Shown: positions 1-64,000 of the stretch, piece after piece | Numbering within the stretch: position 1 is the stretch's first letter | Layout of the letters: each line of letters starts with the position of its first letter | Assembly (NCBI RefSeq): GCF_902764455.1 | Contig: NZ_CACWVY010000003.1 | Span: 19,548 to 83,547 of the forward strand | Origin: an uncultured Methanobrevibacter sp. | GTDB taxonomy: Archaea > Methanobacteriota > Methanobacteria > Methanobacteriales > Methanobacteriaceae | Direction of reading: 5' to 3' | Length of the DNA: 64,000 nt | The notes under the pieces: generated by a model | Databases searched by the model: none | Told to the model about the DNA's origin: nothing | What the model saw: only the letters and a program-made list of their open reading frames with translations | Made by a program: the position numbers and the translations under genes

Positions 1-180
1 ATTATTCAACATATCGTTAAAATCAAGCACAGCTACTCCACCGGCCAAACTTGCCAGATTTTCAGCTCTTTCTATATCTTTATCAAAAAAATATGCAATT
101 TCAATACCATTATCTTCGGGAACCATGCTGGTTGTAATAATGTTAGCGATAGCTCCACATCCTATAATACCTACCTTCAT
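1..180 (-). CDS. nadX: L-aspartate dehydrogenase, N-terminal part (runs off window edge)
   Basis: Manual translation from ATG at 180: [43 protein letters not shown]..., a Rossmann GxGxxA start typical of archaeal aspartate dehydrogenase; nadA and nadC are also in the window. Not in the ORF track because it is truncated. Confidence 0.7.
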
Positions 181-250
181 AGTATCACCTAAAGTAAGTT
201 ATTAAAAAATATTAAATAAAAAAAGAATTTAAAAGATTATTTCTAATCTT

Positions 251-643
251 TTAGTCGAATTGAACTTGAGTTTCATTTTGTGGCTGAGTTTCAGGTTGTC
301 TTGGAGTTGGTGCATCAGGGATTTGAGGTTCATGGTTTATTTTTTTCATGTCCCTAGGGTTAATTAACATAATATCCCCAATAGCTTGAACTTTATCAAA
401 ATCAACTGACAATACATCATTTTGGAAGGATCTCATATCATTATCCTCCGGAGTTTCACCACGAATACTTCCTAAAAATTGATTAACAAAACCAGTAGGC
501 CTTCTTTCTTGTTCAATTGCTCTAACTTGTAATTTTGAAATAGTTCCTAATCTAATATTAAGAACAACATCTTCTACACGACCAACATAATGTCCTGTGT
601 TGGTATAAATATCTAAACTGCGTAATTTTGAAACTTCTACCAT
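251..643 (-). CDS. PRC-barrel domain protein
   Basis: SKLRSLDIYTNTGHYVGRVEDVVLN and VQAIGDIMLI are PRC-barrel signatures. Confidence 0.85.
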   Translation of the reverse strand: MVEVSKLRSLDIYTNTGHYVGRVEDVVLNIRLGTISKLQVRAIEQERRPTGFVNQFLGSIRGETPEDNDMRSFQNDVLSVDFDKVQAIGDIMLINPRDMKKINHEPQIPDAPTPRQPETQPQNETQVQFD

Positions 644-796
644 TCTTACACCACAAACAAATAATAAATTTAATAAATATGTATAAATTTATTTAATTGT
701 TAATATAAATAATTTATGTTTTTAAAAAGTTTTTATTGCAAAAATTTATTAAATTATAAAATTAAAATATTATTTAGATTAAAAGGAGACGTTAAA

Positions 797-1519
797 TTGT
801 GGGATACAACAAAAGATTATAGAATTTTAGTAGCAAGCAAAGCAAGAGAAAATTACTTGAATCTCATTCCAACAGCTTCATTTCGAGGTAGCTGGAATAA
901 AAAGCAAGCAGTCAACTTGGGAAAACAAATGAATAGTGATTTTCAATCATTGACTTATTCTTATTTGGAAGGAGATGAATTGGTAAACTCTCCCGATGTT
1001 GAAGCATTAAAACAAAAAGCTTTAAAAATTATTGAATATTTAGGTGGAGATGACTGGAATAAAAAGTTTTTAAACAATGCTCCAAAGGAAGATAGAGAAA
1101 AAACCCAGGAAAACATTGCAAAAGTGAGATTTTTCCTAGATACAATAATCGGCCTAAAAGACAGATTGGCATTAGGTCCAATCAATGACCCTATTATGGG
1201 TGTTGACATTAAAGTCGGAGAGGTAATGAGCGTTACACAACATCCGAAAAATGAAAACCTAATGCTTTGTAATGTAAATTTGGGAAAACGTGCAATCACT
1301 GTTGTTACCAACGATTTGAATGTTAAAGATGACAATAAAGTTGGAGTCTCCTTACTTCCACCACAATCATTCAGTGACATCGTCAGTGAAGGAATGTTTT
1401 TAGGAATGAACGGAAGCATCCTTAAAGATGTTGATGGGGAACTTGGCCAAATGCCTAAAGGAATCCCAATGGAATCCCTTAATGAAACCCGTAATTTAGT
1501 TGAAAATTACCTAAAATAA
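797..1519 (+). CDS. tRNA-binding (EMAP/Trbp111-like OB-fold) domain protein
   Basis: C-terminal IKVGEVMSVTQHPKNENLMLCNVNLG..VVTND..SEGMFL motif. Likely TTG start at 797 after GGAGA; the ORF-track start at 716 is AT-rich upstream sequence. Confidence 0.75.
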   Translation: MWDTTKDYRILVASKARENYLNLIPTASFRGSWNKKQAVNLGKQMNSDFQSLTYSYLEGDELVNSPDVEALKQKALKIIEYLGGDDWNKKFLNNAPKEDREKTQENIAKVRFFLDTIIGLKDRLALGPINDPIMGVDIKVGEVMSVTQHPKNENLMLCNVNLGKRAITVVTNDLNVKDDNKVGVSLLPPQSFSDIVSEGMFLGMNGSILKDVDGELGQMPKGIPMESLNETRNLVENYLK

Positions 1520-1567
1520 GTTTTTTATAAAACTTATTTTCATGTATTTTACGCGCTAAACAAAAAG

Positions 1568-1612
1568 GGCAATTCATCCTCGTCCTTAAGAAGTCAAGGC
1601 ATCCTTGCCAAA
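1568..1612. mobile_element. Degenerate IS200/IS605-end-like palindromic repeat, copy 1
   Basis: GGCAATTCATCCTCGTCCTTAAGAAGTCAAGGCATCCTTGCC: outer GGCAA/TTGCC inverted repeat and imperfect inner hairpin; similar to the copy at 31663-31705. Confidence 0.5.
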
Positions 1613-1666
1613 ATAAAGATTAAATTAGTATTGATACTTAGAGTAAAATGATATTAAGATAGAAAT

Positions 1667-3079
1667 CTATCTTAAATTCAATCCAATTAGCTTAGTTTTT
1701 GTCATCTCTTCTACAGCATATTTAATGCCTTCCTTACCAACTCCACTATTTTTAAACCCACCAAACGGCATGTTATCAGTTCTAAAAGTTGACTGTTTGT
1801 TTATAAATACTGTTCCAGCTTCAATTTCACCAACACATCTCATTGCATTTTGATAATTGTTTGTAAATACCCCTGCCTGAAGGCCGTATTCTGTATCATT
1901 AGCTACATTTATTGCTTCATCAATATTATTTACACGAATAATCGGTGCTACAGGGCCAAATGTCTCATTTATCACCAAATCCATATCTGGTGTAACATTA
2001 TCAATTACTGTAGCCTGATAAAATGCGCCATCACGAATTCCTCCAGTAAGGATTTTAGCCCCATCACTTACAGCATTACTTACAGTTTCTTCAACTTGAA
2101 TTGCCGCTTTTTCAGATATTAATGTTCCAAGAGTAGTTGATTTGTCCAACGGATTGCCCATTACCAGTTCTTCAGTTTTACTTACCAATTTATCTGCAAA
2201 TTCATCAGCAATATCATCTTCAATGATGATTCTTTTAACGCCCATGCAGACCTGGCCAGCATTTAAAAAAGCCCCATTGATTACTCCGCGTACTGCCTTA
2301 TCAATGTCTGCATCTTTCAACACCACCATAGGATCATTTCCGCCAAGTTCCAATGTAACTTTTTTCATTCCTGCTTTTTGAGATATCATCAGTCCTGTTG
2401 TAACGCTTCCAGTAAATGAAATTTTATCAACATTGGATGATGTGACTAGATAGTCTCCAACTTCAGAACCGAATCCTGTAACTGTATTTACAACACCTTC
2501 GGGAAATTCCTCATTTAACAGTTCTGCAAATTTCATAACAGTCAAGGGCGCTTCTGTTGGAGGTTTTATGATTACAGTATTTTTACATGCAATTGCAGGT
2601 GCAATTTTGTGAATTGTCAAGTTTAAAGGATAGTTAAATGGAGTAATAGCTGCAACAACGCCTAAAGGCAAACGTTGTGTAAATGCAAAAAATCCTTTTC
2701 CATTTAAACCGGCATCCAATGGGACACTTTCGCCGTAGATTCTTTTTGCCTCTTCAGCAGCCAGCTTAAGAGTTTCAATTGACCTATCAAGCTCAACTAA
2801 AGATTCATTAATCGGTTTTCCAACTTCCATAGACAATAGCCTTGCAAAATTTTCCCGATTATCCTTGAGTTTTTCAACTACATTGAACAGTTTATTTGAA
2901 ACCTTGAAAGCAGACATTTCCTGCAGACTTTCCTTTGCACTGTTTGCTTCAGTTATTGCCAAATCTGCAGTTTGTCTATGGGCAATAGGAACTGTATCAA
3001 TTATTTCACCATTATATGGATTTTTTACTTCAGCCAAATCATCACTTGAAATGTGTTTTCCTCCAATCAGCATATCCAT
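1667..3079 (-). CDS. cofA: NAD-dependent aldehyde dehydrogenase, lactaldehyde dehydrogenase type
   Basis: ITPFNYP, KISFTGS, TLELGGNDP, NAGQVC catalytic Cys, ETFGP, PFGGFKNSG; ATG at 3079 follows GGTGA RBS. Assignment to the MJ1411 type is by overall resemblance. Confidence 0.75.
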   Translation of the reverse strand: MDMLIGGKHISSDDLAEVKNPYNGEIIDTVPIAHRQTADLAITEANSAKESLQEMSAFKVSNKLFNVVEKLKDNRENFARLLSMEVGKPINESLVELDRSIETLKLAAEEAKRIYGESVPLDAGLNGKGFFAFTQRLPLGVVAAITPFNYPLNLTIHKIAPAIACKNTVIIKPPTEAPLTVMKFAELLNEEFPEGVVNTVTGFGSEVGDYLVTSSNVDKISFTGSVTTGLMISQKAGMKKVTLELGGNDPMVVLKDADIDKAVRGVINGAFLNAGQVCMGVKRIIIEDDIADEFADKLVSKTEELVMGNPLDKSTTLGTLISEKAAIQVEETVSNAVSDGAKILTGGIRDGAFYQATVIDNVTPDMDLVINETFGPVAPIIRVNNIDEAINVANDTEYGLQAGVFTNNYQNAMRCVGEIEAGTVFINKQSTFRTDNMPFGGFKNSGVGKEGIKYAVEEMTKTKLIGLNLR

Positions 3080-3130
3080 TTTTATCACCTTGATTAAGTA
3101 TTTTATACTAATACTAATAAATATTCACTT

Positions 3131-3712
3131 ATGGAAACTACAAGATTTGAAACATTTTTCGATGCAATAATTGCAATCATAATAACCGTTCTGGTTTTGA
3201 AAATTCCGCAGCCTGCAACGCCTACATTAAATGGAATTCTTGAACTAAACTATATTTATGCTGCTTATTTCCTTAGTTTTCTAATATTATATAACATCTG
3301 GTATGCAAATCATAACCTCTTTCAGGTCGTTGATACAATAGACAACAGCTGTGTGTGGATTTATGGAACAATGACCTTTGTTATTTCACTGCTACCCTAT
3401 TTTACAATTTGGCTTGCAAATCATGTTTATTCCGTCCCTGCAGAGACAATGTTCGGATTAATTTTTATCGTAACACATATTTTGAATACATTAGCCAATA
3501 GAGCAATTTACAGAAGCAACCCATATAATCAGCAGCTGCATGATTTGAATTTCAATTCCTACTATATGAACATTCCAATCATCATACTGGTTCTCGGGTT
3601 CATTTTAACATATACAGTATACGTACCCGGAATTTTCATTTGCTGCCTGATATCTGTTGTTCTATGGATTTTATTAGGCAGATTATTGAGGAGGAAAGCT
3701 TATGGAAACTGA
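3131..3712 (+). CDS. TMEM175-family potassium channel, paralog 1
   Basis: RFETFFDAIIAIIITVLVL corresponds to the RxxxFSD..AIxxT motif; about 6 hydrophobic helices. Confidence 0.85.
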   Translation: METTRFETFFDAIIAIIITVLVLKIPQPATPTLNGILELNYIYAAYFLSFLILYNIWYANHNLFQVVDTIDNSCVWIYGTMTFVISLLPYFTIWLANHVYSVPAETMFGLIFIVTHILNTLANRAIYRSNPYNQQLHDLNFNSYYMNIPIIILVLGFILTYTVYVPGIFICCLISVVLWILLGRLLRRKAYGN

Positions 3713-4271
3713 AAGATTTGAAGCATTGATTGATGCAATATTGGCAATTATAATTACCGTTATTGTTTTGGAAATACCTCTTGCAAGTCTTGGAAGCTGG
3801 GAATCACTTTATGAACTAAGATACGACTTTTTTATTTATGCAATCAGCTTTATTGTGTGCTTTAACTTCTGGAACTATAACAATAACCTATTCAATATTG
3901 TGAACAAAATTGATCCAAATGTGATTTGGACGATGGGAATCACACTGTTTGTATTTTCACTGCTTCCATACTTTACAATCTTTGTTGGTGAAAATTTCTA
4001 TCTGTTTTTCCCTCAGTTCATGTATGGATTATTGTTTTTGGTTACGGCAATTCTTTCAATGCTGATTGGAAAATTCCTAAAAGAAACAGACCCTGGAAAT
4101 ATTGCGCTGCAGCTTGCTTTAAGTAATCATTATCCATTATACTGGACAATAATTATTGTTCTGATTGGGATGGTAATAGGCTATTTCATATTTCCTCCTG
4201 CAATTATCATATGCTGTCTGATTTCAATAGTAGGAGTATGGTTCATACCCAAACTAATTAATGTAATTTAG
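3702..4271 (+). CDS. TMEM175-family potassium channel, paralog 2
   Basis: RFEALIDAILAIIITVIVLEI; overlaps paralog 1 by 11 bp. Confidence 0.85.
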   Translation: METERFEALIDAILAIIITVIVLEIPLASLGSWESLYELRYDFFIYAISFIVCFNFWNYNNNLFNIVNKIDPNVIWTMGITLFVFSLLPYFTIFVGENFYLFFPQFMYGLLFLVTAILSMLIGKFLKETDPGNIALQLALSNHYPLYWTIIIVLIGMVIGYFIFPPAIIICCLISIVGVWFIPKLINVI

Positions 4272-4276
4272 ATGTG

Positions 4277-4314
4277 CATTTCAAGTGTAACAACTTGAAA
4301 TGGCAAATTTTTTT
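4277..4314 (+). terminator. Hairpin plus T-tract after the TMEM175 pair
   Basis: Perfect 10-bp inverted repeat CATTTCAAGT-N6-ACTTGAAATG followed by a T run. Confidence 0.55.
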
Positions 4315-4736
4315 AAATGAAGTGAAATATTTTCTTTTTTTATATTTTAATCGAGTTATTACAATTATTTTAAATTCCGATAATTCAATCCTGAAAAAAC
4401 ATCACCACATTTTTTTAATTTAAAAACATGAGGAAAATATCGAGTTACTGCTTGGAAAAATAATTACAATAACTATCATAAAAACCATTAAATCAATTAA
4501 ATAAAAATAAATTAGAGTCAAATGCAAAACAAAAAGTAGATAAATAATTATAATAAATATAATGATTTTTCAGATATTTTAGTCAATCTTCAAAGATATT
4601 TTGCCTGTGAAAAAATTAAATGATAGGACAGTATTTCTAGAAAAAAATTCAATTCAAGAAAAAGCTTTTAAACACTTAAAAAAAAAGATTAAAACAAAAA
4701 TTACAGAAATGAAAAAAAATAAAAAAAGAAGGTAGA

Positions 4737-5447
4737 TTATACGTCTGAGTATAATAAACCCATAGCTCTACTGCTGAAGAAAGTAATGTAAACCCCAATA
4801 ATGCCTGTGAAAATACCTCCAACAGTAGAATTCCAGTTAGAAAGAACACCTCCAATGAAATATAAAACAAAAGCTATTACAAAAACAATTACAAGGAATA
4901 AAATTAATTGTACAATTCCAACTTTTGAAATATCCCCTATTGCCTCACCAATATCTAAAGCATAACCTAAATCATGGGTTTTAGCTAGTCTGCAGTTCCC
5001 CATAAATGCTGCTAAACCAAATACAATAAATAATACCAAAGTTAATATTACAGATAACCAGTGCTGGAAGATTACAGCCAAAATAGCAGCAATAATAAGA
5101 GGGATAATAAAGTAGACAATGTTTACTACAAATACTTTTATACCATTGATAAATTGATTTACAATGTCAATTCCTGGTGCATCATTGTTTCTTTCAATAC
5201 CAAATGTGATAATATCCAATTCATAACCTGTAATGATAAAACCAATTACAAAAGCAATGATAATTCCAATAATTCCTGATCCTATAACTGCTAATGCATT
5301 ATTAGCTAAAGCACCTGCCATTACTGCACCAAGAGTACCAGCAATAGCTATTCCTAAAATTATACCTAAGATTAAATATAACACTAATGCTTTAAGATTA
5401 TTAAATGGATAAACCAAAGCATCGCTAAATATATCGCTTATTTCCAT
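4737..5447 (-). CDS. DUF4013-like membrane protein
   Basis: MEISDIFSDALVYPF start, GYELDII, AAFMGNCRLAKT..LGYAL; ATG at 5447 after GGTGA. Confidence 0.7.
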   Translation of the reverse strand: MEISDIFSDALVYPFNNLKALVLYLILGIILGIAIAGTLGAVMAGALANNALAVIGSGIIGIIIAFVIGFIITGYELDIITFGIERNNDAPGIDIVNQFINGIKVFVVNIVYFIIPLIIAAILAVIFQHWLSVILTLVLFIVFGLAAFMGNCRLAKTHDLGYALDIGEAIGDISKVGIVQLILFLVIVFVIAFVLYFIGGVLSNWNSTVGGIFTGIIGVYITFFSSRAMGLLYSDV

Positions 5448-5624
5448 TTTGTTCACCTTTTATTTAATTTAAAAAAACTCATTAAATGAGATTATTATAT
5501 AACTTTATTGGCAGACATATTTAAATTTGATTAAAAAAATGAAAAAAATTTAATACTGTTAAAAAAAATCTAAAACAAAAATAACTATTTAACTTACATT
5601 GACAAAATATTATATATTGATTAT

Positions 5625-6683
5625 ATGGAGAAAAAATCAATGGGAAAAAATAGAGTTGAGTGGATTGATCTTGTACGTGCAATAGCTATTTTAACTGTAT
5701 TGTACATTCACGCTACCGATGGAATTTATATTATCTCATCTGATGCTATACTGAATTATACAATATACTCCAGAATATTTAATTTTGCTTCACTGTTTAT
5801 TGGTCGTATAGGAGTTCCATTCTTTTTAATGATTACAGGATATCTGCTGCTTGACAGATCTTATGATAATGATCGTGTCCGTAAGTTTTGGGAAAAGAAC
5901 TGTAGAGGATTAATCATTGTCACTGTTATCTGGGCAATAATATATGCCCTTAGTCTGCAATATATTAGTTTTGGATATGAGCAGGTTAATTTCAGCGAAG
6001 CCGGAAACCTATTTTTTAGCCATATGTGGTATATGCCAATGATTATTGGAATGTATCTTTCAATGCCTTTTGTTGCAAGTGCACTTAAACATTTTGATGA
6101 TAAAATCATTTGGCAAGCAACAGTCATATTTACACTTTTAGCATTTCTGCTTCCGTTTATTACAACCGTATTAGATATGCACGGCATTAAAAATGTAAAT
6201 ATCCAATATTGTCTCGGATTCAGTGGAGGAATTTACGGAATTTATATAATTCTTGGATATCTGGTTAAAAAAGGACAATTTAAAAATATTAAAAGTTCAT
6301 TATTAGGATTGCTTGCATTCATATCATTCCTGATATGTGTTTTATTCCAGTATTATGCATTTATAAAAGGCTACGACTTTTTCCTATGGTATGAATTCCC
6401 ATTCATCCTAACAGGATCATTTGCATTATTTGAATTATGTTCAAGAGTGGGAAAAGTAAGAGCATATCCATTTGTTTCCTTCCTGGCCAAATATTCATTT
6501 GCAGTGTTTTTAGTGCACAACATATTCAGATTGCCTTTACTTCCAGTAATTGTTGATTTGCCATTCACAGAACCTGTAAAAGCCATAATTCTTTGGATTT
6601 TATTAATAATACTGAGTTACATTGCAGTAGTGATAATTTATAGAATCCCGAAATTTGGAAAATTTATATTGTACATGAGATAA
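5625..6683 (+). CDS. Acyltransferase-3 (OafA-like) membrane O-acyltransferase
   Basis: WIDLVRAIAILTVLYIH, VPFFLMITGYLL, HMWYMPM, SFAVFLVH motifs; about 10 TM helices. Confidence 0.9.
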   Translation: MEKKSMGKNRVEWIDLVRAIAILTVLYIHATDGIYIISSDAILNYTIYSRIFNFASLFIGRIGVPFFLMITGYLLLDRSYDNDRVRKFWEKNCRGLIIVTVIWAIIYALSLQYISFGYEQVNFSEAGNLFFSHMWYMPMIIGMYLSMPFVASALKHFDDKIIWQATVIFTLLAFLLPFITTVLDMHGIKNVNIQYCLGFSGGIYGIYIILGYLVKKGQFKNIKSSLLGLLAFISFLICVLFQYYAFIKGYDFFLWYEFPFILTGSFALFELCSRVGKVRAYPFVSFLAKYSFAVFLVHNIFRLPLLPVIVDLPFTEPVKAIILWILLIILSYIAVVIIYRIPKFGKFILYMR

Positions 6684-6765
6684 TTATCAAATTATCTCCT
6701 TATTTCTTTAAAAACTTATTTTTAAACTCATTAACATCTTATAAAAAAAGAACATGTTAAAGGAA

Positions 6766-6891
6766 CTAGCCTTTAACTTTTAAAGTTGTTTTAACAGTAT
6801 TTTTAGGATAGATAACCTGTACAGTATAGGTTTTGCCTTTTTTAAGTTTTTGAATAACATAATATATTGAACCACCATCATGCAGAAGAGA
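6766..6891 (-). pseudogene. Possible remnant of an adhesin-like protein C-terminus
   Basis: ATG-less open frame ...IQKLKKGKTYTVQVIYPKNTVKTTLKVKG* resembles the Lys/Thr-rich beta-strand C-termini of Methanobrevibacter adhesin-like proteins. Confidence 0.35.
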
Positions 6892-6959
6892 TTAACAGAA
6901 ACATCATAATATTTTTTTAGAGACATTACTGATTGTTATTGGCATAATTTCTAATTTAC

Positions 6960-7145
6960 TTATTTAAAATATGTTCCCAGTACATTTAACTGATTTTTAA
7001 ACTCATTAACTTCTTTTGAATTAATTTGTCCACTTAAATCACCAATATATCGATTATACATATAAATAGCCAGCAATACAACCACAATTATTCCTCCAAA
7101 AAGCAATATGAATTCGGCAGATGCCTGTCCTTTACTGTCCATCAA
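6960..7145 (-). CDS. Class III signal peptide (pilin-like) small protein
   Basis: MMDSKG|QASAEFILL followed by a hydrophobic helix: the archaeal prepilin cleavage motif. Overlaps the upstream gene by 4 bp (ATGA). Confidence 0.8.
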   Translation of the reverse strand: MMDSKGQASAEFILLFGGIIVVVLLAIYMYNRYIGDLSGQINSKEVNEFKNQLNVLGTYFK

Positions 7146-8068
7146 AATCCCCCCATAAGCAAACTTCCCCCAAATGTTGAAATAAAATAGAATATTCCAA
7201 AAGATGAGGCAACTAATGGTATAGAAAACTTAAATCCTTTTTTAATATCTCCATACATAATGAGACTGACAATAAAACTCACCAAAAGTGAGTGAATTAT
7301 TAAGTAAACCTCCCCAGCAATTGGAGCCGTCATAATAATTTCGGATTCCATCCCATAGTTTTGCATAAATTCCGAATAAACGCCAACCATACCAACAGCA
7401 AATGGGGTTGCAATTATCGCTGAAATTAACAGAAACATTACAGACATCATAACTGCAGATTTTCTCTCACGTTTAAGAGCCATCAAATCCCGTAAATCAT
7501 CTGAAACATCAGACAATACTGTTGAAATACTGGATCCAGATTTACGCCCATCAAGAATAATTCCGAAAATTCTTTCCAATTCCCTGGATTTCAAGCGTTT
7601 AGACATTGCTCTCCAGGCATCATCAAAATTACGACCCATACGAATCTCAATGATTGTCCTCCTCATTTCATCGTAGAGCGGACCTTCACCATACTGTGAC
7701 ATGTCTTCCATTGCGTTTTCAAAACTGAGTCCGACCTGAAGCATACTTGAAAGCTGTCTTAAAAAGTCCGGGGCCGTTCGTTCTATTTCCTGTGCCCTCT
7801 TTTCCTGTTGAACCACAACATATGTGAAAAGACCAGGAACTACAAAAAATGGTAAAATCAATACAGATACCTGCAGTGCAAAAATTGTAACTGTTAATGC
7901 CAAAACAATTTCAGCTACTAAAATGAAAATTATTATAATAGCTAAAACTTTACTCGCTTCTGTAAAAATGGCTCCACTTAATAAAAATTCCTGGAATTTA
8001 GATAAATACTTTTCAGAAACAATATTGTCAATAACTGACGCCAAATCATTTATTATTTTAAATTTCAT
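7142..8068 (-). CDS. Type II secretion/type IV pilus platform protein (TadC/T2SSF family)
   Basis: PDFLRQLSSMLQVGLSFENA..GPLYDEMRR..IRMG..FDDAW T2SSF signature. Confidence 0.9.
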   Translation of the reverse strand: MKFKIINDLASVIDNIVSEKYLSKFQEFLLSGAIFTEASKVLAIIIIFILVAEIVLALTVTIFALQVSVLILPFFVVPGLFTYVVVQQEKRAQEIERTAPDFLRQLSSMLQVGLSFENAMEDMSQYGEGPLYDEMRRTIIEIRMGRNFDDAWRAMSKRLKSRELERIFGIILDGRKSGSSISTVLSDVSDDLRDLMALKRERKSAVMMSVMFLLISAIIATPFAVGMVGVYSEFMQNYGMESEIIMTAPIAGEVYLIIHSLLVSFIVSLIMYGDIKKGFKFSIPLVASSFGIFYFISTFGGSLLMGGF

Positions 8069-8251
8069 AAATTAATATAGAATATTATAACATATAAATG
8101 AATGGTTTTGGTTTAAATCAATTTTAAAATGTGAAAACAATTTTGATTTTGCAGTAAACAAAATTACACCTGCAATACAATGCATTAAAATATTAAGTTA
8201 CACAGACAATTAAGAAATATTATCTATGGTTCCTGATTTAAAAATTAGGAT

Positions 8252-9010
8252 TCAACTAAATGATTTTTTTTCTTTAATTTCCCTATAAATCACACCAATA
8301 CCCCAGTATTGAGTTACAAAAACTAATACCATCCAAAAAACATCCCATATATAATTTATAATATCAATTTCAAAATAGAGAGCTGTGAAATATGAAAAAA
8401 TAACTATTGCTAAAATGATTAAAGTAAAGTCTTTTACATAATGCTTCCATCCAAGCAAATCTATATCTCTTTTTATACCCTTCAGATTAAAAGCAGATTT
8501 GACATCACCTGTATCAGCAAGTCTGGCCAGTGCGATTTCCATGAAAAATGTAGTAATATAAAATACAATTGCACCTAGAACAATAAATATAAATGCATCT
8601 GCAGGACTATGTGAAAAAAATAACTTAATTGTTTCTGGAAGTTGCAATAACAAATCCTCCAAATCAAACTCAGGAAAATTTAGCGGATTAGATATGACCC
8701 CTAAAATTATTGCCTGAACAAAAAAATAAATAAGATAAACAATAATTGATTTGATTCCCAAAACTACAACATTTTTAATCATTATTTTAGGTAATCTGAT
8801 ACCTCCATTTATCACATCACGAGTAATTGTCAATCCATAACCTAATACCATACAATTAATTAAAAAAATAAATAAATATATTACTATATTTTTCGAAGAT
8901 GCATATTGCTGAAGAGCATTCCATACACAAAATAATAATAGAATAACAAAAAAGAATGCTTTATCATATGTGCAATAATCCCATACTTTTTTCATTTTAA
9001 ACAGTGGCAT
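8252..9010 (-). CDS. DUF4013-like membrane protein
   Basis: GYGLTITRDVINGGIRLP and IALARLADTGDVKSAF patterns; multiple TM segments. Confidence 0.65.
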   Translation of the reverse strand: MPLFKMKKVWDYCTYDKAFFFVILLLFCVWNALQQYASSKNIVIYLFIFLINCMVLGYGLTITRDVINGGIRLPKIMIKNVVVLGIKSIIVYLIYFFVQAIILGVISNPLNFPEFDLEDLLLQLPETIKLFFSHSPADAFIFIVLGAIVFYITTFFMEIALARLADTGDVKSAFNLKGIKRDIDLLGWKHYVKDFTLIILAIVIFSYFTALYFEIDIINYIWDVFWMVLVFVTQYWGIGVIYREIKEKKSFS

Positions 9011-9133
9011 GAATACTCCTCAATATTAATATTTAAGAAAAATTACAAATAAAGTTAACGATATTAAATATGATTTAATTTTGTCAATGCTATTCAGATA
9101 GTATTCAACCATCTCAATTGAATTAAACAATAA

Positions 9134-10564
9134 CTATCTTTTAAATATTTCAAAAAATGCCCTAAATGTAATCAGAACAGGATAAATTTCCAGTCTTCCA
9201 ATCCACATGTTAAATATACCAACGGCTTTTAGCGGCAATTCTATTGCCTGGGACATCTGTCCGATTTCCAGACCGACATTGCCCTGCATTGAAATAGTAA
9301 AGAATAATGACTGGAACGGGTCATGACCATATGAACACATCAATATCCATGTAATAAGAATGCAGATTAAATAGAGAGTTATGTAGTTTCCGCTTTCCGC
9401 AACCAGTTCATCAGTGATTTTTTTACCTGAAATTTCAAGATTGATAACACTATTTGGAGACAATATTCCACGTAAATTCTTATATATTCCCTTAAAAAAG
9501 GTAATAACCCTCATTAACTTAAGAGCACCTACAGTAGATCCATTAGAACCTCCAATAAGCATTAATGTCATTATAATGATAATTACATTTGACGGCCAGC
9601 CCGCCATTACAGTAGCACTTTGAATGCTTGCACCCGTTGTTGTTATTGCAGAGACAACATGGAATAAAACCTCCATAGGAACTATATTGGATATGAAATA
9701 TATCAATAAAGAGACTCCAGCAATGATTGAAATCAATACCTGAAATTGCAAATCCCTAATTAATGATTTTCCCCGTGTTTTAATAACTTTATATTGCACC
9801 AGAAAGCTTGTTGCCCCCAGTATCATTAAAATGATTGTAATAAAATAAATCAAATCACTGTGGTAAAATCCAATGTTGGCATTTTTTACGCTCATACCTC
9901 CTGTCGAAATAGTACTGAATGTATGGCAAATCGAATCAAAAACAGGCATCCCCGCATATACATATAATATAATTCCGGCAACAGTATAAATCGCATATAT
10001 TTTTAAGGTTTCCTGGATAGTGGCTTTGATAGATGGTTTAATACGGTCTTCACGGGCTTCAGACTGATATAATCTGGATGATGTAGTTCCCGGTTTTGAT
10101 AAAAAAGAAATTATCAAAACAATGATTCCCAAACCACCAATCCATTGCTGAAATGCTCTGAAAAACAATATACTATAAGGTAATACTTCAACATCACTAT
10201 AAATTGTAATTCCACTTCCAGTTAAAGCAGACATGCTTTCAAAAATACAGTCTATGAAGTTTATACCAGTTACAAAATAAAACACCAGCCCACAAATAAT
10301 GGATGCCCAGAGCCAAACTAAAGCTGACGTAATCATTCCATGTTTTAGACGAGTTTTACTTGTAGAATATTTATCAAAAACTTTTATGCAGATTAAACCC
10401 GCAACAATCGATATTAATGCAGGTATAACATATCCCATTACATTGAATTCAAGAAATACAAAATCGACAATAATCGGAACCAGACACATCAGCCCTATTC
10501 CAATCATTATCATTCCGGAATTCCTAGCGATGATAAACATATCACTTTTATTTACAAACCTCAT
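9134..10564 (-). CDS. trkH: Trk potassium uptake membrane subunit
   Basis: Four pore loops: ESMSALTGSG, STISTGG, SAITTTG, SMQGNVG; QWIGGLGII and GRLEIYP. Start set at MRF (10564). Confidence 0.92.
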   Translation of the reverse strand: MRFVNKSDMFIIARNSGMIMIGIGLMCLVPIIVDFVFLEFNVMGYVIPALISIVAGLICIKVFDKYSTSKTRLKHGMITSALVWLWASIICGLVFYFVTGINFIDCIFESMSALTGSGITIYSDVEVLPYSILFFRAFQQWIGGLGIIVLIISFLSKPGTTSSRLYQSEAREDRIKPSIKATIQETLKIYAIYTVAGIILYVYAGMPVFDSICHTFSTISTGGMSVKNANIGFYHSDLIYFITIILMILGATSFLVQYKVIKTRGKSLIRDLQFQVLISIIAGVSLLIYFISNIVPMEVLFHVVSAITTTGASIQSATVMAGWPSNVIIIIMTLMLIGGSNGSTVGALKLMRVITFFKGIYKNLRGILSPNSVINLEISGKKITDELVAESGNYITLYLICILITWILMCSYGHDPFQSLFFTISMQGNVGLEIGQMSQAIELPLKAVGIFNMWIGRLEIYPVLITFRAFFEIFKR

Positions 10565-10947
10565 ATGCTTCCCACTTAAAATATTAAACAAATTACTATA
10601 TAAATTTTAAACAATGAATTTTAATGATGATGAAAAAACAATTGGCTAAAAAAAAATTTCATCAATTAATTTTTAGAGTAAAACCCCCATATAATATTGA
10701 ATCTAAAAAACCAAAAAACCAAACCCTCAATTAACTATTGCCAGAAACTATAATTAAAATTTGAAATTACATCAAAAGATTTAAACATATTTTTTAAGTA
10801 TTTTTTAAAAGCAATCTATGAAAATATTAATTATTATACTAAAAACAAATTATTTTACTTTCGAATAACATTTTTAACCAGCATAATTATTAAAATTATA
10901 ACAATATCCATTTAAAATTACCAAAAACAGTTGTTGATTGAAATATA

Positions 10948-10961
10948 TTAGGAATGCCTAA
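10948..10961. promoter_or_regulatory. DtxR/IdeR-family metal box upstream of feoB (distal)
   Basis: Palindrome TTAGG-AATG-CCTAA. Confidence 0.7.
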
Positions 10962-10996
10962 AAATTTAAATAGTATTAAAGACAATTATATAAATG

Positions 10997-11012
10997 TTTA
11001 GGTTTACCTAAA
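10997..11012. promoter_or_regulatory. DtxR/IdeR-family metal box upstream of feoB (proximal, just after TATA)
   Basis: Palindrome TTTAGG-TTTA-CCTAAA directly downstream of TTATATAAA (10986-10994). Confidence 0.75.
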
Positions 11013-11119
11013 TTATAGTCATGTATTTTTAACGAACGAATATGGCTAAATTTTCGAGGAATATAATATTTCAAAAAAATATTATTCCAAATTTTTTAAT
11101 TAAAACGGGAGAATGGTTA

Positions 11120-13138
11120 ATGACAGAATTAATTGTAGGATTAGCAGGAAACCCCAATGTGGGTAAAACTACTGTCTTCAATCGATTGACTGGAATGCGC
11201 CAGCATGTAGGTAACTGGCCCGGAAAAACCGTGGAAAAAGCAGAGGGTCACTTTTCCCACGGAAACTATAACTATGACGTTATAGATTTGCCGGGAAATT
11301 ACGCATTGAGCGCACATTCTATGGAAGAAATCGTATCAAGAGATTTCATCGTAGATGACTCCTCAGATGCAATCGTGAATGTAGTAGATGCTGCTAATTT
11401 AGAACGAAATTTATATTTAACAGTACAAATGATGGAATTAGGTGCTAACCTTGTATTAGCCCTTAACATGAACGATTTTGCAAAGAAAAAAGATCATATC
11501 ATAGACATTGATTTGATGAGTGAACTTTTAGGATTTCCAGTAATTGAAATCAATGCTAAAACTGGAGACGGATTTGACGAACTGTTAAACACCGTTGAAA
11601 AACAATCCAAAAATCCAATCAATTCCAGTGAAAAATTATCCTATGGTGATGAACTAAGAGAGCATCTTGGTGAATTACAGGAATTAATTGAAAAAGATAA
11701 AAATCTGTTGGATGTGCCTTCAGTCTGGACTGCAATAAAGTTACTTGAAAGGGATTCAATAGTTATCCAAAAAGTTCAAAGCTCTCCTCAAAGTTCCGCT
11801 ATAATGGCTGAAACAGACCGTGTAGCAGGCCACCTCCAATCAGTATATAATGAAGGTGCAGAGGAAGTTATTGCAAATGCAAGATATGCATTTATCGACG
11901 GTTTGATGGCCGAAGCTGTAAAAAAACCGAGTGTTGAAAAAGAAACCGTAACTGACAGAATAGATAAAATTGTAACAAATAGGCTTCTCGCCCCATTTAT
12001 ATTCTTAGGAGTAATGTTTCTCTTATTCCATTTGACATTTACAATAGCAACACCATTTTGTGATTTTATTGATGAATGGTTTGGATGGTTAGGAGAATAT
12101 CTGGTAGCCTCTGTTGGAAATGAAATGTTAGGTTCATTCCTCCAAAACGGACTTATCGGAGGTGTAGGAGGAGTTCTTGTATTCTTACCGCAAATTATTC
12201 TTATGTTTTTATTCTTAAGCATACTGGAAGACAGTGGTTATCTAGCAAGAGCCGCTTTCACTTTAGATAAAGTCATGCACGCAATTGTAGGTCTTCACGG
12301 AAAAGCTTTCATTCCAATGATTTTAGGATTCGGTTGTGGAGTGCCTGCAGTTATGGCAACAAGAACCATGGAAAATGAATCTGACCGTCTGCTTGCAATG
12401 ATGCTTATTCCATTCATGTCATGTACAGCAAGACTGCCAATTTACTCAATTTTTATCGCAGCATTCTTTACAGCAAACAAAAGTCTAATTTTATTATCAA
12501 TCTATATATTAGGTATAGTTGTGGCACTTATTGTTGCAGGTATCCTTAAAAGAACAATGTTTAAAGGAATGTCCGCACCATTTGTTATGGAACTTCCAAC
12601 ATACAAGATCCCATCTCTAAAAGGTGTTTTATTACACACTTGGGATAAAACTAAAGGTTTCTTAAGAAAAGCAGGTACTATCATTCTTGTTTCTGCAATC
12701 ATAATCTGGATTTTAAGTTACTTGCCATTTGGTGTGGAATACGGATCACAGGAAAGTATACTTGGTATGATAGGTAGTGCAATAGCCCCTATTTTTGCTC
12801 CGCTTGGTTTTTCAACCTGGCAAGCAGGTATTGCAATCCTTACAGGTTTAGTTGCAAAAGAAGTTGTAGTATCAACATTTACCACATTAGGTGGACTTGA
12901 AGAAGATGATGAGGAAGGAACTGTCGCATTAGTTCAAGACTTGTTCACACCACTATCTGCATATTCATTCATGGCATTCTGTTTATTATACGTGCCTTGT
13001 TTTGCAGCTATTGGAGCAATCAAACAAGAAACCAACAGCTGGAAATGGCCATTGACAATGTCAGCCATTACATTAGTGACTGCTTATATTGTAGCATTCC
13101 TAATCTACAATGTTGGTTTACTTGCAGGATTCGGATAA
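11120..13138 (+). CDS. feoB: Ferrous iron transport protein B
   Basis: GNPNVGKT (G1), VGNWPGKT (G2), DLPG (G3), NMND; GFGCGVP and PFMSCTARL; ATG at 11120 after GGGAGA. Confidence 0.97.
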   Translation: MTELIVGLAGNPNVGKTTVFNRLTGMRQHVGNWPGKTVEKAEGHFSHGNYNYDVIDLPGNYALSAHSMEEIVSRDFIVDDSSDAIVNVVDAANLERNLYLTVQMMELGANLVLALNMNDFAKKKDHIIDIDLMSELLGFPVIEINAKTGDGFDELLNTVEKQSKNPINSSEKLSYGDELREHLGELQELIEKDKNLLDVPSVWTAIKLLERDSIVIQKVQSSPQSSAIMAETDRVAGHLQSVYNEGAEEVIANARYAFIDGLMAEAVKKPSVEKETVTDRIDKIVTNRLLAPFIFLGVMFLLFHLTFTIATPFCDFIDEWFGWLGEYLVASVGNEMLGSFLQNGLIGGVGGVLVFLPQIILMFLFLSILEDSGYLARAAFTLDKVMHAIVGLHGKAFIPMILGFGCGVPAVMATRTMENESDRLLAMMLIPFMSCTARLPIYSIFIAAFFTANKSLILLSIYILGIVVALIVAGILKRTMFKGMSAPFVMELPTYKIPSLKGVLLHTWDKTKGFLRKAGTIILVSAIIIWILSYLPFGVEYGSQESILGMIGSAIAPIFAPLGFSTWQAGIAILTGLVAKEVVVSTFTTLGGLEEDDEEGTVALVQDLFTPLSAYSFMAFCLLYVPCFAAIGAIKQETNSWKWPLTMSAITLVTAYIVAFLIYNVGLLAGFG

Positions 13139-13158
13139 ACATTGGTAAGGTGATATAA

Positions 13159-13389
13159 ATGACAAAAACTTTAAAGGATGTAAAACCTGGTGAAACAGTC
13201 ACATTGGTAAAATACCATAATGACGGAGATGTGGATTTAAGAAGACACCTGCTGGGAATGGGTTTTGTTAAAGGAGCAAAAATTACTGTTAAAAAAGTTG
13301 CTACCTTAGGCGATCCCATTGAAATGAACATCAAAGGATATGATGTTTGTCTTCGAAAAGATGAAGCAAAAAATATTGAAGTGGAATAA
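13159..13389 (+). CDS. feoA: Ferrous iron transport protein A
   Basis: RRHLLGMGFVKGAKITVKKVATLGDPIE..LRKDEA FeoA SH3-like pattern. Confidence 0.93.
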   Translation: MTKTLKDVKPGETVTLVKYHNDGDVDLRRHLLGMGFVKGAKITVKKVATLGDPIEMNIKGYDVCLRKDEAKNIEVE

Positions 13390-13429
13390 ACTTCAATATT
13401 TCAATATTTTTTTTATTATGAGGTAAAAT

Positions 13430-13639
13430 ATGAAATGTCGTATTTGTGGTTTTGAATTTGATGAGAAAAAATTGAAAAACCGTGGGTGCGTTGGCTGTGG
13501 AAAACATTCCGGATGCAAACAGGTTCATTGTCCAAATTGCGGATTTGGAAACCATCCGGAACTTGAAGAAGAATTTGAATTTATTAACAAATTGAAAAAT
13601 AAAATAAATAGAAAAAAAGAAAACAAATCATTTTTTTAA
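13430..13639 (+). CDS. Small Cys-rich Feo-associated protein
   Basis: CRIC..CVGC..C..CPNC (7 Cys in about 40 aa); GAGG RBS; inside the feo operon. Confidence 0.75.
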   Translation: MKCRICGFEFDEKKLKNRGCVGCGKHSGCKQVHCPNCGFGNHPELEEEFEFINKLKNKINRKKENKSFF

Positions 13640-13654
13640 AGGGAGATTGTTAAA

Positions 13655-13921
13655 ATGAATCGTGATGAAATTATTAATAAATGTTATGAGCACAAACATG
13701 CGTTAATTTTTGCAGCAGGAATCGCTACTGCAATTGTCGGTAAAAAAATATTAGAATCAAAAACCGTGAAAGATGCTGCAACACAAGGCATGGCATCCGT
13801 AATGTCTGCTAAAAAAGATGCTGAAGAATGTTTCCAAGACATGAAAGAAAATGCAGAAGACATTGTGGTTGATGCAAACGCAGAAACTAAAAAAGAGATT
13901 TATATAGAAGCAAAAGAATAA
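13655..13921 (+). CDS. Small protein of the type that precedes P1B-ATPases (DUF1490/DUF6110-like)
   Basis: N-terminal FAAGIATAIVGKKIL helix then a charged helix; GGGAG RBS; directly before the ATPase. Confidence 0.6.
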   Translation: MNRDEIINKCYEHKHALIFAAGIATAIVGKKILESKTVKDAATQGMASVMSAKKDAEECFQDMKENAEDIVVDANAETKKEIYIEAKE

Positions 13922-13945
13922 GCTTATTTTTTCAGGTATAAAGAA

Positions 13946-16093
13946 ATGAAATACAAAGTAATGTATGATAACAAAACTCGATTAAGAGTTCGTTCAGGCC
14001 AATGGGCTTTCACCAAAGAAGAAGGTTATGGCCTCGCTTCATTACTTTTAAATCAAAGTTTTATCCATGAAGTATACACTTCCCATAGAAACGGAAGTAT
14101 TTTAATATACTACGACGGAGATATTGAAAGCAAAAAGAAGATTTTCAATATCCTTGATGGTATTACATTAGATGATTTGTTTGAAGCAGAGCCGACTCAA
14201 GCTCAAACTTCAAGGGAAATCACCGACGAGTTTTATCTCAAATTATCCAAAATGATTTTTAATAGAGTTCTTTATAGAATATTCCTACCGATGCCTATTA
14301 GAAATGCATTGACAATTTATAATGCAGCAGAATATATCTGGAATGGTTTGGACAGTTTGACCAGCTTTAGAGTTGATGTTGCACTTCTCGACGGTGCGGC
14401 AGTAACCGGAGCACTACTGCAAAAACAGTACAAACCAGCAAGTTCAATGATGTTCTTATTGTCAATCTCCGATGCGCTTGAAGACTACACAATACAAAAA
14501 GCTAAAAGTACACTTAAAGACAGTTTGGCTTTAAATATAGATACTGTATGGGTAGTAGGAGAAGACGGTGAAGAAAAACAATGCCCTGCTGTTGATATAG
14601 ATAAGGGAGATAAAATTAAAGTCCACATGGGCGATGTGATACCGGTTGATGGAAAAGTAATTGAAGGAGAAGCAATGGTTAATGAAGCTTCCATGACTGG
14701 AGAGCCATTAGCAACCCATAAAAGACCTGGAAAAACAGTTCATGCAGGAACTGTTATAGAAGAAGGTAATCTGATAGTTGAAGTTTATTCAATGAACAAG
14801 GAAACCCGTTTAAATAAAATAATCGATTTAATTGAAAATTCAGAAGAGTTGAAGGCAGATACACAAAGCAAAGCTGAAAAACTTGCCGATTCAATTGTTC
14901 CATACAGTTTCCTTGCAACAGCTTTAACCTACTTAATTACCGGAAATTCAACAAAAGCATTATCCGTATTGATGGTTGATTTTTCATGTGCCATTAAGCT
15001 AACAACCCCATTATCCATCATATCTGCAATGCGAGAAGCATCAGACAATAGAATGATGGTAAAAGGAGGTAAATTTTTAGAAAACTATGCAAATGCAGAC
15101 ACCATCATATTCGATAAAACAGGAACACTAACAAAAGCAACTCCAAAGGTTGTTGAAGTAGTTCCTATGTCCAGACGATACAAACGTGATGACATTCTAA
15201 GAATGGCCGCATGTATTGAAGAGCATTTCGCACACAGTATTGCAACTGCCATAGTAAAACAGGCTGAGAAGGAAGGCCTCAAACATGAAGAAGACCACAG
15301 TGAAGTGGAATACATTGTAGCACATGGCATTGTAACCGAATATGACGGAAAACGTGCAGTAATAGGATCAAAACACTTCTTATTTGATGATGAGAAAGTG
15401 AAAGCAACCAAAGCCCAGGAAAAGAAAATGGCTAAAAAAGCAGCAGAACACTCTGTAGTTTATCTGGGCATAGACGGAAAACTTGAAGGCTTAATCTGCA
15501 TTGATGATCCCGTACGTGAAGAAGCAAAATATGTAATAGAAGAACTAAAAGAGTTAGGCATTGAAAATGTCATAATGCTTACAGGAGACAGTGAAAGCGG
15601 TGCAAAAGCTAGTGCTAAAGCATTAGGCATCACAGATTATAAATCACAAGTTCTTCCAGAAGATAAATCAAGAATTGTAGAAGAGTTAAAACAAGACGGA
15701 AAAACCGTCATTATGGTCGGAGACGGAATCAATGATTCCCCGGCACTTGCAGCAGCTGATGTATCTGTTTCAATGAAACATTCATCAGATATTGCACGTG
15801 AAGTAGCAGACATATCATTACTGTCCGACGATTTATATGACCTCGTAACACTCAGGAAACTAAGTGTTGGAATGTTGGATAAAATCAACAAAAATTACCA
15901 CAATATTGTTGCAGTAAATGGCAGCCTTCTTGTTTTAGGTGTTTTAGGCATAATTCCTCCATCAACTTCATCAATGATACATAACCTATCTACCATGTTG
16001 TTTGGAGTAATGAGCACTAAATCAGTTTTAACTGATAAAGATTTTTCAAGAGATATAGAAGTAGAAGCTATTGAAGTAGCTGATATTTCTTAA
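13946..16093 (+). CDS. Heavy-metal P1B-type ATPase with SCA motif (P1B-6 subclass)
   Basis: SMTGEP, DFSCAIKL, DKTGTLT, MLTGD, GDGINDSPAL, HNLST. Confidence 0.9.
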   Translation: MKYKVMYDNKTRLRVRSGQWAFTKEEGYGLASLLLNQSFIHEVYTSHRNGSILIYYDGDIESKKKIFNILDGITLDDLFEAEPTQAQTSREITDEFYLKLSKMIFNRVLYRIFLPMPIRNALTIYNAAEYIWNGLDSLTSFRVDVALLDGAAVTGALLQKQYKPASSMMFLLSISDALEDYTIQKAKSTLKDSLALNIDTVWVVGEDGEEKQCPAVDIDKGDKIKVHMGDVIPVDGKVIEGEAMVNEASMTGEPLATHKRPGKTVHAGTVIEEGNLIVEVYSMNKETRLNKIIDLIENSEELKADTQSKAEKLADSIVPYSFLATALTYLITGNSTKALSVLMVDFSCAIKLTTPLSIISAMREASDNRMMVKGGKFLENYANADTIIFDKTGTLTKATPKVVEVVPMSRRYKRDDILRMAACIEEHFAHSIATAIVKQAEKEGLKHEEDHSEVEYIVAHGIVTEYDGKRAVIGSKHFLFDDEKVKATKAQEKKMAKKAAEHSVVYLGIDGKLEGLICIDDPVREEAKYVIEELKELGIENVIMLTGDSESGAKASAKALGITDYKSQVLPEDKSRIVEELKQDGKTVIMVGDGINDSPALAAADVSVSMKHSSDIAREVADISLLSDDLYDLVTLRKLSVGMLDKINKNYHNIVAVNGSLLVLGVLGIIPPSTSSMIHNLSTMLFGVMSTKSVLTDKDFSRDIEVEAIEVADIS

Positions 16094-16202
16094 TCTTTTC
16101 TTTTTTTTAAATTAAGAGTACATCTGCGAGTATAAGAATATTTAGTAAAAAATATCTCTTATATATGACTATTTAAATCAATTATTTAGGAAGGTACTGT
16201 TC

Positions 16203-16907
16203 ATGAGTACAATTATTGAATTTAAAAATGTTAACAAGATTTATAAGTCCGGAGAGCATATTTTAAAAGCTATGGACAATGTCAATTTTACAATCGATGA
16301 AGGTGAATTTGTTATTATTTTAGGACCTTCAGGCGCAGGTAAATCAACATTACTGAACCTTTTAGGCGGTCTTGATACACTTACATCCGGCGAAATTATC
16401 GTTAATGGAAATCATATAGAAAATTTTTCAGATAATCAGCTTACATCCTACCGGGCAGAAAATGTGGGCTTTATTTTTCAGTTTTATAATCTCATACCAA
16501 ATTTAACCGCTCTTGAAAATGTAGAACTTATGAAGGACATTGTCAAGGTGAATATAAACGGCATGGAAGTTCTAGATTCAGTAGGGCTTAAAGATCATGC
16601 CAATCAATTTCCTGCACAGTTATCCGGTGGAGAACAGCAAAGAGTATCCATTGCAAGAGCAGTAGCTAAACAACCTACAATGCTTTTATGTGATGAGCCA
16701 ACAGGAGCGCTTGACTCTAAAACAGGCGTTTTGATTCTGAATTTGCTTCAGGATATGAGCAACAACAAAGGAACCACCGTCGTTATTGTAACACACAATG
16801 CAATTTTAGCAGAAGCCGCAGACAAAGTAATCAGAATTAAAAACGGTCAGATAGAAAGCATTGTTGTTAATGAAAATCCCAAAAACATTACAGATTTAGA
16901 ATGGTGA
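16203..16907 (+). CDS. ABC transporter ATP-binding protein (LolD/MacB-like)
   Basis: [33 protein letters not shown]. Confidence 0.95.
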
Positions 16908-16911
16908 TTCA

Positions 16912-19182
16912 ATGCTTTTTAAAAAGATGTTAAGAGACATACTTAAACACAAAGCCCAATTTATATCTATTTTTTTAATGGCATTTTTAGGAGTATTTGT
17001 CTTTGCAGGTGTTGGAGGTGAATCTGTAGGTCTTGAAGTTAACAGCAATGACTATTACAGCAATACTAATCTGGCGGACGGTTGGATTTACTCAGCTAAT
17101 CTAAATGAAAGATTTTTGGACCAGATATACTGTTTAGGTCCGACAACCCAAATGGAAAGGCAGCTGGTTGTTGATTCGGTTGCAGATTATTCGAATGACC
17201 CCGAGATTACTCTGCATTTTGTAGAAAACAATACAATATCAAAATTCTATTTAGTTGAAGGAAAAGCATTGGACATTAATGACAGTGAAGGCGTATGGCT
17301 TGATAAAAGTTTTGCAGATGCAAAAAACGTTAATGTTGGAGACAATATAACTTTTGAGTTTAACGGAATGAAAATAGAAAAAGAAGTCAAGGGGACAGGT
17401 TATTCACCAGAATATGTTTATCACGCTTCAAAATCATCTGTAATTCCTGATTTTTCCAAAATAGGTTTTGCATATATGAGCTATAAGGCATTCCCCTCAC
17501 AAATTGTCCCTTATAATGTTTTAAATGTGAAATTCGATGAAACTGCTGAAACTTTCAACAGCTTACTGTCTGAGAAAATGGACGGAAAATATAATTCATT
17601 TGTTGAAAGATCAGAACACACAAGCGTAAGTCAGTTTTCAGAAGAAATGGACCAGCATCAAATGATGGCAGGAATTTTTCCAGTAGTCTTCATTTTAATT
17701 GCAATGTTAATTCTTTTAACAACAATGACAAGGATAATTACACATCAGAGAACACAAATTGGTATTTTAAAAGCATGCGGATTTAAAGACAAGTCAATAA
17801 TGTTTCACTACATATCCTACGGGTTCTGGCTGGTACTGGTCGGTTCCATTTTAGGTTTAATCATAGGTCCTATGACACTGCCGCAGCTATTCTATCCATC
17901 AATGAGCTCCACATACATATTGCCTTCATGGGACCCAAAATGGAGCATGGATTTTGTCTACGTTGCATTAGCCATGGTTGCAATGTCAGTTCTGGTTTCA
18001 TATTATGCGGTTAAAAGCATTTTTAATGAAAATCCTGCAGACACAATAAGACCAAAAGTTCCTAAAGTTTCTTCATCAGGCCTGATTGAAAAATTGGGAT
18101 TTTTCAAACACTTATCATTCAATACCCGATGGAATTACAGAGATGCAAAAAGAAATAAGTTTAGAGCATTGATGACAATTGTAGGAGTTATAGGATGTAC
18201 AGCACTTCTGGTATCTGCATTCGGAATGTATGATGGAATGAATGACCTGAAAGAATGGGAATTCAATCAAATTAACCACTATGATTCAAAATTAGTAATT
18301 GACGATAATGCAAGCACATCAGAGATTGATGATGTGGCTGATGAAGTCAATGGAGATAAAATAATGGAATCCGCCATTGAAATTGAATCCGATTCGGCCA
18401 AGAAGTCTGGTTCACTGCTGGTTTTAAACCATACAGATTTGGTAACTCCAACAGATTATAACTGGAATAAAATCAAGATTGAGGATGACGAGATTTCAAT
18501 TTCACAAAAAATGGCTGATATGCTTGGTGTTAATGTAGGGGACAGTGTAAAATGGCATATTATGGGTTCAGACAAATGGATTAATACAAAAATTAACAAA
18601 ATCCATGCAGATCCAACTTCACAAGGATTCATCATGTCAACAGACAAACTTGAAGATTTGGATTTGAATTACACACCGACAAGTATTTTAACAACTGAAC
18701 ATGTTGACAAAAACTATACTGCTATCAAAACAGCAAATTCAATGAACGATATAACTTCCAGTTGGGATGAACTTACAGAAGCGATGTGGCTATTAATATA
18801 CATTTTAATATTCTTTGCATCACTTTTAGCAGTTGTAGTATTATATAATTTAGGATTGTTGTCATTTACAGAAATCGAACGTGAAATAGCAACACTTAAA
18901 GTTTTAGGTTTTAAAACAAAGGCTTTGAGAAAATTACTTTTAACACAAAATCTATGGTTTACAACTATCGGATTTATATTAGGCATTCCAGTAGGTTATT
19001 ACATATTAAAAGTCATGTGGGAGTCTTCAGGAGATTCATTTTATATTCTGCCTTCCATATCACTTACAAATTTAATACTTACTGCAATAATAACATTTAC
19101 ATTATCCATACTTGTAAATCTGATGTTTTCACGTAAAATTAAAAAATTAGACATGGTGGAATCACTTAAAAGTGGCGAATAG
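16912..19182 (+). CDS. ABC transporter permease, FtsX/MacB type with two repeats
   Basis: QRTQIGILKACGF and EREIATLKVLGF repeats; two large extracytoplasmic loops. Confidence 0.92.
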   Translation: MLFKKMLRDILKHKAQFISIFLMAFLGVFVFAGVGGESVGLEVNSNDYYSNTNLADGWIYSANLNERFLDQIYCLGPTTQMERQLVVDSVADYSNDPEITLHFVENNTISKFYLVEGKALDINDSEGVWLDKSFADAKNVNVGDNITFEFNGMKIEKEVKGTGYSPEYVYHASKSSVIPDFSKIGFAYMSYKAFPSQIVPYNVLNVKFDETAETFNSLLSEKMDGKYNSFVERSEHTSVSQFSEEMDQHQMMAGIFPVVFILIAMLILLTTMTRIITHQRTQIGILKACGFKDKSIMFHYISYGFWLVLVGSILGLIIGPMTLPQLFYPSMSSTYILPSWDPKWSMDFVYVALAMVAMSVLVSYYAVKSIFNENPADTIRPKVPKVSSSGLIEKLGFFKHLSFNTRWNYRDAKRNKFRALMTIVGVIGCTALLVSAFGMYDGMNDLKEWEFNQINHYDSKLVIDDNASTSEIDDVADEVNGDKIMESAIEIESDSAKKSGSLLVLNHTDLVTPTDYNWNKIKIEDDEISISQKMADMLGVNVGDSVKWHIMGSDKWINTKINKIHADPTSQGFIMSTDKLEDLDLNYTPTSILTTEHVDKNYTAIKTANSMNDITSSWDELTEAMWLLIYILIFFASLLAVVVLYNLGLLSFTEIEREIATLKVLGFKTKALRKLLLTQNLWFTTIGFILGIPVGYYILKVMWESSGDSFYILPSISLTNLILTAIITFTLSILVNLMFSRKIKKLDMVESLKSGE

Positions 19183-19242
19183 TTAAACTATTCCCATATA
19201 TTTGTGATTTAAAAAAAAAAGAATTATTTTATTAAAAGGTGT

Positions 19243-19353
19243 TTAATGGCAATTGCAGCCAAAAAAGAAACACCAGAGCTTTTGCAAGATTCCTTTTTTC
19301 TTTTTGGAATCTTTACTTTTTTCAACAGAACAACAATCTGCAGTGTTTGCCAT
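19243..19353 (-). CDS. 36-aa Cys-rich small protein, not in the ORF track
   Basis: Manual translation MANTADCCSVEKSKDSKKKKGILQKLWCFFFGCNCH*; strong RBS GTGGAGGGA 4 nt before ATG; metal box and TATA-like element upstream. Confidence 0.65.
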   Translation of the reverse strand: MANTADCCSVEKSKDSKKKKGILQKLWCFFFGCNCH

Positions 19354-19381
19354 AAAATCCCTCCACTTTTTAAATTAAATT

Positions 19382-19397
19382 TTTAGGAAAACCTAAA
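19382..19397. promoter_or_regulatory. DtxR/IdeR-family metal box upstream of the small Cys-rich ORF
   Basis: Palindrome TTTAGG-AAAA-CCTAAA, same geometry as the feoB boxes, between a minus-strand TTAAATATA and the RBS. Confidence 0.7.
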
Positions 19398-19791
19398 TAT
19401 TTTATGTTAATATATTTAACTTGATAACTTATAAATGTTTGCTTATACATCAAATAGTCGAAATAGAATTGATTTTTAATACATTTGCTGTTAATGTAAA
19501 AGTTGACTCATAATATTGAAAGAAAAAAGATATTACTTCATTTAATTAACGTTGAAATTAATTATTTTATAGGTCAAAATAAGACTTGTAGAATATAAAT
19601 GTTAAACACTAATTACCGACAAATCATCAAAAATTTCAATTTATTAATTTAATCAGCAAATAATACTTTAAAAAAGATATAAACATGTAAGATTGTACTT
19701 ACATTCAAAAAATTTTATATATTATTTATTAGAAACAAATTATTAAGTTTAATATCTAAAAAGACTACAAAAAAACTAACGAGGAATTAAA

Positions 19792-19974
19792 ATGAAAATG
19801 CATAAAATTTGTCCAAGATGCGGATCTAAAAATGTTGACTGGATTATCCCTCAAAACTGGTCACAATGCTGTTGTAAGGACTGTGACTACACAGGACCAA
19901 TCATTGAAGGAAATGATGAACTTGCAGAGGAAATCCATGAAGCATACTTAGAATCTTTAAAAGACAAAGAATAA
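19792..19974 (+). CDS. Small zinc-ribbon protein
   Basis: CPRCG...CKDC; GAGG RBS. Confidence 0.75.
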   Translation: MKMHKICPRCGSKNVDWIIPQNWSQCCCKDCDYTGPIIEGNDELAEEIHEAYLESLKDKE

Positions 19975-19978
19975 GGAC

Positions 19979-20791
19979 GTGAGAAATATGTTAGGATTAA
20001 ATAATAGAAATCAGGAAAATGAAGCAATCATAAAACCTCCAAGCAGCGATTCATATTCTATGATTTCCACCATATTTGCAAAAAACAATGAAATAAGCAT
20101 CAAAACATTATCACTCACAATACTCGATTTAATTAACAAAGATCAAATCAAATGCGATATTGATTTGGATGATACATATGAAGTAGGTAAAAAATTAACC
20201 CCTGAAGACATGGAAGTCATGAAAAAAATAACACTTAGAATTGCAAATAAAGGAGAATTAAAAACATCAGAAACCCTAGCAATTAACTTACTTAAAAATT
20301 TGAATAAAAATAAAAAATTCAACTTGAAGGCAATGGCAAAACAAACCCATAATGCTGCAAATGCCAACAAATTTGAAAAAGACCTTGCCGAATATGTCAA
20401 AGCCATTGAAAATGAAAATAATTATGATGGCAAAAACTACAAGGACATACTGGAAAACGGCAAATTAACAAAAAAAGGAAAAGAACTTAAAAAAGAATGG
20501 CAAAATTACCAAAATTACTTAAAATCACAGAATTTAACTGAAAAATACCCTCCGCAATCAGCAGAAGAAAATTCAATGCAAATCCTTTACGGTGCATGTT
20601 TTGACATTGAAAAAGATACATTGAAAATAAGGGAAAATAACACTTCTTTAACCAATTTTGTTGATAAGGACGGGTATAAATTATTGAACATAATTTTCAA
20701 TAATGCATTATTAAATGTGACTGAAAAAAGACGAGGAGATGGGATATTTTACGGAGTAAATGATAAATATACCATTCCCGGTGGAGGATAA
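19979..20791 (+). CDS. Hypothetical protein resembling the soluble C-terminal region of DUF2207 proteins
   Basis: TILDLINKDQI, LTKKGKELKKEWQNYQNYL, ILYGACFDI patterns. Confidence 0.5.
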   Translation: MRNMLGLNNRNQENEAIIKPPSSDSYSMISTIFAKNNEISIKTLSLTILDLINKDQIKCDIDLDDTYEVGKKLTPEDMEVMKKITLRIANKGELKTSETLAINLLKNLNKNKKFNLKAMAKQTHNAANANKFEKDLAEYVKAIENENNYDGKNYKDILENGKLTKKGKELKKEWQNYQNYLKSQNLTEKYPPQSAEENSMQILYGACFDIEKDTLKIRENNTSLTNFVDKDGYKLLNIIFNNALLNVTEKRRGDGIFYGVNDKYTIPGGG

Positions 20792-20836
20792 TCTCCACCA
20801 CTACAATAATAGTTATTAAAAAAAAGGTGATATAAA

Positions 20837-21520
20837 ATGGAATATGAAATACGCGGCGGAGCATTCCCTATGGTAATATGCACATTACAAAAAGGAGAAA
20901 CAATGAAAAATGAAACTGGAGCTATGGCTTTTATGACCTCCGATATGGAAATGGATACAAATACCGATGGAGGGCTTTTAAAAGGACTTGGAAGAGCACT
21001 ATCCGGAGATACATTGTTTTTTAATTTTTTCACAGCACAATCAGATAACCAGCAGATTGGATTTTCATCCTGTACCCCTGGAAAAATCATGGCAATCAAA
21101 TTAGATGGAACCAATACAATCATAGGCCAGAAAAATGCATTTTTGGCAGCAGAAAAAAGTGTGGACATTGACATTCATATAAGAACCAGACTCGGAGCAG
21201 GAATATTTGGTGGTGAAGGATTCATTCTCCAAAAGTTCAGCAACACAGGAATAGTATTTTTAGAAATTGACGGAGAAGTAATAGAGCATGACCTGCAACC
21301 TGGAGAAAAATTATTAGTTGACCCTGGACACATTGCAGCAATGGAAGAAAGCGTTGATTTTGACATTGAAAGAGTTAAAGGAGCCAAAAATATAATGTTC
21401 GGTGAAGGACTCTTTTTTGCAAGAATACAAGGTCCTGGAAAAGTATGGATACAAACCATGCCAATCAGCAGATTAGCTGAATCATTGATACCTTATTTAC
21501 CAAAACCAGACAGTAAATAA
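20837..21520 (+). CDS. AIM24/TIGR00266 family protein
   Basis: GETMKNETGAMAFM, GEGFILQKFS, VDPGHIAA, FGEGLFFARIQGPGKVWIQTMP. Confidence 0.9.
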   Translation: MEYEIRGGAFPMVICTLQKGETMKNETGAMAFMTSDMEMDTNTDGGLLKGLGRALSGDTLFFNFFTAQSDNQQIGFSSCTPGKIMAIKLDGTNTIIGQKNAFLAAEKSVDIDIHIRTRLGAGIFGGEGFILQKFSNTGIVFLEIDGEVIEHDLQPGEKLLVDPGHIAAMEESVDFDIERVKGAKNIMFGEGLFFARIQGPGKVWIQTMPISRLAESLIPYLPKPDSK

Positions 21521-21623
21521 GACATATTAGTCCAAATATTAATTATTAAAGGTTTATTTTAAAAATAAATCTTTTATAAACTTTTTTTACTAAATAATTT
21601 TAAAAAAAGAAAAAAGAATAAAA

Positions 21624-23354
21624 TTAATTATTCTTAATTGTAATTACAGTACTGTTTAATCCCAGTACTCTCGAGTAATCAATATTGTCAGATATTTTAT
21701 TTAAAATGCTGATATTGTCAAATTTCAAATCTTCATTTTCAACAACCGGATTGAATTCAACACCTGTGTCCTTAATAGAAATTAGAATATTTTCATCATT
21801 ATCTCTAACAATTACGTCAATATTTTCTACAGTTTCATTAGTGTTAATTATATTGACAAGCATTTCCTCAATAGCCATACTGACCAAAGTGGCAGATTTG
21901 TTCTCAGACAAATAGTTTTGAACATCGCTAGATAATTCAACAGCTTCTTTAACATCCCCACTAATAGTATGCTCAAATACTGATTGGTCATCATTATGTT
22001 TATTGATAAAGAATCCTGAATACTCACCATCAGTTTTTTTACTGATGTATCTTGAATAAACAAAGATGAACATTATTGTTATGGCTTCCGCTATTGCAAA
22101 TGAAATCCAAATTCCATCACCACCTATTGCTAATGCAAGTATTATTGCAAGAGAAATCGGCAACACAAGCCCCTCAAGTAATGAGATTATTGTTGACAAC
22201 TGATTCTTTTGTATTGCCTGAGAGTAGAAAGTATATAAAAATGTAATTGCAGTACCAACATAAGATATTGCAAATATTCTAAGCGCATTTAAAACAACAG
22301 GAACCTGTGCAGAGTCTTTAACACTATACAACAACAATAATGATTGAGGATAAACAATGAATAAAACTGACAATGCCAAACTTGAAATTAAAACAATCTT
22401 CAATGCTCTGTGGATAACATAATTAACTCCTGAATAATCCTCTTCCTTGAAGTAAACAGATACAATCGGAGACATGGTCTGTGCCGTTCCAATTAAGAAA
22501 ATGTATAATATAAATAAACTGTTATAACAAATTCCAAAAGCTACCAAACCGAATTTCCCAAAATAAAGACCTAATAAAAAGTTTATGATGTACAATTTTA
22601 ATGTCAAATATAATTGTGTTGATGCGGATGAAAATCCTGATGTTACAATCTTTTTAAGATAACTTAATAATGGTTTAACTTTCAATTTGATAAATTGCAG
22701 TGTGCGCTCTGGTTTAAAGAAATAATAGGATATAATGATAGAACCCACAATATACCCTGTTGAAGTTGCAAGTGCAGCACCAGACAGACCAAAATTTAAA
22801 AATTTAATATAAACAAAGTCAAAACAAATATTAACAATATTTGCTAATAGTATTGCCCTGAATGGTAAAGAAGGAATACCATCCGCCCTTATAAAATAAG
22901 ATAAACTCATCATATAACATAAGAAAGGCATACCTATGATTAATGCTTTGAAAAACAGATTTACATCCGGAACTAACTCTGGCTGTGAAGCACATAGCAT
23001 TTGAGAGATAGGTCCTGAAAACAGCAATCCTACAATCATGATTAGAATTCCAATAGTTAAAAGTGAAATAATTGAAACCGAAAAGTAACTGTTGGATCCT
23101 TCTTCATCAAATTCCGCTTTTGCAACAGAACACAGTACACTGCCTCCCAACCCAATCATCCAATAAATTAAATTAACAAATGTAATTACCGGAGCCACAC
23201 TTTGAATTGCTGACAGATTTCCTGCACCGATTAAAAAACTAACAATCAATCCGTCAACAAAAAGACAGATGTTTCCTGCCATTGATGTGAATAAAGTCGG
23301 CAGGAAAAATTCTGAAAATTTACTTCTCAATAAATTATAATTTCTCTCATACAT
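21624..23354 (-). CDS. MATE-family efflux transporter with C-terminal RsbW-like (HATPase_c) domain
   Basis: About 12 TM MATE body (IRADG.P, NICFD, GLSGAALATS, GDGIWISF) plus a tail with AIEEMLVNII..DTGVEFNP; 11 bp from the NRPS stop. Confidence 0.88.
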   Translation of the reverse strand: MYERNYNLLRSKFSEFFLPTLFTSMAGNICLFVDGLIVSFLIGAGNLSAIQSVAPVITFVNLIYWMIGLGGSVLCSVAKAEFDEEGSNSYFSVSIISLLTIGILIMIVGLLFSGPISQMLCASQPELVPDVNLFFKALIIGMPFLCYMMSLSYFIRADGIPSLPFRAILLANIVNICFDFVYIKFLNFGLSGAALATSTGYIVGSIIISYYFFKPERTLQFIKLKVKPLLSYLKKIVTSGFSSASTQLYLTLKLYIINFLLGLYFGKFGLVAFGICYNSLFILYIFLIGTAQTMSPIVSVYFKEEDYSGVNYVIHRALKIVLISSLALSVLFIVYPQSLLLLYSVKDSAQVPVVLNALRIFAISYVGTAITFLYTFYSQAIQKNQLSTIISLLEGLVLPISLAIILALAIGGDGIWISFAIAEAITIMFIFVYSRYISKKTDGEYSGFFINKHNDDQSVFEHTISGDVKEAVELSSDVQNYLSENKSATLVSMAIEEMLVNIINTNETVENIDVIVRDNDENILISIKDTGVEFNPVVENEDLKFDNISILNKISDNIDYSRVLGLNSTVITIKNN

Positions 23355-23365
23355 CGTTTATACTC

Positions 23366-26300
23366 CTAAACACTGAAGAAATCCAAGTCAACCAGATATT
23401 TAATGAAATTATAGATATATTCCTCAGAAACAAATGGCCATTTAATGCCTAAACGATACATAGACTGTATAGTATAAACATTATCAACAGGAAGCCAAAT
23501 CTTTTTAACCTTTCCGGAACCTATCGAAGTAATAAGACCGGAGACTCCTTCCTGTTTTGTTTTATCCGCAAGAGCTTCATCCAAAGCTTTTTGATATTCA
23601 TCATCCTCAACAGGCTGAATATCCAATCCTAAAGGTCTGATAATTTCAATAATATCACCGAAGCTTACACTATGATAATCATATGGATGGAATACTCTAC
23701 AGTCCTTTGGAGTTTTGGACAGATTCAAAATAGCTTTTGCAGTTGTATCAATTGGTGAGAATTCAACGTTATTCATCAACATTGAATAAGGCATTTTACC
23801 AATGGTTACAAATGCTTTTAAACGATTGATGAAACCATTTGACTCAAAGTTAATCTGGAACTCACTGTCTGAACTTCTGGCCATCAGGTTACCCACCCTC
23901 ATGATTTTAACATCTAAATCATCATCAACAGCAGCTTCTAAAACAGCACGTTCAGCTAAAAATTTACTGCTGAGATATTGGTTATCTACTTTTTGGCCAA
24001 TAAACAAATCATCTTCTTTAAATTTAACATCAACAGGAGGATAGTTATTAACACTTTCACCAGCAATACTGTATGTGGATACTTGGACATATTTAGCATT
24101 TTTCATTTTCGCAAATTTCAATCCGTTGATAACTCCTCCGAAGTTAATGTCTTCTATATCTGTTCCTGATGAGAAATGTTTTACATTAGCCGCACAGTTT
24201 ATAATTGTATCTATTCTTTCAGGCATAAGCTTTTCAAAGTCTTCAAAGCTTGTAATGTCCCCCTCAATAACATGTAACCTCTCATCGAATAATTCTGCAT
24301 ATTCATCGGAGAAGTAATAGAATAGTAATGATTTTAACCTTTCTGCACCACTAAGAACTTTATTTGCCCTTATGAAACAGTAAATCTCATCAGTTTCATT
24401 TTCTAAAATTTCATGCAGCACATGTATTCCTAAAAATCCAGTAGCACCTGTAAGCAAAATATTGCCCAAATCATCTTCAAATTCACCATTGACTAATGAT
24501 TCAATGTTGTTTTTCTTAAGCAAATTATTGATTTTAGTGTAATCATAAGACATTTCTGATTTTTTCTCAACTGTCTCATCAGATAAGATGAATTCAGACA
24601 ATGCTCTTGGAGTAGGATTTGAGAAAACATCCCCATAATTTAGATTATAATTCCTGTTTAATGCTTCCATAGTGATTTTAGTTACTAAAAGTGATGTTCC
24701 ACCTATCTCAAAGAAGCTGTCAGTGACACTTACTTCATCAAGTCCTAAAATTTCTGCAAATAACTCAGCAAAGAATGCTTCAATTTCATTTTCAGGAGCA
24801 ACATACTCAGTTATTAAGACAGGCTCAGGCAAGTTTCTCAAGTCTGTTTTACCATTAACCGTCTGAGGCATTTCATCAAGCTCCATATAGACAGTAGGAA
24901 CCATATAATATACCAGTTTTTCAGCAAGTGAAGCTTTTAAATCATCAATATCAATGGAATATTCGTTTTCTTCACGATTTTCATCTTTAATATCATCATG
25001 AACTGTGAAATAAGCACATAAGTGGTCATTGCCTTTAATTTTCTTTACAACAACTGCAACAGATTTAATTCCAGGATATTTTGAAAGTCCCACTTCAATT
25101 TCACCTATTTCGATTCTTAATCCTCTGAGTTTAATCTGATTATCCATTCTTCCGAATACATAATAATCCCCATTTTCAGTGACTTTAACAAAGTCTCCGG
25201 AATGATAAAACCGTATTCCATTAATCACTTCATAACTTTCAGCATTTTTCTCAGGACGGTTCAAGTACTCTCTTGAAACTCCTTTTCCACCAATATACAA
25301 TTCTCCAATAACATTTGGAGGTAATGGATTGGAGTCGAAGTCCATAACCATTTCATGAACATTAAATAATTCTTTTCCAATGTGGATGTCTGAGCTTTCA
25401 AGCAACTGACCGTTACAGTAAACTGTTGTTTCAGTTGGACCATACATATTAAAGATTTTACCATTGGAATTTTTGGAAAGCAAATCATATAATCTTGGTG
25501 AGAACGGTTCTCCCGCATGAATATAAACTTTAAATCCATACATAGTTTCCTGCATTGCTTCAATATCCAAATATTGGAGTAAACGTGAAGGAGTAGCAAC
25601 ATAAACATTTGCTCCAGTCCTGTTGATTAAATCCATCATCTCAATTGGATCTTTGTATTCAGTATCATTTGCAAATACCATAGGAACTCCATTTAAAAGA
25701 GATCCCATTAACTCTTGCTGGAATACATCGAAAGCAACAGTTGTTGTGGACAATACTTTATAATCCTCTTTTTCAAGATTGTGCACCAATTCATATGTAC
25801 ATACATTTCTCGGATCAGGATATGCAAAGTTTGCAATATTTCCATGTTCCAGAATAACTCCTTTTGGAAGTCCTGTTGAACCGGAAGTGTAAATAAGATA
25901 TGCCATATTGTTTGGATGCACATCAGGATCAGGATTGGAAATATCCGCCTCTTTAAGCAATTCATTAATATCCAATAAGTTTTCACTGTAATCGCTTAAA
26001 TCAATGCCTTTTCTGTCAATTACATCATCAACAATGATGAATTTAGATTCACTGTCAGTTAGAACATGCTCAATTCTTTCAGAAGGATATTCTGAATCAA
26101 CAGGAATAAAGGCAGCACCTGATTTTAAAATACCAAATACTGATGCCATTACATTACTATCTCTATTTAAGATAAACATTATCCTGTCTTCAGGACCAAC
26201 ACCCTTTTTAATAAGACTGTGAGCAATTCTATTAGCTTTTTCATTTAATTGAGAGTAAGTAAATTCACCGTCGGTAGCATATAATATTACTCTATCAGGA

Positions 26301-29300
26301 TGCAGTTCAACTTGTTTTTCAAATATCTTATTCAACCTCTCTTCAGGAATTTCATCATATTCCAAATCATCTACACCCCAATCATCATTTTCAATGATGG
26401 AAATATCTTTCATTAATGTATTTTTATCGAATGTTTGGAATTTATTTAAAACAATTCTAATACAATCGAGGAATGTATTAATTAAGGTTTCAGAGTATAA
26501 CTGGTCATTGTATTCACAGAAAATTCTGTATTGGCCATCAACTTCAACCACATTAATATTTATTTTGAATTTCAAGCCTTCGTAATCCAAAGATTCTCTT
26601 TCAACCTTCATCCCCCCGATTTCAATGTCTTCAATGATTTTTCCATGATATGCATATAATATTTCAGGAGTGATATCGAATTCATTTGAAATTTCTGTTA
26701 AAGGATATGAAGAATAAGTTAATACATTTAACCATTCTCCATTAATATATTCCATGTATTCCCTAAGACTTGAATCAGAATTTAATTTTAATGCTAAAGG
26801 TAATGTTTTAACCATCATGGCCAAGGTTTTTTGCTGGTTCGGATTGAATCTACCATTAGTAATAGTTGCAATCAATACATTACGGTTATAAACAAACTTG
26901 TTTAAAACAAAGGAGGTTGCTGCCAGGAATAAATTATTCTGACTCATGTTTGACTCAGAACAGAATTCATCAATGGACTGTTTATCAAGGAAAATATCTT
27001 TCATTGCAGCCTTACCCTGTGATTCATCACCGTTAATGTCCTGTGTAATTACTGTTGCATCATCAAACTCTTTAATTTTATTTGAAAAGAACAATTTTGC
27101 TTCCTCATATAAACTGGACTGTTCTGTTTTTATCTCATTTAATGAATATTCAAATCCGTCAAGTTCTTCTAAATCATAGTCTTTTCCATCATATATTTTG
27201 GATATTTCATCGAACAAAATATTGAGAGATGTTCCATCAACAATAATATGGTGGAAATCAGCAAGCAGCATTGAATTTCCAACTATCTTGAATCTGAATA
27301 ATGGTCCCTCATCAAGTTTAAATGGGGTGACAAATTCATCCAAATTAATTTCATCGACTGTTTCAATTAAATCATCGACTTTGAGATTATCTCTTCTTTG
27401 CTGATAAACTTCACCTTTCTCCATTACTATCCTTGTTTTTAAGTATGGGTGATTTTCAATAGCTTTGACTATTGAAGATTTGAGTTTATCCACGTCAATA
27501 CCTTCACTGAATTCCATTTTCTTTGGAAGGTTGTAAGCAGTATTTTCAGGATCTTTAATACAGTCAAAGTAAACACCAAGCTGATTTGAAGTTAACGGAT
27601 ACAATTCCTGAACTTCACCAGCAACGTCATCTTCAATTTTAATTTCAGATGCAATTTTTTCGATGGTTTTGTATCTCAATATTTCTGTAACATTCAACTG
27701 TGCATTGAAATTGTTATAAATTGCAGAAGTTAATTTAATTACAGATAAAGAAGTCAGACCTATGTTAAATAAATCAGTGTTTACACCAAATTCATCAATT
27801 CCTAAAATTTCAGAGACAATATCAAATAATTCTTTTTCTATATCTGTTCTAGGTTTTATGAATTCATCAACATTAATTTCAGGGTCAGGTAAATTCTTAA
27901 AGTCAGTTTTACCATTAGGTGTTTTAGGAAACGCTTCAAGCTGTGTGAAATATGACGGAACCATGTATTCAGGTAAAGAATCTATTAAATGCTGTTTTAA
28001 ATCATCAATGTCAATATCACATGAAGCTGTGAAATAAGCACAGAGATGTTCAATAGAATTAATCTTTTTAACAACAACTTTTGAAAGAGTGACATTTTCA
28101 TAATTCGCAATAGCTCCTTCGATTTCAGACAGCTCAATTCTCAAACCTCTAAGTTTAATTTGAGTATCATTACGTCCTGAAACATACAATTCTCCATTAT
28201 CATCCCGTTTACCTAAATCTCCAGTATTATAATATGGAATATCATTTAAGGTTAAAAAGACCTTTTGAGTCTGTTCATCATTGCCCAAATAGCCTCTTGC
28301 AATTCCAGCTCCACCAACATAAATTTCTCCAGTCACATGAGCAGGCAATTGATTTCCATCGATATCCATTATCTTATCAACTACATTAAGCATTTTCCAA
28401 CCTGCAGTGACCTTATTGGAATCCATCAGCTTATAATGTGATGCAATTGTAACTTCAGTTGGTCCGTATGAATTGTAAATATCCGCATCAGTGTATTTTG
28501 TAAGTCTGTCATATAACACTGGAGGGAATCCTTCCCCACCTACAATAATCACATTACATTTTCCAACAACATCCTGGATTTCTTCAATTTGAAGATATTC
28601 AAGTAATCTGGTAGGTGTGGAACCGAATCCTTCAGCATCAGTTGCATTGAATAATTCAACTAATTCCAACGGATCCATTGCCTGTTCATCATTAGCAAAT
28701 ACAACAGGCAGACCATTTAAAATTGTACCGAATATTTCCCTTAGGAATACGATAAATGAAACTGTGGAAATGGATATGAACTTACTGCATTTGTGATTCA
28801 GCTCATAAATCGGAACATTTTCCTCAACATTGGCAACATAGTTTGTAATTCCTCTGTGAGTAATCATTACCCCTTTTGGTTTTCCTGTTGAACCTGAAGT
28901 ATAAATCAGGAAACATAAATTATCAGGAGTTAATTCAATTTGAGGATTGGAATCATCATCTTCTTTGAGGAGTTCATCAACATCTATCCGATTTTCACCT
29001 TCATAGTCAATTTCAGAACTGGTTATGACAAATTTGGAGTCACTGTCGTCAAGAATTTGTTCAATCCTGTTTTTTGGATAATTCGGATCAATCGGAATGA
29101 ATGCTGCTCCCGCTTTAACAATACCTAAAACTGCAGCAATCAAATCACTGTTCCTCCTCATCATGAACATTACTCTGTCTTCAATGTTAACTCCTCTTTT
29201 GATTAAAGCATTGGCGATTTTATTGGCTTTTTTATTTAATTCATCATATGTGAGTTCGCAGTCTTCAGCATAAAGGATTGTCTTTTGAGGATTTTCAGCT

Positions 29301-31186
29301 GCGATATTTTCAAATACCTTATTTACAATTCCTTCATTTGCAAGCTCAATTTCAAATCCTTCATCCAATTCAAGTTCTCTTTTAATAGAAATGTTTTTAA
29401 GCAATGAATCTGTGAAAGCAAATCTGTCGATTAAAACATCCATTGCATCAAGGAATGCTTCCATTAATTCTTTTGAATAAAATGATTCATCATAGCGGAT
29501 ATTGATTTTTCCGCTTTCAAAATTAAAGATTAATTTATAATCTCTGGATTTGGAATAATCATCAACAAAGAATAAAATTTCGCTTTCAAAGTTCAGTTTT
29601 TTATTATTCAATAATGGATAATTACTGTAATTTTTGAAATAAGTTTTGAAATCTTCAAAATATTCTTTAACAGTCAAATCTGTGTTGAAATGATATCCTG
29701 CAGCAGTACGATTAAAAGCAATCAGAATGTCTTTTGAAAATGAAAATTTAGTTAAATTATACAAGAAAGTTGCCAGCAGCACTTTATCTTTTGATAAATG
29801 ATATTTATTAGCCAGGTCCTTTAATTTTTCAATATCAATTGCTTTGGAAATTTTATTGAAAATTACTTCATCATCATTAACATCAGGAGAAATTGCAGTT
29901 GGATTATCAAAGGAATTAATTAAATTATTATAGTAATTTTCTCCTTTGAAAAAGTCAATTACATTGACATGATAATCTTTACATTTTATAGAAGAATCTT
30001 CACTGACCTGTTTTGCCAAATCATTAAGGCCACTTGCAATTTCGCGTATTTCCATTTCTACAAAACAAGATTTATCATATTCTATGAATATAGACTGCAA
30101 ACCATCTTTATCAGAATAATTTTTATTTATTCTAAAATGCAATGGGAATTTGATATCTTTTTGAAGTGTCAGGAATTTTGAGTCGAAATTGGTTGAGTTT
30201 GAAACGATTGAAATCATTGAAATACAATCAGGATCAATACCCTCATTTCTTAAATCGGTTGTATATTCACTGAATTGTAATTTTGCATGTCCCAAACCTT
30301 CTTTTAAAACTGATTTGGAATAAGCAAGCAATTCATCAAAGGTCAATTCTTCATCATATTTTAACCTTAAAGGAATAGTATTTACAAACATTCCCAATGC
30401 TTCTTCCTGACCAAAGTATCTGCCATGAACTGAAGTGTTGAAAACCATATCAGCAAACTGTGCATTATCTTTTTTGGATTTTGCAATGTATAAGAAATTC
30501 AGTGCCAGTGCAGTAACAAATGGGGAATAATCAAATTCTGGAATCTTTTCAAGAAGCACCTCAAAGAACCCAAATTGAGATTCATCGAATGAATACCAGT
30601 CCTGAGAATAATCTTTTAATGAATCCAACCAATATTTTTTATCGTCATCAGCTTCAGCAGATTCAAGATAATCCTTTTCAGCATTTACATAAGTCTCATA
30701 TGAATAATCAATTGGAATGTACTGCTCATTATTCTTAAGGCAATTCATACATTTTTCAATTTCCTGCGGAACAACTGAAAACAAGGAAGTTCCATCAAGC
30801 AAAATATGCTGAACAACACCAATGAGAACAGTTGAGGAATCGGTTTTTAAAACTGCCCATTTATATAAAGGAGCATCGAAAATATCATCAAAAGGATCTT
30901 CCAGATAATCCTTAATAAATTCACCGATGTCTTCAGTCACTTCAAAACTTTCAACATTTGTTTCAACAACATCTTCATAATATTGCTTGAAATCGCCGCT
31001 TTCATCAAATTTTATCTGTAAATTAAGATAATTCCGCGAAATAATTTCAATTGAAGATTTTACATACTCAAAATCATTTAAATCATAATCCTTTCTGAAT
31101 TTTAGATAGAATGAATCATTTTGAGGATTGTTCATTTCAGAAAATAATAACATTTTCTGACTAGAAGATAAATCAAATAATACCAT
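23366..31186 (-). CDS. Two-module non-ribosomal peptide synthetase with terminal thioester reductase (C-halfC-A-T-C-A-T-R)
   Basis: C1 QHILLDG; A1 YTSGSTGKPKG, YGPTE, YNTGDLG, PKTPNGKTD; T1 FNIGLTSL; C2 HHIIVDG; A2 YTSGSTGLPKG, YGPTE, YHSGD; T2 FFEIGGTSL; R ILLTGATGFLG, YLSSK. Confidence 0.97.
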   Translation of the reverse strand: MVLFDLSSSQKMLLFSEMNNPQNDSFYLKFRKDYDLNDFEYVKSSIEIISRNYLNLQIKFDESGDFKQYYEDVVETNVESFEVTEDIGEFIKDYLEDPFDDIFDAPLYKWAVLKTDSSTVLIGVVQHILLDGTSLFSVVPQEIEKCMNCLKNNEQYIPIDYSYETYVNAEKDYLESAEADDDKKYWLDSLKDYSQDWYSFDESQFGFFEVLLEKIPEFDYSPFVTALALNFLYIAKSKKDNAQFADMVFNTSVHGRYFGQEEALGMFVNTIPLRLKYDEELTFDELLAYSKSVLKEGLGHAKLQFSEYTTDLRNEGIDPDCISMISIVSNSTNFDSKFLTLQKDIKFPLHFRINKNYSDKDGLQSIFIEYDKSCFVEMEIREIASGLNDLAKQVSEDSSIKCKDYHVNVIDFFKGENYYNNLINSFDNPTAISPDVNDDEVIFNKISKAIDIEKLKDLANKYHLSKDKVLLATFLYNLTKFSFSKDILIAFNRTAAGYHFNTDLTVKEYFEDFKTYFKNYSNYPLLNNKKLNFESEILFFVDDYSKSRDYKLIFNFESGKINIRYDESFYSKELMEAFLDAMDVLIDRFAFTDSLLKNISIKRELELDEGFEIELANEGIVNKVFENIAAENPQKTILYAEDCELTYDELNKKANKIANALIKRGVNIEDRVMFMMRRNSDLIAAVLGIVKAGAAFIPIDPNYPKNRIEQILDDSDSKFVITSSEIDYEGENRIDVDELLKEDDDSNPQIELTPDNLCFLIYTSGSTGKPKGVMITHRGITNYVANVEENVPIYELNHKCSKFISISTVSFIVFLREIFGTILNGLPVVFANDEQAMDPLELVELFNATDAEGFGSTPTRLLEYLQIEEIQDVVGKCNVIIVGGEGFPPVLYDRLTKYTDADIYNSYGPTEVTIASHYKLMDSNKVTAGWKMLNVVDKIMDIDGNQLPAHVTGEIYVGGAGIARGYLGNDEQTQKVFLTLNDIPYYNTGDLGKRDDNGELYVSGRNDTQIKLRGLRIELSEIEGAIANYENVTLSKVVVKKINSIEHLCAYFTASCDIDIDDLKQHLIDSLPEYMVPSYFTQLEAFPKTPNGKTDFKNLPDPEINVDEFIKPRTDIEKELFDIVSEILGIDEFGVNTDLFNIGLTSLSVIKLTSAIYNNFNAQLNVTEILRYKTIEKIASEIKIEDDVAGEVQELYPLTSNQLGVYFDCIKDPENTAYNLPKKMEFSEGIDVDKLKSSIVKAIENHPYLKTRIVMEKGEVYQQRRDNLKVDDLIETVDEINLDEFVTPFKLDEGPLFRFKIVGNSMLLADFHHIIVDGTSLNILFDEISKIYDGKDYDLEELDGFEYSLNEIKTEQSSLYEEAKLFFSNKIKEFDDATVITQDINGDESQGKAAMKDIFLDKQSIDEFCSESNMSQNNLFLAATSFVLNKFVYNRNVLIATITNGRFNPNQQKTLAMMVKTLPLALKLNSDSSLREYMEYINGEWLNVLTYSSYPLTEISNEFDITPEILYAYHGKIIEDIEIGGMKVERESLDYEGLKFKININVVEVDGQYRIFCEYNDQLYSETLINTFLDCIRIVLNKFQTFDKNTLMKDISIIENDDWGVDDLEYDEIPEERLNKIFEKQVELHPDRVILYATDGEFTYSQLNEKANRIAHSLIKKGVGPEDRIMFILNRDSNVMASVFGILKSGAAFIPVDSEYPSERIEHVLTDSESKFIIVDDVIDRKGIDLSDYSENLLDINELLKEADISNPDPDVHPNNMAYLIYTSGSTGLPKGVILEHGNIANFAYPDPRNVCTYELVHNLEKEDYKVLSTTTVAFDVFQQELMGSLLNGVPMVFANDTEYKDPIEMMDLINRTGANVYVATPSRLLQYLDIEAMQETMYGFKVYIHAGEPFSPRLYDLLSKNSNGKIFNMYGPTETTVYCNGQLLESSDIHIGKELFNVHEMVMDFDSNPLPPNVIGELYIGGKGVSREYLNRPEKNAESYEVINGIRFYHSGDFVKVTENGDYYVFGRMDNQIKLRGLRIEIGEIEVGLSKYPGIKSVAVVVKKIKGNDHLCAYFTVHDDIKDENREENEYSIDIDDLKASLAEKLVYYMVPTVYMELDEMPQTVNGKTDLRNLPEPVLITEYVAPENEIEAFFAELFAEILGLDEVSVTDSFFEIGGTSLLVTKITMEALNRNYNLNYGDVFSNPTPRALSEFILSDETVEKKSEMSYDYTKINNLLKKNNIESLVNGEFEDDLGNILLTGATGFLGIHVLHEILENETDEIYCFIRANKVLSGAERLKSLLFYYFSDEYAELFDERLHVIEGDITSFEDFEKLMPERIDTIINCAANVKHFSSGTDIEDINFGGVINGLKFAKMKNAKYVQVSTYSIAGESVNNYPPVDVKFKEDDLFIGQKVDNQYLSSKFLAERAVLEAAVDDDLDVKIMRVGNLMARSSDSEFQINFESNGFINRLKAFVTIGKMPYSMLMNNVEFSPIDTTAKAILNLSKTPKDCRVFHPYDYHSVSFGDIIEIIRPLGLDIQPVEDDEYQKALDEALADKTKQEGVSGLITSIGSGKVKKIWLPVDNVYTIQSMYRLGIKWPFVSEEYIYNFIKYLVDLDFFSV

Positions 31187-31275
31187 AAGTTCACCAAAAT
31201 ATTTATATTAGTAAAATATATGTAACCCAAAATATATAAAAATGTATTATTTAATATTAATTGTAAGGGATTATT

Positions 31276-31575
31276 ATGAATATTGAAAAAAATTATAATG
31301 GAAAAGAATTAACATTGTCTATTGAAGGACGTATAGACACAATAACTTCAAAAGATTTAGATAATACAATCAATGAGGAAATGGGAAATTTTGATTCATT
31401 AATATTGGATTTTGCGGATTTAGAATATATCTCAAGTGCAGGATTAAGAGTAGTAATTGCAACTCAAAAAAAATTAAAGCCAAACAATATTCCTCTTGTC
31501 ATTAAAAATACCAATGAAACTGTTAAAGGAATATTTAAAATGTCAGGTTTTGATAAAATCCTTAACATAGAATAA
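31276..31575 (+). CDS. STAS-domain anti-anti-sigma-like protein
   Basis: EGRIDT, LILDFADLEYISSAGLR (phospho-Ser motif), IFKMSGFDKI. Confidence 0.93.
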   Translation: MNIEKNYNGKELTLSIEGRIDTITSKDLDNTINEEMGNFDSLILDFADLEYISSAGLRVVIATQKKLKPNNIPLVIKNTNETVKGIFKMSGFDKILNIE

Positions 31576-31662
31576 ACTATTCTGACTCGTAGAAGCCATG
31601 AATTTATAGAATTTCCATAAACACTATTAATGGAGTAAAAAAATTAATTAATGCATTAATAT

Positions 31663-31705
31663 GACAATTCATTTTAGACCTAAAGAAGTCAAAGATTTTG
31701 CCAAA
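31663..31705. mobile_element. Degenerate IS200/IS605-end-like palindromic repeat, copy 2
   Basis: GACAATTCATTTTAGACCTAAAGAAGTCAAAGATTTTGCCAAA; about 35/45 identical to 1568-1612 by manual alignment. Confidence 0.5.
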
Positions 31706-31710
31706 TAGAG

Positions 31711-32091
31711 ATGAAATCAATGAAATTAAATCGAGATATCAACGAATTATATAATTTGAATGATTATATAATTGGAGTAATTCAAAAAGAAGATCTCCAA
31801 GTAAACCTAATAATTGAAGAAGTCTTTGCAAATATTGTCGAATATTCCAATAGCGAATTTATAATTGTTAATGCTGAATTTAATGATTCAATATTAACAG
31901 TGAAATTTATCGACAACGGAATTCCTTTCAATCCTCTATTAAAAGAAGATCCTGAACTTCCAAATACTGTTGAAGAAGCCCAAATTGGAGGACTGGGAAT
32001 TTTTTTAACAAAAGAACTGGCGGACAATATTGATTATCAGTATATAAACGGTGAAAATCATTTAAAAATTATCAAAAAAGTGGATTCATAA
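31711..32091 (+). CDS. RsbW/SpoIIAB-like Ser kinase (HATPase_c)
   Basis: IIEEVFANIVEYS (N box), DNGIPFNP (G1), GGLGIFL (G2). Confidence 0.9.
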   Translation: MKSMKLNRDINELYNLNDYIIGVIQKEDLQVNLIIEEVFANIVEYSNSEFIIVNAEFNDSILTVKFIDNGIPFNPLLKEDPELPNTVEEAQIGGLGIFLTKELADNIDYQYINGENHLKIIKKVDS

Positions 32092-32115
32092 ACACCGTAT
32101 AGCTTAACAGTTTGC

Positions 32116-33132
32116 TTAATCTATTCTCAAAGGAAGATTTCCAATCACATTAGCTTTGCTAGAAACTTCCACCGTGTCTTCAAGACGAACTCCGAATTCC
32201 CCTTCCAGATAGATTCCGGGTTCAACAGTAATGACCATGCCCTTTTCAATTATTGTTTCATCGCGTAGAGAAAATCCAGGAGTTTCATGAATATCCAAAC
32301 CTAAACTGTGACCTGTTGAATGGATAAATTTATCTGCATAACCATAATCCTTAATAATGTCACGTGCAACTTTATCGATTTGACAACATTTAAGGCCAGG
32401 TTTAACTGCTTTTATTGCTTTGTCATGAGCTTCAGCAACAATGTTCCAAATTTCATGCTGGCGTTCCGTATACACTATTGTACGAGTATTATCTGAACAA
32501 TAACCTTCAAAAATAGCACCCCAATCAATTAAAATTGGCTGTGACAATTTTTTATCCTGAGGAACCGCATGAGGAAGACTTGAATTAGCACCACTTGTAA
32601 CAATTGTGTCAAATGATTCCTTTGAAGCACCATTTTCAATCATATGTCTTACAAGGTCAAATGCTACCTCTTTTTCAGTGCAGTTATTGTTTAAAATGTC
32701 AAGTTGCAGGAATGATTTTTGAGCAATTTCAGTTGCTTTTGTGATTTTTTCAATCTCGTAAGGTGTTTTAATCATTCTTTGTTTGTCTATGTATGTTTTG
32801 GAATCTACATCAAAATCATCCCTAAATCTAACATATGTGCTGAACGGCAGACTAGGCTCGATAGCTAAGCTTTTGATTCCTTCTTTTTTTAGTTCATTAA
32901 CAATAACTTCAAAAGACTCATATTCCTTTACTTCAATCGATGAATTTTTTTCTGCCAGTTCCATATCCATTCCGGATGCATAAATTATTGGATTTTCTTT
33001 TATAATACAAAAAGCAAAACTGGTAGGTCGATACCCTGAAATATATTCAACATTTGTAAATTTTGTAAGCAGATAAGCTTGAAAATCATCTTTTTCCAAA
33101 TCTTTTAAAATATTATTAATATGCAAATCCAT
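32116..33132 (-). CDS. pepQ: Xaa-Pro aminopeptidase/prolidase (M24)
   Basis: DWGA..YCSDNTRT, GHSLGLDIHE, TVEPGIY, GVRLED: metal ligands intact. Confidence 0.9.
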   Translation of the reverse strand: MDLHINNILKDLEKDDFQAYLLTKFTNVEYISGYRPTSFAFCIIKENPIIYASGMDMELAEKNSSIEVKEYESFEVIVNELKKEGIKSLAIEPSLPFSTYVRFRDDFDVDSKTYIDKQRMIKTPYEIEKITKATEIAQKSFLQLDILNNNCTEKEVAFDLVRHMIENGASKESFDTIVTSGANSSLPHAVPQDKKLSQPILIDWGAIFEGYCSDNTRTIVYTERQHEIWNIVAEAHDKAIKAVKPGLKCCQIDKVARDIIKDYGYADKFIHSTGHSLGLDIHETPGFSLRDETIIEKGMVITVEPGIYLEGEFGVRLEDTVEVSSKANVIGNLPLRID

Positions 33133-33248
33133 GTTTAAATATTTAGAAAAAGTATTATAAAAAAATAAGCAATATCATGAAAGTTCAAATACAAAATATT
33201 ATTCAAAAAAGATAATTTTATTAAAGTCAAATTAGATATTTTAACATT

Positions 33249-33890
33249 ATGATTAAATTTACTAGTAGCGAAGTAAGAGATTTAATAATTGCATTTATTG
33301 TTATTTCACTTTGTTTTGCAATAGCGAATGCTGGAAGAAATGTGAATGCAATACTTCACTTATTGCCTATGATTATGGTTGGTGTAGGTGCAGGTTTCAT
33401 ATTGCACGAGCTAGGACATAAATTTGTGTCAATGAAATATGGTTATTGGGCTGAATTTAAATTATGGCCTCAAGGGTTAATTTTTGCGCTCATCACATCA
33501 TTTTTCGGATTTGTTTTTGCAGCACCAGGTGCAGTTTACACATATGCAAATTACATGACTGATGAGATTAACGGTAAAATATCCGTTGCAGGTCCGGTTG
33601 TCAATATAATTCTTGCAATAATATTTTTAGCAATATGCATTGCAGTTTACCCGTCCGCATTTCACTCACAGACTTCAGTGTTAATCTTAAATATTTGTGC
33701 TTTAGGTTTCAACATCAACAGTTTTCTTGCGGTATTTAACTTGCTTCCAATTGGAAACCTTGATGGATCAAAAGTATTGCGATGGAATATCGGAATTTGG
33801 CTTATTACAATCGCTATTGCAGGAATAATGACATATATGTCAATGACAATAGGTGTTGAAAATATTATTAGATTAATTATAGGATTCTAA
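33249..33890 (+). CDS. Site-2 (M50) membrane zinc metalloprotease
   Basis: HELGH, AGPVVN, FNLLPIGNLDG. Confidence 0.92.
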   Translation: MIKFTSSEVRDLIIAFIVISLCFAIANAGRNVNAILHLLPMIMVGVGAGFILHELGHKFVSMKYGYWAEFKLWPQGLIFALITSFFGFVFAAPGAVYTYANYMTDEINGKISVAGPVVNIILAIIFLAICIAVYPSAFHSQTSVLILNICALGFNINSFLAVFNLLPIGNLDGSKVLRWNIGIWLITIAIAGIMTYMSMTIGVENIIRLIIGF

Positions 33891-33893
33891 ATT

Positions 33894-35096
33894 ATGAATG
33901 AAGAACTTACATACTTTAAGGGAACTCACAGAGTAATTGCTCCCAAAAAAACCATTGAAAATACAGAAGATAAATTAAAAATAGCAGGAATTACCCGTAT
34001 TGCAGATATTACAGATTTGGACAGGATTGGACTTCCCATATATACTGCTATCAGACCTACTGCCGAAGATGGTGCAGTCAGTATTTATGGAGGGAAAGGA
34101 ATTTCAAAAGACCATGCTAAAGCATCAGCAATGATGGAAGGTTTTGAGAGATATTCCGCCGAAAGGCAGGAATCCGACGAAACTGTGAATGCAACCATAG
34201 AAGAAATTTCTGAAAAAGGAGAATATATTGATCCCAAATCCCTGAATCTTCCCAAAGAATTTGAAAAGGAAGACCTCTCTAATTTGAATTTGGAATGGAG
34301 CATTTCACATGATATAATTTCAGATAAAGATTATTTTATTCCAACCAATGCAATTTATCATCCATACATTAACGATGCATCCACCCGGAGCCTATTCAAA
34401 TCAAATACCAATGGTCTGGCATCCGGAAACATTTTGGAAGAAGCCATTTTACATGGAATATTTGAAGTTATTGAAAGGGACGCATGGAGCATTTTTGAGT
34501 TAACCCATAAAAACTATGCTCAAATTGATTTAAACAGTATTGAAAGCAATGTTGTTAATGATACTCTTGATAAATTTGAAAGTAAAGGAATTAAAATCAA
34601 ATTAATGGATTTTACTGCTGACATTAATGTTCCAACAATAGCTGCTTCTGCCGATGACACCGTGACTAAAGATGCAGGACTTCTCACATTGGGAATGGGA
34701 ACACATCTTGATCCTGAAGTTGCAATTTTAAGGGCGCTTACTGAAGTTGCACAAAGCAGAGCAACACAAATCAACGGAGCCAGAGAAGATACCGTTAGAG
34801 CTGATTTTGCACGTGAAGCCGGTTATGAACGAATGAAGCGCATCAATAAATATTATTTCAGGCAGGAAGAGGATAAAATAAATCTATCAGATATCGAAAA
34901 CAAATCAACAACATCAATTACTGAAGACATTGAAATTGTTAAAGATGAACTGATGGCAAATGACATTGAAAAGATTCTCTACACTGATTTGACAAGACCT
35001 GAATTGGACATCAGTGTTGTTAGAGTCATAATTCCTGAAATGGAAATTTATGCTATTGACCAGTCAAGAGCAGGATACAGATTTTTAAAAATATGA
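33894..35096 (+). CDS. ycaO: YcaO, TfuA-associated thioamide-forming type
   Basis: AMMEGFER, SNTNGLASG, EVIERDAW, RALTEVAQSR; no C-terminal PxP; adjacent to tfuA. Confidence 0.93.
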   Translation: MNEELTYFKGTHRVIAPKKTIENTEDKLKIAGITRIADITDLDRIGLPIYTAIRPTAEDGAVSIYGGKGISKDHAKASAMMEGFERYSAERQESDETVNATIEEISEKGEYIDPKSLNLPKEFEKEDLSNLNLEWSISHDIISDKDYFIPTNAIYHPYINDASTRSLFKSNTNGLASGNILEEAILHGIFEVIERDAWSIFELTHKNYAQIDLNSIESNVVNDTLDKFESKGIKIKLMDFTADINVPTIAASADDTVTKDAGLLTLGMGTHLDPEVAILRALTEVAQSRATQINGAREDTVRADFAREAGYERMKRINKYYFRQEEDKINLSDIENKSTTSITEDIEIVKDELMANDIEKILYTDLTRPELDISVVRVIIPEMEIYAIDQSRAGYRFLKI

Positions 35097-35100
35097 TAAA

Positions 35101-35760
35101 ATGATAAAGATTATTGTTTATACAGGATTATCACTTCCTTTCAGCGAAGCAAAAGAAATTTTAGATTCACACGAGGACATTGAAGTAATTTACAAAAGAC
35201 CTATTAAAAGAGGAGAATTAAGTTTAGCTTTAAAAGAAAATCCAGATATCATTGCAATAATCGACGGAGTTTTTCACCAAAACTCTGCTGTAGGACATAA
35301 GGAAATTTTAAATGTCTTAAAAAGAGGAATTAAAGTTTATGGTGCATCAAGTATGGGAGCACTTAGAGCATCAGAGCTTGACAGTTTAGGTATGGTTGGA
35401 ATAGGCTATGTTTATGAACAATATGCAAGCGGAAAAGTTGATTCCGATGATGATGTTGCTGTGATGCTTGATTGCGAAACATTGGAAGCATTATCAGAAC
35501 CACTAATTAACATGAATTATGTTTTTGAAAATGCAGCAGATAAAAACATCATCACCACAGAAGAAAAAGCAGAACTGCGTGAAATTGCCAAAAAGACATA
35601 TTATCCTCACAGAAACTATTCTCAAACTTTAGCACAATCCAGTTTAAGTCCCGATAAAAAAGACAAACTCATTGATTTTATTCGCACATCACCGGACATT
35701 AAAAAAGAAGATGCAAAAGAGCTGCTTCACTTCATACAAGATGAACTTATCAAATCTTAA
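35101..35760 (+). CDS. tfuA: TfuA-like protein
   Basis: IIDGVFH..AVGHKEI, GASSMGALRASEL, DDDVAV, LSEPLIN. Confidence 0.93.
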   Translation: MIKIIVYTGLSLPFSEAKEILDSHEDIEVIYKRPIKRGELSLALKENPDIIAIIDGVFHQNSAVGHKEILNVLKRGIKVYGASSMGALRASELDSLGMVGIGYVYEQYASGKVDSDDDVAVMLDCETLEALSEPLINMNYVFENAADKNIITTEEKAELREIAKKTYYPHRNYSQTLAQSSLSPDKKDKLIDFIRTSPDIKKEDAKELLHFIQDELIKS

Positions 35761-35899
35761 GAAATTCATATACACTAATCGAAAATTAAACAAAGAATTA
35801 AGTGTTAAATGTTATTAAAATAAAGTAATGATAAATTAAAATAATAGTTTTTAGATTAACCATCATTTTAAATAATCATAAAATTAGAATAATGAAGGT

Positions 35900-36358
35900 T
35901 TAATCATCCTTCATTTCAAGATATTTTTTCAAAACAATATCAGGAGTTTCAAGTTTCAAATCAAAACTGGTTGTAAATTCATTTTCTTCAAAATCACTAT
36001 CAACTTTTCGAATTCCAGTTAAAGAAATTGTATCTCCATCGATTTTAAAGCCAGTATCATCAGCTACAACACTATTCAGAGTAATTTCAATTTCAGAAGC
36101 CTCATCAAGAACATGATTGGCTCGAACATCATATTTTAATTCAAGGGACTTATGAGGCATTATTTCATTGATAGTTCTTTTGATTACTGAATCAAAAAGT
36201 TCTAAAAATTTAGTAGCTGGGGGCAGGTTATTAGCCCACCAGTAAGTAATAACAGAGTTTAGGACAATTACATGTTCTGAAAAATCATCATATAATCTTG
36301 CACGAACACAAACCGTACTATCATCTACTTTAATTACTAATACCGGACTAACAGCCAT
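35900..36358 (-). CDS. Hypothetical protein
   Basis: Long ORF 10 bp downstream of the CBS gene, same strand; no family recognised. Confidence 0.7.
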   Translation of the reverse strand: MAVSPVLVIKVDDSTVCVRARLYDDFSEHVIVLNSVITYWWANNLPPATKFLELFDSVIKRTINEIMPHKSLELKYDVRANHVLDEASEIEITLNSVVADDTGFKIDGDTISLTGIRKVDSDFEENEFTTSFDLKLETPDIVLKKYLEMKDD

Positions 36359-36368
36359 TATATCACAA

Positions 36369-37208
36369 TTAGTCCACTAATGCTTTAATTAAATCACTAG
36401 CTCTGACAAGACCCACTAAATCTCCTTCAACACCAATTACTGGAATTTGTTCAATGTTTAAGGATTTCATTTTTTTAGCGCAGTCTGAAACTTTAGTTTT
36501 GGAGTTAGCTACTTCAACATTTCCAACTGCAACATCACTTACTACTTTGTCTGTGAATTTTATTAAGTTCTTCTCGATGTACAGTACAGAAGTACTATCC
36601 CATGACCATTTATCACCTTCAGTACCAACAGTGGAACTGTGTTCACTTCTTTCAGAAATAATTTCAATTTCAGAAATGAAATCAGTTTCAGTTAAAATAC
36701 CTGAAAGTTTAGCATCATCATCTAAAGCTAAAATTGATTTTAAACCAAATTGATTCATAGATTCGAAAGCAACATTTAAAGGAGCTTTTTCCCAAGTAGT
36801 TGGAACAGTAGTAATCATATATTCTTCAACAGCATCGTTTATTTCAATTTTTGTTAAAGCTTTGGATACTAAATCAAATGAAGTAATAATACCTACTAAT
36901 TCACCATCATCATTAACGACAGGAACCCTTCTCACATTATTTTCCATCATTTTGCGAGCGGCAACAACTACATCATCACCAGGATTAACAGTAACTAAAT
37001 CTCTGCTCATCAACATTGCAATTTGTTCTTCATCAGGATTATTAATTAAATCAGAACGAGTTACTAGTCCTACTAAAATATCAGTATCTTCTTTAACAAC
37101 AGGAAGTACTGCCTTATTTTCTTTTCTCATTAAGTCTAAAACTTTTTCCCTGTTCCCAGGAACGGAAACACTAACTACATTTTTAGACATTGTTCTTTTA
37201 ACTAACAT
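36369..37208 (-). CDS. Four-CBS-domain protein
   Basis: Repeated LPVV..LVGLVTRSD, VPVV..LVGIITSFD, LSGILTETD, IPVI..LVGLVRASD. Confidence 0.93.
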   Translation of the reverse strand: MLVKRTMSKNVVSVSVPGNREKVLDLMRKENKAVLPVVKEDTDILVGLVTRSDLINNPDEEQIAMLMSRDLVTVNPGDDVVVAARKMMENNVRRVPVVNDDGELVGIITSFDLVSKALTKIEINDAVEEYMITTVPTTWEKAPLNVAFESMNQFGLKSILALDDDAKLSGILTETDFISEIEIISERSEHSSTVGTEGDKWSWDSTSVLYIEKNLIKFTDKVVSDVAVGNVEVANSKTKVSDCAKKMKSLNIEQIPVIGVEGDLVGLVRASDLIKALVD

Positions 37209-37249
37209 ATAAACACCTTATAACAAATATAATAATTAAATGATAATAT

Positions 37250-37681
37250 TTAATGAATTACGAGTACTGCACATTTAGCTGAGTTTACAACTTTATCTGC
37301 TACACTACCCATTATAAATCTATCAAAACCAGATTTACCAGAACTACCCATAACTATTAAATCAACATCTTCTTCTGCTGCAACTTCCAAAATACAACTA
37401 GCAGGAGAACCTTCTTTAATTATATGAGTTATCTTTAAATCATTTTCATTTAATTTATCGAACTCTTCAAGATTTTCTTCAGATCTTTCTTTTAATAATT
37501 GATTTAACTGGTATACTTCATCATCCAATGGAAGCCCGTTAACAAAATTATTTTCTGTGACACTCACAGCAATTAATTCAGCTCCAGTAACATTTGCAAG
37601 AAACAGTGCATGTTTTTGAGCTTTTTTTGCGAATTCTGATCCATCAGTGGGGACCAATATTTTTTTATACATCATTAACAT
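37250..37681 (-). CDS. uspA: Universal stress protein
   Basis: KKILVPTDGSE, DLIVMGSSG..MGSVADKVV..CAVLVI; true start may be 37675 or 37672. Confidence 0.93.
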   Translation of the reverse strand: MLMMYKKILVPTDGSEFAKKAQKHALFLANVTGAELIAVSVTENNFVNGLPLDDEVYQLNQLLKERSEENLEEFDKLNENDLKITHIIKEGSPASCILEVAAEEDVDLIVMGSSGKSGFDRFIMGSVADKVVNSAKCAVLVIH

Positions 37682-37713
37682 CTCCCATAATATATAGATT
37701 TATATCCATGATA

Positions 37714-38868
37714 TTATACAATACATTTTTTATTAATGATATATAATATATTTTTCGTTTCACAACGATTACATATATTAAGATATGGATTTTTAGAAAA
37801 AGATTTGAAAATAACAAATTCAGCAAAATTACCCTCACTTATAGAGGTTTTTTGTATGATATTATTCACATTAAAACTGCACACATTTGTAGTAGCCATT
37901 TTTAATAGGTCTTTTGGACTAATATAATCCCTATAATATACAGACATTAATTTTAAAGTAAATTCCAATTCCCTAAGCATATTTGGAGAGTTGAGCATTA
38001 CATTATCAGTTCCAAGCAATGGCTTTATGCCAAGCTTTAACATTTCATTTAACCTGCAAACACCGACATTCAATGTTGCATTGGCTCTAGGGCAGACAAC
38101 AACGTTTGAATTAGATTTCAAAATCAAATCCAAGTCATCATTTTTAGGATTGGTAATGTGAACGAGCTGATTAAAGTTATTGCTAACCCCTTTTTCGATT
38201 TCTGTTTTTTCAAATTTCTCCAGGGATTCAATCTGATTTGATTCTGATTCAGCTACATGAATTGACGATATCTTATCCTGTTTTTTACATTCCTCAACAA
38301 TTAATCTTGCAACATCTTCTGTAATTTCACCAAAACCGCTAGGAGCAATTCCATCAGCAACTTTCAGGAGCCTACGAATAGCAATCTTAACTTGCTTTAA
38401 ATCAGGATTATCACCATAAAAACTATCGTCACGACCTAAAATTATCGGTTTGATAGGAATATCTTTAGAAGCTTTCTTAAGAAGTTTAACCCCCTTAATT
38501 CCCCCTTCACGATAGTCAATGAAATGAGTAGTTCCAGAATTGACCATATCCCACATTGATTCCTGCATAGCAAGTGTTAATTCCTCATCTGTTGCATTTG
38601 CCAAAGCAATATGTTTTACACCATTTGGAGGCTTGACCATTTCACTTAAAGACAATCCATAACCTTCATCTTTAATTATTGAATCTCCAATATGCATATG
38701 GCCATTTATGAATGAAGGACAAACTACGGCCCCCTCTGCATCAATTATTTTTCCTTCTTTTAAGTCTTTTCCTATTTCTATAATCTTACCATCGTCAACG
38801 ACAATATTTTCCTTGGAGGCAACAAGATTCTGACCTTTTAGTATAATTCCATTTGATACAGTAAACAT
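37714..38868 (-). CDS. Amidohydrolase/deaminase superfamily protein
   Basis: INGHMH, IHVAE, LVH, LGTDN metal-binding motifs. Confidence 0.85.
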   Translation of the reverse strand: MFTVSNGIILKGQNLVASKENIVVDDGKIIEIGKDLKEGKIIDAEGAVVCPSFINGHMHIGDSIIKDEGYGLSLSEMVKPPNGVKHIALANATDEELTLAMQESMWDMVNSGTTHFIDYREGGIKGVKLLKKASKDIPIKPIILGRDDSFYGDNPDLKQVKIAIRRLLKVADGIAPSGFGEITEDVARLIVEECKKQDKISSIHVAESESNQIESLEKFEKTEIEKGVSNNFNQLVHITNPKNDDLDLILKSNSNVVVCPRANATLNVGVCRLNEMLKLGIKPLLGTDNVMLNSPNMLRELEFTLKLMSVYYRDYISPKDLLKMATTNVCSFNVNNIIQKTSISEGNFAEFVIFKSFSKNPYLNICNRCETKNILYIINKKCIV

Positions 38869-39005
38869 TAAAGGAAAATCTAATTTTTTTTATTAATAAA
38901 ATTTTTCATCACTACATTTATTTAATTGAAAGTGACAATATACAACTAATAGCAGTGTTGAAAAACTTAATATAGAATTTAACCTCACTAAAATTTTTTT
39001 AAAAA

Positions 39006-39605
39006 ATGGAGATGATTTCTATTAACTCTCAAGAAATAAGATACTTCTACAGAAATATAGTAAAAACTGGGGACGTATATAGAGTTAAACATAATAATAA
39101 AGATTATGGAGAGTTCAGGAAATTATCCGATGCACTTTATGAGAGGGATGCACTCTTTTTTTGTAATTTTGACTATGATTTGCTTGTAGAATGTGACCTG
39201 GAAAACAAGTATGAGAATATGGATTTGCCACCATTTCCTGAAAAAAGGCCAAAAGGCAGAATAAAAGGAACAAAAGTTAATAAAAAAGAAAGAGAAGGAG
39301 AAATTCTTTTTGACCATAAAGTAAAAGGATTTTATATAAAAAGAATGGGTGAACTAATCGGATATTATGAAACAATGACCGAGGCATTCTATTATAAGAA
39401 ACTTTTAATGGACAATGACTGGAACATGGACGTTTTAAAAACAAATGTTACTGAAAGAATCGAAGTCAATAGAGTTATTGACCAAAGCAAAGAATACAAA
39501 GTTAAATTAAACTTTTGTCCTAAATGTAAAAGCAGGTTAAAAATCGAGGAAGAAGAATGCCCTTCCTGCGGTATTAATATCAAGGAATATTTATCAAATA
39601 ATTAA
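39006..39605 (+). CDS. Hypothetical protein with two AP2-like repeats and a C-terminal zinc ribbon
   Basis: YRVKHNNKDYGEFRKLSDALYERD / FYIKRMGELIGYYETMTEAFYYKK repeats; CPKC..CPSC. Confidence 0.6.
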   Translation: MEMISINSQEIRYFYRNIVKTGDVYRVKHNNKDYGEFRKLSDALYERDALFFCNFDYDLLVECDLENKYENMDLPPFPEKRPKGRIKGTKVNKKEREGEILFDHKVKGFYIKRMGELIGYYETMTEAFYYKKLLMDNDWNMDVLKTNVTERIEVNRVIDQSKEYKVKLNFCPKCKSRLKIEEEECPSCGINIKEYLSNN

Positions 39606-39624
39606 AAAAAAGGATAGAGAAAAA

Positions 39625-42600
39625 TTATTCTCCATCAGCATATTTATTTAAAGATTTTACATTGATTTCATTATTTTGCACAGCTTCAATAGCATTTAAA
39701 GCTGCCCTAGCACCAGCCAATGTGGTAACATAAGGTATTCCAAGCTCAATAGCCAATCTTCTGATGATGTAACCATCCTGAGCAGATTGTTTACCTTCAG
39801 AAGTGTTAATAATTAAATCAACTTCATTATTTAAAATTGCATCTCTGATGTTAGGTGATCCCTGTGATACTTTTAATACTTTTTGAACATCATCAAGTCC
39901 AGTAGAATCACCAGTACCTTCAGTAGCCATTATTTTAAATCCTAAATTAGCGGCTTTATCTGCAATAGGTCTGATTTTTTTCTTATCCAATTCTTTAACA
40001 CTCATAAATATTGTACCTTCCTGAGGCAATTCCATACCTGCAGAAAGCTGTGATTTATAGAATGCCATTCCAAAGTTTTCATCAATACCTATACTTTCAC
40101 CAGTAGATTTCATCTCAGGACCTAAAACAGTGTCTGATTCAGGTAATTTCAAGAATGGGAATACTGATTCTTTTACAGCTACATGGTCTATTTTAATTTC
40201 TTTAGTTAAACCGAAGTCTTTTAATTTAGCACCATGCATAATCCATGTTGCAACTTTAGCTAAAGGAACACCAATTGCTTTACTTACAAATGGAACTGTC
40301 CTACTTGCACGAGGGTTAGCTTCAATAATGTAAACCATTTCTTCATCAAGTTTAACTGCATATTGAATATTCATTAAACCTTTGACATCAAGTTCTAAAG
40401 CTAATTTTCTTGAATTTTCACGAATAGTATCCAAAATATGTACAGGAATAGTTTGAGGAGGTATTACACATGCAGAATCTCCAGAGTGAACACCAGCTTC
40501 CTCAATGTGTTCCATAATACCTGCAATAAATACGTCTTCACCATCACATAAAATATCAACATCAAGCTCAATAGCATCTTCCAAGAACTTATCAACTAAA
40601 ATCGGATGTTCCGGTGAAACTTTTACAGCTTCTTTCATATATTCTTCAAGTTCATTGTTATCATAAACAATTTCCATAGCTCTTCCACCAATAACATATG
40701 AAGGACGGACTAAAACCGGAAATGTAATTCTTTCTGCTATTTCACGTGCTTCATCAAATGAATTAGCGGTTCCGTATGGGGCTTGGTGAATATGTAATTT
40801 TTCTAAAAGGTCTGCGAATAATTCTCTGTCTTCAACCCTATCAATACTTTCATATGGAGTTCCTAAAATTTTAACACCTGCGTTTGCAAGAGGAACTGCT
40901 AAATTGATAGATGTTTGTCCTCCAAACTGTACAATGACCCCATCAGGTTTTTCTTGCTCAATAACACCCATCACATCTTCAAATGTCAATGGTTCAAAGA
41001 ACAGTTTATCAGATATGTCATAATCAGTACTTACAGTTTCAGGATTGTTATTGATTAAAATTGTTTCAATTCCATCTTCTTTTAATGCAAGTGAAGAATG
41101 TACACAGCAGTAATCAAATTCAATACCCTGACCAATTCTGATTGGTCCTGCACCAAGAATGACAACTTTCTTTTTAGTGGTTGATACGAGTTCATTTCCG
41201 ACATCATAGCTACTGTAGTAGTATGGTGTTTTTGCTTCAAACTCTGCAGCACATGTATCTACCATCTTATATGATTGTTTAATGTTGTATCTTGAAAGTA
41301 AGTTTCTTACATACTCTTCGGTTTGGTCAGCTAAATCTGCCAATCTTTTATTTGAAAATCCGAGCTGTTTTGCTTTTCTTAAGTAATATTCATCATTTAA
41401 TTTTTCACAGGTAACATCATTTTCAAAGTTTACGATGTTTCTGATTTTATATAAGAAGAAATTATCAATTTTAGTAAGTTCCCTGATTTTATCTATGTCC
41501 ATTCCATCTTTTATTGCGGAATAAATTTGGAAGTAAATCAAATCGGTAGGATTGGATAAATCCTCTTCAGTATAGTCGACATATTCAAATCCGTCAAAGC
41601 CCATATCAAGAGATCTTAATGCTTTTTGGAATGCCTCTTCAAAGGTTCTTCCAATAGCCATTACTTCCCCTGTTGCTTTCATTTGAACTCCAACCTGACG
41701 GCTGATTCCTTTAAATTTATCAAAAGGCCATCTTGGAATTTTAATTACGACATAATCAATAGCCGGTTCAAAGGAAGCGGGAGTTTCTTTAGTGATGTCG
41801 TTTTTAATTTCATCCAAGGTCATTCCCAAAGCTATTTTTGATGAAATTTTAGCAATTGGATAACCTGTTGCTTTTGATGCAAGTGCACTACTTCTTGATA
41901 CACGTGGATTTACTTCAATAACTTTATATTCATCAGTTTCAGGGTTTAGTGCAAACTGAATGTTACATCCACCGCGAATACCTAATGCTCTTATGATTTT
42001 AATTGATGCATCACGCATTTTTTGAATAGTCTCATCACATAAGTTTTGGATAGGAGCAACAACTACACTGTCTCCTGTGTGAATTCCCATAGGATCAATA
42101 TTTTCCATGGTACAGACAATGATACAGGTATCTTCCTTATCTCTCATTACTTCAAATTCTATTTCTTTCCATCCTAAAACGGATTCATCAATAAGAACCT
42201 GGTTAATGAAACTCATATCCAAACCATGATTTGCAATTTCAATCAGTTCTTCTTCATTATGGGCAATTCCCCCACCTGTTCCGCCTAATGTGAATGCAGG
42301 CCTGACAATAACAGGATAACCAATATCTTCTACTGCTTTAAGAGCATCATCTACACTTTCTACAGCATGACATTTTGGAATTTCCTCTCCAATCTCTTCC
42401 ATTAAGTTTGCAAATAAATCACGGTCTTCCACATCTTTAATTGTTTGAACATCTGAACCTAAAACCTTAATTCCTTCAAGCAATCCTAAATCTCCAAGAC
42501 CTGTTGCGATATTTAATCCGGTTTGTCCACCCATGGTTGGTAAAATAGCATCAATTTCTTCTTCCTTTATAATTTTTGCAACAACTTCCGGAGTCAATGG

Positions 42601-42801
42601 TTCAGTATAAACTGTATCAGCCATATCAATGTCAGTTTGGATTGTAGCCGGATTACTGTTGACCAAAACAGTTTCAATACCTTCCTCTCTTAATGATTTA
42701 CATGCTTGTGAACCTGAGTAATCGAACTCTGCAGCTTGTCCAATTTGAATAGGTCCAGAACCAATAATTAATACTTTTTTAATATCTTTATCAACTGGCA
42801 T
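39625..42801 (-). CDS. carB: Carbamoyl-phosphate synthase large subunit
   Basis: [41 protein letters not shown], second ATP-grasp domain, MGS domain. Confidence 0.99.
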
Positions 42802-42823
42802 TTGTAATCCTCATTTAAATTTT

Positions 42824-43906
42824 TTAATAATCATCCATCATTTGACTAAACTCATCAAAAGTATTTCTTGTATCATTTGGACCAGGACCTGCTTCAGGGT
42901 GGTACTGTATACAACGCATAGGCAACTCCTTGTGGGAAATACCTTCAGGAGTTCCATCATTTAAGTTAACATGAGTTAAGACTAAGTCTGTTTCTTTTAA
43001 AGATTCCTTATCAATTGTAAATCCATGATTTTGAGATGTGATAAATACTTTTCCTGTATTTAAATCTTTTACAGGCTGGTTTTCACCACGGTGTCCGAAT
43101 TTCATTTTATAAGATCTTGCTCCAAAAGATTTAGCAATCAATTGCTGACCCATACAGATTCCAAAAATAGGTAATCTGTTGGATAGTTTTTTCATAGTTT
43201 CGATAGTTTCTGTTACCCTATCCGGATTTCCAGGTCCTGAAGTAATCATCAAACCATTTGGAGAGTAATCAAGAACAGTCTTATAATCAGTATCATACGG
43301 GAATAAAATAACACCTATATCTCTTTCCAAAAATGAATTTACAATATTCCTTTTTACTCCACAATCGATTAAAGCAACTTTCTTATCAGCATCTTCATTG
43401 AAAATTTTGATTTCTTTTGTTGAAACTAAAGGCACAACATCAACATCTTCAATGCTTGGCTGTGATTTTGCCATTTCAATCAGTTTATCATCATCAATAT
43501 TTTCAGTGGTTATTGCTGCTTTAAGTGAACCTCTCTCACGGATTTTTAAGGTTAAATCCCTGGTGTCGATTCCACTAATTCCGGGAGTTTTAAACTCTTT
43601 TAAAAAATCATCCAAAGTTTTTTGAGGTCCCCAGTTGGAAACTTCACGACAAACTTCACGACAAACAAATCCTTCAACCTGAATCTTATCAGATTGATAC
43701 CAATCTTCACTTACCCCATGATTTCCTTCTAAAGGATAAGTGGACATTAAAATTTCTCCTTTAAAAGACGGGTCAGTTAATGATTCGGTGTAACCACCCA
43801 TACCAGTAGAGAAAACAAGTTCTCCTAATTTGGTAGTTTCATAACCAAATCCTTCACCTTTTAAAACAGTACCATCTTCCAAAGCTAATTTAGCCATTTT
43901 TACCAT
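42824..43906 (-). CDS. carA: Carbamoyl-phosphate synthase small subunit
   Basis: [31 protein letters not shown]. Confidence 0.98.
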
Positions 43907-44233
43907 TAAATCACCATAATAAAATATAAAAATTTACTATCTTTATTATATTTTATTTTAAATTATTATTAAACTTTGTTTTTTAGGTGTTTTAAATCAC
44001 GATTTAGAAAAATTTTCATGAACTTTTGAATGGAATTTAAAAAAAGAAAAAATAGACTATTATTTAACAGTTATTTGTTTGATTACATCATATTTTTCAT
44101 AATTAACTTTGCAGGAGAATTATTTAGAGATATTAAGCTTTTCTGTTTAACATTTAATGATAACCCTACAATCCATATACTTTAAAAATAATTATATACA
44201 ATATTTAATTAACTGAATTAACGAGACCTTTCC

Positions 44234-45754
44234 ATGAGCCGCAATACTGAAAAACTAGCTAAAAAACAATTGAAAAATCCTGCAGATTATAACAGGTTTA
44301 AAAAATTAATAAAAGAAACCAAAATTTATGATGCTCCCAAAACTTTAACCGGAGAGTTAAGACCATACCAAAAAATCGGTTATTCCTGGCTGATTCAAAA
44401 TATACGATATAAATTTGGAAGCATTCTGGCTGATGATATGGGTCTCGGTAAAACAATGCAGGTATTGTCTGCAATTCTATACTATAAGGAACACGGCATT
44501 TTAGAAGACAAATCCTGCCTGATAATTGTGCCACCTACACTGATTCCAAATTGGGAAAACGAAATCAAAAAATTCACTCCTGATTTGACTTATTTTATAT
44601 ATCACGGATCAAATAGAACATTTCCTTTAGAAGATTATGACATCATCTTAACCTCATACGGCGTCATTAGACAGGATTTAGATATGTTTTTAGATAGAAT
44701 ATGGTTTTTATGTGTCATTGATGAAGCTCAAAACATTAAAAATCCGAATACCCAACAGACAAAAGCTATTAAAGAGGTTCAGGCAAGGACAAAAATCGCC
44801 ATAACCGGTACACCAATTGAAAATAAACTAACTGATTACTGGTCAATATTTGATTTTGTAAACAAAGGATACCTATCATCACTGGACAGTTTCAAAGCGA
44901 ATTATGTAATGCGAATTGAAAGATTAGAAGAAACAGAAACCTTAGAAAAGTTCAAGACAATAACAAAACCATTTGTCATGAGGCGCCTTAAAACCGATGA
45001 CAACATCAAGGACGAACTTCCTGATAAAATTGTAAATGACATCTACTGCAGCCTGACAAATAAGCAAATCAAATTATACAATGCAATAATGGACGGCATC
45101 TTCGAAGACCTGGAAGGAAAAACAGGCATTGAAAGACGTGGAATCATATTAAACATTATCACAGGATTAAAACAGACATGCAATCATCCAGCACAGTTTT
45201 TGCGTTCAGACAATCCCAAAATCTCCGAATCCGGAAAGATGGAATTGTTGATTACAATTTTAGAGAATATCTTGGACATGAATGAAAAAGTGATAATATT
45301 TACCCAATATGCTCAAATGGGTGAAATCATACGAAAATTGGTTTCCAAAAAGCTAAAAACCGACGTACTGTTCCTGCACGGTTCACTTTCCCAACAAAAG
45401 CGAACGGAAGTGATTGATAAATTTCAGGAAAATAAGGATTATAAGATTTTAGTTGCAACACTTAAAACCGGAGGTGTTGGACTGAACCTGACTGCAGCAC
45501 AAAACGTTATTCATTATGACTTATGGTGGAATCCCGCTATTGAAAACCAAGCTACAGACAGGGTACACAGAATAGGTCAGAAAAGTGATGTGATGGTTTA
45601 TAGATTCATCACAAAAGGAACACTTGAAGAAGTGATTGACGAGATGAGCAAAAACAAATTGAATCTCGCTGAGAAGGCAATAAGTAGTGATGAAACATTC
45701 ATTACCGAAATGACAGACGAAGAGCTGAAGGAAAAATTATCATTGAGACTGTGA
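44234..45754 (+). CDS. SNF2/SWI2-family ATPase, helicase core only
   Basis: LRPYQ, LADDMGLGKT, DEAQNIKN, TGTPIEN, GGVGLNLT, WWNPAIENQATDRVHRIGQ. Confidence 0.93.
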   Translation: MSRNTEKLAKKQLKNPADYNRFKKLIKETKIYDAPKTLTGELRPYQKIGYSWLIQNIRYKFGSILADDMGLGKTMQVLSAILYYKEHGILEDKSCLIIVPPTLIPNWENEIKKFTPDLTYFIYHGSNRTFPLEDYDIILTSYGVIRQDLDMFLDRIWFLCVIDEAQNIKNPNTQQTKAIKEVQARTKIAITGTPIENKLTDYWSIFDFVNKGYLSSLDSFKANYVMRIERLEETETLEKFKTITKPFVMRRLKTDDNIKDELPDKIVNDIYCSLTNKQIKLYNAIMDGIFEDLEGKTGIERRGIILNIITGLKQTCNHPAQFLRSDNPKISESGKMELLITILENILDMNEKVIIFTQYAQMGEIIRKLVSKKLKTDVLFLHGSLSQQKRTEVIDKFQENKDYKILVATLKTGGVGLNLTAAQNVIHYDLWWNPAIENQATDRVHRIGQKSDVMVYRFITKGTLEEVIDEMSKNKLNLAEKAISSDETFITEMTDEELKEKLSLRL

Positions 45755-45757
45755 TGA

Positions 45758-46582
45758 TTATTCTATTCTCAAACTAAAATTAAGACTTCTTGAAGAATGT
45801 GTCAGTGCTCCTATTGAAATGATATCTACACCATATTCAACATAATCCAGAATATTATTCTTGGTAATTCCGCCTGAAACTTCAATTAGAGAATTTTGAC
45901 GAATATTCAATTTTTCAAGTGCATCAATGACTTCTTTTACTTCACTACCAGACATATTGTCAAGCATTACAATATCTGCACCATTTTTAACACAATCAAT
46001 TGCATCATCCAATGTTTCCACTTCTATTTCGATTTTTTTGGAAAAACTTGTGTTTTCTTTAGCCTTTAGTAGAGCATCCAAAGGAGATCCGCAGACTGCA
46101 ATATGATTGTCCTTAATCAAAACCATATCATCTAGGCTAAAGCGATGAGTATCCACACCACCAACATTCAAAGCATATTTATCAAATTTTGCTATTCCCG
46201 GTGAAGTTTTACGGGTCCCTGCAATTCTCACATCATACTCCTTAACCAAATCAGCATATTCTGCTGCTGCACTGGCCACACCACTCATCCTCATGAGCAA
46301 ATTTAGGGCAGTTCTTTCAAGAAGCAATATTGTTCTTGCATCTCCCCTAAAAGATATCAGCAAATCATTTCTAGAGATTTTGACCCCTTCCTTTAAACAA
46401 AGGGTAATTTCAATGCCAAATTCTTCAAATAAATCACGAATAAGCTCAATACCTGCTAAAATACCCTCATCTTTTGATACAATAGATGCATTTACAATTT
46501 TATCTTTTTCAATAACTGCATTTGAAGTAATATCACCAAATCCCTCATCTTCAGCCAGCATATATGCAATAATTTTATCCAA
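45758..46582 (-). CDS. nadC: Nicotinate-nucleotide pyrophosphorylase (carboxylating)
   Basis: ERTALNLL, GTRKTSPG, HRFSLDD..LIKDNH, EIEVE, MLDNM, SGGIT, ISIGALTHS. Confidence 0.97.
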   Translation of the reverse strand: MDKIIAYMLAEDEGFGDITSNAVIEKDKIVNASIVSKDEGILAGIELIRDLFEEFGIEITLCLKEGVKISRNDLLISFRGDARTILLLERTALNLLMRMSGVASAAAEYADLVKEYDVRIAGTRKTSPGIAKFDKYALNVGGVDTHRFSLDDMVLIKDNHIAVCGSPLDALLKAKENTSFSKKIEIEVETLDDAIDCVKNGADIVMLDNMSGSEVKEVIDALEKLNIRQNSLIEVSGGITKNNILDYVEYGVDIISIGALTHSSRSLNFSLRIE

Positions 46583-46651
46583 AAAATCACCTAAACTTTA
46601 ATAATTATTAAAATATATATTTATTCTATAATATAATATAAGTGATTATAT

Positions 46652-47554
46652 ATGGAAATTATATTTTTAGGAACTTCTTCAGCAGTCCATTCAAAAGAGA
46701 GAAATCAAGTTTCAATTGCAGTTAAGGCATTCGGAAAAGTGATGTTATTTGATTGCGGAGAAGGAACTCAAAGACAAATGCTTCACACAAAAGTAAGTCC
46801 TATGAAAATATCCAAGATATTTATCACACATTTCCACGGCGACCACATTCTAGGCCTTCCAGGACTCATACAATCCTTAGGATTGCATGGAAGGGAAGAA
46901 AAACTTACAATATATGGTCCCAAAGGATTACATAAAGTCAGAAATGCAATATTAAACTTCGGTTATTGCAAATATGAATATCCTCTCGAATTTATTGAAA
47001 TAGAGCCCGGAATCATTGAAGAAACTGATGAATACATTATCAAATGCGAATATGTCAGACACAATGTTCCGTCTCTTGCATATTCAATAGAAGAAAAGAA
47101 AAAACCAAGGTTTTTGAGAGAAAAAGCTATTGAACTGGGAGTTCCAGTAGGTCCTCTTTTTGGGAAATTGCATAATGGACAGGAAGTTGAAGTTGACGGG
47201 AAAATCATAAAACCTGAGCAGGTTCTTGGAGAACCCCGAAAAGGAATTAAACTCACATATTCCGGAGACACAAGACCCTGTGAGGAAATGATTTACTTTG
47301 CAAAAGACAGCACACTGCTAATTCACGAATCAACATTTTCAAGGCAAGATGAAGAAAATGCAGAAGAGCATGGACATTCAACAGCAGCCGATGCAGCATA
47401 TGTTGCAAAACAATCCAACTGTAAAGAATTAATCTTAACTCATATCAGTACACGCTATAACGGAGAATTTTCTAAAATTATATTAAATGAAGCACGAGAA
47501 ATTTTTGAAAATACTAAAATCGCTTACGATTTAATGGAAATTGAACTTAAATGA
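46652..47554 (+). CDS. rnz: Ribonuclease Z
   Basis: FLGTS, DCGEGTQ, THFHGDHILG, SGDTRP, HEST, GHST, THISTRY. Confidence 0.97.
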   Translation: MEIIFLGTSSAVHSKERNQVSIAVKAFGKVMLFDCGEGTQRQMLHTKVSPMKISKIFITHFHGDHILGLPGLIQSLGLHGREEKLTIYGPKGLHKVRNAILNFGYCKYEYPLEFIEIEPGIIEETDEYIIKCEYVRHNVPSLAYSIEEKKKPRFLREKAIELGVPVGPLFGKLHNGQEVEVDGKIIKPEQVLGEPRKGIKLTYSGDTRPCEEMIYFAKDSTLLIHESTFSRQDEENAEEHGHSTAADAAYVAKQSNCKELILTHISTRYNGEFSKIILNEAREIFENTKIAYDLMEIELK

Positions 47555-48344
47555 TACTATGGATCTCCTAGCAACACTTGATAATGATTTAAGAATTTTG
47601 ATTTACATAATAATCATTGTTATTTCAACAACAATCATAACAAGACTGATTTCATATTTAATGAAAAAAAGAGAGCGGTTTAATCGAGATATGACTGCAG
47701 CATACCTGGCAAAAGACCTTGTAACCTATGCAATATATTTTGTTGCATTAATGTATATTTTAAGCTTCTTTGGAGTAAACCTTACCGGAACATTATTGAG
47801 TTTAGGTATTGTAGGTATTGCAGTGAGTTTTGCAGCAAAAGATATTATTTCCAATTTATTTTCGGGAATCATATTAATTCTTGGAAAAAGCATTAAAGTT
47901 GGAGACAGTCTTGAAATTGATGGTCTGAAAGGAACTATTGAGAGTATTTCCCTTAGATCAACTGTTATCGTTGATAATTTAGGAGTAAAAATTCATATTC
48001 CCAACTCCACATTAACAAATAATCCATATAATGAATTTAAATCCAATGAACTACGACGGGTTGATTTATATATCGGATTGCCGTTATCTGTTGATGTTGA
48101 AGACTTTAAAGAATATATTATTAAGAAAATTGTAACTTATGATACAATAGACAATACTATAGGACCTTATATTTTTGTAAATGAAACCAGTTTTATACAA
48201 GTCAAACTTAAAGTATCCTTTTGGGTAAAAGATTATGACAGTGATGATAGGTGGAAGTTAATAATCTCTGCTAGAGATAAATATAAAGTAATAATAACCA
48301 ACGATATTAGAAAATATATAGTTATGATGGGTGAAAAAAAATGA
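47541..48344 (+). CDS. mscS: Small-conductance mechanosensitive channel
   Basis: LGIVGIAVSFAAKDIISNLFSG..IKVGD..GTIESISLRST..IPNS; start may be ATG at 47559. Confidence 0.88.
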   Translation: MNLNDTMDLLATLDNDLRILIYIIIIVISTTIITRLISYLMKKRERFNRDMTAAYLAKDLVTYAIYFVALMYILSFFGVNLTGTLLSLGIVGIAVSFAAKDIISNLFSGIILILGKSIKVGDSLEIDGLKGTIESISLRSTVIVDNLGVKIHIPNSTLTNNPYNEFKSNELRRVDLYIGLPLSVDVEDFKEYIIKKIVTYDTIDNTIGPYIFVNETSFIQVKLKVSFWVKDYDSDDRWKLIISARDKYKVIITNDIRKYIVMMGEKK

Positions 48345-49255
48345 GTAGTTCAATACAAGAAGAAATTTTAAGATTAAAAGAAGAAAAAAATGCTATAATA
48401 TTAGCACACAATTATCAGCCTAAAGAAATTCAGGAAATTGCCGACTTTCTTGGAGATTCATTAGAATTATGTATAAAAGCATCCGAAATTGAAGACAAGG
48501 ATTTAGTAATATTCTGTGGCGTTGATTTCATGGCAGAAACTGCTTTTATATTAAATCCTGATAAAAAGATTGTTATTCCAAATTTAGAAGCTGAATGTCC
48601 TATGGCACATATGCTTCCAGAGGAAGTATTGCTCGAAGCTAAAAAAGAACATCCTGATGCAGGAGTTATTCTTTATGTAAACAGTATTGCCGAGGCCAAA
48701 CAGCATGCAGATACATTATGTACTTCAGCAAATGCTGTTAAAGTTGCAGAAAGCTTGCCTCATGATAAAATCCTATTTGGACCTGATAAAAACCTTGGAA
48801 CCCATGTAGCTGAAAAATTAGACAAGGAAATCATTCCTGTTCCAAAAGACGGACACTGTTACGTTCACAGATTATTCCATGTAGAAGATGTTGAACTTAA
48901 AAGAGAACAATACCCTAATGCAGAAGTAATCTGCCACCCGGAATGTGATATTAAAGTTCAAAAAGCCTGCGATAAAGTAATGTCAACAGGAGGAATGTTA
49001 AGATACATTGCTGAAAGTGACAAAGAAGAATTTATTATAGGAACTGAAATTGATATGATTACCAGAATCAATGCAGAAGTTCCTGGCAAAAAGTTATATC
49101 CTCTTCTTGAAGGGGCAATTTGTAACACAATGAAATTACACACCTTAGAAAAAGTAAGAGATGCATTAATCAACGAAGATCCTCAAATTGTTTTACCAAA
49201 AGAAGTTGCAGACAACTCCAGAAAAGCTGTCGAACACATGTTAAATGCTAGTTAA
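48341..49255 (+). CDS. nadA: Quinolinate synthase
   Basis: LAHNYQ, GDSL, CGVDFMAE, CPMA, YVNS, CYVH, HPEC, CNTMK. Confidence 0.97.
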   Translation: MSSSIQEEILRLKEEKNAIILAHNYQPKEIQEIADFLGDSLELCIKASEIEDKDLVIFCGVDFMAETAFILNPDKKIVIPNLEAECPMAHMLPEEVLLEAKKEHPDAGVILYVNSIAEAKQHADTLCTSANAVKVAESLPHDKILFGPDKNLGTHVAEKLDKEIIPVPKDGHCYVHRLFHVEDVELKREQYPNAEVICHPECDIKVQKACDKVMSTGGMLRYIAESDKEEFIIGTEIDMITRINAEVPGKKLYPLLEGAICNTMKLHTLEKVRDALINEDPQIVLPKEVADNSRKAVEHMLNAS

Positions 49256-49270
49256 ACTAGCATTAACAAC

Positions 49271-50245
49271 TTATTTTTTAAACTGACTTATAAATGAAAT
49301 TAATTCAGGTTCGATAGTAACATAATCATCCTGATTGAAATAATAATCTTCTCTTTCATCATCATATGTTAACACAATGGAATCCTTAACAAATTCTTTA
49401 AATGGAGCCATATCCAAATCAGAGTCAAAATAATTTTTATTTGTTCCAATAAACATTGATTTAGCTTTAATGTTAGACAACTTATCTACAACATTATATT
49501 CACTATCACAATTATTTCTGAATTTGAAATCATATAAATCTATAAACAAACATTCATCCATGAACTCATCAAATATTGATGAAAGATGATAATTTTCAAT
49601 TTTATCGAATACCTTTTTAGATGCAGAATGAGCGAATAATAATGAATTTATAGCAACTAACGCTTTATTCATTGAAATGCCATAGTCTTCACAGTCATTA
49701 TCAGCTGCCTCTATTATATTTTCAAAAGTTTTAGATAAAATAAATTTATAACCTGAAAGTTTTGCACAGCTGTTTAAAATAAAAATAAATTCCATCTCCT
49801 CAGGATATTCACAGGCCCAGGTCAATGCCTGAAATCCGCCAATACCTTCACCAAGCAGGCCCAAAACTTTGTTAATATTGAATTTCTCTGATAAAAATTG
49901 TCTTATAAAATTTACCCCATCCAAACAGGAATATATTGGAAAATCATCATTTAATCCTGTAGAAGACGGAGAACAAGAGCCCGGTATCCCTAATGAATGA
50001 ACTGAAATAAAATAAAATTCCTCTGGAAAATCACTATTCTCCATAACATATTCCCTGGAACTTGATATAAATGAATAGGTTCCTTGAAATGTACGGAAAA
50101 ACAATATTACATTGATTATATTACCTTCATCATCATATTTTGGAGTTCCAAAAGCTTCATATTCAACATCCACATTTTCAAGAACTCTGCCATAACTAAA
50201 TTCAAAAGAATCCATTACATAATTACGAGTTTCATAAACTACCAT
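49271..50245 (-). CDS. MetX-like alpha/beta-hydrolase paralog A (nucleophile Ser replaced by Gly)
   Basis: FGTPKYD..NVI, LGLLGEGIGG at the nucleophile elbow; catalytic Asp and His not evident. Confidence 0.75.
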   Translation of the reverse strand: MVVYETRNYVMDSFEFSYGRVLENVDVEYEAFGTPKYDDEGNIINVILFFRTFQGTYSFISSSREYVMENSDFPEEFYFISVHSLGIPGSCSPSSTGLNDDFPIYSCLDGVNFIRQFLSEKFNINKVLGLLGEGIGGFQALTWACEYPEEMEFIFILNSCAKLSGYKFILSKTFENIIEAADNDCEDYGISMNKALVAINSLLFAHSASKKVFDKIENYHLSSIFDEFMDECLFIDLYDFKFRNNCDSEYNVVDKLSNIKAKSMFIGTNKNYFDSDLDMAPFKEFVKDSIVLTYDDEREDYYFNQDDYVTIEPELISFISQFKK

Positions 50246-50334
50246 ATCCCAACACTCCTAACGGCACTCAACGCAATAATATTTAAATTCTCATAACCTA
50301 CATGATTTATCAAAAAAATATGAAAAAGAAAATT

Positions 50335-51333
50335 TCATTGTTTAAACTCCTCTAAAAATTCTAAAAGAACGTCAGTAGCTATAGAATAATCATCTTCAGA
50401 AGTGTGATATTCTTTTGAATCAAAAATATGTATTTTAAGATTTTCAATTTTACCTTTTAAAGGATATATGTCATATTCCGGAGGATGATAAATATCCTCA
50501 GAAAAACTGATAATTAACGTTTTTGCTTTGATATTTTCCAATTTTTCTTCAACATCATATACTAAAACCGCATCATTTCTAAATTTAAAATCATAGATAT
50601 CAACAAATAGTCCCTGATCAACAAAATCATCCATCAAAACATCAATCTCATCACGAGACATGTTTTGAAATACTTGTTTAGAAAAGTTATTCGAATACAT
50701 TAATCTGTTGATTGAAATCATGACTCTAAATAATGATTCACTATAATTATCATCATAATATGCATCCGCCGAATCAATCATTGCATCCATAATCTTAGAT
50801 GAAACATATCTATAACCATTTGTTTTATAAGAGCTAGATCCTAAAATTATGAAGTCCATTTCATCCGGATATTCGCATGCCCAAGTATATACTTCATATC
50901 CTCCAACTCCACTTCCTGCAATACCAAGAACATGTGTAATGTTGAACTTTTCAGCCAAAAATTGTCTTTTAAAATTTACACAGTCTTTTATCGAATATTG
51001 TGGGAAATCATACTTCAACTTGGATACAGATGGAGAACAGGATTCTGGAAATCCTAATGATGTAATGGAAATATAGAAAAATCCATAATCTGATAAAGCA
51101 CCATTATTGCCAATTAATTGATATAAATCATCTATAGAAGCATGATTACCATTAAATTTATGACAATAAATAACTGCATTGACTATATTACCTTCATCAT
51201 CATATTTTGGAGTTCCGCGAGTTGTATATTCAACCTGCACACCTTTAAGAGTTCTACCATATTCAAATTCAAACTCATTTAAAATATACTTTCCATAACC
51301 AAGTTCCGAATTTTCAATTTTCATATGTCTCAT
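50335..51333 (-). CDS. MetX-like alpha/beta-hydrolase paralog B (nucleophile Ser replaced by Gly)
   Basis: RGTPKYD..NAVIYCH, LGIAGSGVGG at the elbow, SEDIYHPP. Confidence 0.75.
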   Translation of the reverse strand: MRHMKIENSELGYGKYILNEFEFEYGRTLKGVQVEYTTRGTPKYDDEGNIVNAVIYCHKFNGNHASIDDLYQLIGNNGALSDYGFFYISITSLGFPESCSPSVSKLKYDFPQYSIKDCVNFKRQFLAEKFNITHVLGIAGSGVGGYEVYTWACEYPDEMDFIILGSSSYKTNGYRYVSSKIMDAMIDSADAYYDDNYSESLFRVMISINRLMYSNNFSKQVFQNMSRDEIDVLMDDFVDQGLFVDIYDFKFRNDAVLVYDVEEKLENIKAKTLIISFSEDIYHPPEYDIYPLKGKIENLKIHIFDSKEYHTSEDDYSIATDVLLEFLEEFKQ

Positions 51334-51411
51334 TAGAAAATATAATTTGATTCATATATAAAATTGACTGAAATATATTTTTACAACACACGAACAATCT
51401 AATGCAAAAAA

Positions 51412-51690
51412 TCACATATCCTCTAAAAAACTTGAAAGAAATATATTCATTTCAATCTCTTCACGCGCAATAAAGTCGTCAATTCTCATTTTAGCGACAT
51501 CACTTTGAAATGGATATAATTTTTCATTAAAATACATTTTAATTTTGAAAATATCTCCACAAATTTCAGTTTTTTCCGATAACTCACTATTTAGAAATTC
51601 CATTTGATTTAAAGACAAACCTGAAACTGAATATTCAATGAAATACTTTCCAGATTCCACACCATAATCAACAATTTCAACTATCATCAA
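51412..51690 (-). CDS. Small acidic hypothetical protein
   Basis: 92-aa ORF overlapping the stop of paralog C by 4 bp. Confidence 0.65.
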   Translation of the reverse strand: MMIVEIVDYGVESGKYFIEYSVSGLSLNQMEFLNSELSEKTEICGDIFKIKMYFNEKLYPFQSDVAKMRIDDFIAREEIEMNIFLSSFLEDM

Positions 51691-52628
51691 AAATCACTCA
51701 TGAATTCTTTAAGCTCATAGGAAATATTTTCAAGTTCATTAAAACACAAATGACCCAATTCAGAGTCCATAACTATCAATTCAGAATTTTTAATCATTTC
51801 AGACATTGGTATGCCGTCAAGTTCCGGCGGAAAATGAGGATCCTGTTTGCATGAAACAATCAAAACTTTCGATTTGATTTTATCCAAATCATCCTCAACA
51901 TTATATTCCATACTAGCTTTATTGCAGTATTTTAAATCATAAATGTCAGTTTCAATCATTTCATTTCCAAAATCTTCAAACTCAATACTTAACTCTTCAT
52001 TAGTTTTGCTTCTTAAGGCTTCCTTTGAAAGACCGAAGTTAAATTCTGCCAGACATGCAATTCTTAAAGTTCTGATTAGTGAATAAGTTAATTCACCTTT
52101 AGCATAATCAGGATCAGATTCAATAATCTCATCAACGAATCTTGAAAGAATGAAATCATGACCTGCAACCTTATAACTGCTTACTCCACAGATTATGAAA
52201 TCCTGAAAATCAGGATATTCAATAGCTTGAGTTAAACCTACAAAACCCCCCATAGAATTACCAATCAAGCCCAAAACATGTGCAATATCAAATTTTTCAG
52301 CCAAAAATTGTTTCTGAAAATTAACAACATCAACAATTGAATATTTTGGGAAATTATTTTTAAGGCCAGTTAATGAAGGAGAACATGACCCTGATGAACC
52401 TAAAGCGGTTAAACTAATAAAAAAATATTTATTGGCATCAAATGGACAATTTTCAAATGTTAATGGTAAAATCTTATTGATGCCGCTGAAATTTCCAAGA
52501 GACCCTGAACAATAAAGAATTGCATTGCTGATTCTTCCATTCTCATCATATTTGGGAGTTCCAAATGTCATGTATTCAACTTTTACATCATTTAACACTT
52601 TACCATTTTGAAATTTAAATGAATCCAT
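51687..52628 (-). CDS. Homoserine O-acetyltransferase-like alpha/beta-hydrolase paralog C (triad intact)
   Basis: GNSMGG nucleophile, QDPHFP Asp, SELGH His. Confidence 0.8.
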   Translation of the reverse strand: MDSFKFQNGKVLNDVKVEYMTFGTPKYDENGRISNAILYCSGSLGNFSGINKILPLTFENCPFDANKYFFISLTALGSSGSCSPSLTGLKNNFPKYSIVDVVNFQKQFLAEKFDIAHVLGLIGNSMGGFVGLTQAIEYPDFQDFIICGVSSYKVAGHDFILSRFVDEIIESDPDYAKGELTYSLIRTLRIACLAEFNFGLSKEALRSKTNEELSIEFEDFGNEMIETDIYDLKYCNKASMEYNVEDDLDKIKSKVLIVSCKQDPHFPPELDGIPMSEMIKNSELIVMDSELGHLCFNELENISYELKEFMSDF

Positions 52629-52752
52629 TATAAACTGCTTTTTTTCATTTTCAAAGAATTCGTCATCAAAAATATTAATGCCCCCATTAAAAATTGATAA
52701 TTAATAATTATTTTAAAAACAAATTATTTAAAGTAATCTAAACAATGTTATT

Positions 52753-53538
52753 GTGATGAAATATAAAATTTTAGAAAAACCCAATAGCAATGATGCATAT
52801 GACCTTGTTCATGAAGCTTTAAGAAAAAGAGCGACAATAACAATATTTGCCTGCTGTAAAGTCAATTATGAAGGCCGTGCATTAAGTGAATTAAACTGGG
52901 GAGAGCGAATCATTATGATAAAACCTGATGGTGCATTTTTAATCCATCAGGAAAAGAAAGTAGAACCTGTTAACTGGCAGCCTCCAAAATCAAAAACAAG
53001 AGCATACATTAAAAATGAAAATTTATTCTTGGAAAGCCACAGAAGAACTCCTAAAGAGTTATTAACCGTCGAAATAAGACAAATCCAATTTATCAATTAC
53101 GCCAATATCGAAGATTTTGAAGAACTAGAACAGGCAGGATATGAAAAGGACATGGGCGATATGATTATGGACAAACCTCATATGATTGAAGAGGGATTTA
53201 CTCCAACTGCCAGAGAATATAGTGTTGAACACGGATTTATTGATATTTTAGGAAAAGACAGCGACAATAATTTAATGATTTTAGAGCTGAAAGCACGTAA
53301 AGCAGGCGTAAGTGCAGTAAAACAACTCAAAAGATATCTTTTAGATTTTGAAAATACAGAAAATGATTATCTTAAAGAATGCCAATCACAAAAGAAAAAA
53401 ATCCGAGGATTGCTTGTGGCACCGTCAATTATGGATGATGCACTTGAAATGATTGAGGAAGAGGGCATTGAATTTGTTTCAATCGAACCTCCTCGTGAGT
53501 TAAAAAGAGATAAAAAGGTAACATTAGACGCATTTTAG
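52753..53538 (+). CDS. nucS: Mismatch-specific endonuclease NucS/EndoMS
   Basis: KPDGAFLIH, PVNWQP, GFIDILGKD, ELKARKA..QLKRY, RGLLVAPS. Confidence 0.95.
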   Translation: MMKYKILEKPNSNDAYDLVHEALRKRATITIFACCKVNYEGRALSELNWGERIIMIKPDGAFLIHQEKKVEPVNWQPPKSKTRAYIKNENLFLESHRRTPKELLTVEIRQIQFINYANIEDFEELEQAGYEKDMGDMIMDKPHMIEEGFTPTAREYSVEHGFIDILGKDSDNNLMILELKARKAGVSAVKQLKRYLLDFENTENDYLKECQSQKKKIRGLLVAPSIMDDALEMIEEEGIEFVSIEPPRELKRDKKVTLDAF

Positions 53539-54014
53539 TCTAATGCATCTTCAATTTTTTTCAATTCATTTTCATAGAACTTTTTAGTGAAATCATTGGC
53601 AGGAGTTGAAGTTGTTACATGGCAGTCTTTTTGCAATTTATAAATCAGATACTCCTCCCCCTCAAGAGGAAGGGTACTGTCATCATCCAATAATTCCAGA
53701 TTATCCAATTCAGAAAGGATATTATCGTATTCTTCAGCTTCAAGAGAAACAACATCATCCAACTCCATTTCCTGGACTTTAGGATTCAATTGCATTGCAA
53801 TAGCTACAAATCCGTTAACTTTTTTATCAGAAATTGAAAATTCTGTGTTTCTAATTTCCTCCATTGAAAATTTAACATGATCAATAGTATTTTTAGTAGC
53901 TGGAATCTCACTAGATAAACCAATCTGATTTATTTCATAGCTGTTTTTCCAATCTCCAATTTTATAAACTGCATAATTTATATCATTAACATTAATGTTT
54001 TTTTCATCAACCAT
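53535..54014 (-). CDS. Hypothetical protein
   Basis: 159-aa ORF with GTGA RBS, convergent with nucS. Confidence 0.7.
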   Translation of the reverse strand: MVDEKNINVNDINYAVYKIGDWKNSYEINQIGLSSEIPATKNTIDHVKFSMEEIRNTEFSISDKKVNGFVAIAMQLNPKVQEMELDDVVSLEAEEYDNILSELDNLELLDDDSTLPLEGEEYLIYKLQKDCHVTTSTPANDFTKKFYENELKKIEDALD

Positions 54015-54113
54015 TTTATCACGACATTATAGAATATATTTTTATATAAATAAAAACATTATTATAAATATACATTAATTTATTATAAATGTAAATTCAA
54101 TGGAGGTTAATTT

Positions 54114-54875
54114 GTGAAAAAATGTCCTGAATGTGGAAATCCTAGTTATGATGGTGCTCCAGTTTGTGGAAATTGCGGATATAACTTTCCCAAACCTAAA
54201 GTTAAAGCTCGCAGAAAGGATAGCATCTTTGAAAATGAACAAAGTTTTGCTCCTAAAAAAGAAAGCACAATCAGTATGGATCCAAAAGTTGATGCTTCAA
54301 AAAATAAAAATACGGAGAAAAAACCTTCCGGAGAACAAAGTACACTTGACATCATTAAAGAAAAAAAGCTCATTATAGGAATCATATTGCTTATTACTTT
54401 AATTGTAATTTGTGGAATTGTCCTTACAGGATCACATGATAAATCTACTCAAAGTTCCAGCAGTTTACTTGAATATAATGCTAATAACTTTGCTTTTAAA
54501 TACCCTGAAAATTGGGAAAGGACAAATCTCAGTGACGCAGAACATGGCGACGCCATATTTTTCAAAGATGAAAATAATACACTTATAGAATATTATAATA
54601 TCACAAGCAGTGCTAGTTCCCTGCAAGAGATTAATCAGCAAAGGATTAGTAATGCACTATTTGCAGGAGATATGGTTGAGCTTCTTGACAATAAAACAAT
54701 AGATGGCACAAATGCATCAAATTTCATTGTCAAAAATGCTGATGGAAACTTCACAAGATATGTTTCTGTGCTAAATGATGGCAAATTGTATGTATTCAAA
54801 GTAACTGGAGATTCTATTGACTCTTTAAAAACCAATAGCATCGAGACAGTTATTAATTCCGCAGACATTATTTAA
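54114..54875 (+). CDS. Zinc-ribbon, single-TM, PsbP-like extracellular domain protein
   Basis: CPECG..CGNCG, one TM (LIIGIILLITLIVICGIVL), FAFKYPENW. Confidence 0.7.
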   Translation: MKKCPECGNPSYDGAPVCGNCGYNFPKPKVKARRKDSIFENEQSFAPKKESTISMDPKVDASKNKNTEKKPSGEQSTLDIIKEKKLIIGIILLITLIVICGIVLTGSHDKSTQSSSSLLEYNANNFAFKYPENWERTNLSDAEHGDAIFFKDENNTLIEYYNITSSASSLQEINQQRISNALFAGDMVELLDNKTIDGTNASNFIVKNADGNFTRYVSVLNDGKLYVFKVTGDSIDSLKTNSIETVINSADII

Positions 54876-54921
54876 GTATGATTAATTTCATACTTACCTT
54901 TCTTATTTTAATAGGATTATT

Positions 54922-55746
54922 ATGACAAAACTTAAGCTTGCTCTTTGTCAGATGAATGTAATCGATGATAAAGAAGCGAATCTAAAAAATGCTAGGCTAC
55001 TGATAAGCAAAGCCTGTAAAAATGCTGATTTTATTATTTTACCCGAAATGTTTAACTGCCCTTATTCCAATGAGAAATTCATTGAATATTGTGAAAGGGA
55101 AGATGAGAGTTTTACGTTAAATAAAATATCTTCACTTGCAAGAAATAATAACGTTTACATTTTAGCAGGTTCCATCCCCGAAAAGGAAAATGAAAATTTA
55201 TACAATACCTCCTATCTTTTCAACAAAGAGGGAGAAATTATAGCTAAACACAGAAAGATGCATCTTTTTGACATTGACGTTAAAGATCAAATTACATTTA
55301 AAGAGTCAGATGTTTTAACTGCAGGAAATGAATTTACAGTTGTTGAAACAGAATTTGGAAAGATAGGCATTGGAATATGTTATGACATTCGTTTTCCAGA
55401 ACTTGCAAGAATTATGGTTGAAAATGGAGCATTAATCCTATTTTATCCTGGTGCATTTAATATGACAACCGGACCAGCACATTGGGAGCTTCTTTTTAGG
55501 TCAAGGGCTTTGGATAATCAGGTTTATTGTGTTGGAGTGGCACCTGCATTAAATAAAGAGGCATCATATCACAGTTTCGGCCATTCCATAATAACAAATC
55601 CCTGGGGAGAAGTTATAGCCGAAGCAGGTACAGAAGAAGAAATAATATTTGGTGAAATTGATTTAAATGAAATAAAAAGAGTAAGAGAAGAACTTCCACT
55701 TTTAAAGAATAAAAGAGAAAATCTCTACGAAGTTAAAAAAATATAA
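54922..55746 (+). CDS. Carbon-nitrogen hydrolase (Nit2/omega-amidase-like)
   Basis: LPEMF (E), HRKMHLFD (K), GICYDIRFPE (C) catalytic triad. Confidence 0.93.
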   Translation: MTKLKLALCQMNVIDDKEANLKNARLLISKACKNADFIILPEMFNCPYSNEKFIEYCEREDESFTLNKISSLARNNNVYILAGSIPEKENENLYNTSYLFNKEGEIIAKHRKMHLFDIDVKDQITFKESDVLTAGNEFTVVETEFGKIGIGICYDIRFPELARIMVENGALILFYPGAFNMTTGPAHWELLFRSRALDNQVYCVGVAPALNKEASYHSFGHSIITNPWGEVIAEAGTEEEIIFGEIDLNEIKRVREELPLLKNKRENLYEVKKI

Positions 55747-56595
55747 CTATTTTAATTTAGCCAATCTTTTCTCAAAGTAAGCTAATTTTTTATCATTGTC
55801 TGCAAATACTTCAATTGCAGTCTCAATGACTCTAACCTCATTGTCATAATCATTGGATTTTCTGTAAAGAACACATAATCTTTTATATGGAGCATCTTTA
55901 GGCATTTTTGCTTCAACATATTTTTCATATTCTTTAATAGCTTTTTGAAGATTGGTTTTTTCCATTTCTTTAATTGTGCTCATAGGAATAACATTAACAA
56001 TAGATTCTCCAGAAGCTTTAGCTTTTTGTCTTTTTTGAGCCTTTTTAATTGCTTTATTACAAGATTTTTTGAAGTCCTTATCATCTTCAGTTTTTCTTGC
56101 CTTTTTGATTAAGTCAATTGATTCATCAGTTGCAATATCACCCAATGCTTGAATTGCAGCGAGTTTAACACCCCAGTCCTCATCTTCAAGACATTTTGCA
56201 ATGGTATCCAATTCTTCTTCAGCCTGAAGTTCACCTAAAGAACGTACAGCAACTTTTCTAACACCAAAATCATCATCTTCAGTTGCTTTAACAAAATATG
56301 GAATAACTTTTTTATCACCTGTTTCTTTAAGTGCAAATGCTAAAAAACGTTTATCCTTACCTTCTGCATTTTCAAATTCATCGATTAATTTATCAACAGC
56401 CACATCACCCATACTACCTAAAATTTCAGCTGCTTTAAATCTTACCTGTGCATTATCATCAGTAGTAGCTTTAATTAATGGTTCAATAGCATCCTCATCA
56501 GTAATTCCAACTAATGATTCGATAGCTTCTTTTCTAACTTTAACATCATCATCTGATAAATTGTTAATAGCTTCTTCAAAACTTAAATTAGACAT
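55747..56595 (-). CDS. HEAT/PBS-lyase repeat protein
   Basis: Repeated DDDVKVRKEA, DDNAQVRFKAA, DDDFGVRKVA, DEDWGVKLAA. Confidence 0.9.
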   Translation of the reverse strand: MSNLSFEEAINNLSDDDVKVRKEAIESLVGITDEDAIEPLIKATTDDNAQVRFKAAEILGSMGDVAVDKLIDEFENAEGKDKRFLAFALKETGDKKVIPYFVKATEDDDFGVRKVAVRSLGELQAEEELDTIAKCLEDEDWGVKLAAIQALGDIATDESIDLIKKARKTEDDKDFKKSCNKAIKKAQKRQKAKASGESIVNVIPMSTIKEMEKTNLQKAIKEYEKYVEAKMPKDAPYKRLCVLYRKSNDYDNEVRVIETAIEVFADNDKKLAYFEKRLAKLK

Positions 56596-56774
56596 GATAT
56601 TAAATTAGTTTTCAAGTAATATATAACATTAACATTAACATTTTGAGATTTCAATTCTTATGATACATTCCATATTAAAAAAATAGATTGAAAAATAAAT
56701 GAGTGAACGTTAATGTAAAATTCAGTTAATATGTTAATAAAAAAAGTAAAATAAATAAGAGAAAAATCTCTTAT

Positions 56775-57545
56775 TTAAATAGCAGTCCAACCACCGTCAA
56801 TACAGATTAATTGTCCTGTACAGAAACTAGATGCATCAGATGCAAGGTAAATTGCAATACCATCTAATTCACCAGGTTTACCTAATCTACCTGCAGGACA
56901 GTATGCTGCAATAAGGTCCATAAATCCATCCATTTCAATGGAGTCAACAGTTAATTCTGTTTCAAATACAGCAGGACCAATTGCGTTAACGGTAATATTG
57001 TATTTTGCCCATTCAACAGCTAAGTTTTTGGTTAAGTTCATTACTCCACCTTTAGCTGAGGAGTATGCACTAATTCCTCCACCAGGGAAGATTACTCTTG
57101 AGTGAATTGAACCGATGTTGATGATTTTACCATATTCTTGTTCAATCATTATTTCTCCAACAGCTTTACACATGTAGTATACACCGCTCAAGTCAATGTG
57201 AATGTGTCTTTCCCATTCTTCATTAGTTTGATCGGTAACCATTTTGTTGTTTCCCATACCTGCTGCGTTAACCAAAATGTCAATTCTACCGTAAGCATCC
57301 ATAACTTTTGCAACAGCTGCGGTGATACTGTCATAGTCTCCAACATCACATACAGCGTACATTACATCAGTACCGAATTCTTTTTCGATTTCAGCGACAT
57401 TTTCTTAGAGTCTTTCTTCTCTTCTAGCAAATAATGCTAATTTTGCACCTTGGCTTGCATATGCTTGAGCAATTTGCCAACCAAGACCTGAGGAAGCACC
57501 AGTAATAAGTGCAACTTTATCTTTAATATCAAAATAGTTTTTCAT
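56775..57545 (-). pseudogene. Short-chain dehydrogenase/reductase with in-frame TAA at codon 47
   Basis: ATG at 57545 (GGTGG RBS): MKNYFDIKDKVALITGASSGLG...RREERL*ENVAEIEKE...; TAA at 57405-57407; the same frame continues to NAAG, YSSAK and DGGWTAI. Confidence 0.85.
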
Positions 57546-57758
57546 TTTTATACCACCTAGGCATGAGCCTATGTTTATATTATTTGTAAAATCTAACTAT
57601 TTAATAATTATTATTAAAAAAATTCGTAAATATCCAAACTAACTTAATTAAATTTCAAAGCCAAGTAAATATTATTCAAAATTTAAAATAACACTTCTCT
57701 TGAAAATTAATATAAATACAAGAACATATTATAAATAATAAAAACAGAGGAATGTAAA

Positions 57759-60356
57759 ATGATTGAAGAACAGACAAAAAGCTATTCCAAAAAGCAAATT
57801 TTTAAAACTTTGCATCCATGGGTTAGAACTTGGTTTAATTCAAATTTTGAAGATTTCACACCAGCTCAGAAAAAAGCAATCATTGACATTCACAAAAAAA
57901 ACAATATTCTAATATCATCACCAACCGGTTCTGGAAAAACATTGACAGCGTTTCTATCAGTTATAAGCGATTTAACAAGGTTGGCCGAGAAAGATCAGCT
58001 GGAAGATAAAGTATACTGCATTTACATTTCACCGCTAAAAGCACTAGACAATGATATTGAAAAAAATTTGGATGAACCATTAAACGGCATTGAAAAAATA
58101 GCTGGAAAAGAATTAGGAATTAGAAAAGCCGTCAGAACAGGAGATACATCACAATATCAAAGACAAAAAATGCTTAAAAAGCCACCACACATCCTTATTA
58201 CAACTCCCGAAACATTATCCATTTTACTCGTAGCTCCCAAATTCAGAGAAAAATTAAGTCACGTAAAATATGTAATCATTGATGAAATCCATTCACTTGC
58301 TGAAAATAAAAGAGGAGTGCATTTAAGCCTATCTCTAGAAAGACTGCAACATTTGATTGGACAATACACACGTATCGGCTTATCAGCAACTGTCAGTCCA
58401 CTTGAAGAAGTTGCTAAATTTCTTGTAGGATACGAATATGGAGTGGAGCGAAACTGCAAAATAGTTAATATAAACTATTTAAAAGAACTTGATATGGAAG
58501 TAATGTGTCCTGTAAGCGATATCGTGCTGGCCGACGAGGAAGATACGAAACTCGGAATGTATGACCTGTTGGATGATTTGATTTGGGAAAACAAAACCAC
58601 ATTAATATTTACAAATACCCGTAGCGGAACAGAACGTTTTGTTTATAATTTAAAGAAAATGTATCCCATGCATTACAACAATTCAAACATAATGGCTCAC
58701 CATTCTTCACTATCAAAAGAAGTGCGTTTGGAAACAGAAAACAAGTTGAAGGAAGGAAAATTAAAAGCAGTTGTTTCTTCAACATCACTGGAACTTGGAA
58801 TTGATATAGGATACATTGATTTGGTTGTTTTAATAAACTCCCCAAAATCCGTTGCAAGAGCCCTTCAAAGAATTGGGCGTAGCGGGCACAAATTACATGA
58901 AAAATCAAGAGGAAAAATAATTGTTACAGACCGTGACGATTTGGTTGAATGTTCCGTGCTTTTAAAAAATGCAAAAGAAGGCAAAATTGACAAAATTTCA
59001 ATCCCCAAAAACTGTTTAGACGTCCTGGCACAGCACATTTACGGAATGAGCATTGAAAATCCATGGGATATTGACTATGCATATGATGTAATCCGCAAAA
59101 GTTACTGCTACAAAGACCTCTCAAGAGATGATTATGAAGATGTTTTAAGTTATATGGCAGGAGAATATCCTGAACTCGAAGAGAGATATGTTTATGCAAA
59201 AATCTGGATTGACTATGAAGAAAACACATTTGGAAAGCGTGGAAAACTAGCCAGAATGCTTTATTCAACAAATATTGGAACAATACCTGATTCTTCAGGA
59301 GTTCTTGTCAAATGTGATGGAGAAACCGTTGGAAAAATTGAAGAGACATTTATGGAAAGACTGAAAAAAGGAGATACTTTTGTTCTGGGAGGCAGAACTT
59401 TCAGATTCAACTACGGAAAAGGAATGACAATTAATGTAAGTCCTGCAAGCGGACCCCCAACAATCCCTTCATGGTTTTCACAGCAACTCCCGCTAGCTTT
59501 TGATTTGGCAATGGACATCCAACAATTTAGAGACCATATGGATTCTAGATTCCAATACAGAAGAAGCAAAGAGGAAATTATGGAATTCATTCATGAATAT
59601 TTATATGTTGATGATTTTGCAGCCAATTCAATTTATGAATACTTTATTGAACAGTTTAAATACGCCCAAATTCCAACAAAACGAAGATTATTAATTGAAT
59701 ATTATAAAGGATTTGGCGGAAGACGTTTTGTAATATTCCATTCTTTATTCGGAAGAAAGGTGAACGATGCACTGTCAAGAGCCGTTGCTTATATTGTTGC
59801 TCAAAAATACAATATGAACATTACAATCTCAATTTCAGACAATGGATTTTATTTAAGTTCTGACGGAAAAATCGGAGGTTTAGAATCATTCCGTGAGATT
59901 ACACCGGAGAATTTTGAAACAATATTGACAAATGCATTAAATAAAACAGAAACACTGGCTTCAAGATTCAGACACTGTGCCGGAAGATCATTGATGACCC
60001 TTAGAAGATACAAAGGAGAATCCAAATCTGTAGGCAGACAGCAGGTTCGGGGAAAAATCCTTTTGAAATTTGTTCAGGACATGGATGATGACTTTTCAAT
60101 TCTAAAAGAGGCGAGAAGGGAAGCGCTTGAAGATTATATGGACATTAAAAATGCATTAAAAATAATTGAAATGATTGACAGGGAAGAAATGGAAATAAAA
60201 ACTATAAATACTGTTATTCCAAGTCCTTTTGCATTTAATCTAGTTTCACAAGGATATCTTGATGTTTTAAACCAAAATGATAAGGGAGAATTTACAAAAA
60301 GGATGCATCAGGCAATACTTGATCAAATTAAAGACAAATTAAAAGATATCTACTAA
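57759..60356 (+). CDS. lhr: Lhr-family superfamily 2 helicase
   Basis: [45 protein letters not shown]. Confidence 0.95.
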
Positions 60357-60409
60357 TAAGTAAATACTTATATAAACAACATTAAATAATCATAATGAAA
60401 GGTGATACT

Positions 60410-60784
60410 GTGACTAAATGGAAAGTTGTAATTATCGGATTTATATTGGCAGTAATTGTAAAAGCCTTTTTCGCAAGATATGAATTTATAGGATTACTGA
60501 TTGTGGGATTCATTACAGGTTATATTGCCCATTCCGGAATGCTTGGAGGCCTTTGGAATGCCGCTGTTGCAGGAGCATTTGGTACAATTGTTTCCGCAAT
60601 ACTATTTGTCCTAGCTACAACTATAGGAGGTAGTTTCCTCGGAATATTTGGAGGTTTAACAGGATTTACAATTTCTGGAATTTCAAGCATCTTCCTAGTT
60701 ATAGGAGATTTAATCTACTATGCAATAGTCATGGGAATTACAGGAGCCATCGGAGGGGCAATTGCTTCTAAAAATGATAATTAA
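60410..60784 (+). CDS. DUF5518-like membrane protein
   Basis: Gly-rich TM helices; probable GTG start at 60410 after GGTGA. Confidence 0.7.
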   Translation: MTKWKVVIIGFILAVIVKAFFARYEFIGLLIVGFITGYIAHSGMLGGLWNAAVAGAFGTIVSAILFVLATTIGGSFLGIFGGLTGFTISGISSIFLVIGDLIYYAIVMGITGAIGGAIASKNDN

Positions 60785-60801
60785 GTTTTTGGAGATATAA
60801 A

Positions 60802-61206
60802 ATGAAATACGATTTGGGCATAAATATTAAAGCATTAGTATTTGGAACCGCAATAGCGGCTGCATTTATACTATTTGGATTCCAATACAATGATTGGTTA
60901 TACGCATTTTCAGCACTAGGACTATTATACGCAGGATACGGACAAGACAATATTAAAGCAGGTACCCTAATGGGTGCACTTGCATCAACAATTATTGTAA
61001 TTTTGGCATTGGAAGGATATATGGGGAAATTTGATGGATTTTTCGCAACTGAAACCGGAATCCTAATTGTTACAATAGCCATCATTTTAGTAGGTGCACT
61101 TGTAGGTTTTGTTGGTGCATGGACAAAAAGAAGTCGTGAAAAAGCAAAAATAGAATATGAAAAACAGCAAAAAATAGGTAAAAATAAAAAGAAAAACAAA
61201 AAATAA
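60802..61206 (+). CDS. Small membrane protein with basic C-terminal tail
   Basis: Four hydrophobic segments and a Lys-rich end; GGAG RBS. Confidence 0.7.
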   Translation: MKYDLGINIKALVFGTAIAAAFILFGFQYNDWLYAFSALGLLYAGYGQDNIKAGTLMGALASTIIVILALEGYMGKFDGFFATETGILIVTIAIILVGALVGFVGAWTKRSREKAKIEYEKQQKIGKNKKKNKK

Positions 61207-61214
61207 TAACAAAT

Positions 61215-62306
61215 TTATGTTATTATTTTTTCTAATTCATCTCTTTCTATTCCTCTTTTAATTTCAACAGCCACTCTTCTACCCATACTCATTGGTTTGC
61301 CGTAAGTCAGGTAGGAGTAAGGAGAACCATCCATAAATGTATTTGTTCCACCATCAGTTCTTGCACTAATTTCGAAACAAATTACTTCCAAATTATCATT
61401 TACAAGTGTTTGCATACAGAATGGACCATTTAAACCAGGAGCAACTAATTTTTTAGCACTTTCAGTTAATTTATCAGCAATATCAAATACTTGAGGAAGT
61501 AATGATTCACGAATTACTGCAGGGTGATTACCAGTTACAACATAAGATGGGCTTAAATCAATGTCCAATTGATCTTTTGCAGGCATTCTTACAAATCCGT
61601 CAATACTGGATTCGTATCTTGTGTCCATACCCATTAATTCAACAGTATCATCAAGTGCGGAGTAGAAATAGTGTATACAGTAATTACAACCTGAAACATA
61701 TTCTTCAATATGTGCTGCTTCAACATCACTGTCTTCTAACCAGCCACGTGCTTTCATGGCATCAATTTTTGCATCAAATTCTTCAGTGGATGATGCTACA
61801 AAGTAACCTCTTCCACCTCTTGCGCCTGGGAACTTAACCATTACAGGCCTGTCAATTTCGGAAGGGTCATTGTATTTGAAAGGAATTCTCACATCTCCTT
61901 CTACAAGCAATGCTCTTTCTTTGTCCCTTTCAGCTTCCCATCTAAGCACATCCCTGTTTCCAAACATCGGTACATTGAATTTATCTTCAACGTTGTCAAG
62001 TCCTGCATATGCCACAAAGGATCCGTGAGGGATTACGATTGCATTCATATCTCTAAGCTGTTGTTGAACCTCCTCATTTACAATATCCTTGAATTCATCA
62101 ACGATAATGTATTCATCGGCAACATTAAATCTTTGATATGGAATTTCTCTTCCTTTTTGACAGACAATAGCTGTTCTAAAACCTTCTTCTTTAGCACCTT
62201 GCAAAATATGTAAAGAAGTGTGGCTTCCAAGGGTTGCTATTGTTATATTTTCCTTGTCATAACCAGCCAAAATATCCAAAATATCTTCTTTTTTAACTTC
62301 TCCCAT
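61215..62306 (-). CDS. purP: 5-formaminoimidazole-4-carboxamide ribonucleotide synthetase
   Basis: IATLGSHTSL, PHGSFVAY, GGRGYF, GNHP..IRESLL, FEISARTDGGTN. Confidence 0.96.
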   Translation of the reverse strand: MGEVKKEDILDILAGYDKENITIATLGSHTSLHILQGAKEEGFRTAIVCQKGREIPYQRFNVADEYIIVDEFKDIVNEEVQQQLRDMNAIVIPHGSFVAYAGLDNVEDKFNVPMFGNRDVLRWEAERDKERALLVEGDVRIPFKYNDPSEIDRPVMVKFPGARGGRGYFVASSTEEFDAKIDAMKARGWLEDSDVEAAHIEEYVSGCNYCIHYFYSALDDTVELMGMDTRYESSIDGFVRMPAKDQLDIDLSPSYVVTGNHPAVIRESLLPQVFDIADKLTESAKKLVAPGLNGPFCMQTLVNDNLEVICFEISARTDGGTNTFMDGSPYSYLTYGKPMSMGRRVAVEIKRGIERDELEKIIT

Positions 62307-62431
62307 TATATCTTCTCCTAAAAGAATGATAATATTATATATATTTTATCGAATTTATAATATTTTTTATTTGATAACATTAAAAATAATGAAAAACAAA
62401 TAATTATTTGAATTTAATAGGATAAGATAAA

Positions 62432-62962
62432 ATGTTAATCGGTTTAATTTCAGATACCCATATACCAGATAGAGCAAAGCAACTACCCCAAAATGTGCTC
62501 GATGCATTTAGCAATGTTGATTTAATATTACACGCAGGAGATTTGACTTCTCTTGAAGTTATTGAAGAATTAGAAGAAATAGCTCCAGTGATGGCAGTTC
62601 AGGGAAATATGGATAGAGTCGGTGGAATTAAACTACCTAAAGCAAAAATAGTTGAAGCTGAAGGGCTTAAAATTGGAATAGTTCATGGAGAAGTATATCC
62701 CAGAGGAGACACCCAGCAACTGGTATACCTTGCAAAGGAACTGGGCGCAGACATTTTAGTTTCAGGCCATTCACATCAACCAAAAATAGAACAAACCGAC
62801 GGAGTGCTGTTAATCAATCCAGGAAGTCCAATTGTTCCTAGACTTGCAGACAGAACAGTAATGCTACTTGAAATCAATAATAAAGAAGTGGATGTTGAAA
62901 TTGTTAAAATTGGAGCTCCGGTTTGCAGCGCACTTGACTTTGACAAATTTAAGAGGGATTAA
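62432..62962 (+). CDS. YfcE/MJ0936-type metallophosphoesterase
   Basis: ISDTH, HAGD, GNMD, HG, GHSH, NPGS. Confidence 0.93.
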
Positions 62963-62963
62963 A

Positions 62964-63593
62964 ATGGGAAGCAAATGGCAAATGGAAAAACACAATGACC
63001 CCTATTATAAAAAAGCTAAAAAGGAAGATTATCGCTCACGTGCATCATATAAACTTAAACAGCTGGATAAAAAATTCAAATTGTTAAAGGAAGGAAACAC
63101 AGTTGTTGACCTTGGAGCCGCACCAGGAGGATGGTCACAGGTTGCTCTTGAAAAGGTAGGTGAAGAGGGAATAGTAGTCGGAGTCGATTTAAACAGATTT
63201 AAGAAATTCCATGAAGAGAACTACTATGGAATTAGAGGAGATTTTACAACACCAGAAGTGCAGGAAAAGATTATGGAAATCATTGGAGGGAAAGCAGATG
63301 TGGTAATGTCTGACGCATCACCTTCATTATCCGGAATAAAAAATATCGACCAGTTAAGGTCAATTGATTTAACAAACACAGTAATCGAAATAGCAGAAAA
63401 TATACTGGAGCGCAAAGGAAACCTTGTTATGAAAGTTTTTCAGGGTCCCGAATATAAAGCCATGTTAGATTCACTTAAAGGCAAATTCAGGAAAGTTAAA
63501 ACAACAAAACCTGCATCATCCCGTAAAAAAAGTTCTGAAATGTATGTTGTAGGACTGGAATATAAAGGTAAAAAAAATAGAAAAGAAAAATAA
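62964..63593 (+). CDS. rlmE: 23S rRNA Um2552 2'-O-methyltransferase
   Basis: [35 protein letters not shown]; true start MGSKW at 62964 (the track ORF starts too early). Confidence 0.95.
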
Positions 63594-63595
63594 TT

Positions 63596-64000
63596 TTATA
63601 ATTTATTATATGCATCAGTAGCCGCTTTGAGTTTCTCTTTAGCAAAATCGATTCTACTATCTACTTCATTAGACGGCTTATTAGCATCCAATGCACTTTG
63701 AACATTTTCAATAGCCGAGTTTGCTCTTGACAACTCTATTTTAGCATCATTATATTTTTTAACATCATCAGTACCGCCAGAATAATAAGTGGCTTTGATA
63801 CTGTCAAATTGCATTGACAGATTACTGTATGATGATTTCAACCCTGCAAGTTCATCATATTGTGTACCTGAGGATATTTCATTTGTGATACCTGATGAAA
63901 CCGCGCTATAACCCACATAAGCTACAACTATGATTGTTGCAACTACCATAATAATTCCAACGACAGAAATTAACATAGAAGTAGATTTAAATAAGCTTAA
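63596..64000 (-). CDS. Single-TM hypothetical protein; may start beyond the window edge
   Basis: Frame stays open from 63976 to 64000; N-terminal TM followed by a helical domain. Confidence 0.65.
   Translation of the reverse strand, partial: LSLFKSTSMLISVVGIIMVVATIIVVAYVGYSAVSSGITNEISSGTQYDELAGLKSSYSNLSMQFDSIKATYYSGGTDDVKKYNDAKIELSRANSAIENVQSALDANKPSNEVDSRIDFAKEKLKAATDAYNKL

Follow-up and report, generated by a model that had tools for sequence, protein, structure and literature searches.

The 64,000-nt stretch of Methanobrevibacter DNA analysed here, which we call the window, carries on its minus strand an open reading frame of 36 codons that is best explained as a real microprotein gene of an uncharacterised family placed under an iron-type DtxR operator, a reading to which we would give a probability of about 0.8. 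In the rumen and the human gut, methane is produced mainly by Methanobrevibacter species. These are packed with iron-sulfur enzymes, but, to our knowledge, their response to iron starvation is essentially unknown, and we know of no iron-responsive small RNA regulator that has been demonstrated in Archaea. With the gene described here, a conserved microprotein joins a DtxR-type iron regulon that can be clearly defined, and is tied genetically to a candidate family of iron-responsive small RNAs. Rumen and gut methanogens appear to switch the peptide on when iron is short, and the case illustrates how annotation pipelines overlook or leave nameless an entire family of regulated small proteins. 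It also provides short, testable parts for work on metal homeostasis, namely a 16-bp operator, a 36-aa peptide, and an RNA of about 190 nt. The elements of the locus, together with those of the feoB promoter in the same window, are collected in Table 1.

Table 1. Features of the peptide locus and of the feo region, with positions counted from the first letter of the window.
Feature	Position	Strand	Sequence, placement and basis
Microprotein CDS, 36 codons plus TAA	19243..19353 (stop included)	-	reads MANTADCCSVEKSKDSKKKKGILQKLWCFFFGCNCH; direct sequence reading, conservation, codon-position signature
Shine-Dalgarno sequence	19358..19366	-	GTGGAGGGA; GGAGG core 6 nt 5' of the ATG; read directly
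16-bp palindrome TTTAGG-AAAA-CCTAAA, predicted operator of a DtxR-family iron repressor	19382..19397	.	TTTAGGAAAACCTAAA; -44 to -29 from the ATG
BRE/TATA element	19428..19440	-	aaacaTTTATAAg, with the TATA box at 19429-19435; about 38 nt upstream of the palindrome; read directly and from the alignment of relatives' promoters
T10 run, likely archaeal oligo-T terminator	19211..19220	-	23 nt past the stop codon
feoB promoter, box-TATA-box	10947..11012	+	box 10947-10962 ATTAGGAATGCCTAAA; TATA about 10987-10995; box 10997-11012 TTTAGGTTTACCTAAA
feoB CDS	11042-13138		
feoA	ends 13389		
P1B-ATPase	ends 16093		

An initial annotation, made from the letters of the window, had described a minus-strand ORF for a 36-aa peptide with five cysteines and a terminal histidine, headed by a strong ribosome-binding site, an exact palindrome, and a TATA-like element further upstream. 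All of these were recovered. The peptide reads exactly as had been claimed, with an N-terminal CC, a Lys-rich middle, and a C-terminal FFFGCNCH, and the TATA-like element lies slightly beyond the range of 19243-19420 that had been given for the locus. The T run downstream of the stop codon we take to be a terminator, from general knowledge of archaeal termination.

In a translated search, the frame was open and the peptide similar in 15 of 24 congeneric genomes, and a profile search detected an intact, conserved frame in 34 of 40 same-genus genomes and in six further genera of Methanobacteriaceae; the ORF stays open in about 70 genomes. Among 26 genes of the subfamily that we designate A, pairwise differences at the first, second, and third codon positions number 1266, 910, and 3224, and the synonymous share of differing codons is 49% in frame compared with 7-10% in the two shifted frames. 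Moreover, each of the invariant Phe, Gly, and Cys columns is encoded by two or three different codons. The excess of third-position and synonymous changes, combined with this codon variation at invariant residues, indicates that purifying selection acts on a protein at this ORF. Thus, the proposal that the 36 codons form a genuine small-protein gene is borne out by the conservation of the frame, the Cys tail, and the codon pattern. The opposite reading, in which the frame is a chance ORF or an untranslated piece of a noncoding transcript, could appeal to its very small size and to its frequent position at the 3' end of a structured RNA, but it is scarcely credible in view of the open frame in all these genomes, the strong codon signature, an amino-acid motif that is invariant despite codon variation, and a good Shine-Dalgarno sequence at the proper spacing.

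Searches of Pfam and NCBIfam with the window peptide and five of its relatives gave no match at E≤10, and among 5.8 billion proteins we found 140 relatives, every named one of which is a Methanobrevibacter "hypothetical protein". We regard the microprotein as a member of an uncharacterised family that is confined to Methanobrevibacter and neighbouring Methanobacteriaceae. Family members have 32 to 49 residues, a net charge of +4 to +9 (+4 for the window copy), and a short helix that is amphipathic or hydrophobic, and they belong to two subfamilies. Subfamily A follows the pattern (K)PKCC...KKSILKKIW[C/T]FFFGC[N/K/R]C[H], or ends in ...NFFFGCCK(NKK), and subfamily B follows MDNMxEARRKMHERD...KKIKNFFFGCCKNK, without the N-terminal Cys pair. 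The feature common to both is the F-F-G-C-(x)-C tail, in which the F, G, C, and C columns are invariant and conservation of the flanking F and K positions is 90% or higher. The Cys pattern on which the initial annotation had laid weight is therefore conserved in part: the last two cysteines are invariant in the wider family, but near-invariance of the N-terminal CC is restricted to subfamily A. Across the whole family, two cysteines are invariant and four are common, the N-terminal CC is present in most members, and subfamily B has two cysteines only. Nearly all genomes have a single match, the exceptions resembling tandem duplicates; therefore, the A and B forms appear to be mutually exclusive, and this exclusivity suggests that they are functionally equivalent.

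Some structural features can be proposed as well. An AF2 model based on a 16-sequence alignment places a helix at residues 20-31, with a low mean pLDDT of 60 that rises to about 77 over residues 21-30, and a disordered N-terminus. In the window copy, the predicted helix has an amphipathic start (KGILQKLW) and ends in FFF. The two invariant thiols lie past the helix, one or two residues apart, and H or K usually comes after them.

Evidence for the regulation of the gene comes from the palindrome. With at most one mismatch, TTTAGG-N4-CCTAAA is found at three sites in the window (10947, 10997, and 19382), against a mean of 0.33 in shuffled versions, and none of 100 shuffles of the window reached three. 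Two of these sites precede feoB, as had been noted, and flank its TATA box, the one at 10947 (ATTAGG...) having one mismatch. Genome-wide, there are 19 exact TTAGG-N4-CCTAA sites, with the consensus TTTAGGYATRCCTAAA, often paired 50-70 bp apart around a TATA box. The genes behind exact sites are both feoB genes, an ABC transporter of exporter-type fold, a Vut_1 transporter, and a HAD phosphatase, and two regions lacking ORFs are also preceded by such sites. The genome encodes one clear DtxR homologue, a protein of 238 aa with Fe_dep_repress, Fe_dep_repr_C, and FeoA domains, in which the DNA-binding, metal-binding, and FeoA/SH3-like parts are all present. For comparison, ChIP-seq of TroR, a DtxR-family regulator that senses iron in Haloferax volcanii, yielded the motif TTTAGGC-NNN-CCTAAA, which works in tandem copies, with uptake genes being repressed at replete iron, and the motif of the manganese-type SirR is a different one, TTTwGAnnnnTCwAAA (PMC10783522).

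The box is also a recurrent companion of the peptide gene. Counting boxes with up to one mismatch within 500 nt upstream, for which the genomic background is 0.014 per 500 nt, we found at least one at 39 of 49 distinct peptide loci and at least two at 26 of them. Subfamily-B loci of the same genus have a single box directly before the ORF, like the window copy, and at the peptide loci of three genera (g9, g17, and g20) no box was found at this threshold. The distance from the TATA box to the palindrome is about 38 nt, both in the window and in the promoters of relatives. A start site about 25 nt past the TATA box would put the operator at the start or just downstream of it, which is the geometry of a repressor. 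In fact, we infer repression, as opposed to activation, from this promoter geometry alone, and the binding of a DtxR-type repressor to the box is likewise a prediction from sequence; iron is the probable sensed metal, given the content of the regulon and the analogy with Haloferax. The placement of the palindrome in an iron regulon has held up, considering the boxes at the peptide loci and at feoB and the match to the TroR motif (PMC10783522). The box is conserved in front of the peptide gene and marks an iron-uptake regulon, and repression of the peptide gene by iron is well supported at the level of sequence. We also considered whether the box serves the divergent Lar-like gene at 19792, and rejected this because the distance of 395 nt is too great for an archaeal promoter.

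A comparison of genomic contexts places the window copy in a different light from that suggested by its surroundings. In the alignment of upstream regions from relatives, there is a canonical array consisting of box 1, a BRE/TATA element, box 2, an RNA-like element of about 170 nt, and the peptide ORF, and in 22 of about 30 subfamily-A loci, the next gene encodes a 239-aa membrane protein with a DUF4012 domain. The promoter of this array has the box-TATA-box layout that is also seen at feoB in the window. At 28 of the 49 distinct loci, the ORF starts 25-130 nt past a conserved structured RNA that lies behind the same box pair. In many species, the gap between the last hairpin and the ORF is only 25-35 nt, and since this is too short for a separate promoter, the RNA and the ORF must, as far as can be judged from sequence, share one transcript there. 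The window copy has lost box 1 and the RNA and has kept the TATA box and the promoter-distal box 2, which is the palindrome of Table 1, and the RNA-DUF4012 part is found on another contig of the same genome (C40), without a peptide. A relative (G156) has a decayed remnant of a subfamily-A ORF after the RNA and a subfamily-B gene elsewhere. We take [box-TATA-box]-structured RNA-peptide-DUF4012 to be the ancestral arrangement, from which the window copy has probably been displaced.

Displacement also bears on the supposed connection with feo. The initial annotation had located the gene 3 kb from the feo operon, a figure that is correct only when the P1B-ATPase is included in the operon; measured from the end of feoA, the distance is 5.9 kb. 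More importantly, a link based on proximity does not withstand comparison, as the usual position of subfamily-A genes is between the structured RNA and DUF4012. A location within 6 kb of feoAB was seen in this genome alone among the loci compared, the P1B-ATPase neighbourhood is unique to this genome, and the immediate neighbours of the peptide gene in the window, a MacB-type ABC permease and the Lar-like gene, accompany only the window copy among the loci surveyed. Because the canonical home is RNA-peptide-DUF4012 and the window copy is displaced from it, its nearness to feoAB, to the P1B-ATPase, and to an NRPS cluster is incidental. Similarly, the word "standalone", which had been applied to the small protein, suits the displaced window copy but not the canonical RNA-peptide-DUF4012 loci.

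The RNA attached to the peptide gene has three hairpins, between which lie conserved CU-rich single-stranded blocks (ACUACACUCCGAUU and CAUAUAACUACUCUCA). Its core of 26-27 nt, ATAACTACTCTC-N-GAAATTAAATATG, was found in 27 of 40 congeners, each time as exactly one copy, and a reversed-pattern control gave zero occurrences. The core is more strongly conserved than the peptide coding sequence and is kept in genomes that have no adjacent ORF or have the peptide elsewhere, and in the second helix, pairing is held through compensatory changes. In one relative (G248), and next to a paralogue on contig C33 of the present genome, the neighbouring gene is convergent, which suggests that the RNA can be transcribed independently. 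Of 61 congeners, 58 have one to five copies of a related RNA of about 190 nt (type C33), which often lies directly upstream of the peptide unit. In 26 of its 30 full-length matches (23 distinct sequences), the positions of the two boxes are fixed. This RNA has four hairpins, the last of which, GGUGUUU-[AACUCUCCUC]-AAACACC, is followed by a U-run. In its consensus structure, 98.9% of cells pair, compared with 31-48% when the partners are slid, and there are 19 double-change cells versus 6.1 in shuffles, a value reached in none of 500 shuffles. Neither the attached RNA nor the stand-alone copies matched a relevant Rfam family at E≤1. We propose that the attached RNA is a candidate member of a multi-copy, box-gated sRNA family, one member of which bears the microprotein ORF.

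As for what such RNAs might control, we scanned 2324 start regions of this genome with RNAduplex, using eight CU-rich seeds and scoring anchored pairing over the Shine-Dalgarno sequence, the spacer, and the AUG. Targets were not in excess over reversed or shuffled seeds in these regions, and generic pairing with Shine-Dalgarno sequences dominated. Some Fe-S proteins are found among the top matches of the scan, as weak, uncorrected hints.

A plausible course of events can be outlined for the peptide itself. An archaeal TATA promoter would drive the gene, with the TTTAGG-N4-CCTAAA palindrome covering the region of the start site, and an iron-bound repressor would block this promoter. Under iron starvation, the peptide would then be made alongside feoAB, the ABC transporter, a PEMT/ICMT-like methyltransferase, and the CU-rich small RNAs. 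Its Lys-rich helix and FFF patch might park it at the membrane surface, and the vicinal C-terminal thiols, in concert with the N-terminal CC or a second chain, might serve to bind Fe(II) or an Fe-S unit, or else a partner in the membrane, the outcome being help in acquiring or allocating scarce iron. That the product is a membrane-peripheral thiol peptide acting in iron limitation is a tentative proposal, which we hold to be possible rather than probable. Since subfamily B lacks the N-terminal CC, not every member can work through a four-Cys site formed by a single chain. An Fe-S or metal chaperone and a transporter modulator, which the initial annotation had also listed, may likewise be considered as possible roles.

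The main rival to the membrane-peripheral thiol peptide is a role linked to the RNA, which we consider doubtful. The peptide would then be the protein arm of an iron-starvation RNA system, either as a basic RNA-binding helper of the CU-rich RNA, on the model of FbpA/B/C with FsrA in Bacillus, or as the coding part of a dual-function sRNA, on that of SgrS/SgrT or SR1/SR1P. The short distance from structured RNA to ORF behind a shared box pair at more than half of the loci fits this role, as do the Lys-rich, positively charged sequences of the peptides and the persistence of the RNA alone, in a box-gated, multi-copy family with CU-rich loops, and FsrA with the Fbp proteins provides a precedent (PMC7430163). 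On the other hand, the invariant part of the peptide is its hydrophobic FFFGCC tail, which is no feature of RNA binding, and the peptide is unlinked from the RNA in the window genome, at all subfamily-B loci, and in genera in which the RNA core was not found; furthermore, even for the Fbp proteins it is unproven that they bind RNA (PMC7430163). The identity of the metal is another point to be considered, since the DtxR family includes Mn sensors of the MntR/SirR type, and FeoB-type transporters and the neighbouring P1B-ATPase are able to handle other divalent metals. We nevertheless think it unlikely that the box belongs to a Mn, Zn, or Ni regulator and that the peptide responds to a metal other than iron: the box equals the motif of the iron regulator TroR and differs from that of SirR (PMC10783522), it precedes both feoB genes, and the sole DtxR homologue shows the three-domain layout of DtxR/IdeR, in which a FeoA/SH3-like domain forms the C-terminal part.

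Two further alternatives concern the cysteines. The CC and CxC pairs are typical of metallothioneins, the window copy has five cysteines in 36 residues, and a heavy-metal P1B-ATPase lies 3 kb away, all of which would agree with the metallothionein-like buffer that the initial annotation had listed among its options, that is, a peptide sequestering excess thiophilic metal. This role is highly improbable, since family members do not share a Cys array but only two to four conserved residues, with two in subfamily B, and the ATPase neighbourhood is peculiar to this genome. In addition, the operator lies over the start region, as at the uptake gene feoB, and so predicts induction at low rather than high metal. 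It has also to be considered that the C-terminal CC or CxC might be a signal for lipid or methyl modification, with a thioether lipid anchor and processing by the PEMT/ICMT-like membrane methyltransferase. The GCCK, GCCKNKK, and GCNCH tails, which follow a polybasic stretch, resemble the CC and CXC prenylation motifs of eukaryotes, and among the 15 orthologues of a 159-aa PEMT/ICMT-family gene for which an ORF could be called, 12 have the same box, singly, at about -45. Against this, only 16 of 41 congeners have the methyltransferase, and its gene is reduced to a pseudogene in the present genome, in which the peptide is intact; moreover, the peptides extend past the cysteines, no link to a prenyltransferase or CaaX protease was found, and a common regulon alone is no proof of a substrate relationship. 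Such a modification is thus very unlikely. A bolder scheme, which unites it with the RNA-linked role and which we regard as quite unlikely, would make the [box-TATA-box]-RNA-peptide unit an archaeal dual-function iron-starvation RNA, whose 5' CU-rich hairpins would silence the ribosome-binding sites of iron-costly mRNAs and whose 3' ORF would yield a polybasic microprotein with a CC/CxC tail that is lipid- or methyl-modified for membrane anchoring, possibly by the PEMT/ICMT-like enzyme. If true, Archaea would have their first iron-sparing riboregulator equipped with a protein arm, and the peptides would be a native substrate class for archaeal ICMT homologues.

Two other possibilities were rejected. 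One was a leader peptide acting in attenuation through its FFF and Cys codons; these residues are conserved while their codons vary, and no co-oriented gene follows the window copy or any subfamily-B copy. The other was a RiPP precursor or a metallophore; only DUF4012 is conserved within 1.5 kb, with no modifying enzyme, and the NRPS and MATE cluster 2.3 kb off is tied to the peptide in this genome only.

Several known systems share features with this one. MntS of E. coli is a 42-aa protein that is repressed by MntR-Mn, is made at metal scarcity, and affects metal allocation by acting on the exporter MntP. Like MntS, the present peptide is the product of a tiny gene placed directly (here by prediction) under the metal repressor of the matching uptake regulon, but there is no sequence similarity between the two, MntS has no Cys tail, and both the metal and the domain of life are different. 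Another small protein linked to ferrous-iron uptake is the FeoB-associated Cys-rich membrane protein (PF12669), of about 40-60 aa. It resembles our family in having a hydrophobic segment, basic residues, and a terminal Cys cluster, but in our family the order of the elements is reversed and there is no full transmembrane helix. None of the six family members searched matched the PF12669 HMM at E≤10, and adjacency to feoB of the PF12669 type is not conserved in the relatives, in which the canonical neighbours are the structured RNA and DUF4012.

The regulon itself finds its closest parallel in that of TroR in Haloferax volcanii, which has the operator TTTAGG(C)-N3/4-CCTAAA, often with two sites at a promoter, and contains iron-uptake genes (PMC10783522). 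The differences are that the host here is a methanogen of a different phylum-level lineage, that binding is predicted from sequence, and that the regulon would add a microprotein and small RNAs not reported for TroR. In Bacillus subtilis, the iron-sparing sRNA FsrA targets ribosome-binding sites by means of C-rich single-stranded motifs, and FbpA/B/C, which are Fur-regulated small basic proteins of 29-59 aa, are co-regulated with it (PMC7430163). The present system is comparable in that a small basic protein is co-regulated with an RNA having C-rich single-stranded motifs, but there is no homology, the repressor would be of the DtxR type and not Fur, the peptide has a hydrophobic Cys tail, and it is usually fused to the RNA unit. 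We class the microprotein best as a new, non-homologous type of small protein in a metal-repressor regulon, usually fused to a candidate archaeal iron sRNA.

The attached RNA, for its part, is reminiscent of IsrR of Staphylococcus, a Fur-repressed iron-sparing sRNA of an AT-rich genome that combines a pair of repressor boxes and three hairpins with C-rich single strands directed against Shine-Dalgarno sequences (PMC9410917). It shares with IsrR and with dual-function sRNAs such as SR1/SR1P two promoter boxes, several hairpins, C/U-rich single strands, and an AT-rich genome, and as in IsrR, the stems are conserved in sequence with little covariation. In keeping with a dual-function sRNA, the RNA is conserved and structured independently of the ORF, with covariation in a helix. 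Unlike IsrR, it is archaeal, multi-copy, and gated, by prediction, by a DtxR-type repressor, and one member of the family has a peptide ORF at its 3' end.

Structured CU-rich RNAs preceded by a pair of boxes (TTTAGG-N4-CCTAAA, the predicted operator of an iron-sensing DtxR-family repressor) also occur with no ORF, and two such loci, together with partial copies of the RNA, lie outside the window in the same genome, G000. The RNA family, which is absent from Rfam, is present in 58 of 61 congeners at 1 to 5 copies per genome, and its last hairpin presents the loop AACUCUCCUC followed by a U-run. Among the 30 full-length matches to the family, 26 (23 distinct sequences) carry the box pair at fixed positions. 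We put forward these box-gated RNAs as a candidate iron-responsive sRNA family of archaea.

Downstream of the RNA/peptide unit, a conserved DUF4012 protein of 239 aa, anchored at its N-terminus, is encoded at 22 of about 30 subfamily-A loci (relatives' copies at L002-L048), and where the peptide has been lost, this gene still adjoins the RNA. In the relative G156, a decayed subfamily-A peptide ORF (...IFQKKIWCFF-like) is found about 100-150 nt past the RNA hairpin at locus L080, while an intact subfamily-B gene is located at a separate place; given this remnant and the intact gene elsewhere, it looks like one form of the peptide was replaced by the other. Tandem peptide genes, two copies about 180 nt apart, were observed at L050 (G046) and L047 (G170).

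Coordinates of features in the window and elsewhere in G000 (C, contig)
Feature	Location	Strand	Remark
CU-rich RNA	C40:12830-13230	-	no ORF; box-TATA-box promoter
CU-rich RNA	C33:16624-16905	+	no ORF; box-TATA-box promoter
Partial CU-rich RNAs	C33:20907-21069; C40:6544-6637		outside window
DUF4012 gene	C40:11996-12715	-	
Methyltransferase pseudogene	C9:5850-6278	-	in-frame TAA
Methyltransferase fragment	C52:8160-8291	+	second; behind another box
CxxC protein, 69 aa	window 13430-13639	+	eight Cys, four CxxC pairs
DUF6110 protein, 88 aa	window 13655-13921	+	
Heavy-metal P1B-ATPase	window 13946-16093		
Zinc-ribbon ORF, 60 aa	window 19792-19974	+	sub-threshold Lar-type match
DUF2207_C membrane protein	window 19979-20791	+	4 nt after zinc-ribbon ORF

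The same box regulon includes a conserved 159-aa membrane methyltransferase of the PEMT/ICMT family. In the survey of its orthologues (loci L109-L123), one box was found at about -45 in 12 of the 15 with a callable ORF. In the window, the genes for the CxxC protein, which has no match in Pfam, and the DUF6110 protein both lie between feoA and the P1B-ATPase gene, and the feoB-feoA transcription unit appears to extend through all three. The zinc-ribbon ORF scores 26 bits against the Lar-type restriction-alleviation model TIGR03655, below its cut-off of 39.6. An exact box is also found at C82:205, on a 2-kb contig of G000, 108 nt 5′ of a DDE transposase gene; an insertion sequence may have landed behind a promoter of the regulon, or the insertion sequence may itself bear the operator.

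What the first reader, a model, noticed from the sequence alone, without database searches (positions are those of the whole stretch)
21624..32091. Compact archaeal NRPS locus: reductase-terminated two-module NRPS, exporter and divergent partner switch
Seen: a 2606-aa C-halfC-A-T-C-A-T-R enzyme, 11 bp from a MATE exporter and 89 bp head-to-head with STAS and RsbW-like genes. Established: NRPSs are rare in archaea but have been reported in rumen Methanobrevibacter. Similar C-A-T-C-A-T-R enzymes from gut Clostridia and Ruminococcus bromii (RupA) release peptide aldehydes or pyrazinones. Inference: this methanogen makes and exports a reductively released small molecule of unknown structure, probably via a gene acquired from gut Firmicutes.
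Basis: partly seen in the sequence, partly recalled or inferred. Interest (0 to 1): 0.8.

Follow-up and report, generated by a model that had tools for sequence, protein, structure and literature searches.

The report
Known methanogen peptide-synthetase cluster, exporter switch
This is a rumen methanogen's copy of a peptide-making gene cluster first noted in Methanobrevibacter ruminantium in 2010; it is common in that archaeal family, its product is still unknown, and its export pump carries a built-in docking domain for the neighbouring phospho-switch proteins.

Summary
All four ORFs, the 11-bp and 89-bp gaps and the domain string C, half-C, A, T, C, A, T, R are real.

The locus is not new in kind. 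It is the orthologue of the M. ruminantium M1 cluster mru0066-mru0071 (Leahy 2010): NRPS 81% identical, MATE 83%, STAS 71%. Condensation domains occur in 54 of 151 sampled Methanobacteriaceae species.

In most genera the cluster is a co-directional cassette: PPTase, NRPS, MATE, STAS, RsbW-like kinase, PP2C phosphatase. The window holds a rearranged, reduced form, with the PPTase and PP2C genes elsewhere in the genome.

Three further points:
- The MATE pump ends in a SpoIIAB/RsbW-fold domain that lacks the G2 ATP-lid box in all 22 homologues examined. This pump type travels with the NRPS in archaea and Clostridia.
- The first adenylation domain lacks Asp235. Its 10-residue code IVRGIGSIAK is the same in 18 of 20 archaeal NRPS sequences, while Clostridial relatives keep Asp.
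- The archaeal enzymes form one clade next to Clostridial ones. The gene also appears to move between rumen Methanobrevibacter genera.

Most likely function: a reductively released, N-capped or non-amino-acid-started dipeptide-like aldehyde or alcohol, exported by a pump that the STAS switch may gate. The product and the gating are inferred, not shown.

The parts
23366..31186 (-). NRPS gene, 2606 aa: C, half-C, A1, T1, C2, A2, T2, R
   Evidence: ORF; Pfam and NCBIfam; motifs. 81% identical to the M. ruminantium M1 NRPS in L106.
29969..31171 (-). N-terminal full condensation domain (aa 6-406), motif QHILLDG
   Evidence: Pfam Condensation, 98 bits, profile 7-445 of 456. PDB sequence hits include the surfactin synthetase 461-aa C domain. 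The HHxxxDG motif is kept in homologues from other genera.
29321..29965 (-). Half-C: remnant of the C-terminal lobe of an elongation-type C domain (aa 408-622)
   Evidence: hhalign against the C2 alignment: 100% probability, E 8e-49, C2 columns 168-422. Pfam alone gives only E 0.064.
27887..29314 (-). Adenylation domain A1 (aa 625-1100). Code IVRGIGSIAK, with no Asp235
   Evidence: HMMER alignment to LgrA places the Ile under the FD Asp. The code is the same in 18 of 20 archaeal NRPS sequences.
27647..27832 (-). Carrier domain T1 (Ser1146 in IGLTSL)
   Evidence: Pfam PP-binding 1119-1180; motif.
26351..27613 (-). Internal condensation domain C2 (HHIIVDG)
   Evidence: Pfam Condensation 1192-1583; motif.
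24833..26338 (-). Adenylation domain A2. Code DVQVIAMVYK, with Asp235 present; variable among homologues
24581..24775 (-). Carrier domain T2 (Ser2165 in IGGTSL)
23369..24460 (-). Terminal thioester reductase domain (GATGFLG, YLSSK)
   Evidence: Pfam NAD_binding_4 2245-2486. Best PDB sequence hit is 6VTJ, the Mru_0351 PCP-R, at E 4e-106; AusA R follows at 1e-55.
22023..23354 (-). MATE transporter body (aa 1-444), about 12 hydrophobic segments
   Evidence: Pfam MatE 86 bits. NCBIfam MATE models score below their cut-offs. Hydropathy with a K/R-rich central loop.
21627..22022 (-). C-terminal SpoIIAB/RsbW-like tail of the MATE (aa 445-576). N-box and G1 are kept; the G2 box is absent
   Evidence: BLASTP to the free kinase, E 8e-5. 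22 of 22 homologous tails hit HATPase_c_2. hhalign 97.8%. Alignment. AF2 pLDDT 81. Foldseek top 18 hits are SpoIIAB, RsbW or UsfX.
31187..31275 (.). 89-bp AT-rich divergent intergenic region, presumed to hold archaeal promoters for both directions
   Evidence: Sequence. No promoter test was possible; the sigma-70 scan is irrelevant here and shows no enrichment.
31276..31575 (+). STAS anti-sigma-antagonist-like protein with the conserved YISSAGLR serine motif
   Evidence: Pfam STAS and NCBIfam TIGR00377 above cut-off. The serine motif is conserved in the 20 cluster STAS proteins aligned (YTSSAGLR in L106, YISSSGLR in L087).
31711..32091 (+). Free RsbW-like Ser kinase with N, G1 and G2 boxes intact
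   Evidence: Pfam HATPase_c_2, 51 bits. Alignment invariants E36 E37 N41 D68 G70 G93 G94 G96.

Best explanation
The locus is a rumen Methanobrevibacter copy of the NRPS gene cluster family that is widespread in Methanobacteriaceae. It is the orthologue of mru0066-mru0071 in M. ruminantium M1.

Proposed biosynthesis (inferred):
1. The single Sfp-type PPTase, encoded elsewhere in the genome, primes T1 and T2.
2. A1 lacks the alpha-amino-binding Asp235 and has the archaea-wide invariant code IVRGIGSIAK. It loads a conserved, probably non-alpha-amino carboxylic substrate.
3. The N-terminal C domain may cap that substrate.
4. C2 joins it to the amino acid loaded by A2, whose pocket is lineage-variable and here Pro-like.
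5. The R domain releases the product reductively as an aldehyde or alcohol.
6. The translationally close MATE pump exports it.

Proposed regulation (inferred): the STAS protein, the free RsbW-like kinase and PP2C phosphatases encoded in trans form a phospho-switch. Its most likely target is the non-catalytic RsbW-like tail of the pump, so the switch would gate export rather than a sigma factor.

What is shown and what is inferred: the gene identities, domain integrity, family membership and cassette conservation are shown. The product and the gating are inferred.
For: Identity and integrity.

Orthology to the M1 cluster:
- L106 lies on a contig of 2,937,203 bp, the published M1 genome size.
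- It carries PP2C and STAS divergent from an NRPS (81% identity) followed by a MATE (83%).
- This matches the description in PMC2812497.

Cassette conservation:
- PPTase, NRPS, MATE-tail, STAS, RsbW-like kinase and PP2C are co-directional in 11 of the 20 fetched Methanobacteriaceae loci. In L111 the same order runs off the contig end at the NRPS gene, so no PPTase is seen. The other loci are rearranged or reduced.
- NRPS followed by MATE-tail occurs in about 55 of 63 Methanobrevibacter loci.
- Condensation domain and tail co-occur in 44 genomes, against 10 with C only, 3 with tail only and 94 with neither.
- The same NRPS plus MATE-tail pair, with or without STAS or PPTase, occurs in Clostridia.

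Tail as an RsbW-fold pseudokinase.

Switch components:
- The STAS serine motif is conserved.
- The free kinase motifs are intact.
- The genome has five SpoIIE/PP2C genes and one PPTase.
- It has no sigma-70 family protein.

A1 without Asp235, invariant code.

Reductive release: the R domain is closest to Mru_0351 R and AusA R. Related gut NRPSs give dipeptide aldehydes (PMC12327764).
Against: - No product, transcript or protein interaction was observed.
- The products of the M1 enzymes were still unknown in 2021 (PMC8024701).
- Aldehyde versus alcohol cannot be predicted from an R-domain sequence (same paper).
- The role of the N-terminal C domain is unclear if A1 loads a substrate without an amine, and no acyl-donor gene is in the cassette.
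- This window lacks the PP2C and PPTase in cis.
- Several MATE-tail paralogues in the same genome have no adjacent STAS.
- Most Clostridial loci fetched have no STAS beside the pump.
- SpoIIAB-type proteins act as dimers, so the tail might instead pair with the free kinase, or with another tail, rather than bind STAS.
Confidence: 0.6

Rival explanations
1. The partner switch controls transcription of the NRPS operon, as Leahy et al. proposed. The free RsbW-like protein would sequester an unidentified archaeal transcription regulator and STAS would release it. The MATE tail would be incidental or only an anchor.
For: - STAS and kinase are divergent from the NRPS across a shared 89-bp promoter region in this window.
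- This is the published suggestion (PMC2812497).
- The free kinase keeps all its motifs, so it is a working RsbW-type protein.
Against: - No DNA-binding gene belongs to the conserved cassette.
- No sigma-70 family protein is in the genome.
- In most genera the switch genes are co-directional and downstream of the pump, not at a promoter.
- An RsbW-fold domain is physically built into the pump in every lineage.
Confidence: 0.2
2. The enzyme makes a free-amine dipeptide aldehyde that cyclises to a pyrazinone or dihydropyrazinone, as AusA and the gut Clostridial A-T-C-A-T-R enzymes do.
For: - The best NCBIfam model is AusA (1062 bits).
- The R domain resembles AusA R.
- Related gut enzymes give dipeptide aldehydes that were isolated as pyrazinones (PMC12327764).
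Against: - The AusA score is far below its 2500-bit cut-off.
- A1 lacks Asp235, so an alpha-amine on residue 1 is doubtful.
- A full C domain with its catalytic His precedes module 1, which is typical of N-capped products.
- Without a free alpha-amine the aldehyde cannot close to a pyrazinone.
Confidence: 0.1
3. The locus is decaying horizontally acquired cargo with no present function. In this genome it is a compact remnant that has lost its PPTase and phosphatase.
For: - PPTase and PP2C are missing from the locus, unlike the full cassette.
- A 135-bp spacer separates STAS from the kinase gene, where the two are contiguous in most relatives.
- In M1 the pump tail is split off as a separate ORF.
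Against: - All four ORFs are intact and every catalytic motif is kept.
- Orthologues at 82-87% identity persist in many species.
- The A1 code is invariant at about 45-50% overall identity, which indicates purifying selection.
- A PPTase and five PP2C genes exist in trans.
Confidence: 0.07

Closest known systems
Methanobrevibacter ruminantium M1 NRPS cluster mru0066-mru0071 (Leahy et al. 2010, PMC2812497)
   Same: Orthologous. The NRPS is 81% identical (88% in the A1-to-R core), the MATE body 83% and STAS 71%. The layout is the same: STAS divergent from NRPS followed by MATE. The A1 code is the same and the A2 code nearly so (DVQIIAMVYK).
   Different: M1 has a PP2C phosphatase beside STAS and no free RsbW-like gene there. 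Its pump tail is a separate 92-aa ORF. The window has a free kinase and an intact fusion but no PP2C in cis. The 2010 paper called the pump simply MatE and described neither the tail nor the A1 anomaly.
Six-gene Methanobacteriaceae cassette: PPTase, NRPS, MATE-tail, STAS, RsbW-like kinase, PP2C (seen here in L096-L111)
   Same: Same NRPS architecture (about 2.6 kaa), same A1 code, same tail lacking G2, same STAS serine motif.
   Different: The window's version is rearranged, with the switch genes divergent upstream. It is also reduced, with PPTase on contig C10 and the PP2C genes on C18, C20 and C48.
Gut and rumen Clostridial C-A-T-C-A-T-R dipeptide-aldehyde NRPSs (Ruminococcus bromii rup / ruminopeptin; the Fischbach-lab family) and S. 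aureus AusA
   Same: Two modules plus a terminal R. A MATE with the same RsbW-like tail lies next to the NRPS in 5 of the 9 Clostridial loci fetched (L087, L088, L089, L091, L092; in L089 only the tail end lies inside the fetched stretch). L090 has a 558-aa MATE whose alignment stops at query residue 535, so no tail was detected there. One locus also has STAS. Identity is 30-39% over the full length.
   Different: The Clostridial A1 domains keep Asp235 and have no half-C insert. The AusA equivalog cut-off is not reached. None of the fetched bacterial genomes is named, so identity with rup or the published clusters was not tested.
SpoIIAA/SpoIIAB/SpoIIE and RsbV/RsbW/RsbU partner-switching modules of Bacillus
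   Same: A STAS protein with a conserved Ser. A GHKL Ser kinase with N, G1 and G2 boxes. PP2C/SpoIIE phosphatases. The tail model superposes on SpoIIAB and RsbW at TM 0.65-0.8.
   Different: No sigma factor exists in the genome. A second, G2-less RsbW-fold domain is fused to a transporter and is the candidate output.
Mru_0351 PCP-R didomain structure (PDB 6VTJ; Deshpande et al. 2021, PMC8024701)
   Same: Closest solved relative of T2-R (E 4e-106). It is an archaeal NRPS reductase of the same family.
   Different: It comes from the four-module paralogue, not the two-module enzyme. No product is known for either.

Membership tests
Modular (type I) NRPS | Condensation domains with the catalytic His of HHxxxDG | tested here: met
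   QHILLDG (C1) and HHIIVDG (C2). Pfam Condensation.
Modular (type I) NRPS | Adenylation domains with core motifs A3-A10, including the A10 Lys | tested here: met
   Both A domains carry A3, A5, A8 and A10. TIGR01733 scores 646 bits against a cut-off of 317.
Modular (type I) NRPS | Carrier domains with the phosphopantetheine-accepting Ser, and a PPTase in the genome | tested here: met
   IGLTSL and IGGTSL. One Sfp-type PPTase at C10:80267-80905.
Reductase-terminated NRPS | C-terminal SDR-type R domain with a TGxxGxxG nucleotide site and catalytic YxxxK | tested here: met
   GATGFLG and YLSSK. NAD_binding_4, 126 bits. 6VTJ and AusA R are the best PDB hits.
AusA-type pyrazinone synthetase (NF047350 equivalog) | Score above the curated equivalog cut-off | tested here: not met
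   1061.8 bits against a cut-off of 2500.
AusA-type pyrazinone synthetase (NF047350 equivalog) | Both modules load alpha-amino acids (Asp235 present), leaving a free N-terminal amine for cyclisation | tested here: not met
   A1 has Ile at position 235, and a full C domain lies upstream.
M. ruminantium mru0066-0071-type cluster | Orthologous NRPS, MATE and STAS in conserved order | tested here: met
   81%, 83% and 71% identity with the same divergent layout in L106, which is M1 judged by its contig length of 2,937,203 bp.
Partner-switching module (RsbV/RsbW/RsbU type) | STAS antagonist with the conserved phosphorylatable Ser | tested here: met
   The YISSAGLR motif is conserved in the 20 cluster STAS proteins aligned. 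TIGR00377 scores 65.6 against a cut-off of 53.45. Phosphorylation itself is not testable here.
Partner-switching module (RsbV/RsbW/RsbU type) | GHKL Ser kinase with N, G1 and G2 boxes | tested here: met
   The free protein at 31711-32091 keeps all three. The RsbW equivalog cut-off is not reached: 21 against 145.
Partner-switching module (RsbV/RsbW/RsbU type) | PP2C/SpoIIE phosphatase | tested here: met
   Five in the genome, none in the window. It is in cis in most other genera.
Partner-switching module (RsbV/RsbW/RsbU type) | A sigma factor as the sequestered target | tested here: not met
   No Sigma70_r2 match in the 98%-complete genome, while the control matched in 10 bacterial genomes.
MATE (MOP superfamily) efflux transporter | Two MatE repeats and about 12 transmembrane helices | tested here: met
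   Pfam MatE, 86 bits, 2 stretches. About 12 hydrophobic segments. NCBIfam TIGR00797 scores 117, below its 147 cut-off, so this is a divergent member.
MATE (MOP superfamily) efflux transporter | Transport of the NRPS product | not testable with these tools
   Supported only by adjacency and co-occurrence.

The most novel reading that the evidence does not exclude
The cluster may encode a partner switch whose output is transport, not transcription. The phosphorylation state of the STAS protein is set by the free RsbW-like kinase and by sensor PP2C phosphatases. That state would decide whether STAS docks on the ATP-lid-less RsbW-fold tail of the MATE pump, and so would open or close export of a reactive reduced peptide.

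The peptide itself may start with an archaea-specific non-alpha-amino building block, selected by the invariant A1 pocket IVRGIGSIAK.
Probability: 0.3. Interest if true: 0.75.

Novelty: new member of a known kind. Interest (0 to 1): 0.45.

Why it matters
Rumen methanogens are the main biological source of livestock methane, and what small molecules they secrete is almost unknown. This cluster family is present in about a third of Methanobacteriaceae species and has had no known product for more than fifteen years.

The comparison made here gives three concrete handles:
- A fixed, unusual first building block.
- A variable second building block.
- A pump with a built-in switch domain, which suggests regulated release.

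If the STAS-to-pump link is real, it would explain what bacterial-type partner switches do in organisms without sigma factors. It would also add a new way of controlling secondary transporters.

Tried and rejected
- Sigma-70 promoter and terminator scan: no enrichment, and not applicable to an archaeon.
- Pfam on the half-C region alone gave only E 0.064. Profile-profile comparison was needed.
- STAS co-occurrence across the family is uninformative. STAS is in 97 of 151 genomes, many as SulP-type transporter domains. Only the adjacency of small STAS genes to the pump is informative.
- Oribacterium NK2B42 has the MATE-tail fusion without an adjacent NRPS, at a contig end beside a transposase. 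The fusion is therefore not exclusive to NRPS clusters.
- The literature held nothing on the A1 code, on archaeal partner switches tied to NRPSs beyond Leahy 2010, or on any product. The Guo et al. 2017 paper could not be opened.
- The A2 'Pro-like' reading rests on my memory of the code DVQLIAHVVK and on the Clostridial A2 code DVQFIAHVAK in L095. No specificity predictor was available, so it stays a weak guess.
- The Fisher test on co-occurrence (p about 1e-24) ignores shared ancestry and is only descriptive.

Full report
**1. Observation**

- NRPS 23366-31186 (-), 2606 aa.
- MATE 21624-23354 (-), 576 aa, 11 bp downstream of the NRPS.
- STAS 31276-31575 (+), 89 bp head-to-head with the NRPS.
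- RsbW-like gene 31711-32091 (+).

Pfam and NCBIfam confirm two Condensation, two AMP-binding and two PP-binding domains and a terminal NAD_binding_4 domain. They also confirm MatE, STAS and HATPase_c_2.

The N-terminal C domain is full length (profile positions 7-445 of 456). The 'half C' (aa 408-622) is nearly invisible to Pfam (E 0.064). A profile built from 20 homologues aligns to the C-terminal lobe of the internal C domain with 100% probability, E 8e-49. It is a remnant of an elongation-type C domain.

All catalytic motifs are intact: QHILLDG and HHIIVDG, IGLTSL and IGGTSL, the A3-A10 cores, GATGFLG and YLSSK.

**2. It is a published cluster type**

Leahy et al. 2010 (PMC2812497) described M. 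ruminantium M1 mru0068. It is a two-module NRPS with a terminal reductase. [quoted passage not shown] The paper suggested a bacterial origin.

One genome handle (G338) has a single contig of 2,937,203 bp, the published M1 size. Its locus L106 reads as PP2C and STAS divergent from an NRPS (81% identical to the window's), followed by a MATE (83%) and a small separate tail ORF. The window is therefore an orthologue of that cluster.

Deshpande et al. 2021 (PMC8024701) solved the PCP-R of the paralogue Mru_0351 and stated that both products were unknown. That structure is the best PDB sequence hit of the window's T2-R (E 4e-106). I found no later characterisation.

**3. Distribution**

- The MATE with its extension is full length in 63 loci of Methanobrevibacter or Methanosphaera species genomes. 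About 55 of these have the NRPS directly upstream, and about half have STAS with or without the kinase nearby.
- In an even sample of 151 Methanobacteriaceae species, 54 have Condensation domains, in 18 of 27 GTDB genera. 47 have the pump tail.
- 44 genomes have both, 10 only C, 3 only the tail and 94 neither. This is descriptive only, because the lineages are not independent.
- The window's own genome has at least six NRPS loci and five MATE paralogues with a C-terminal extension. It has one PPTase, five SpoIIE/PP2C genes and no sigma-70 family protein.

**4. The full cassette**

I fetched and annotated twenty loci from different genera.
- Eleven show the complete co-directional order: PPTase, NRPS (about 2.6 kaa), MATE-tail, STAS, RsbW-like kinase, PP2C (about 640 aa, with the SpoIIE domain at the C-terminus). 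In L111 the same order runs off the contig end at the NRPS gene.
- The Methanobrevibacter versions are rearranged, with the switch genes, with or without PP2C and PPTase, divergent upstream.
- The window is the most reduced form.

The partner-switch genes are therefore true members of the cluster, not chance neighbours.

**5. The pump tail**

- Residues 445-576 of the MATE match the free kinase (30% identity, E 8e-5).
- All 22 aligned tails hit HATPase_c_2 (best E 7e-13). The profiles match at 97.8%.
- The tails keep the N-box (EE..N) and G1 (DxG) but all lack the G2 GGxG box. The free kinases keep N, G1 and G2.
- An AF2 model (pLDDT 81) finds SpoIIAB, RsbW and UsfX as its top 18 PDB matches.
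- Hydropathy suggests a 6+6 helix body with a K/R-rich central loop, which places the tail in the cytoplasm (the placement is inferred).
- The fusion is a wide family. 303 representatives at 50% identity match the tail, and many of these are 570-600 aa long. Members include rumen Oribacterium and Selenomonadaceae, and IMG labels some of them 'efflux pump/anti-sigma regulatory factor'.
- The cluster STAS proteins all keep the YISSAGLR serine motif.

**6. The A domains**

A1 reads STVSFIVFLRE where A2 reads TTVAFDVFQQE. HMMER aligns the Ile under the Asp of both LgrA A domains.

The ten-residue A1 code IVRGIGSIAK is identical in 18 of 20 archaeal NRPS sequences (the window's included), which share only 44-55% overall identity across genera. 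The nine Clostridial relatives all have Asp235. The A2 codes vary widely.

Module 1 therefore selects a fixed, unusual substrate and module 2 is the variable position. The window's A2 code DVQVIAMVYK resembles a proline code. This rests on my memory and on the Clostridial code DVQFIAHVAK, and is weak.

**7. Origin**

In 300 sampled Clostridia, 22 have a T-R homologue at E below 1e-60. The best are 41-47% identical and lie in ORFs of 2433-3004 aa.

Five of the nine loci fetched have a MATE with the same RsbW-like tail beside the NRPS, and a sixth (L090) has a MATE without a detected tail. One locus has STAS and two have a PPTase.

A maximum-likelihood tree of the A1-to-R core puts all 20 archaeal sequences on one side of a branch (SH-aLRT 100). 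With a midpoint root they lie next to the Clostridial sequences. This fits one old transfer of the NRPS-pump pair between Clostridia and Methanobacteriaceae. The direction is inferred from the bacterial predominance of NRPSs.

Within methanogens the gene also moves:
- CarB from the window is 94-95% identical to same-genus genomes and 81% to the M. ruminantium genus.
- The NRPS is 84-85% identical within the genus and 86-87% to the other genus.

**8. Mechanism**

- Shown: an intact, primed-in-trans assembly line with reductive release chemistry, a dedicated pump, and a complete phospho-switch parts list.
- Inferred: a capped or non-amino-acid-started dipeptide-like aldehyde or alcohol is exported. 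STAS, according to its phosphorylation state, docks on the pump's pseudokinase tail and gates export.
- The main rival is transcriptional control through an unknown partner of the free kinase (Leahy's view). A pyrazinone product and a decaying relic are less likely (see the rival explanations).

**9. Earlier notes of this scan**

Notes on this genome (e1-5236430, -31, -32) and on other genomes (e1-2145934, e1-5211724, e1-1067130, e1-2473494) reach similar readings. They are AI notes and not independent evidence. I re-derived each point here.

**10. Verdict**

This is a real, intact and well-conserved biosynthetic locus, and a new member of a kind known since 2010. Its remaining interest lies in the unknown product, the invariant odd A1 pocket and the possible transporter-directed partner switch.

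Noticed in passing
window 39625-42801 versus 23366-31186 (compared with G338, G393, G427, G429, G441): Housekeeping CarB is 94-95% identical to same-genus genomes and 81% to the M. ruminantium genus. The NRPS is 84-85% identical within the genus and 86-87% to the other genus. This suggests recent exchange of the cassette between rumen Methanobrevibacter lineages.
   Followed up: partly
L106:13817-15552 (M. ruminantium M1): In M1 the pump is split into a 486-aa MATE ORF and a separate 92-aa ORF that holds most of the RsbW-like tail. This could be a frameshift, or a naturally unfused version.
   Followed up: no
window 31576-31710: A 135-bp non-coding spacer separates STAS from the RsbW-like gene. 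In most relatives the two genes abut or overlap (coordinates).
   Followed up: no
genome contig C18:25892-35903: A second switch locus without an NRPS. It holds two PP2C genes, a 586-aa MATE with an extension, STAS, and a 711-aa protein with an RsbW-like C-terminus.
   Followed up: no
genome contigs C42, C52, C31/C75, C55, C40, C33: There are at least five further NRPS loci. Two of them are followed directly by a MATE paralogue with an extension (C42, C52). A lone MATE-tail paralogue lies on C33.
   Followed up: partly
window 32116-33132 (-): An M24 Xaa-Pro-type peptidase (Peptidase_M24 plus Creatinase_N) lies right after the kinase gene, beside an NRPS whose A2 pocket looks Pro-like. It is not conserved next to the cluster in M1, so this is probably coincidence.
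   Followed up: no
window 33894-35760 (+): A YcaO (293 bits) and TfuA (155 bits) gene pair, preceded by an M50-like membrane peptidase at 33249-33890. This pair is the kind linked to thioamide formation in methanogens; that link is from my own knowledge and was not tested.
   Followed up: partly
window 20837-21520 (+) and 19979-20791 (+): Downstream of the pump are an AIM24-family protein and a DUF2207_C membrane protein. They have no evident link to the cluster.
   Followed up: no
L070 (Oribacterium sp. NK2B42): A MATE-tail fusion sits beside a Y1 transposase at a contig end, with a STAS-APH fusion protein 8 kb away. The same genome has an R-domain NRPS fragment 42% identical to the window's T-R.
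   Followed up: no

Follow-up and report, generated by a model that had tools for sequence, protein, structure and literature searches.

Introduction

The partner switches of Bacillus, in which RsbU, RsbV and RsbW are linked to sigmaB and SpoIIE, SpoIIAA and SpoIIAB to sigmaF, share several features with the locus described here: the acceptor serine motif of the STAS protein, the boxes and fold of the GHKL kinase, and a SpoIIE-family PP2C phosphatase with a polytopic membrane N-terminus like that of methanogen SpoIIE proteins. They differ from it in other respects. The kinase studied here has 126 residues, as opposed to 141-150 in the PDB chains of RsbW and SpoIIAB; there is no sigma factor for it to bind; the phosphatase is encoded away from the locus; and the genes are tied to an NRPS and a MATE exporter, or to GH3 and exporter genes.

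Sigma-independent partner switches have been described in bacteria, including SypE/SypA of Vibrio fischeri, BtrU/V/W of Bordetella type III secretion, and HenR/All4160 of Anabaena (PMC8256260, PMC13555669). In the Anabaena system the switch acts directly on a biosynthetic enzyme, a STAS-fused glycosyltransferase (PMC8256260, PMC13555669). STAS is joined to the enzyme in that case, whereas in the genes considered here STAS is a separate protein and the RsbW-like half is the one attached to effectors (MATE, GH3). The bacterial systems differ further from the present one in that our host is an archaeon and its switch is predicted from genes. A partner-switch domain on the tail of a transporter also has a precedent: SLC26/SulP anion transporters are described as carrying a C-terminal STAS domain (PMC8256260). 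The MATE pump is the mirror image, as it carries the RsbW-like half, and it belongs to a different transporter superfamily.

In Methanobrevibacter ruminantium M1, Leahy et al. (2010; PMC2812497) found NRPS genes flanked by genes for an anti-sigma antagonist, an RsbW-type kinase, serine phosphatases, a PPTase and MatE, and proposed that these genes function in environment sensing, NRPS regulation and export; the same genome paper ties the PPTase to priming of NRPS carrier domains. The M1 clusters (mru0066-0071 and mru0512-0516) are orthologous to the locus analyzed here (RsbW 56% and STAS 63% identical in the M1 block compared) and, like it, combine a reductase-ended NRPS of two modules with a neighboring MatE gene in a genome where sigma factors are absent. 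M1 keeps serine phosphatases by the NRPS genes, together with a separate kinase-phosphatase-PPTase-STAS block (L056), whereas our locus has lost SpoIIE and PPTase and has a 135-nt spacer. A previous reading of our locus, made from the sequence alone (the sequence-only reading), had pointed to a switch in an organism with no sigma factors and inferred another output, such as NRPS activity, the HATPase-tailed MATE or an archaeal transcription factor; at the level of genes the association was already published in 2010, and the locus is a reduced copy of a widespread cassette. This limits the surprise, and the main interest lies in a concrete, testable output other than a sigma factor. An RsbW-like tail on MatE was not remarked on in the 2010 paper (PMC2812497), and neither this tail nor the GH3-RsbW fusion and family-wide statistics reported below were found in the literature searched. 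Next to nothing is known of how archaea control their secondary metabolism, and later papers still describe this regulation, and the products of the methanogen NRPSs (PMC5467289, PMC8024701), as unknown.

Results

Organization of the locus

The window, by which we mean the whole 64-kb stretch of DNA that was analyzed, belongs to a Methanobrevibacter assembly of 2.75 Mb that is 98% complete. Its relevant features are listed in Table 1.

Table 1. Features of the STAS-RsbW locus and its neighbors (positions counted from the first letter of the window).
Feature	Position	Strand	Size and evidence
MATE exporter with C-terminal RsbW-like tail	21624..23354	-	576 aa; MatE E 2.6e-24
RsbW-like tail of the MATE exporter	about 21627-22046		last ~125 residues
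Two-module NRPS (C-A-T-C-A-T-reductase)	23366..31186	-	2606 aa; Pfam Condensation, AMP-binding, PP-binding, NAD_binding_4
Divergent AT-rich intergenic region, NRPS start to STAS start	31187..31275		89 bp; sequence and ORF ends
STAS-domain protein, anti-sigma-antagonist type	31276..31575	+	99 aa; PF01740 E 5.5e-15
Codon of STAS Ser54	31435-31437		predicted phospho-acceptor
Non-coding spacer between STAS and kinase	31576..31710		135 nt; overlapping stop/start codons as a rule in relatives
RsbW/SpoIIAB-type GHKL serine kinase, full length	31711..32091	+	126 aa; PF13581 (HATPase_c_2) E 1.9e-13
Junction of RsbW and convergent M24 peptidase gene	32092..32115		24 nt; SpoIIE phosphatase and PPTase lie here in relatives

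The switch had been described as divergent from the NRPS across 89 bp, and this arrangement was verified: the NRPS gene starts at position 31186 on the minus strand. The intervening region presumably contains both promoters; TATA-like runs within it were not significant at the 30% GC background of the genome. The MATE gene comes next after the NRPS gene, so that switch, NRPS and pump lie side by side in the window.

Two traits of the canonical operon were not found at this locus. STAS and the kinase are not tightly coupled, being separated by 135 nt whereas the two genes overlap by 4 nt in 34 of 40 relatives, and no phosphatase gene accompanies them anywhere on the window contig. The window thus carries a reduced version of the operon, in which SpoIIE and PPTase are gone, the spacer is unique, and translational coupling has been lost. 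The same layout, including the short junction downstream of the kinase, was present in 5 independent assemblies carrying a 98%-identical kinase and, because these agree, the reduced layout is not an assembly error.

The spacer itself was a feature that the sequence-only reading had missed. A repeat, a mobile element and a gene remnant were each considered as its source and set aside, as blastn against the genome itself and its relatives gave neither a repeat nor a homologue, and returned chance AT-rich matches only.

Selection on the two genes was assessed by comparison with same-layout relatives, using the M24 peptidase gene as a housekeeping neighbor. Ratios of pN/pS, which are based on small counts, were 0.18-0.25 for STAS, 0.12-0.15 for RsbW and 0.10 for the M24 gene. 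By comparison, 79-82% of spacer positions were identical in same-layout assemblies, as opposed to 97-98% identity for the kinase protein. With pN/pS values of this order in both genes and a spacer diverged to about 80%, STAS and RsbW are therefore still under purifying selection.

STAS and kinase proteins

The product of the first gene consists of a STAS domain over its entire length, with the PF01740 match spanning residues 6-98 of 99, and its sequence matches in the PDB are SpoIIAA, RsfB, TM1442 and RsbV. The motif YISSAG occupies residues 51-56 (Y51-I-S-S-A-G56). In phmmer alignments the phospho-acceptor position of SpoIIAA (1auz), Ser58, corresponds to Ser54 of the window protein, as does the equivalent position of TM1442, and at this site DSSGL of SpoIIAA is paired with SSAGL. 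Across 12 orthologues from archaea and bacteria, Y51, S53, S54, G56, L57 and R58 did not vary. The motif is intact, as had been claimed, and by its alignment Ser54 is the predicted phospho-acceptor.

Placing the kinase required profile and fold searches, since phmmer with the kinase alone gave a marginal match in the PDB. An AlphaFold2 model (pLDDT 88) was compared with PDB structures using Foldseek. The first-ranked fold was LvrC (9qih; TM 0.75), SpoIIAB structures were matched with TM 0.67-0.74 and E about 1e-6, and RsbW and UsfX were also among the top folds; histidine-kinase CA domains ranked below LvrC and the anti-sigma kinases. Residues E36, E37 and N41 of the N box, D68 and G70 of G1, and G93, G94 and G96 of G2 were invariant in 30 orthologues of 38-75% identity, in agreement with the earlier description of an RsbW-like kinase with intact N, G1 and G2 boxes. 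About 630 homologues were identified, nearly all of them 125-126 aa long and from Methanobrevibacter.

Two further explanations for properties of the kinase were examined and rejected. Its length of 126 aa, its position 135 nt past STAS and a small upstream ORF raised the possibility of a truncated or frameshifted gene, which does not hold because hundreds of homologues of 125-126 aa align from residue 1. Faster evolution of the kinase following loss of the phosphatase was likewise dropped: the window copy is 54-65% identical to its homologues, slightly below the 54-71% found across all species pairs.

Sigma factors and phosphatases

A genome-wide search with Sigma70_r2 (E 0.01) gave no match but was positive for 10 of 10 bacterial controls. 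The statement that the switch occurs in an archaeon without sigma factors was upheld by this result, and the locus is confirmed as a real bacterial-type STAS/RsbW module in such a host. Because the genome has no Sigma70_r2 match, the kinase has no sigma factor to hold: sigma-factor binding and inhibition, the anti-sigma role, finds no target genome-wide. The protein has the fold and motifs of its family, yet it is no anti-sigma factor in function.

Within the 64-kb window, searches with SpoIIE, PP2C_2 and Sigma70_r2 profiles gave no match, as expected from the earlier observation that neither a PP2C/RsbU phosphatase nor a sigma factor is encoded there. PP2C_2 was without a match genome-wide as well, while bacterial control genomes were positive. 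A genome search for SpoIIE-like phosphatases, which had been suggested as a follow-up, identified five SpoIIE-family genes on other contigs, two on C18, two on C20 and one on C48. The missing phosphatase is therefore a property of the window but not of the genome; given that SpoIIE lies beside RsbW in 47 of 49 relatives, it represents a local loss. The gene on C48, which is the nearest orthologue of the lost SpoIIE, is split into ORFs of 138 and 483 aa, and the four other SpoIIE genes are intact. Also encoded elsewhere in the genome are a PPTase (contig C10), three other STAS domains and another RsbW domain that looks active.

Related SpoIIE proteins are ~630 aa long, with 6-10 predicted TM segments preceding the PP2C domain. 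Haloferax and Methanosarcina, included as controls, had STAS and HATPase_c_2 matches and no SpoIIE match, and the positives listed in a phylum-level SpoIIE search were all in genomes of the same family.

Conservation of the operon in Methanobacteriaceae

We compared the gene order of 20 relatives with 10-kb flanks and of 49 named Methanobrevibacter and Methanosphaera loci; archaeal layouts were read with a fixed set of tblastn queries, and two loci by Pfam. RsbW homologues were present in 62 of 151 sampled family genomes and in 20 of 27 genera. Their usual setting is a unit of STAS, RsbW, SpoIIE (a membrane PP2C) and a PPTase (Sfp-type, usually present). Among the named loci, SpoIIE directly follows RsbW in 47/49, STAS precedes RsbW in 40/49 and overlaps it by 4 nt in 34 of these 40, and a PPTase is found in 36/49. 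An NRPS gene adjoins the unit in 25/49, or in 23 of the 35 where the contig flank suffices to tell, and is adjacent to the switch in 8 of the 20 relatives with 10-kb flanks. The MATE gene comes after the NRPS, giving a canonical set of MATE with tail, NRPS, STAS, RsbW, SpoIIE and PPTase.

Layouts orthologous to the window were seen at L050, L051, L052, L057 and many named loci, and, in some genera, a co-directional NRPS-MATE-STAS-RsbW-SpoIIE array (L063 and L067). The congener G092 (L050) allows a direct comparison. Its order is MATE-NRPS-STAS-RsbW-SpoIIE, then 1.6 kb, then M24-M50-YcaO-TfuA; the NRPS is 85% and STAS 78% identical to the window copies, and the neighbors (M24 peptidase, M50, YcaO, TfuA) are the same. 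No conserved transcription-factor gene was found in the archaeal layouts read by these searches.

Co-occurrence was counted over the 151 family genomes, ignoring phylogeny and genome size, and so measures association, not cause. RsbW and the NRPS condensation domain occurred together in 47 genomes, RsbW only in 15, NRPS only in 7 and neither in 82 (Fisher P 2e-18). For RsbW and SpoIIE the corresponding counts were 60, 2, 9 and 80 (P 1e-29), and for the MATE tail and NRPS 43, 3, 11 and 94 (P 1e-23). All four of RsbW, SpoIIE, NRPS and MATE tail were present in 38/151 genomes. The link that the sequence-only reading had drawn between the switch, the NRPS and a HATPase-tailed MATE thus finds backing in the synteny of dozens of relatives, as well as in the co-occurrence of RsbW, NRPS and tail that it had proposed to look for.

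In 23 of the 62 genomes with RsbW no MATE tail was detectable, which means that the tail is not the partner of the switch in every case and that others must exist. Genome G125, which has neither the NRPS nor the MATE tail, shows that the module decays where the pathway is absent: the SpoIIE gene neighboring its kinase is fragmented, and no STAS gene is adjacent.

Related cassettes with other enzymes and exporters

A sister module was found on contig C18 of the same genome. It comprises two SpoIIE genes, a PAS histidine kinase gene, a MATE gene with a tail of the same type, a STAS gene overlapping the end of the MATE gene, and then a gene for a 711-aa GH3 amido-synthetase with a complete C-terminal RsbW domain. 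The GH3-RsbW fusion is kept in at least 45 Methanobrevibacter protein clusters. In G004, a small congener that lacks the NRPS, the genes SpoIIE-STAS-GH3-ATP-grasp ligase-ABC exporter-ABC exporter-GH3-RsbW lie on one strand.

Outside the archaea, the nearest kinases, at 33-46% identity, come from Clostridia of the rumen and gut, with a few from Bacteroidia. Several loci in gut Clostridia have the order STAS-MATE+HATPase_c_2-SpoIIE-RsbW or MATE-GH3-SpoIIE-RsbW. Sigma-70 domains were detected in 2 of 101 small ORFs lying at most 4 kb from the kinase at the 29 closest bacterial loci. In one further locus, that of a Clostridia relative (L128), an ECF-like sigma gene is located immediately upstream of the MATE gene, and some bacterial kinases of these cassettes may for this reason still act on a sigma factor. 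The archaeal and clostridial architectures together show that this switch family is tied to ligase-plus-exporter gene sets, in hosts with or without sigma factors. The operon travels with genes for small-molecule synthesis and export, which in the window are a reductase-terminated NRPS and a MATE pump.

The C-terminal tail of the MATE pump

In sequence, the C-terminal end of the exporter resembles the free kinase. In the window protein it matches PF13581 weakly, with an E value of 6.9e-4 that is below the cut-off. It keeps an N box (AIEEMLVNII) and a G1 box (DTGVEFNP), has no GGxG (G2), and has a shortened lid; alignments showed that these features are common to all five paralogues in the genome and to 16 orthologues. 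In the AlphaFold2 model of the tail (pLDDT 74) the secondary-structure elements follow one another as they do in the model of the kinase, and the 17 PDB structures ranked best by Foldseek were all SpoIIAB, UsfX or RsbW. The pump thus carries an RsbW-like domain, which, with its G2 box missing, is probably unable to phosphorylate (a pseudokinase). By Pfam the NRPS contains neither a STAS- nor an RsbW-like domain, and within its cluster the pump tail is the sole domain of the RsbW-like type.

Discussion

We propose, with moderate confidence, that STAS and RsbW in the window are the retained core of a conserved Methanobacteriaceae phospho-switch operon that acts on peptide export through the tail of the pump. 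In this model RsbW would phosphorylate STAS at Ser54, and SpoIIE phosphatases with polytopic membrane domains, supplied in trans in the window lineage, would strip the phosphate when they sense a membrane or envelope signal. In its unphosphorylated form, STAS would then dock on the RsbW-like tail of the MATE pump, which lacks G2; in the sister module it may also dock on the GH3-fused RsbW domain. The output would be post-translational, with peptide export, and perhaps synthesis too, taking the place of a sigma factor. Phosphorylation, docking partner, signal and sign of the effect are each steps that we infer. The lack of a conserved regulator gene in the cluster makes a transcription factor a less favored candidate output than the MATE tail or the pathway. 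For rumen biology, such a switch points to a signal path deciding when abundant methanogens release NRPS compounds.

The operon of the window lineage is eroded, and this speaks against the model: translational coupling, SpoIIE and PPTase have been lost, and the remaining orthologue of SpoIIE on C48 is split.

A wider version, which we hold tentatively and judge somewhat more apt to be wrong than right, would be a switch whose output is transport and not transcription, with free STAS docking on a dead domain at the MATE tail and on an active, GH3-fused RsbW in sister modules, the cassette being shared between Clostridia and methanogens by horizontal transfer. If this were true, no transcription factor would be needed to gate metabolite release. 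With its candidate docking domain on an exporter, the switch could reveal partner switching on a pump or an enzyme, in archaea and in gut bacteria.

We consider it unlikely that the output is transcriptional, with RsbW or free STAS holding TFB, TBP or a specific regulator and so controlling NRPS and MATE expression. This would be the nearest analogy to the canonical mechanism, and is implied by the suggestion of Leahy et al. that these genes are 'regulating NRPS expression' (PMC2812497). The switch shares the presumed divergent promoter region with the NRPS, and a bacterial relative with a sigma gene in its cluster (L128) would fit. NRPS-related genes of M. ruminantium M1 also respond transcriptionally to lauric acid, which inhibits this organism: the switch-block PPTase, both MatE genes and one NRPS gene are transcribed and go up by 1.06-1.64 (values as tabulated in PMC5816558, presumably log2), a response that speaks for the export model as well. 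However, the archaeal layouts read with the fixed tblastn queries or, at two loci, by Pfam conserve no transcription-factor gene, sigma genes are rare near the closest bacterial homologues, and the repeated fusion of RsbW-like domains to effectors (MATE, GH3) points instead to direct control of proteins.

Direct control could also be exerted on synthesis, the kinase or STAS acting on the NRPS or the PPTase; it might, for instance, phosphorylate its target or dock on a carrier or reductase domain. The frequent placement of the PPTase gene inside the switch operon and the fusion of an active kinase domain to GH3 amido-synthetase in the second module are consistent with this idea. We nevertheless regard it as quite improbable for the window, where the NRPS has no domain of either type by Pfam and the sole RsbW-like domain of its cluster sits on the pump.

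Finally, it is very unlikely that the pair is a decaying passenger, brought in by horizontal transfer with the NRPS cassette from gut Clostridia and left as a roleless remnant, bound to disappear, once SpoIIE and PPTase were deleted: although the closest non-archaeal homologues are clostridial, Leahy et al. inferred a bacterial origin (PMC2812497), SpoIIE, PPTase and the gene overlap have gone from the window locus, and G125 illustrates the decay of a module without its pathway, neither ORF is interrupted in the window or in the 5 independent assemblies of its lineage, their pN/pS (0.12-0.25) resembles that of the M24 peptidase gene while the spacer between them has diverged, every catalytic and acceptor residue is retained, and the genome still encodes a PPTase and other SpoIIE proteins.

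Switch components elsewhere in the source genome

The only free RsbW kinase in the source genome (G000) is the one in the window. A second switch module lies on contig C18 of the same genome, where the MATE pump carries an RsbW-like tail and a GH3 amido-synthetase is itself fused to a kinase domain (Table). Conservation of this GH3-RsbW fusion extends over at least 45 protein clusters of Methanobrevibacter; the sole annotation of its members is "GH3 auxin-responsive promoter family protein". Besides those of the window, G000 has a number of additional NRPS genes or gene fragments and four MATE genes with RsbW-like tails, on contigs that include C42, C31, C75, C55, C52, C40 and C33. The four MATE genes are on C33, C52, C42 and C18, and two of them directly adjoin NRPS genes.

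The SpoIIE gene most closely orthologous to the RsbW-adjacent copy of relatives was found on contig C48 of G000, broken into ORFs of 138 and 483 aa in different frames. Close to it is a gene for a 433-aa protein with a partial STAS domain at its C-terminus, and mcrA is located just past this region.

Directly downstream of the window's switch locus is a YcaO/TfuA pair, of a type that has been connected with the formation of thioglycine in methyl-coenzyme M reductase. The position of the pair is conserved in relatives, and it marks the chromosomal insertion site of the NRPS/switch block.

Coordinates of switch-related features (local to each stretch)
Feature	Stretch	Position	Content
Second switch module	L014 (G000:C18:20000-39999)	5893-15904	two tandem SpoIIE genes; PAS-HisKA_2 histidine kinase; MATE gene with RsbW-like tail; STAS gene overlapping the MATE stop; GH3 amido-synthetase (711 aa) in fusion with an RsbW-type kinase domain that is complete
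Features noted on C48	L015	4136-6020, 7193-8494	
YcaO/TfuA pair	window	33894-35760	YcaO, 400 aa; TfuA, 219 aa
SpoIIE-kinase fusion	L053	7574-9943	789 aa
SpoIIE-kinase fusion	L060	9849-12059	736 aa
One-strand array, G004	L153 (G004:C7:112000-131000)	5975-16476	in order: SpoIIE, STAS, GH3, RimK-like ATP-grasp ligase, two ABC exporter genes, GH3, RsbW
Clostridia cassette	L128	1717-10315	Nif11-like small ORF, radical SAM/SPASM enzyme and ECF-like sigma-70 gene, followed downstream by MATE-GH3-SpoIIE(HAMP)-RsbW
Apparently detached MATE tail	G037	C1:113125-113549	frames of 487 and 109 aa

Switch components in other genomes

In two genomes of the family (G113 and G149), a membrane SpoIIE phosphatase carries the kinase at its C-terminus, so that phosphatase and kinase form a single protein. 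STAS and PPTase genes neighbor the fusion gene, and many of the closest bacterial homologues have the same type of fusion.

Switch genes also flank a one-strand array in G004, a small congener that has no NRPS. This array has the look of a pathway to an amide or peptide that works independently of an NRPS, with the same kind of switch over it. A bacterial relative of the cassette, in an uncultured member of the Clostridia, is possibly a RiPP-type cluster having a sigma factor.

The complete genome G037 (2,937,203 bp) contains a kinase-SpoIIE-PPTase-STAS block whose layout matches that published for mru0513-0516 of M. ruminantium M1. In the NRPS-adjacent MATE gene of G037, the RsbW-like tail appears to be detached from the transporter body.
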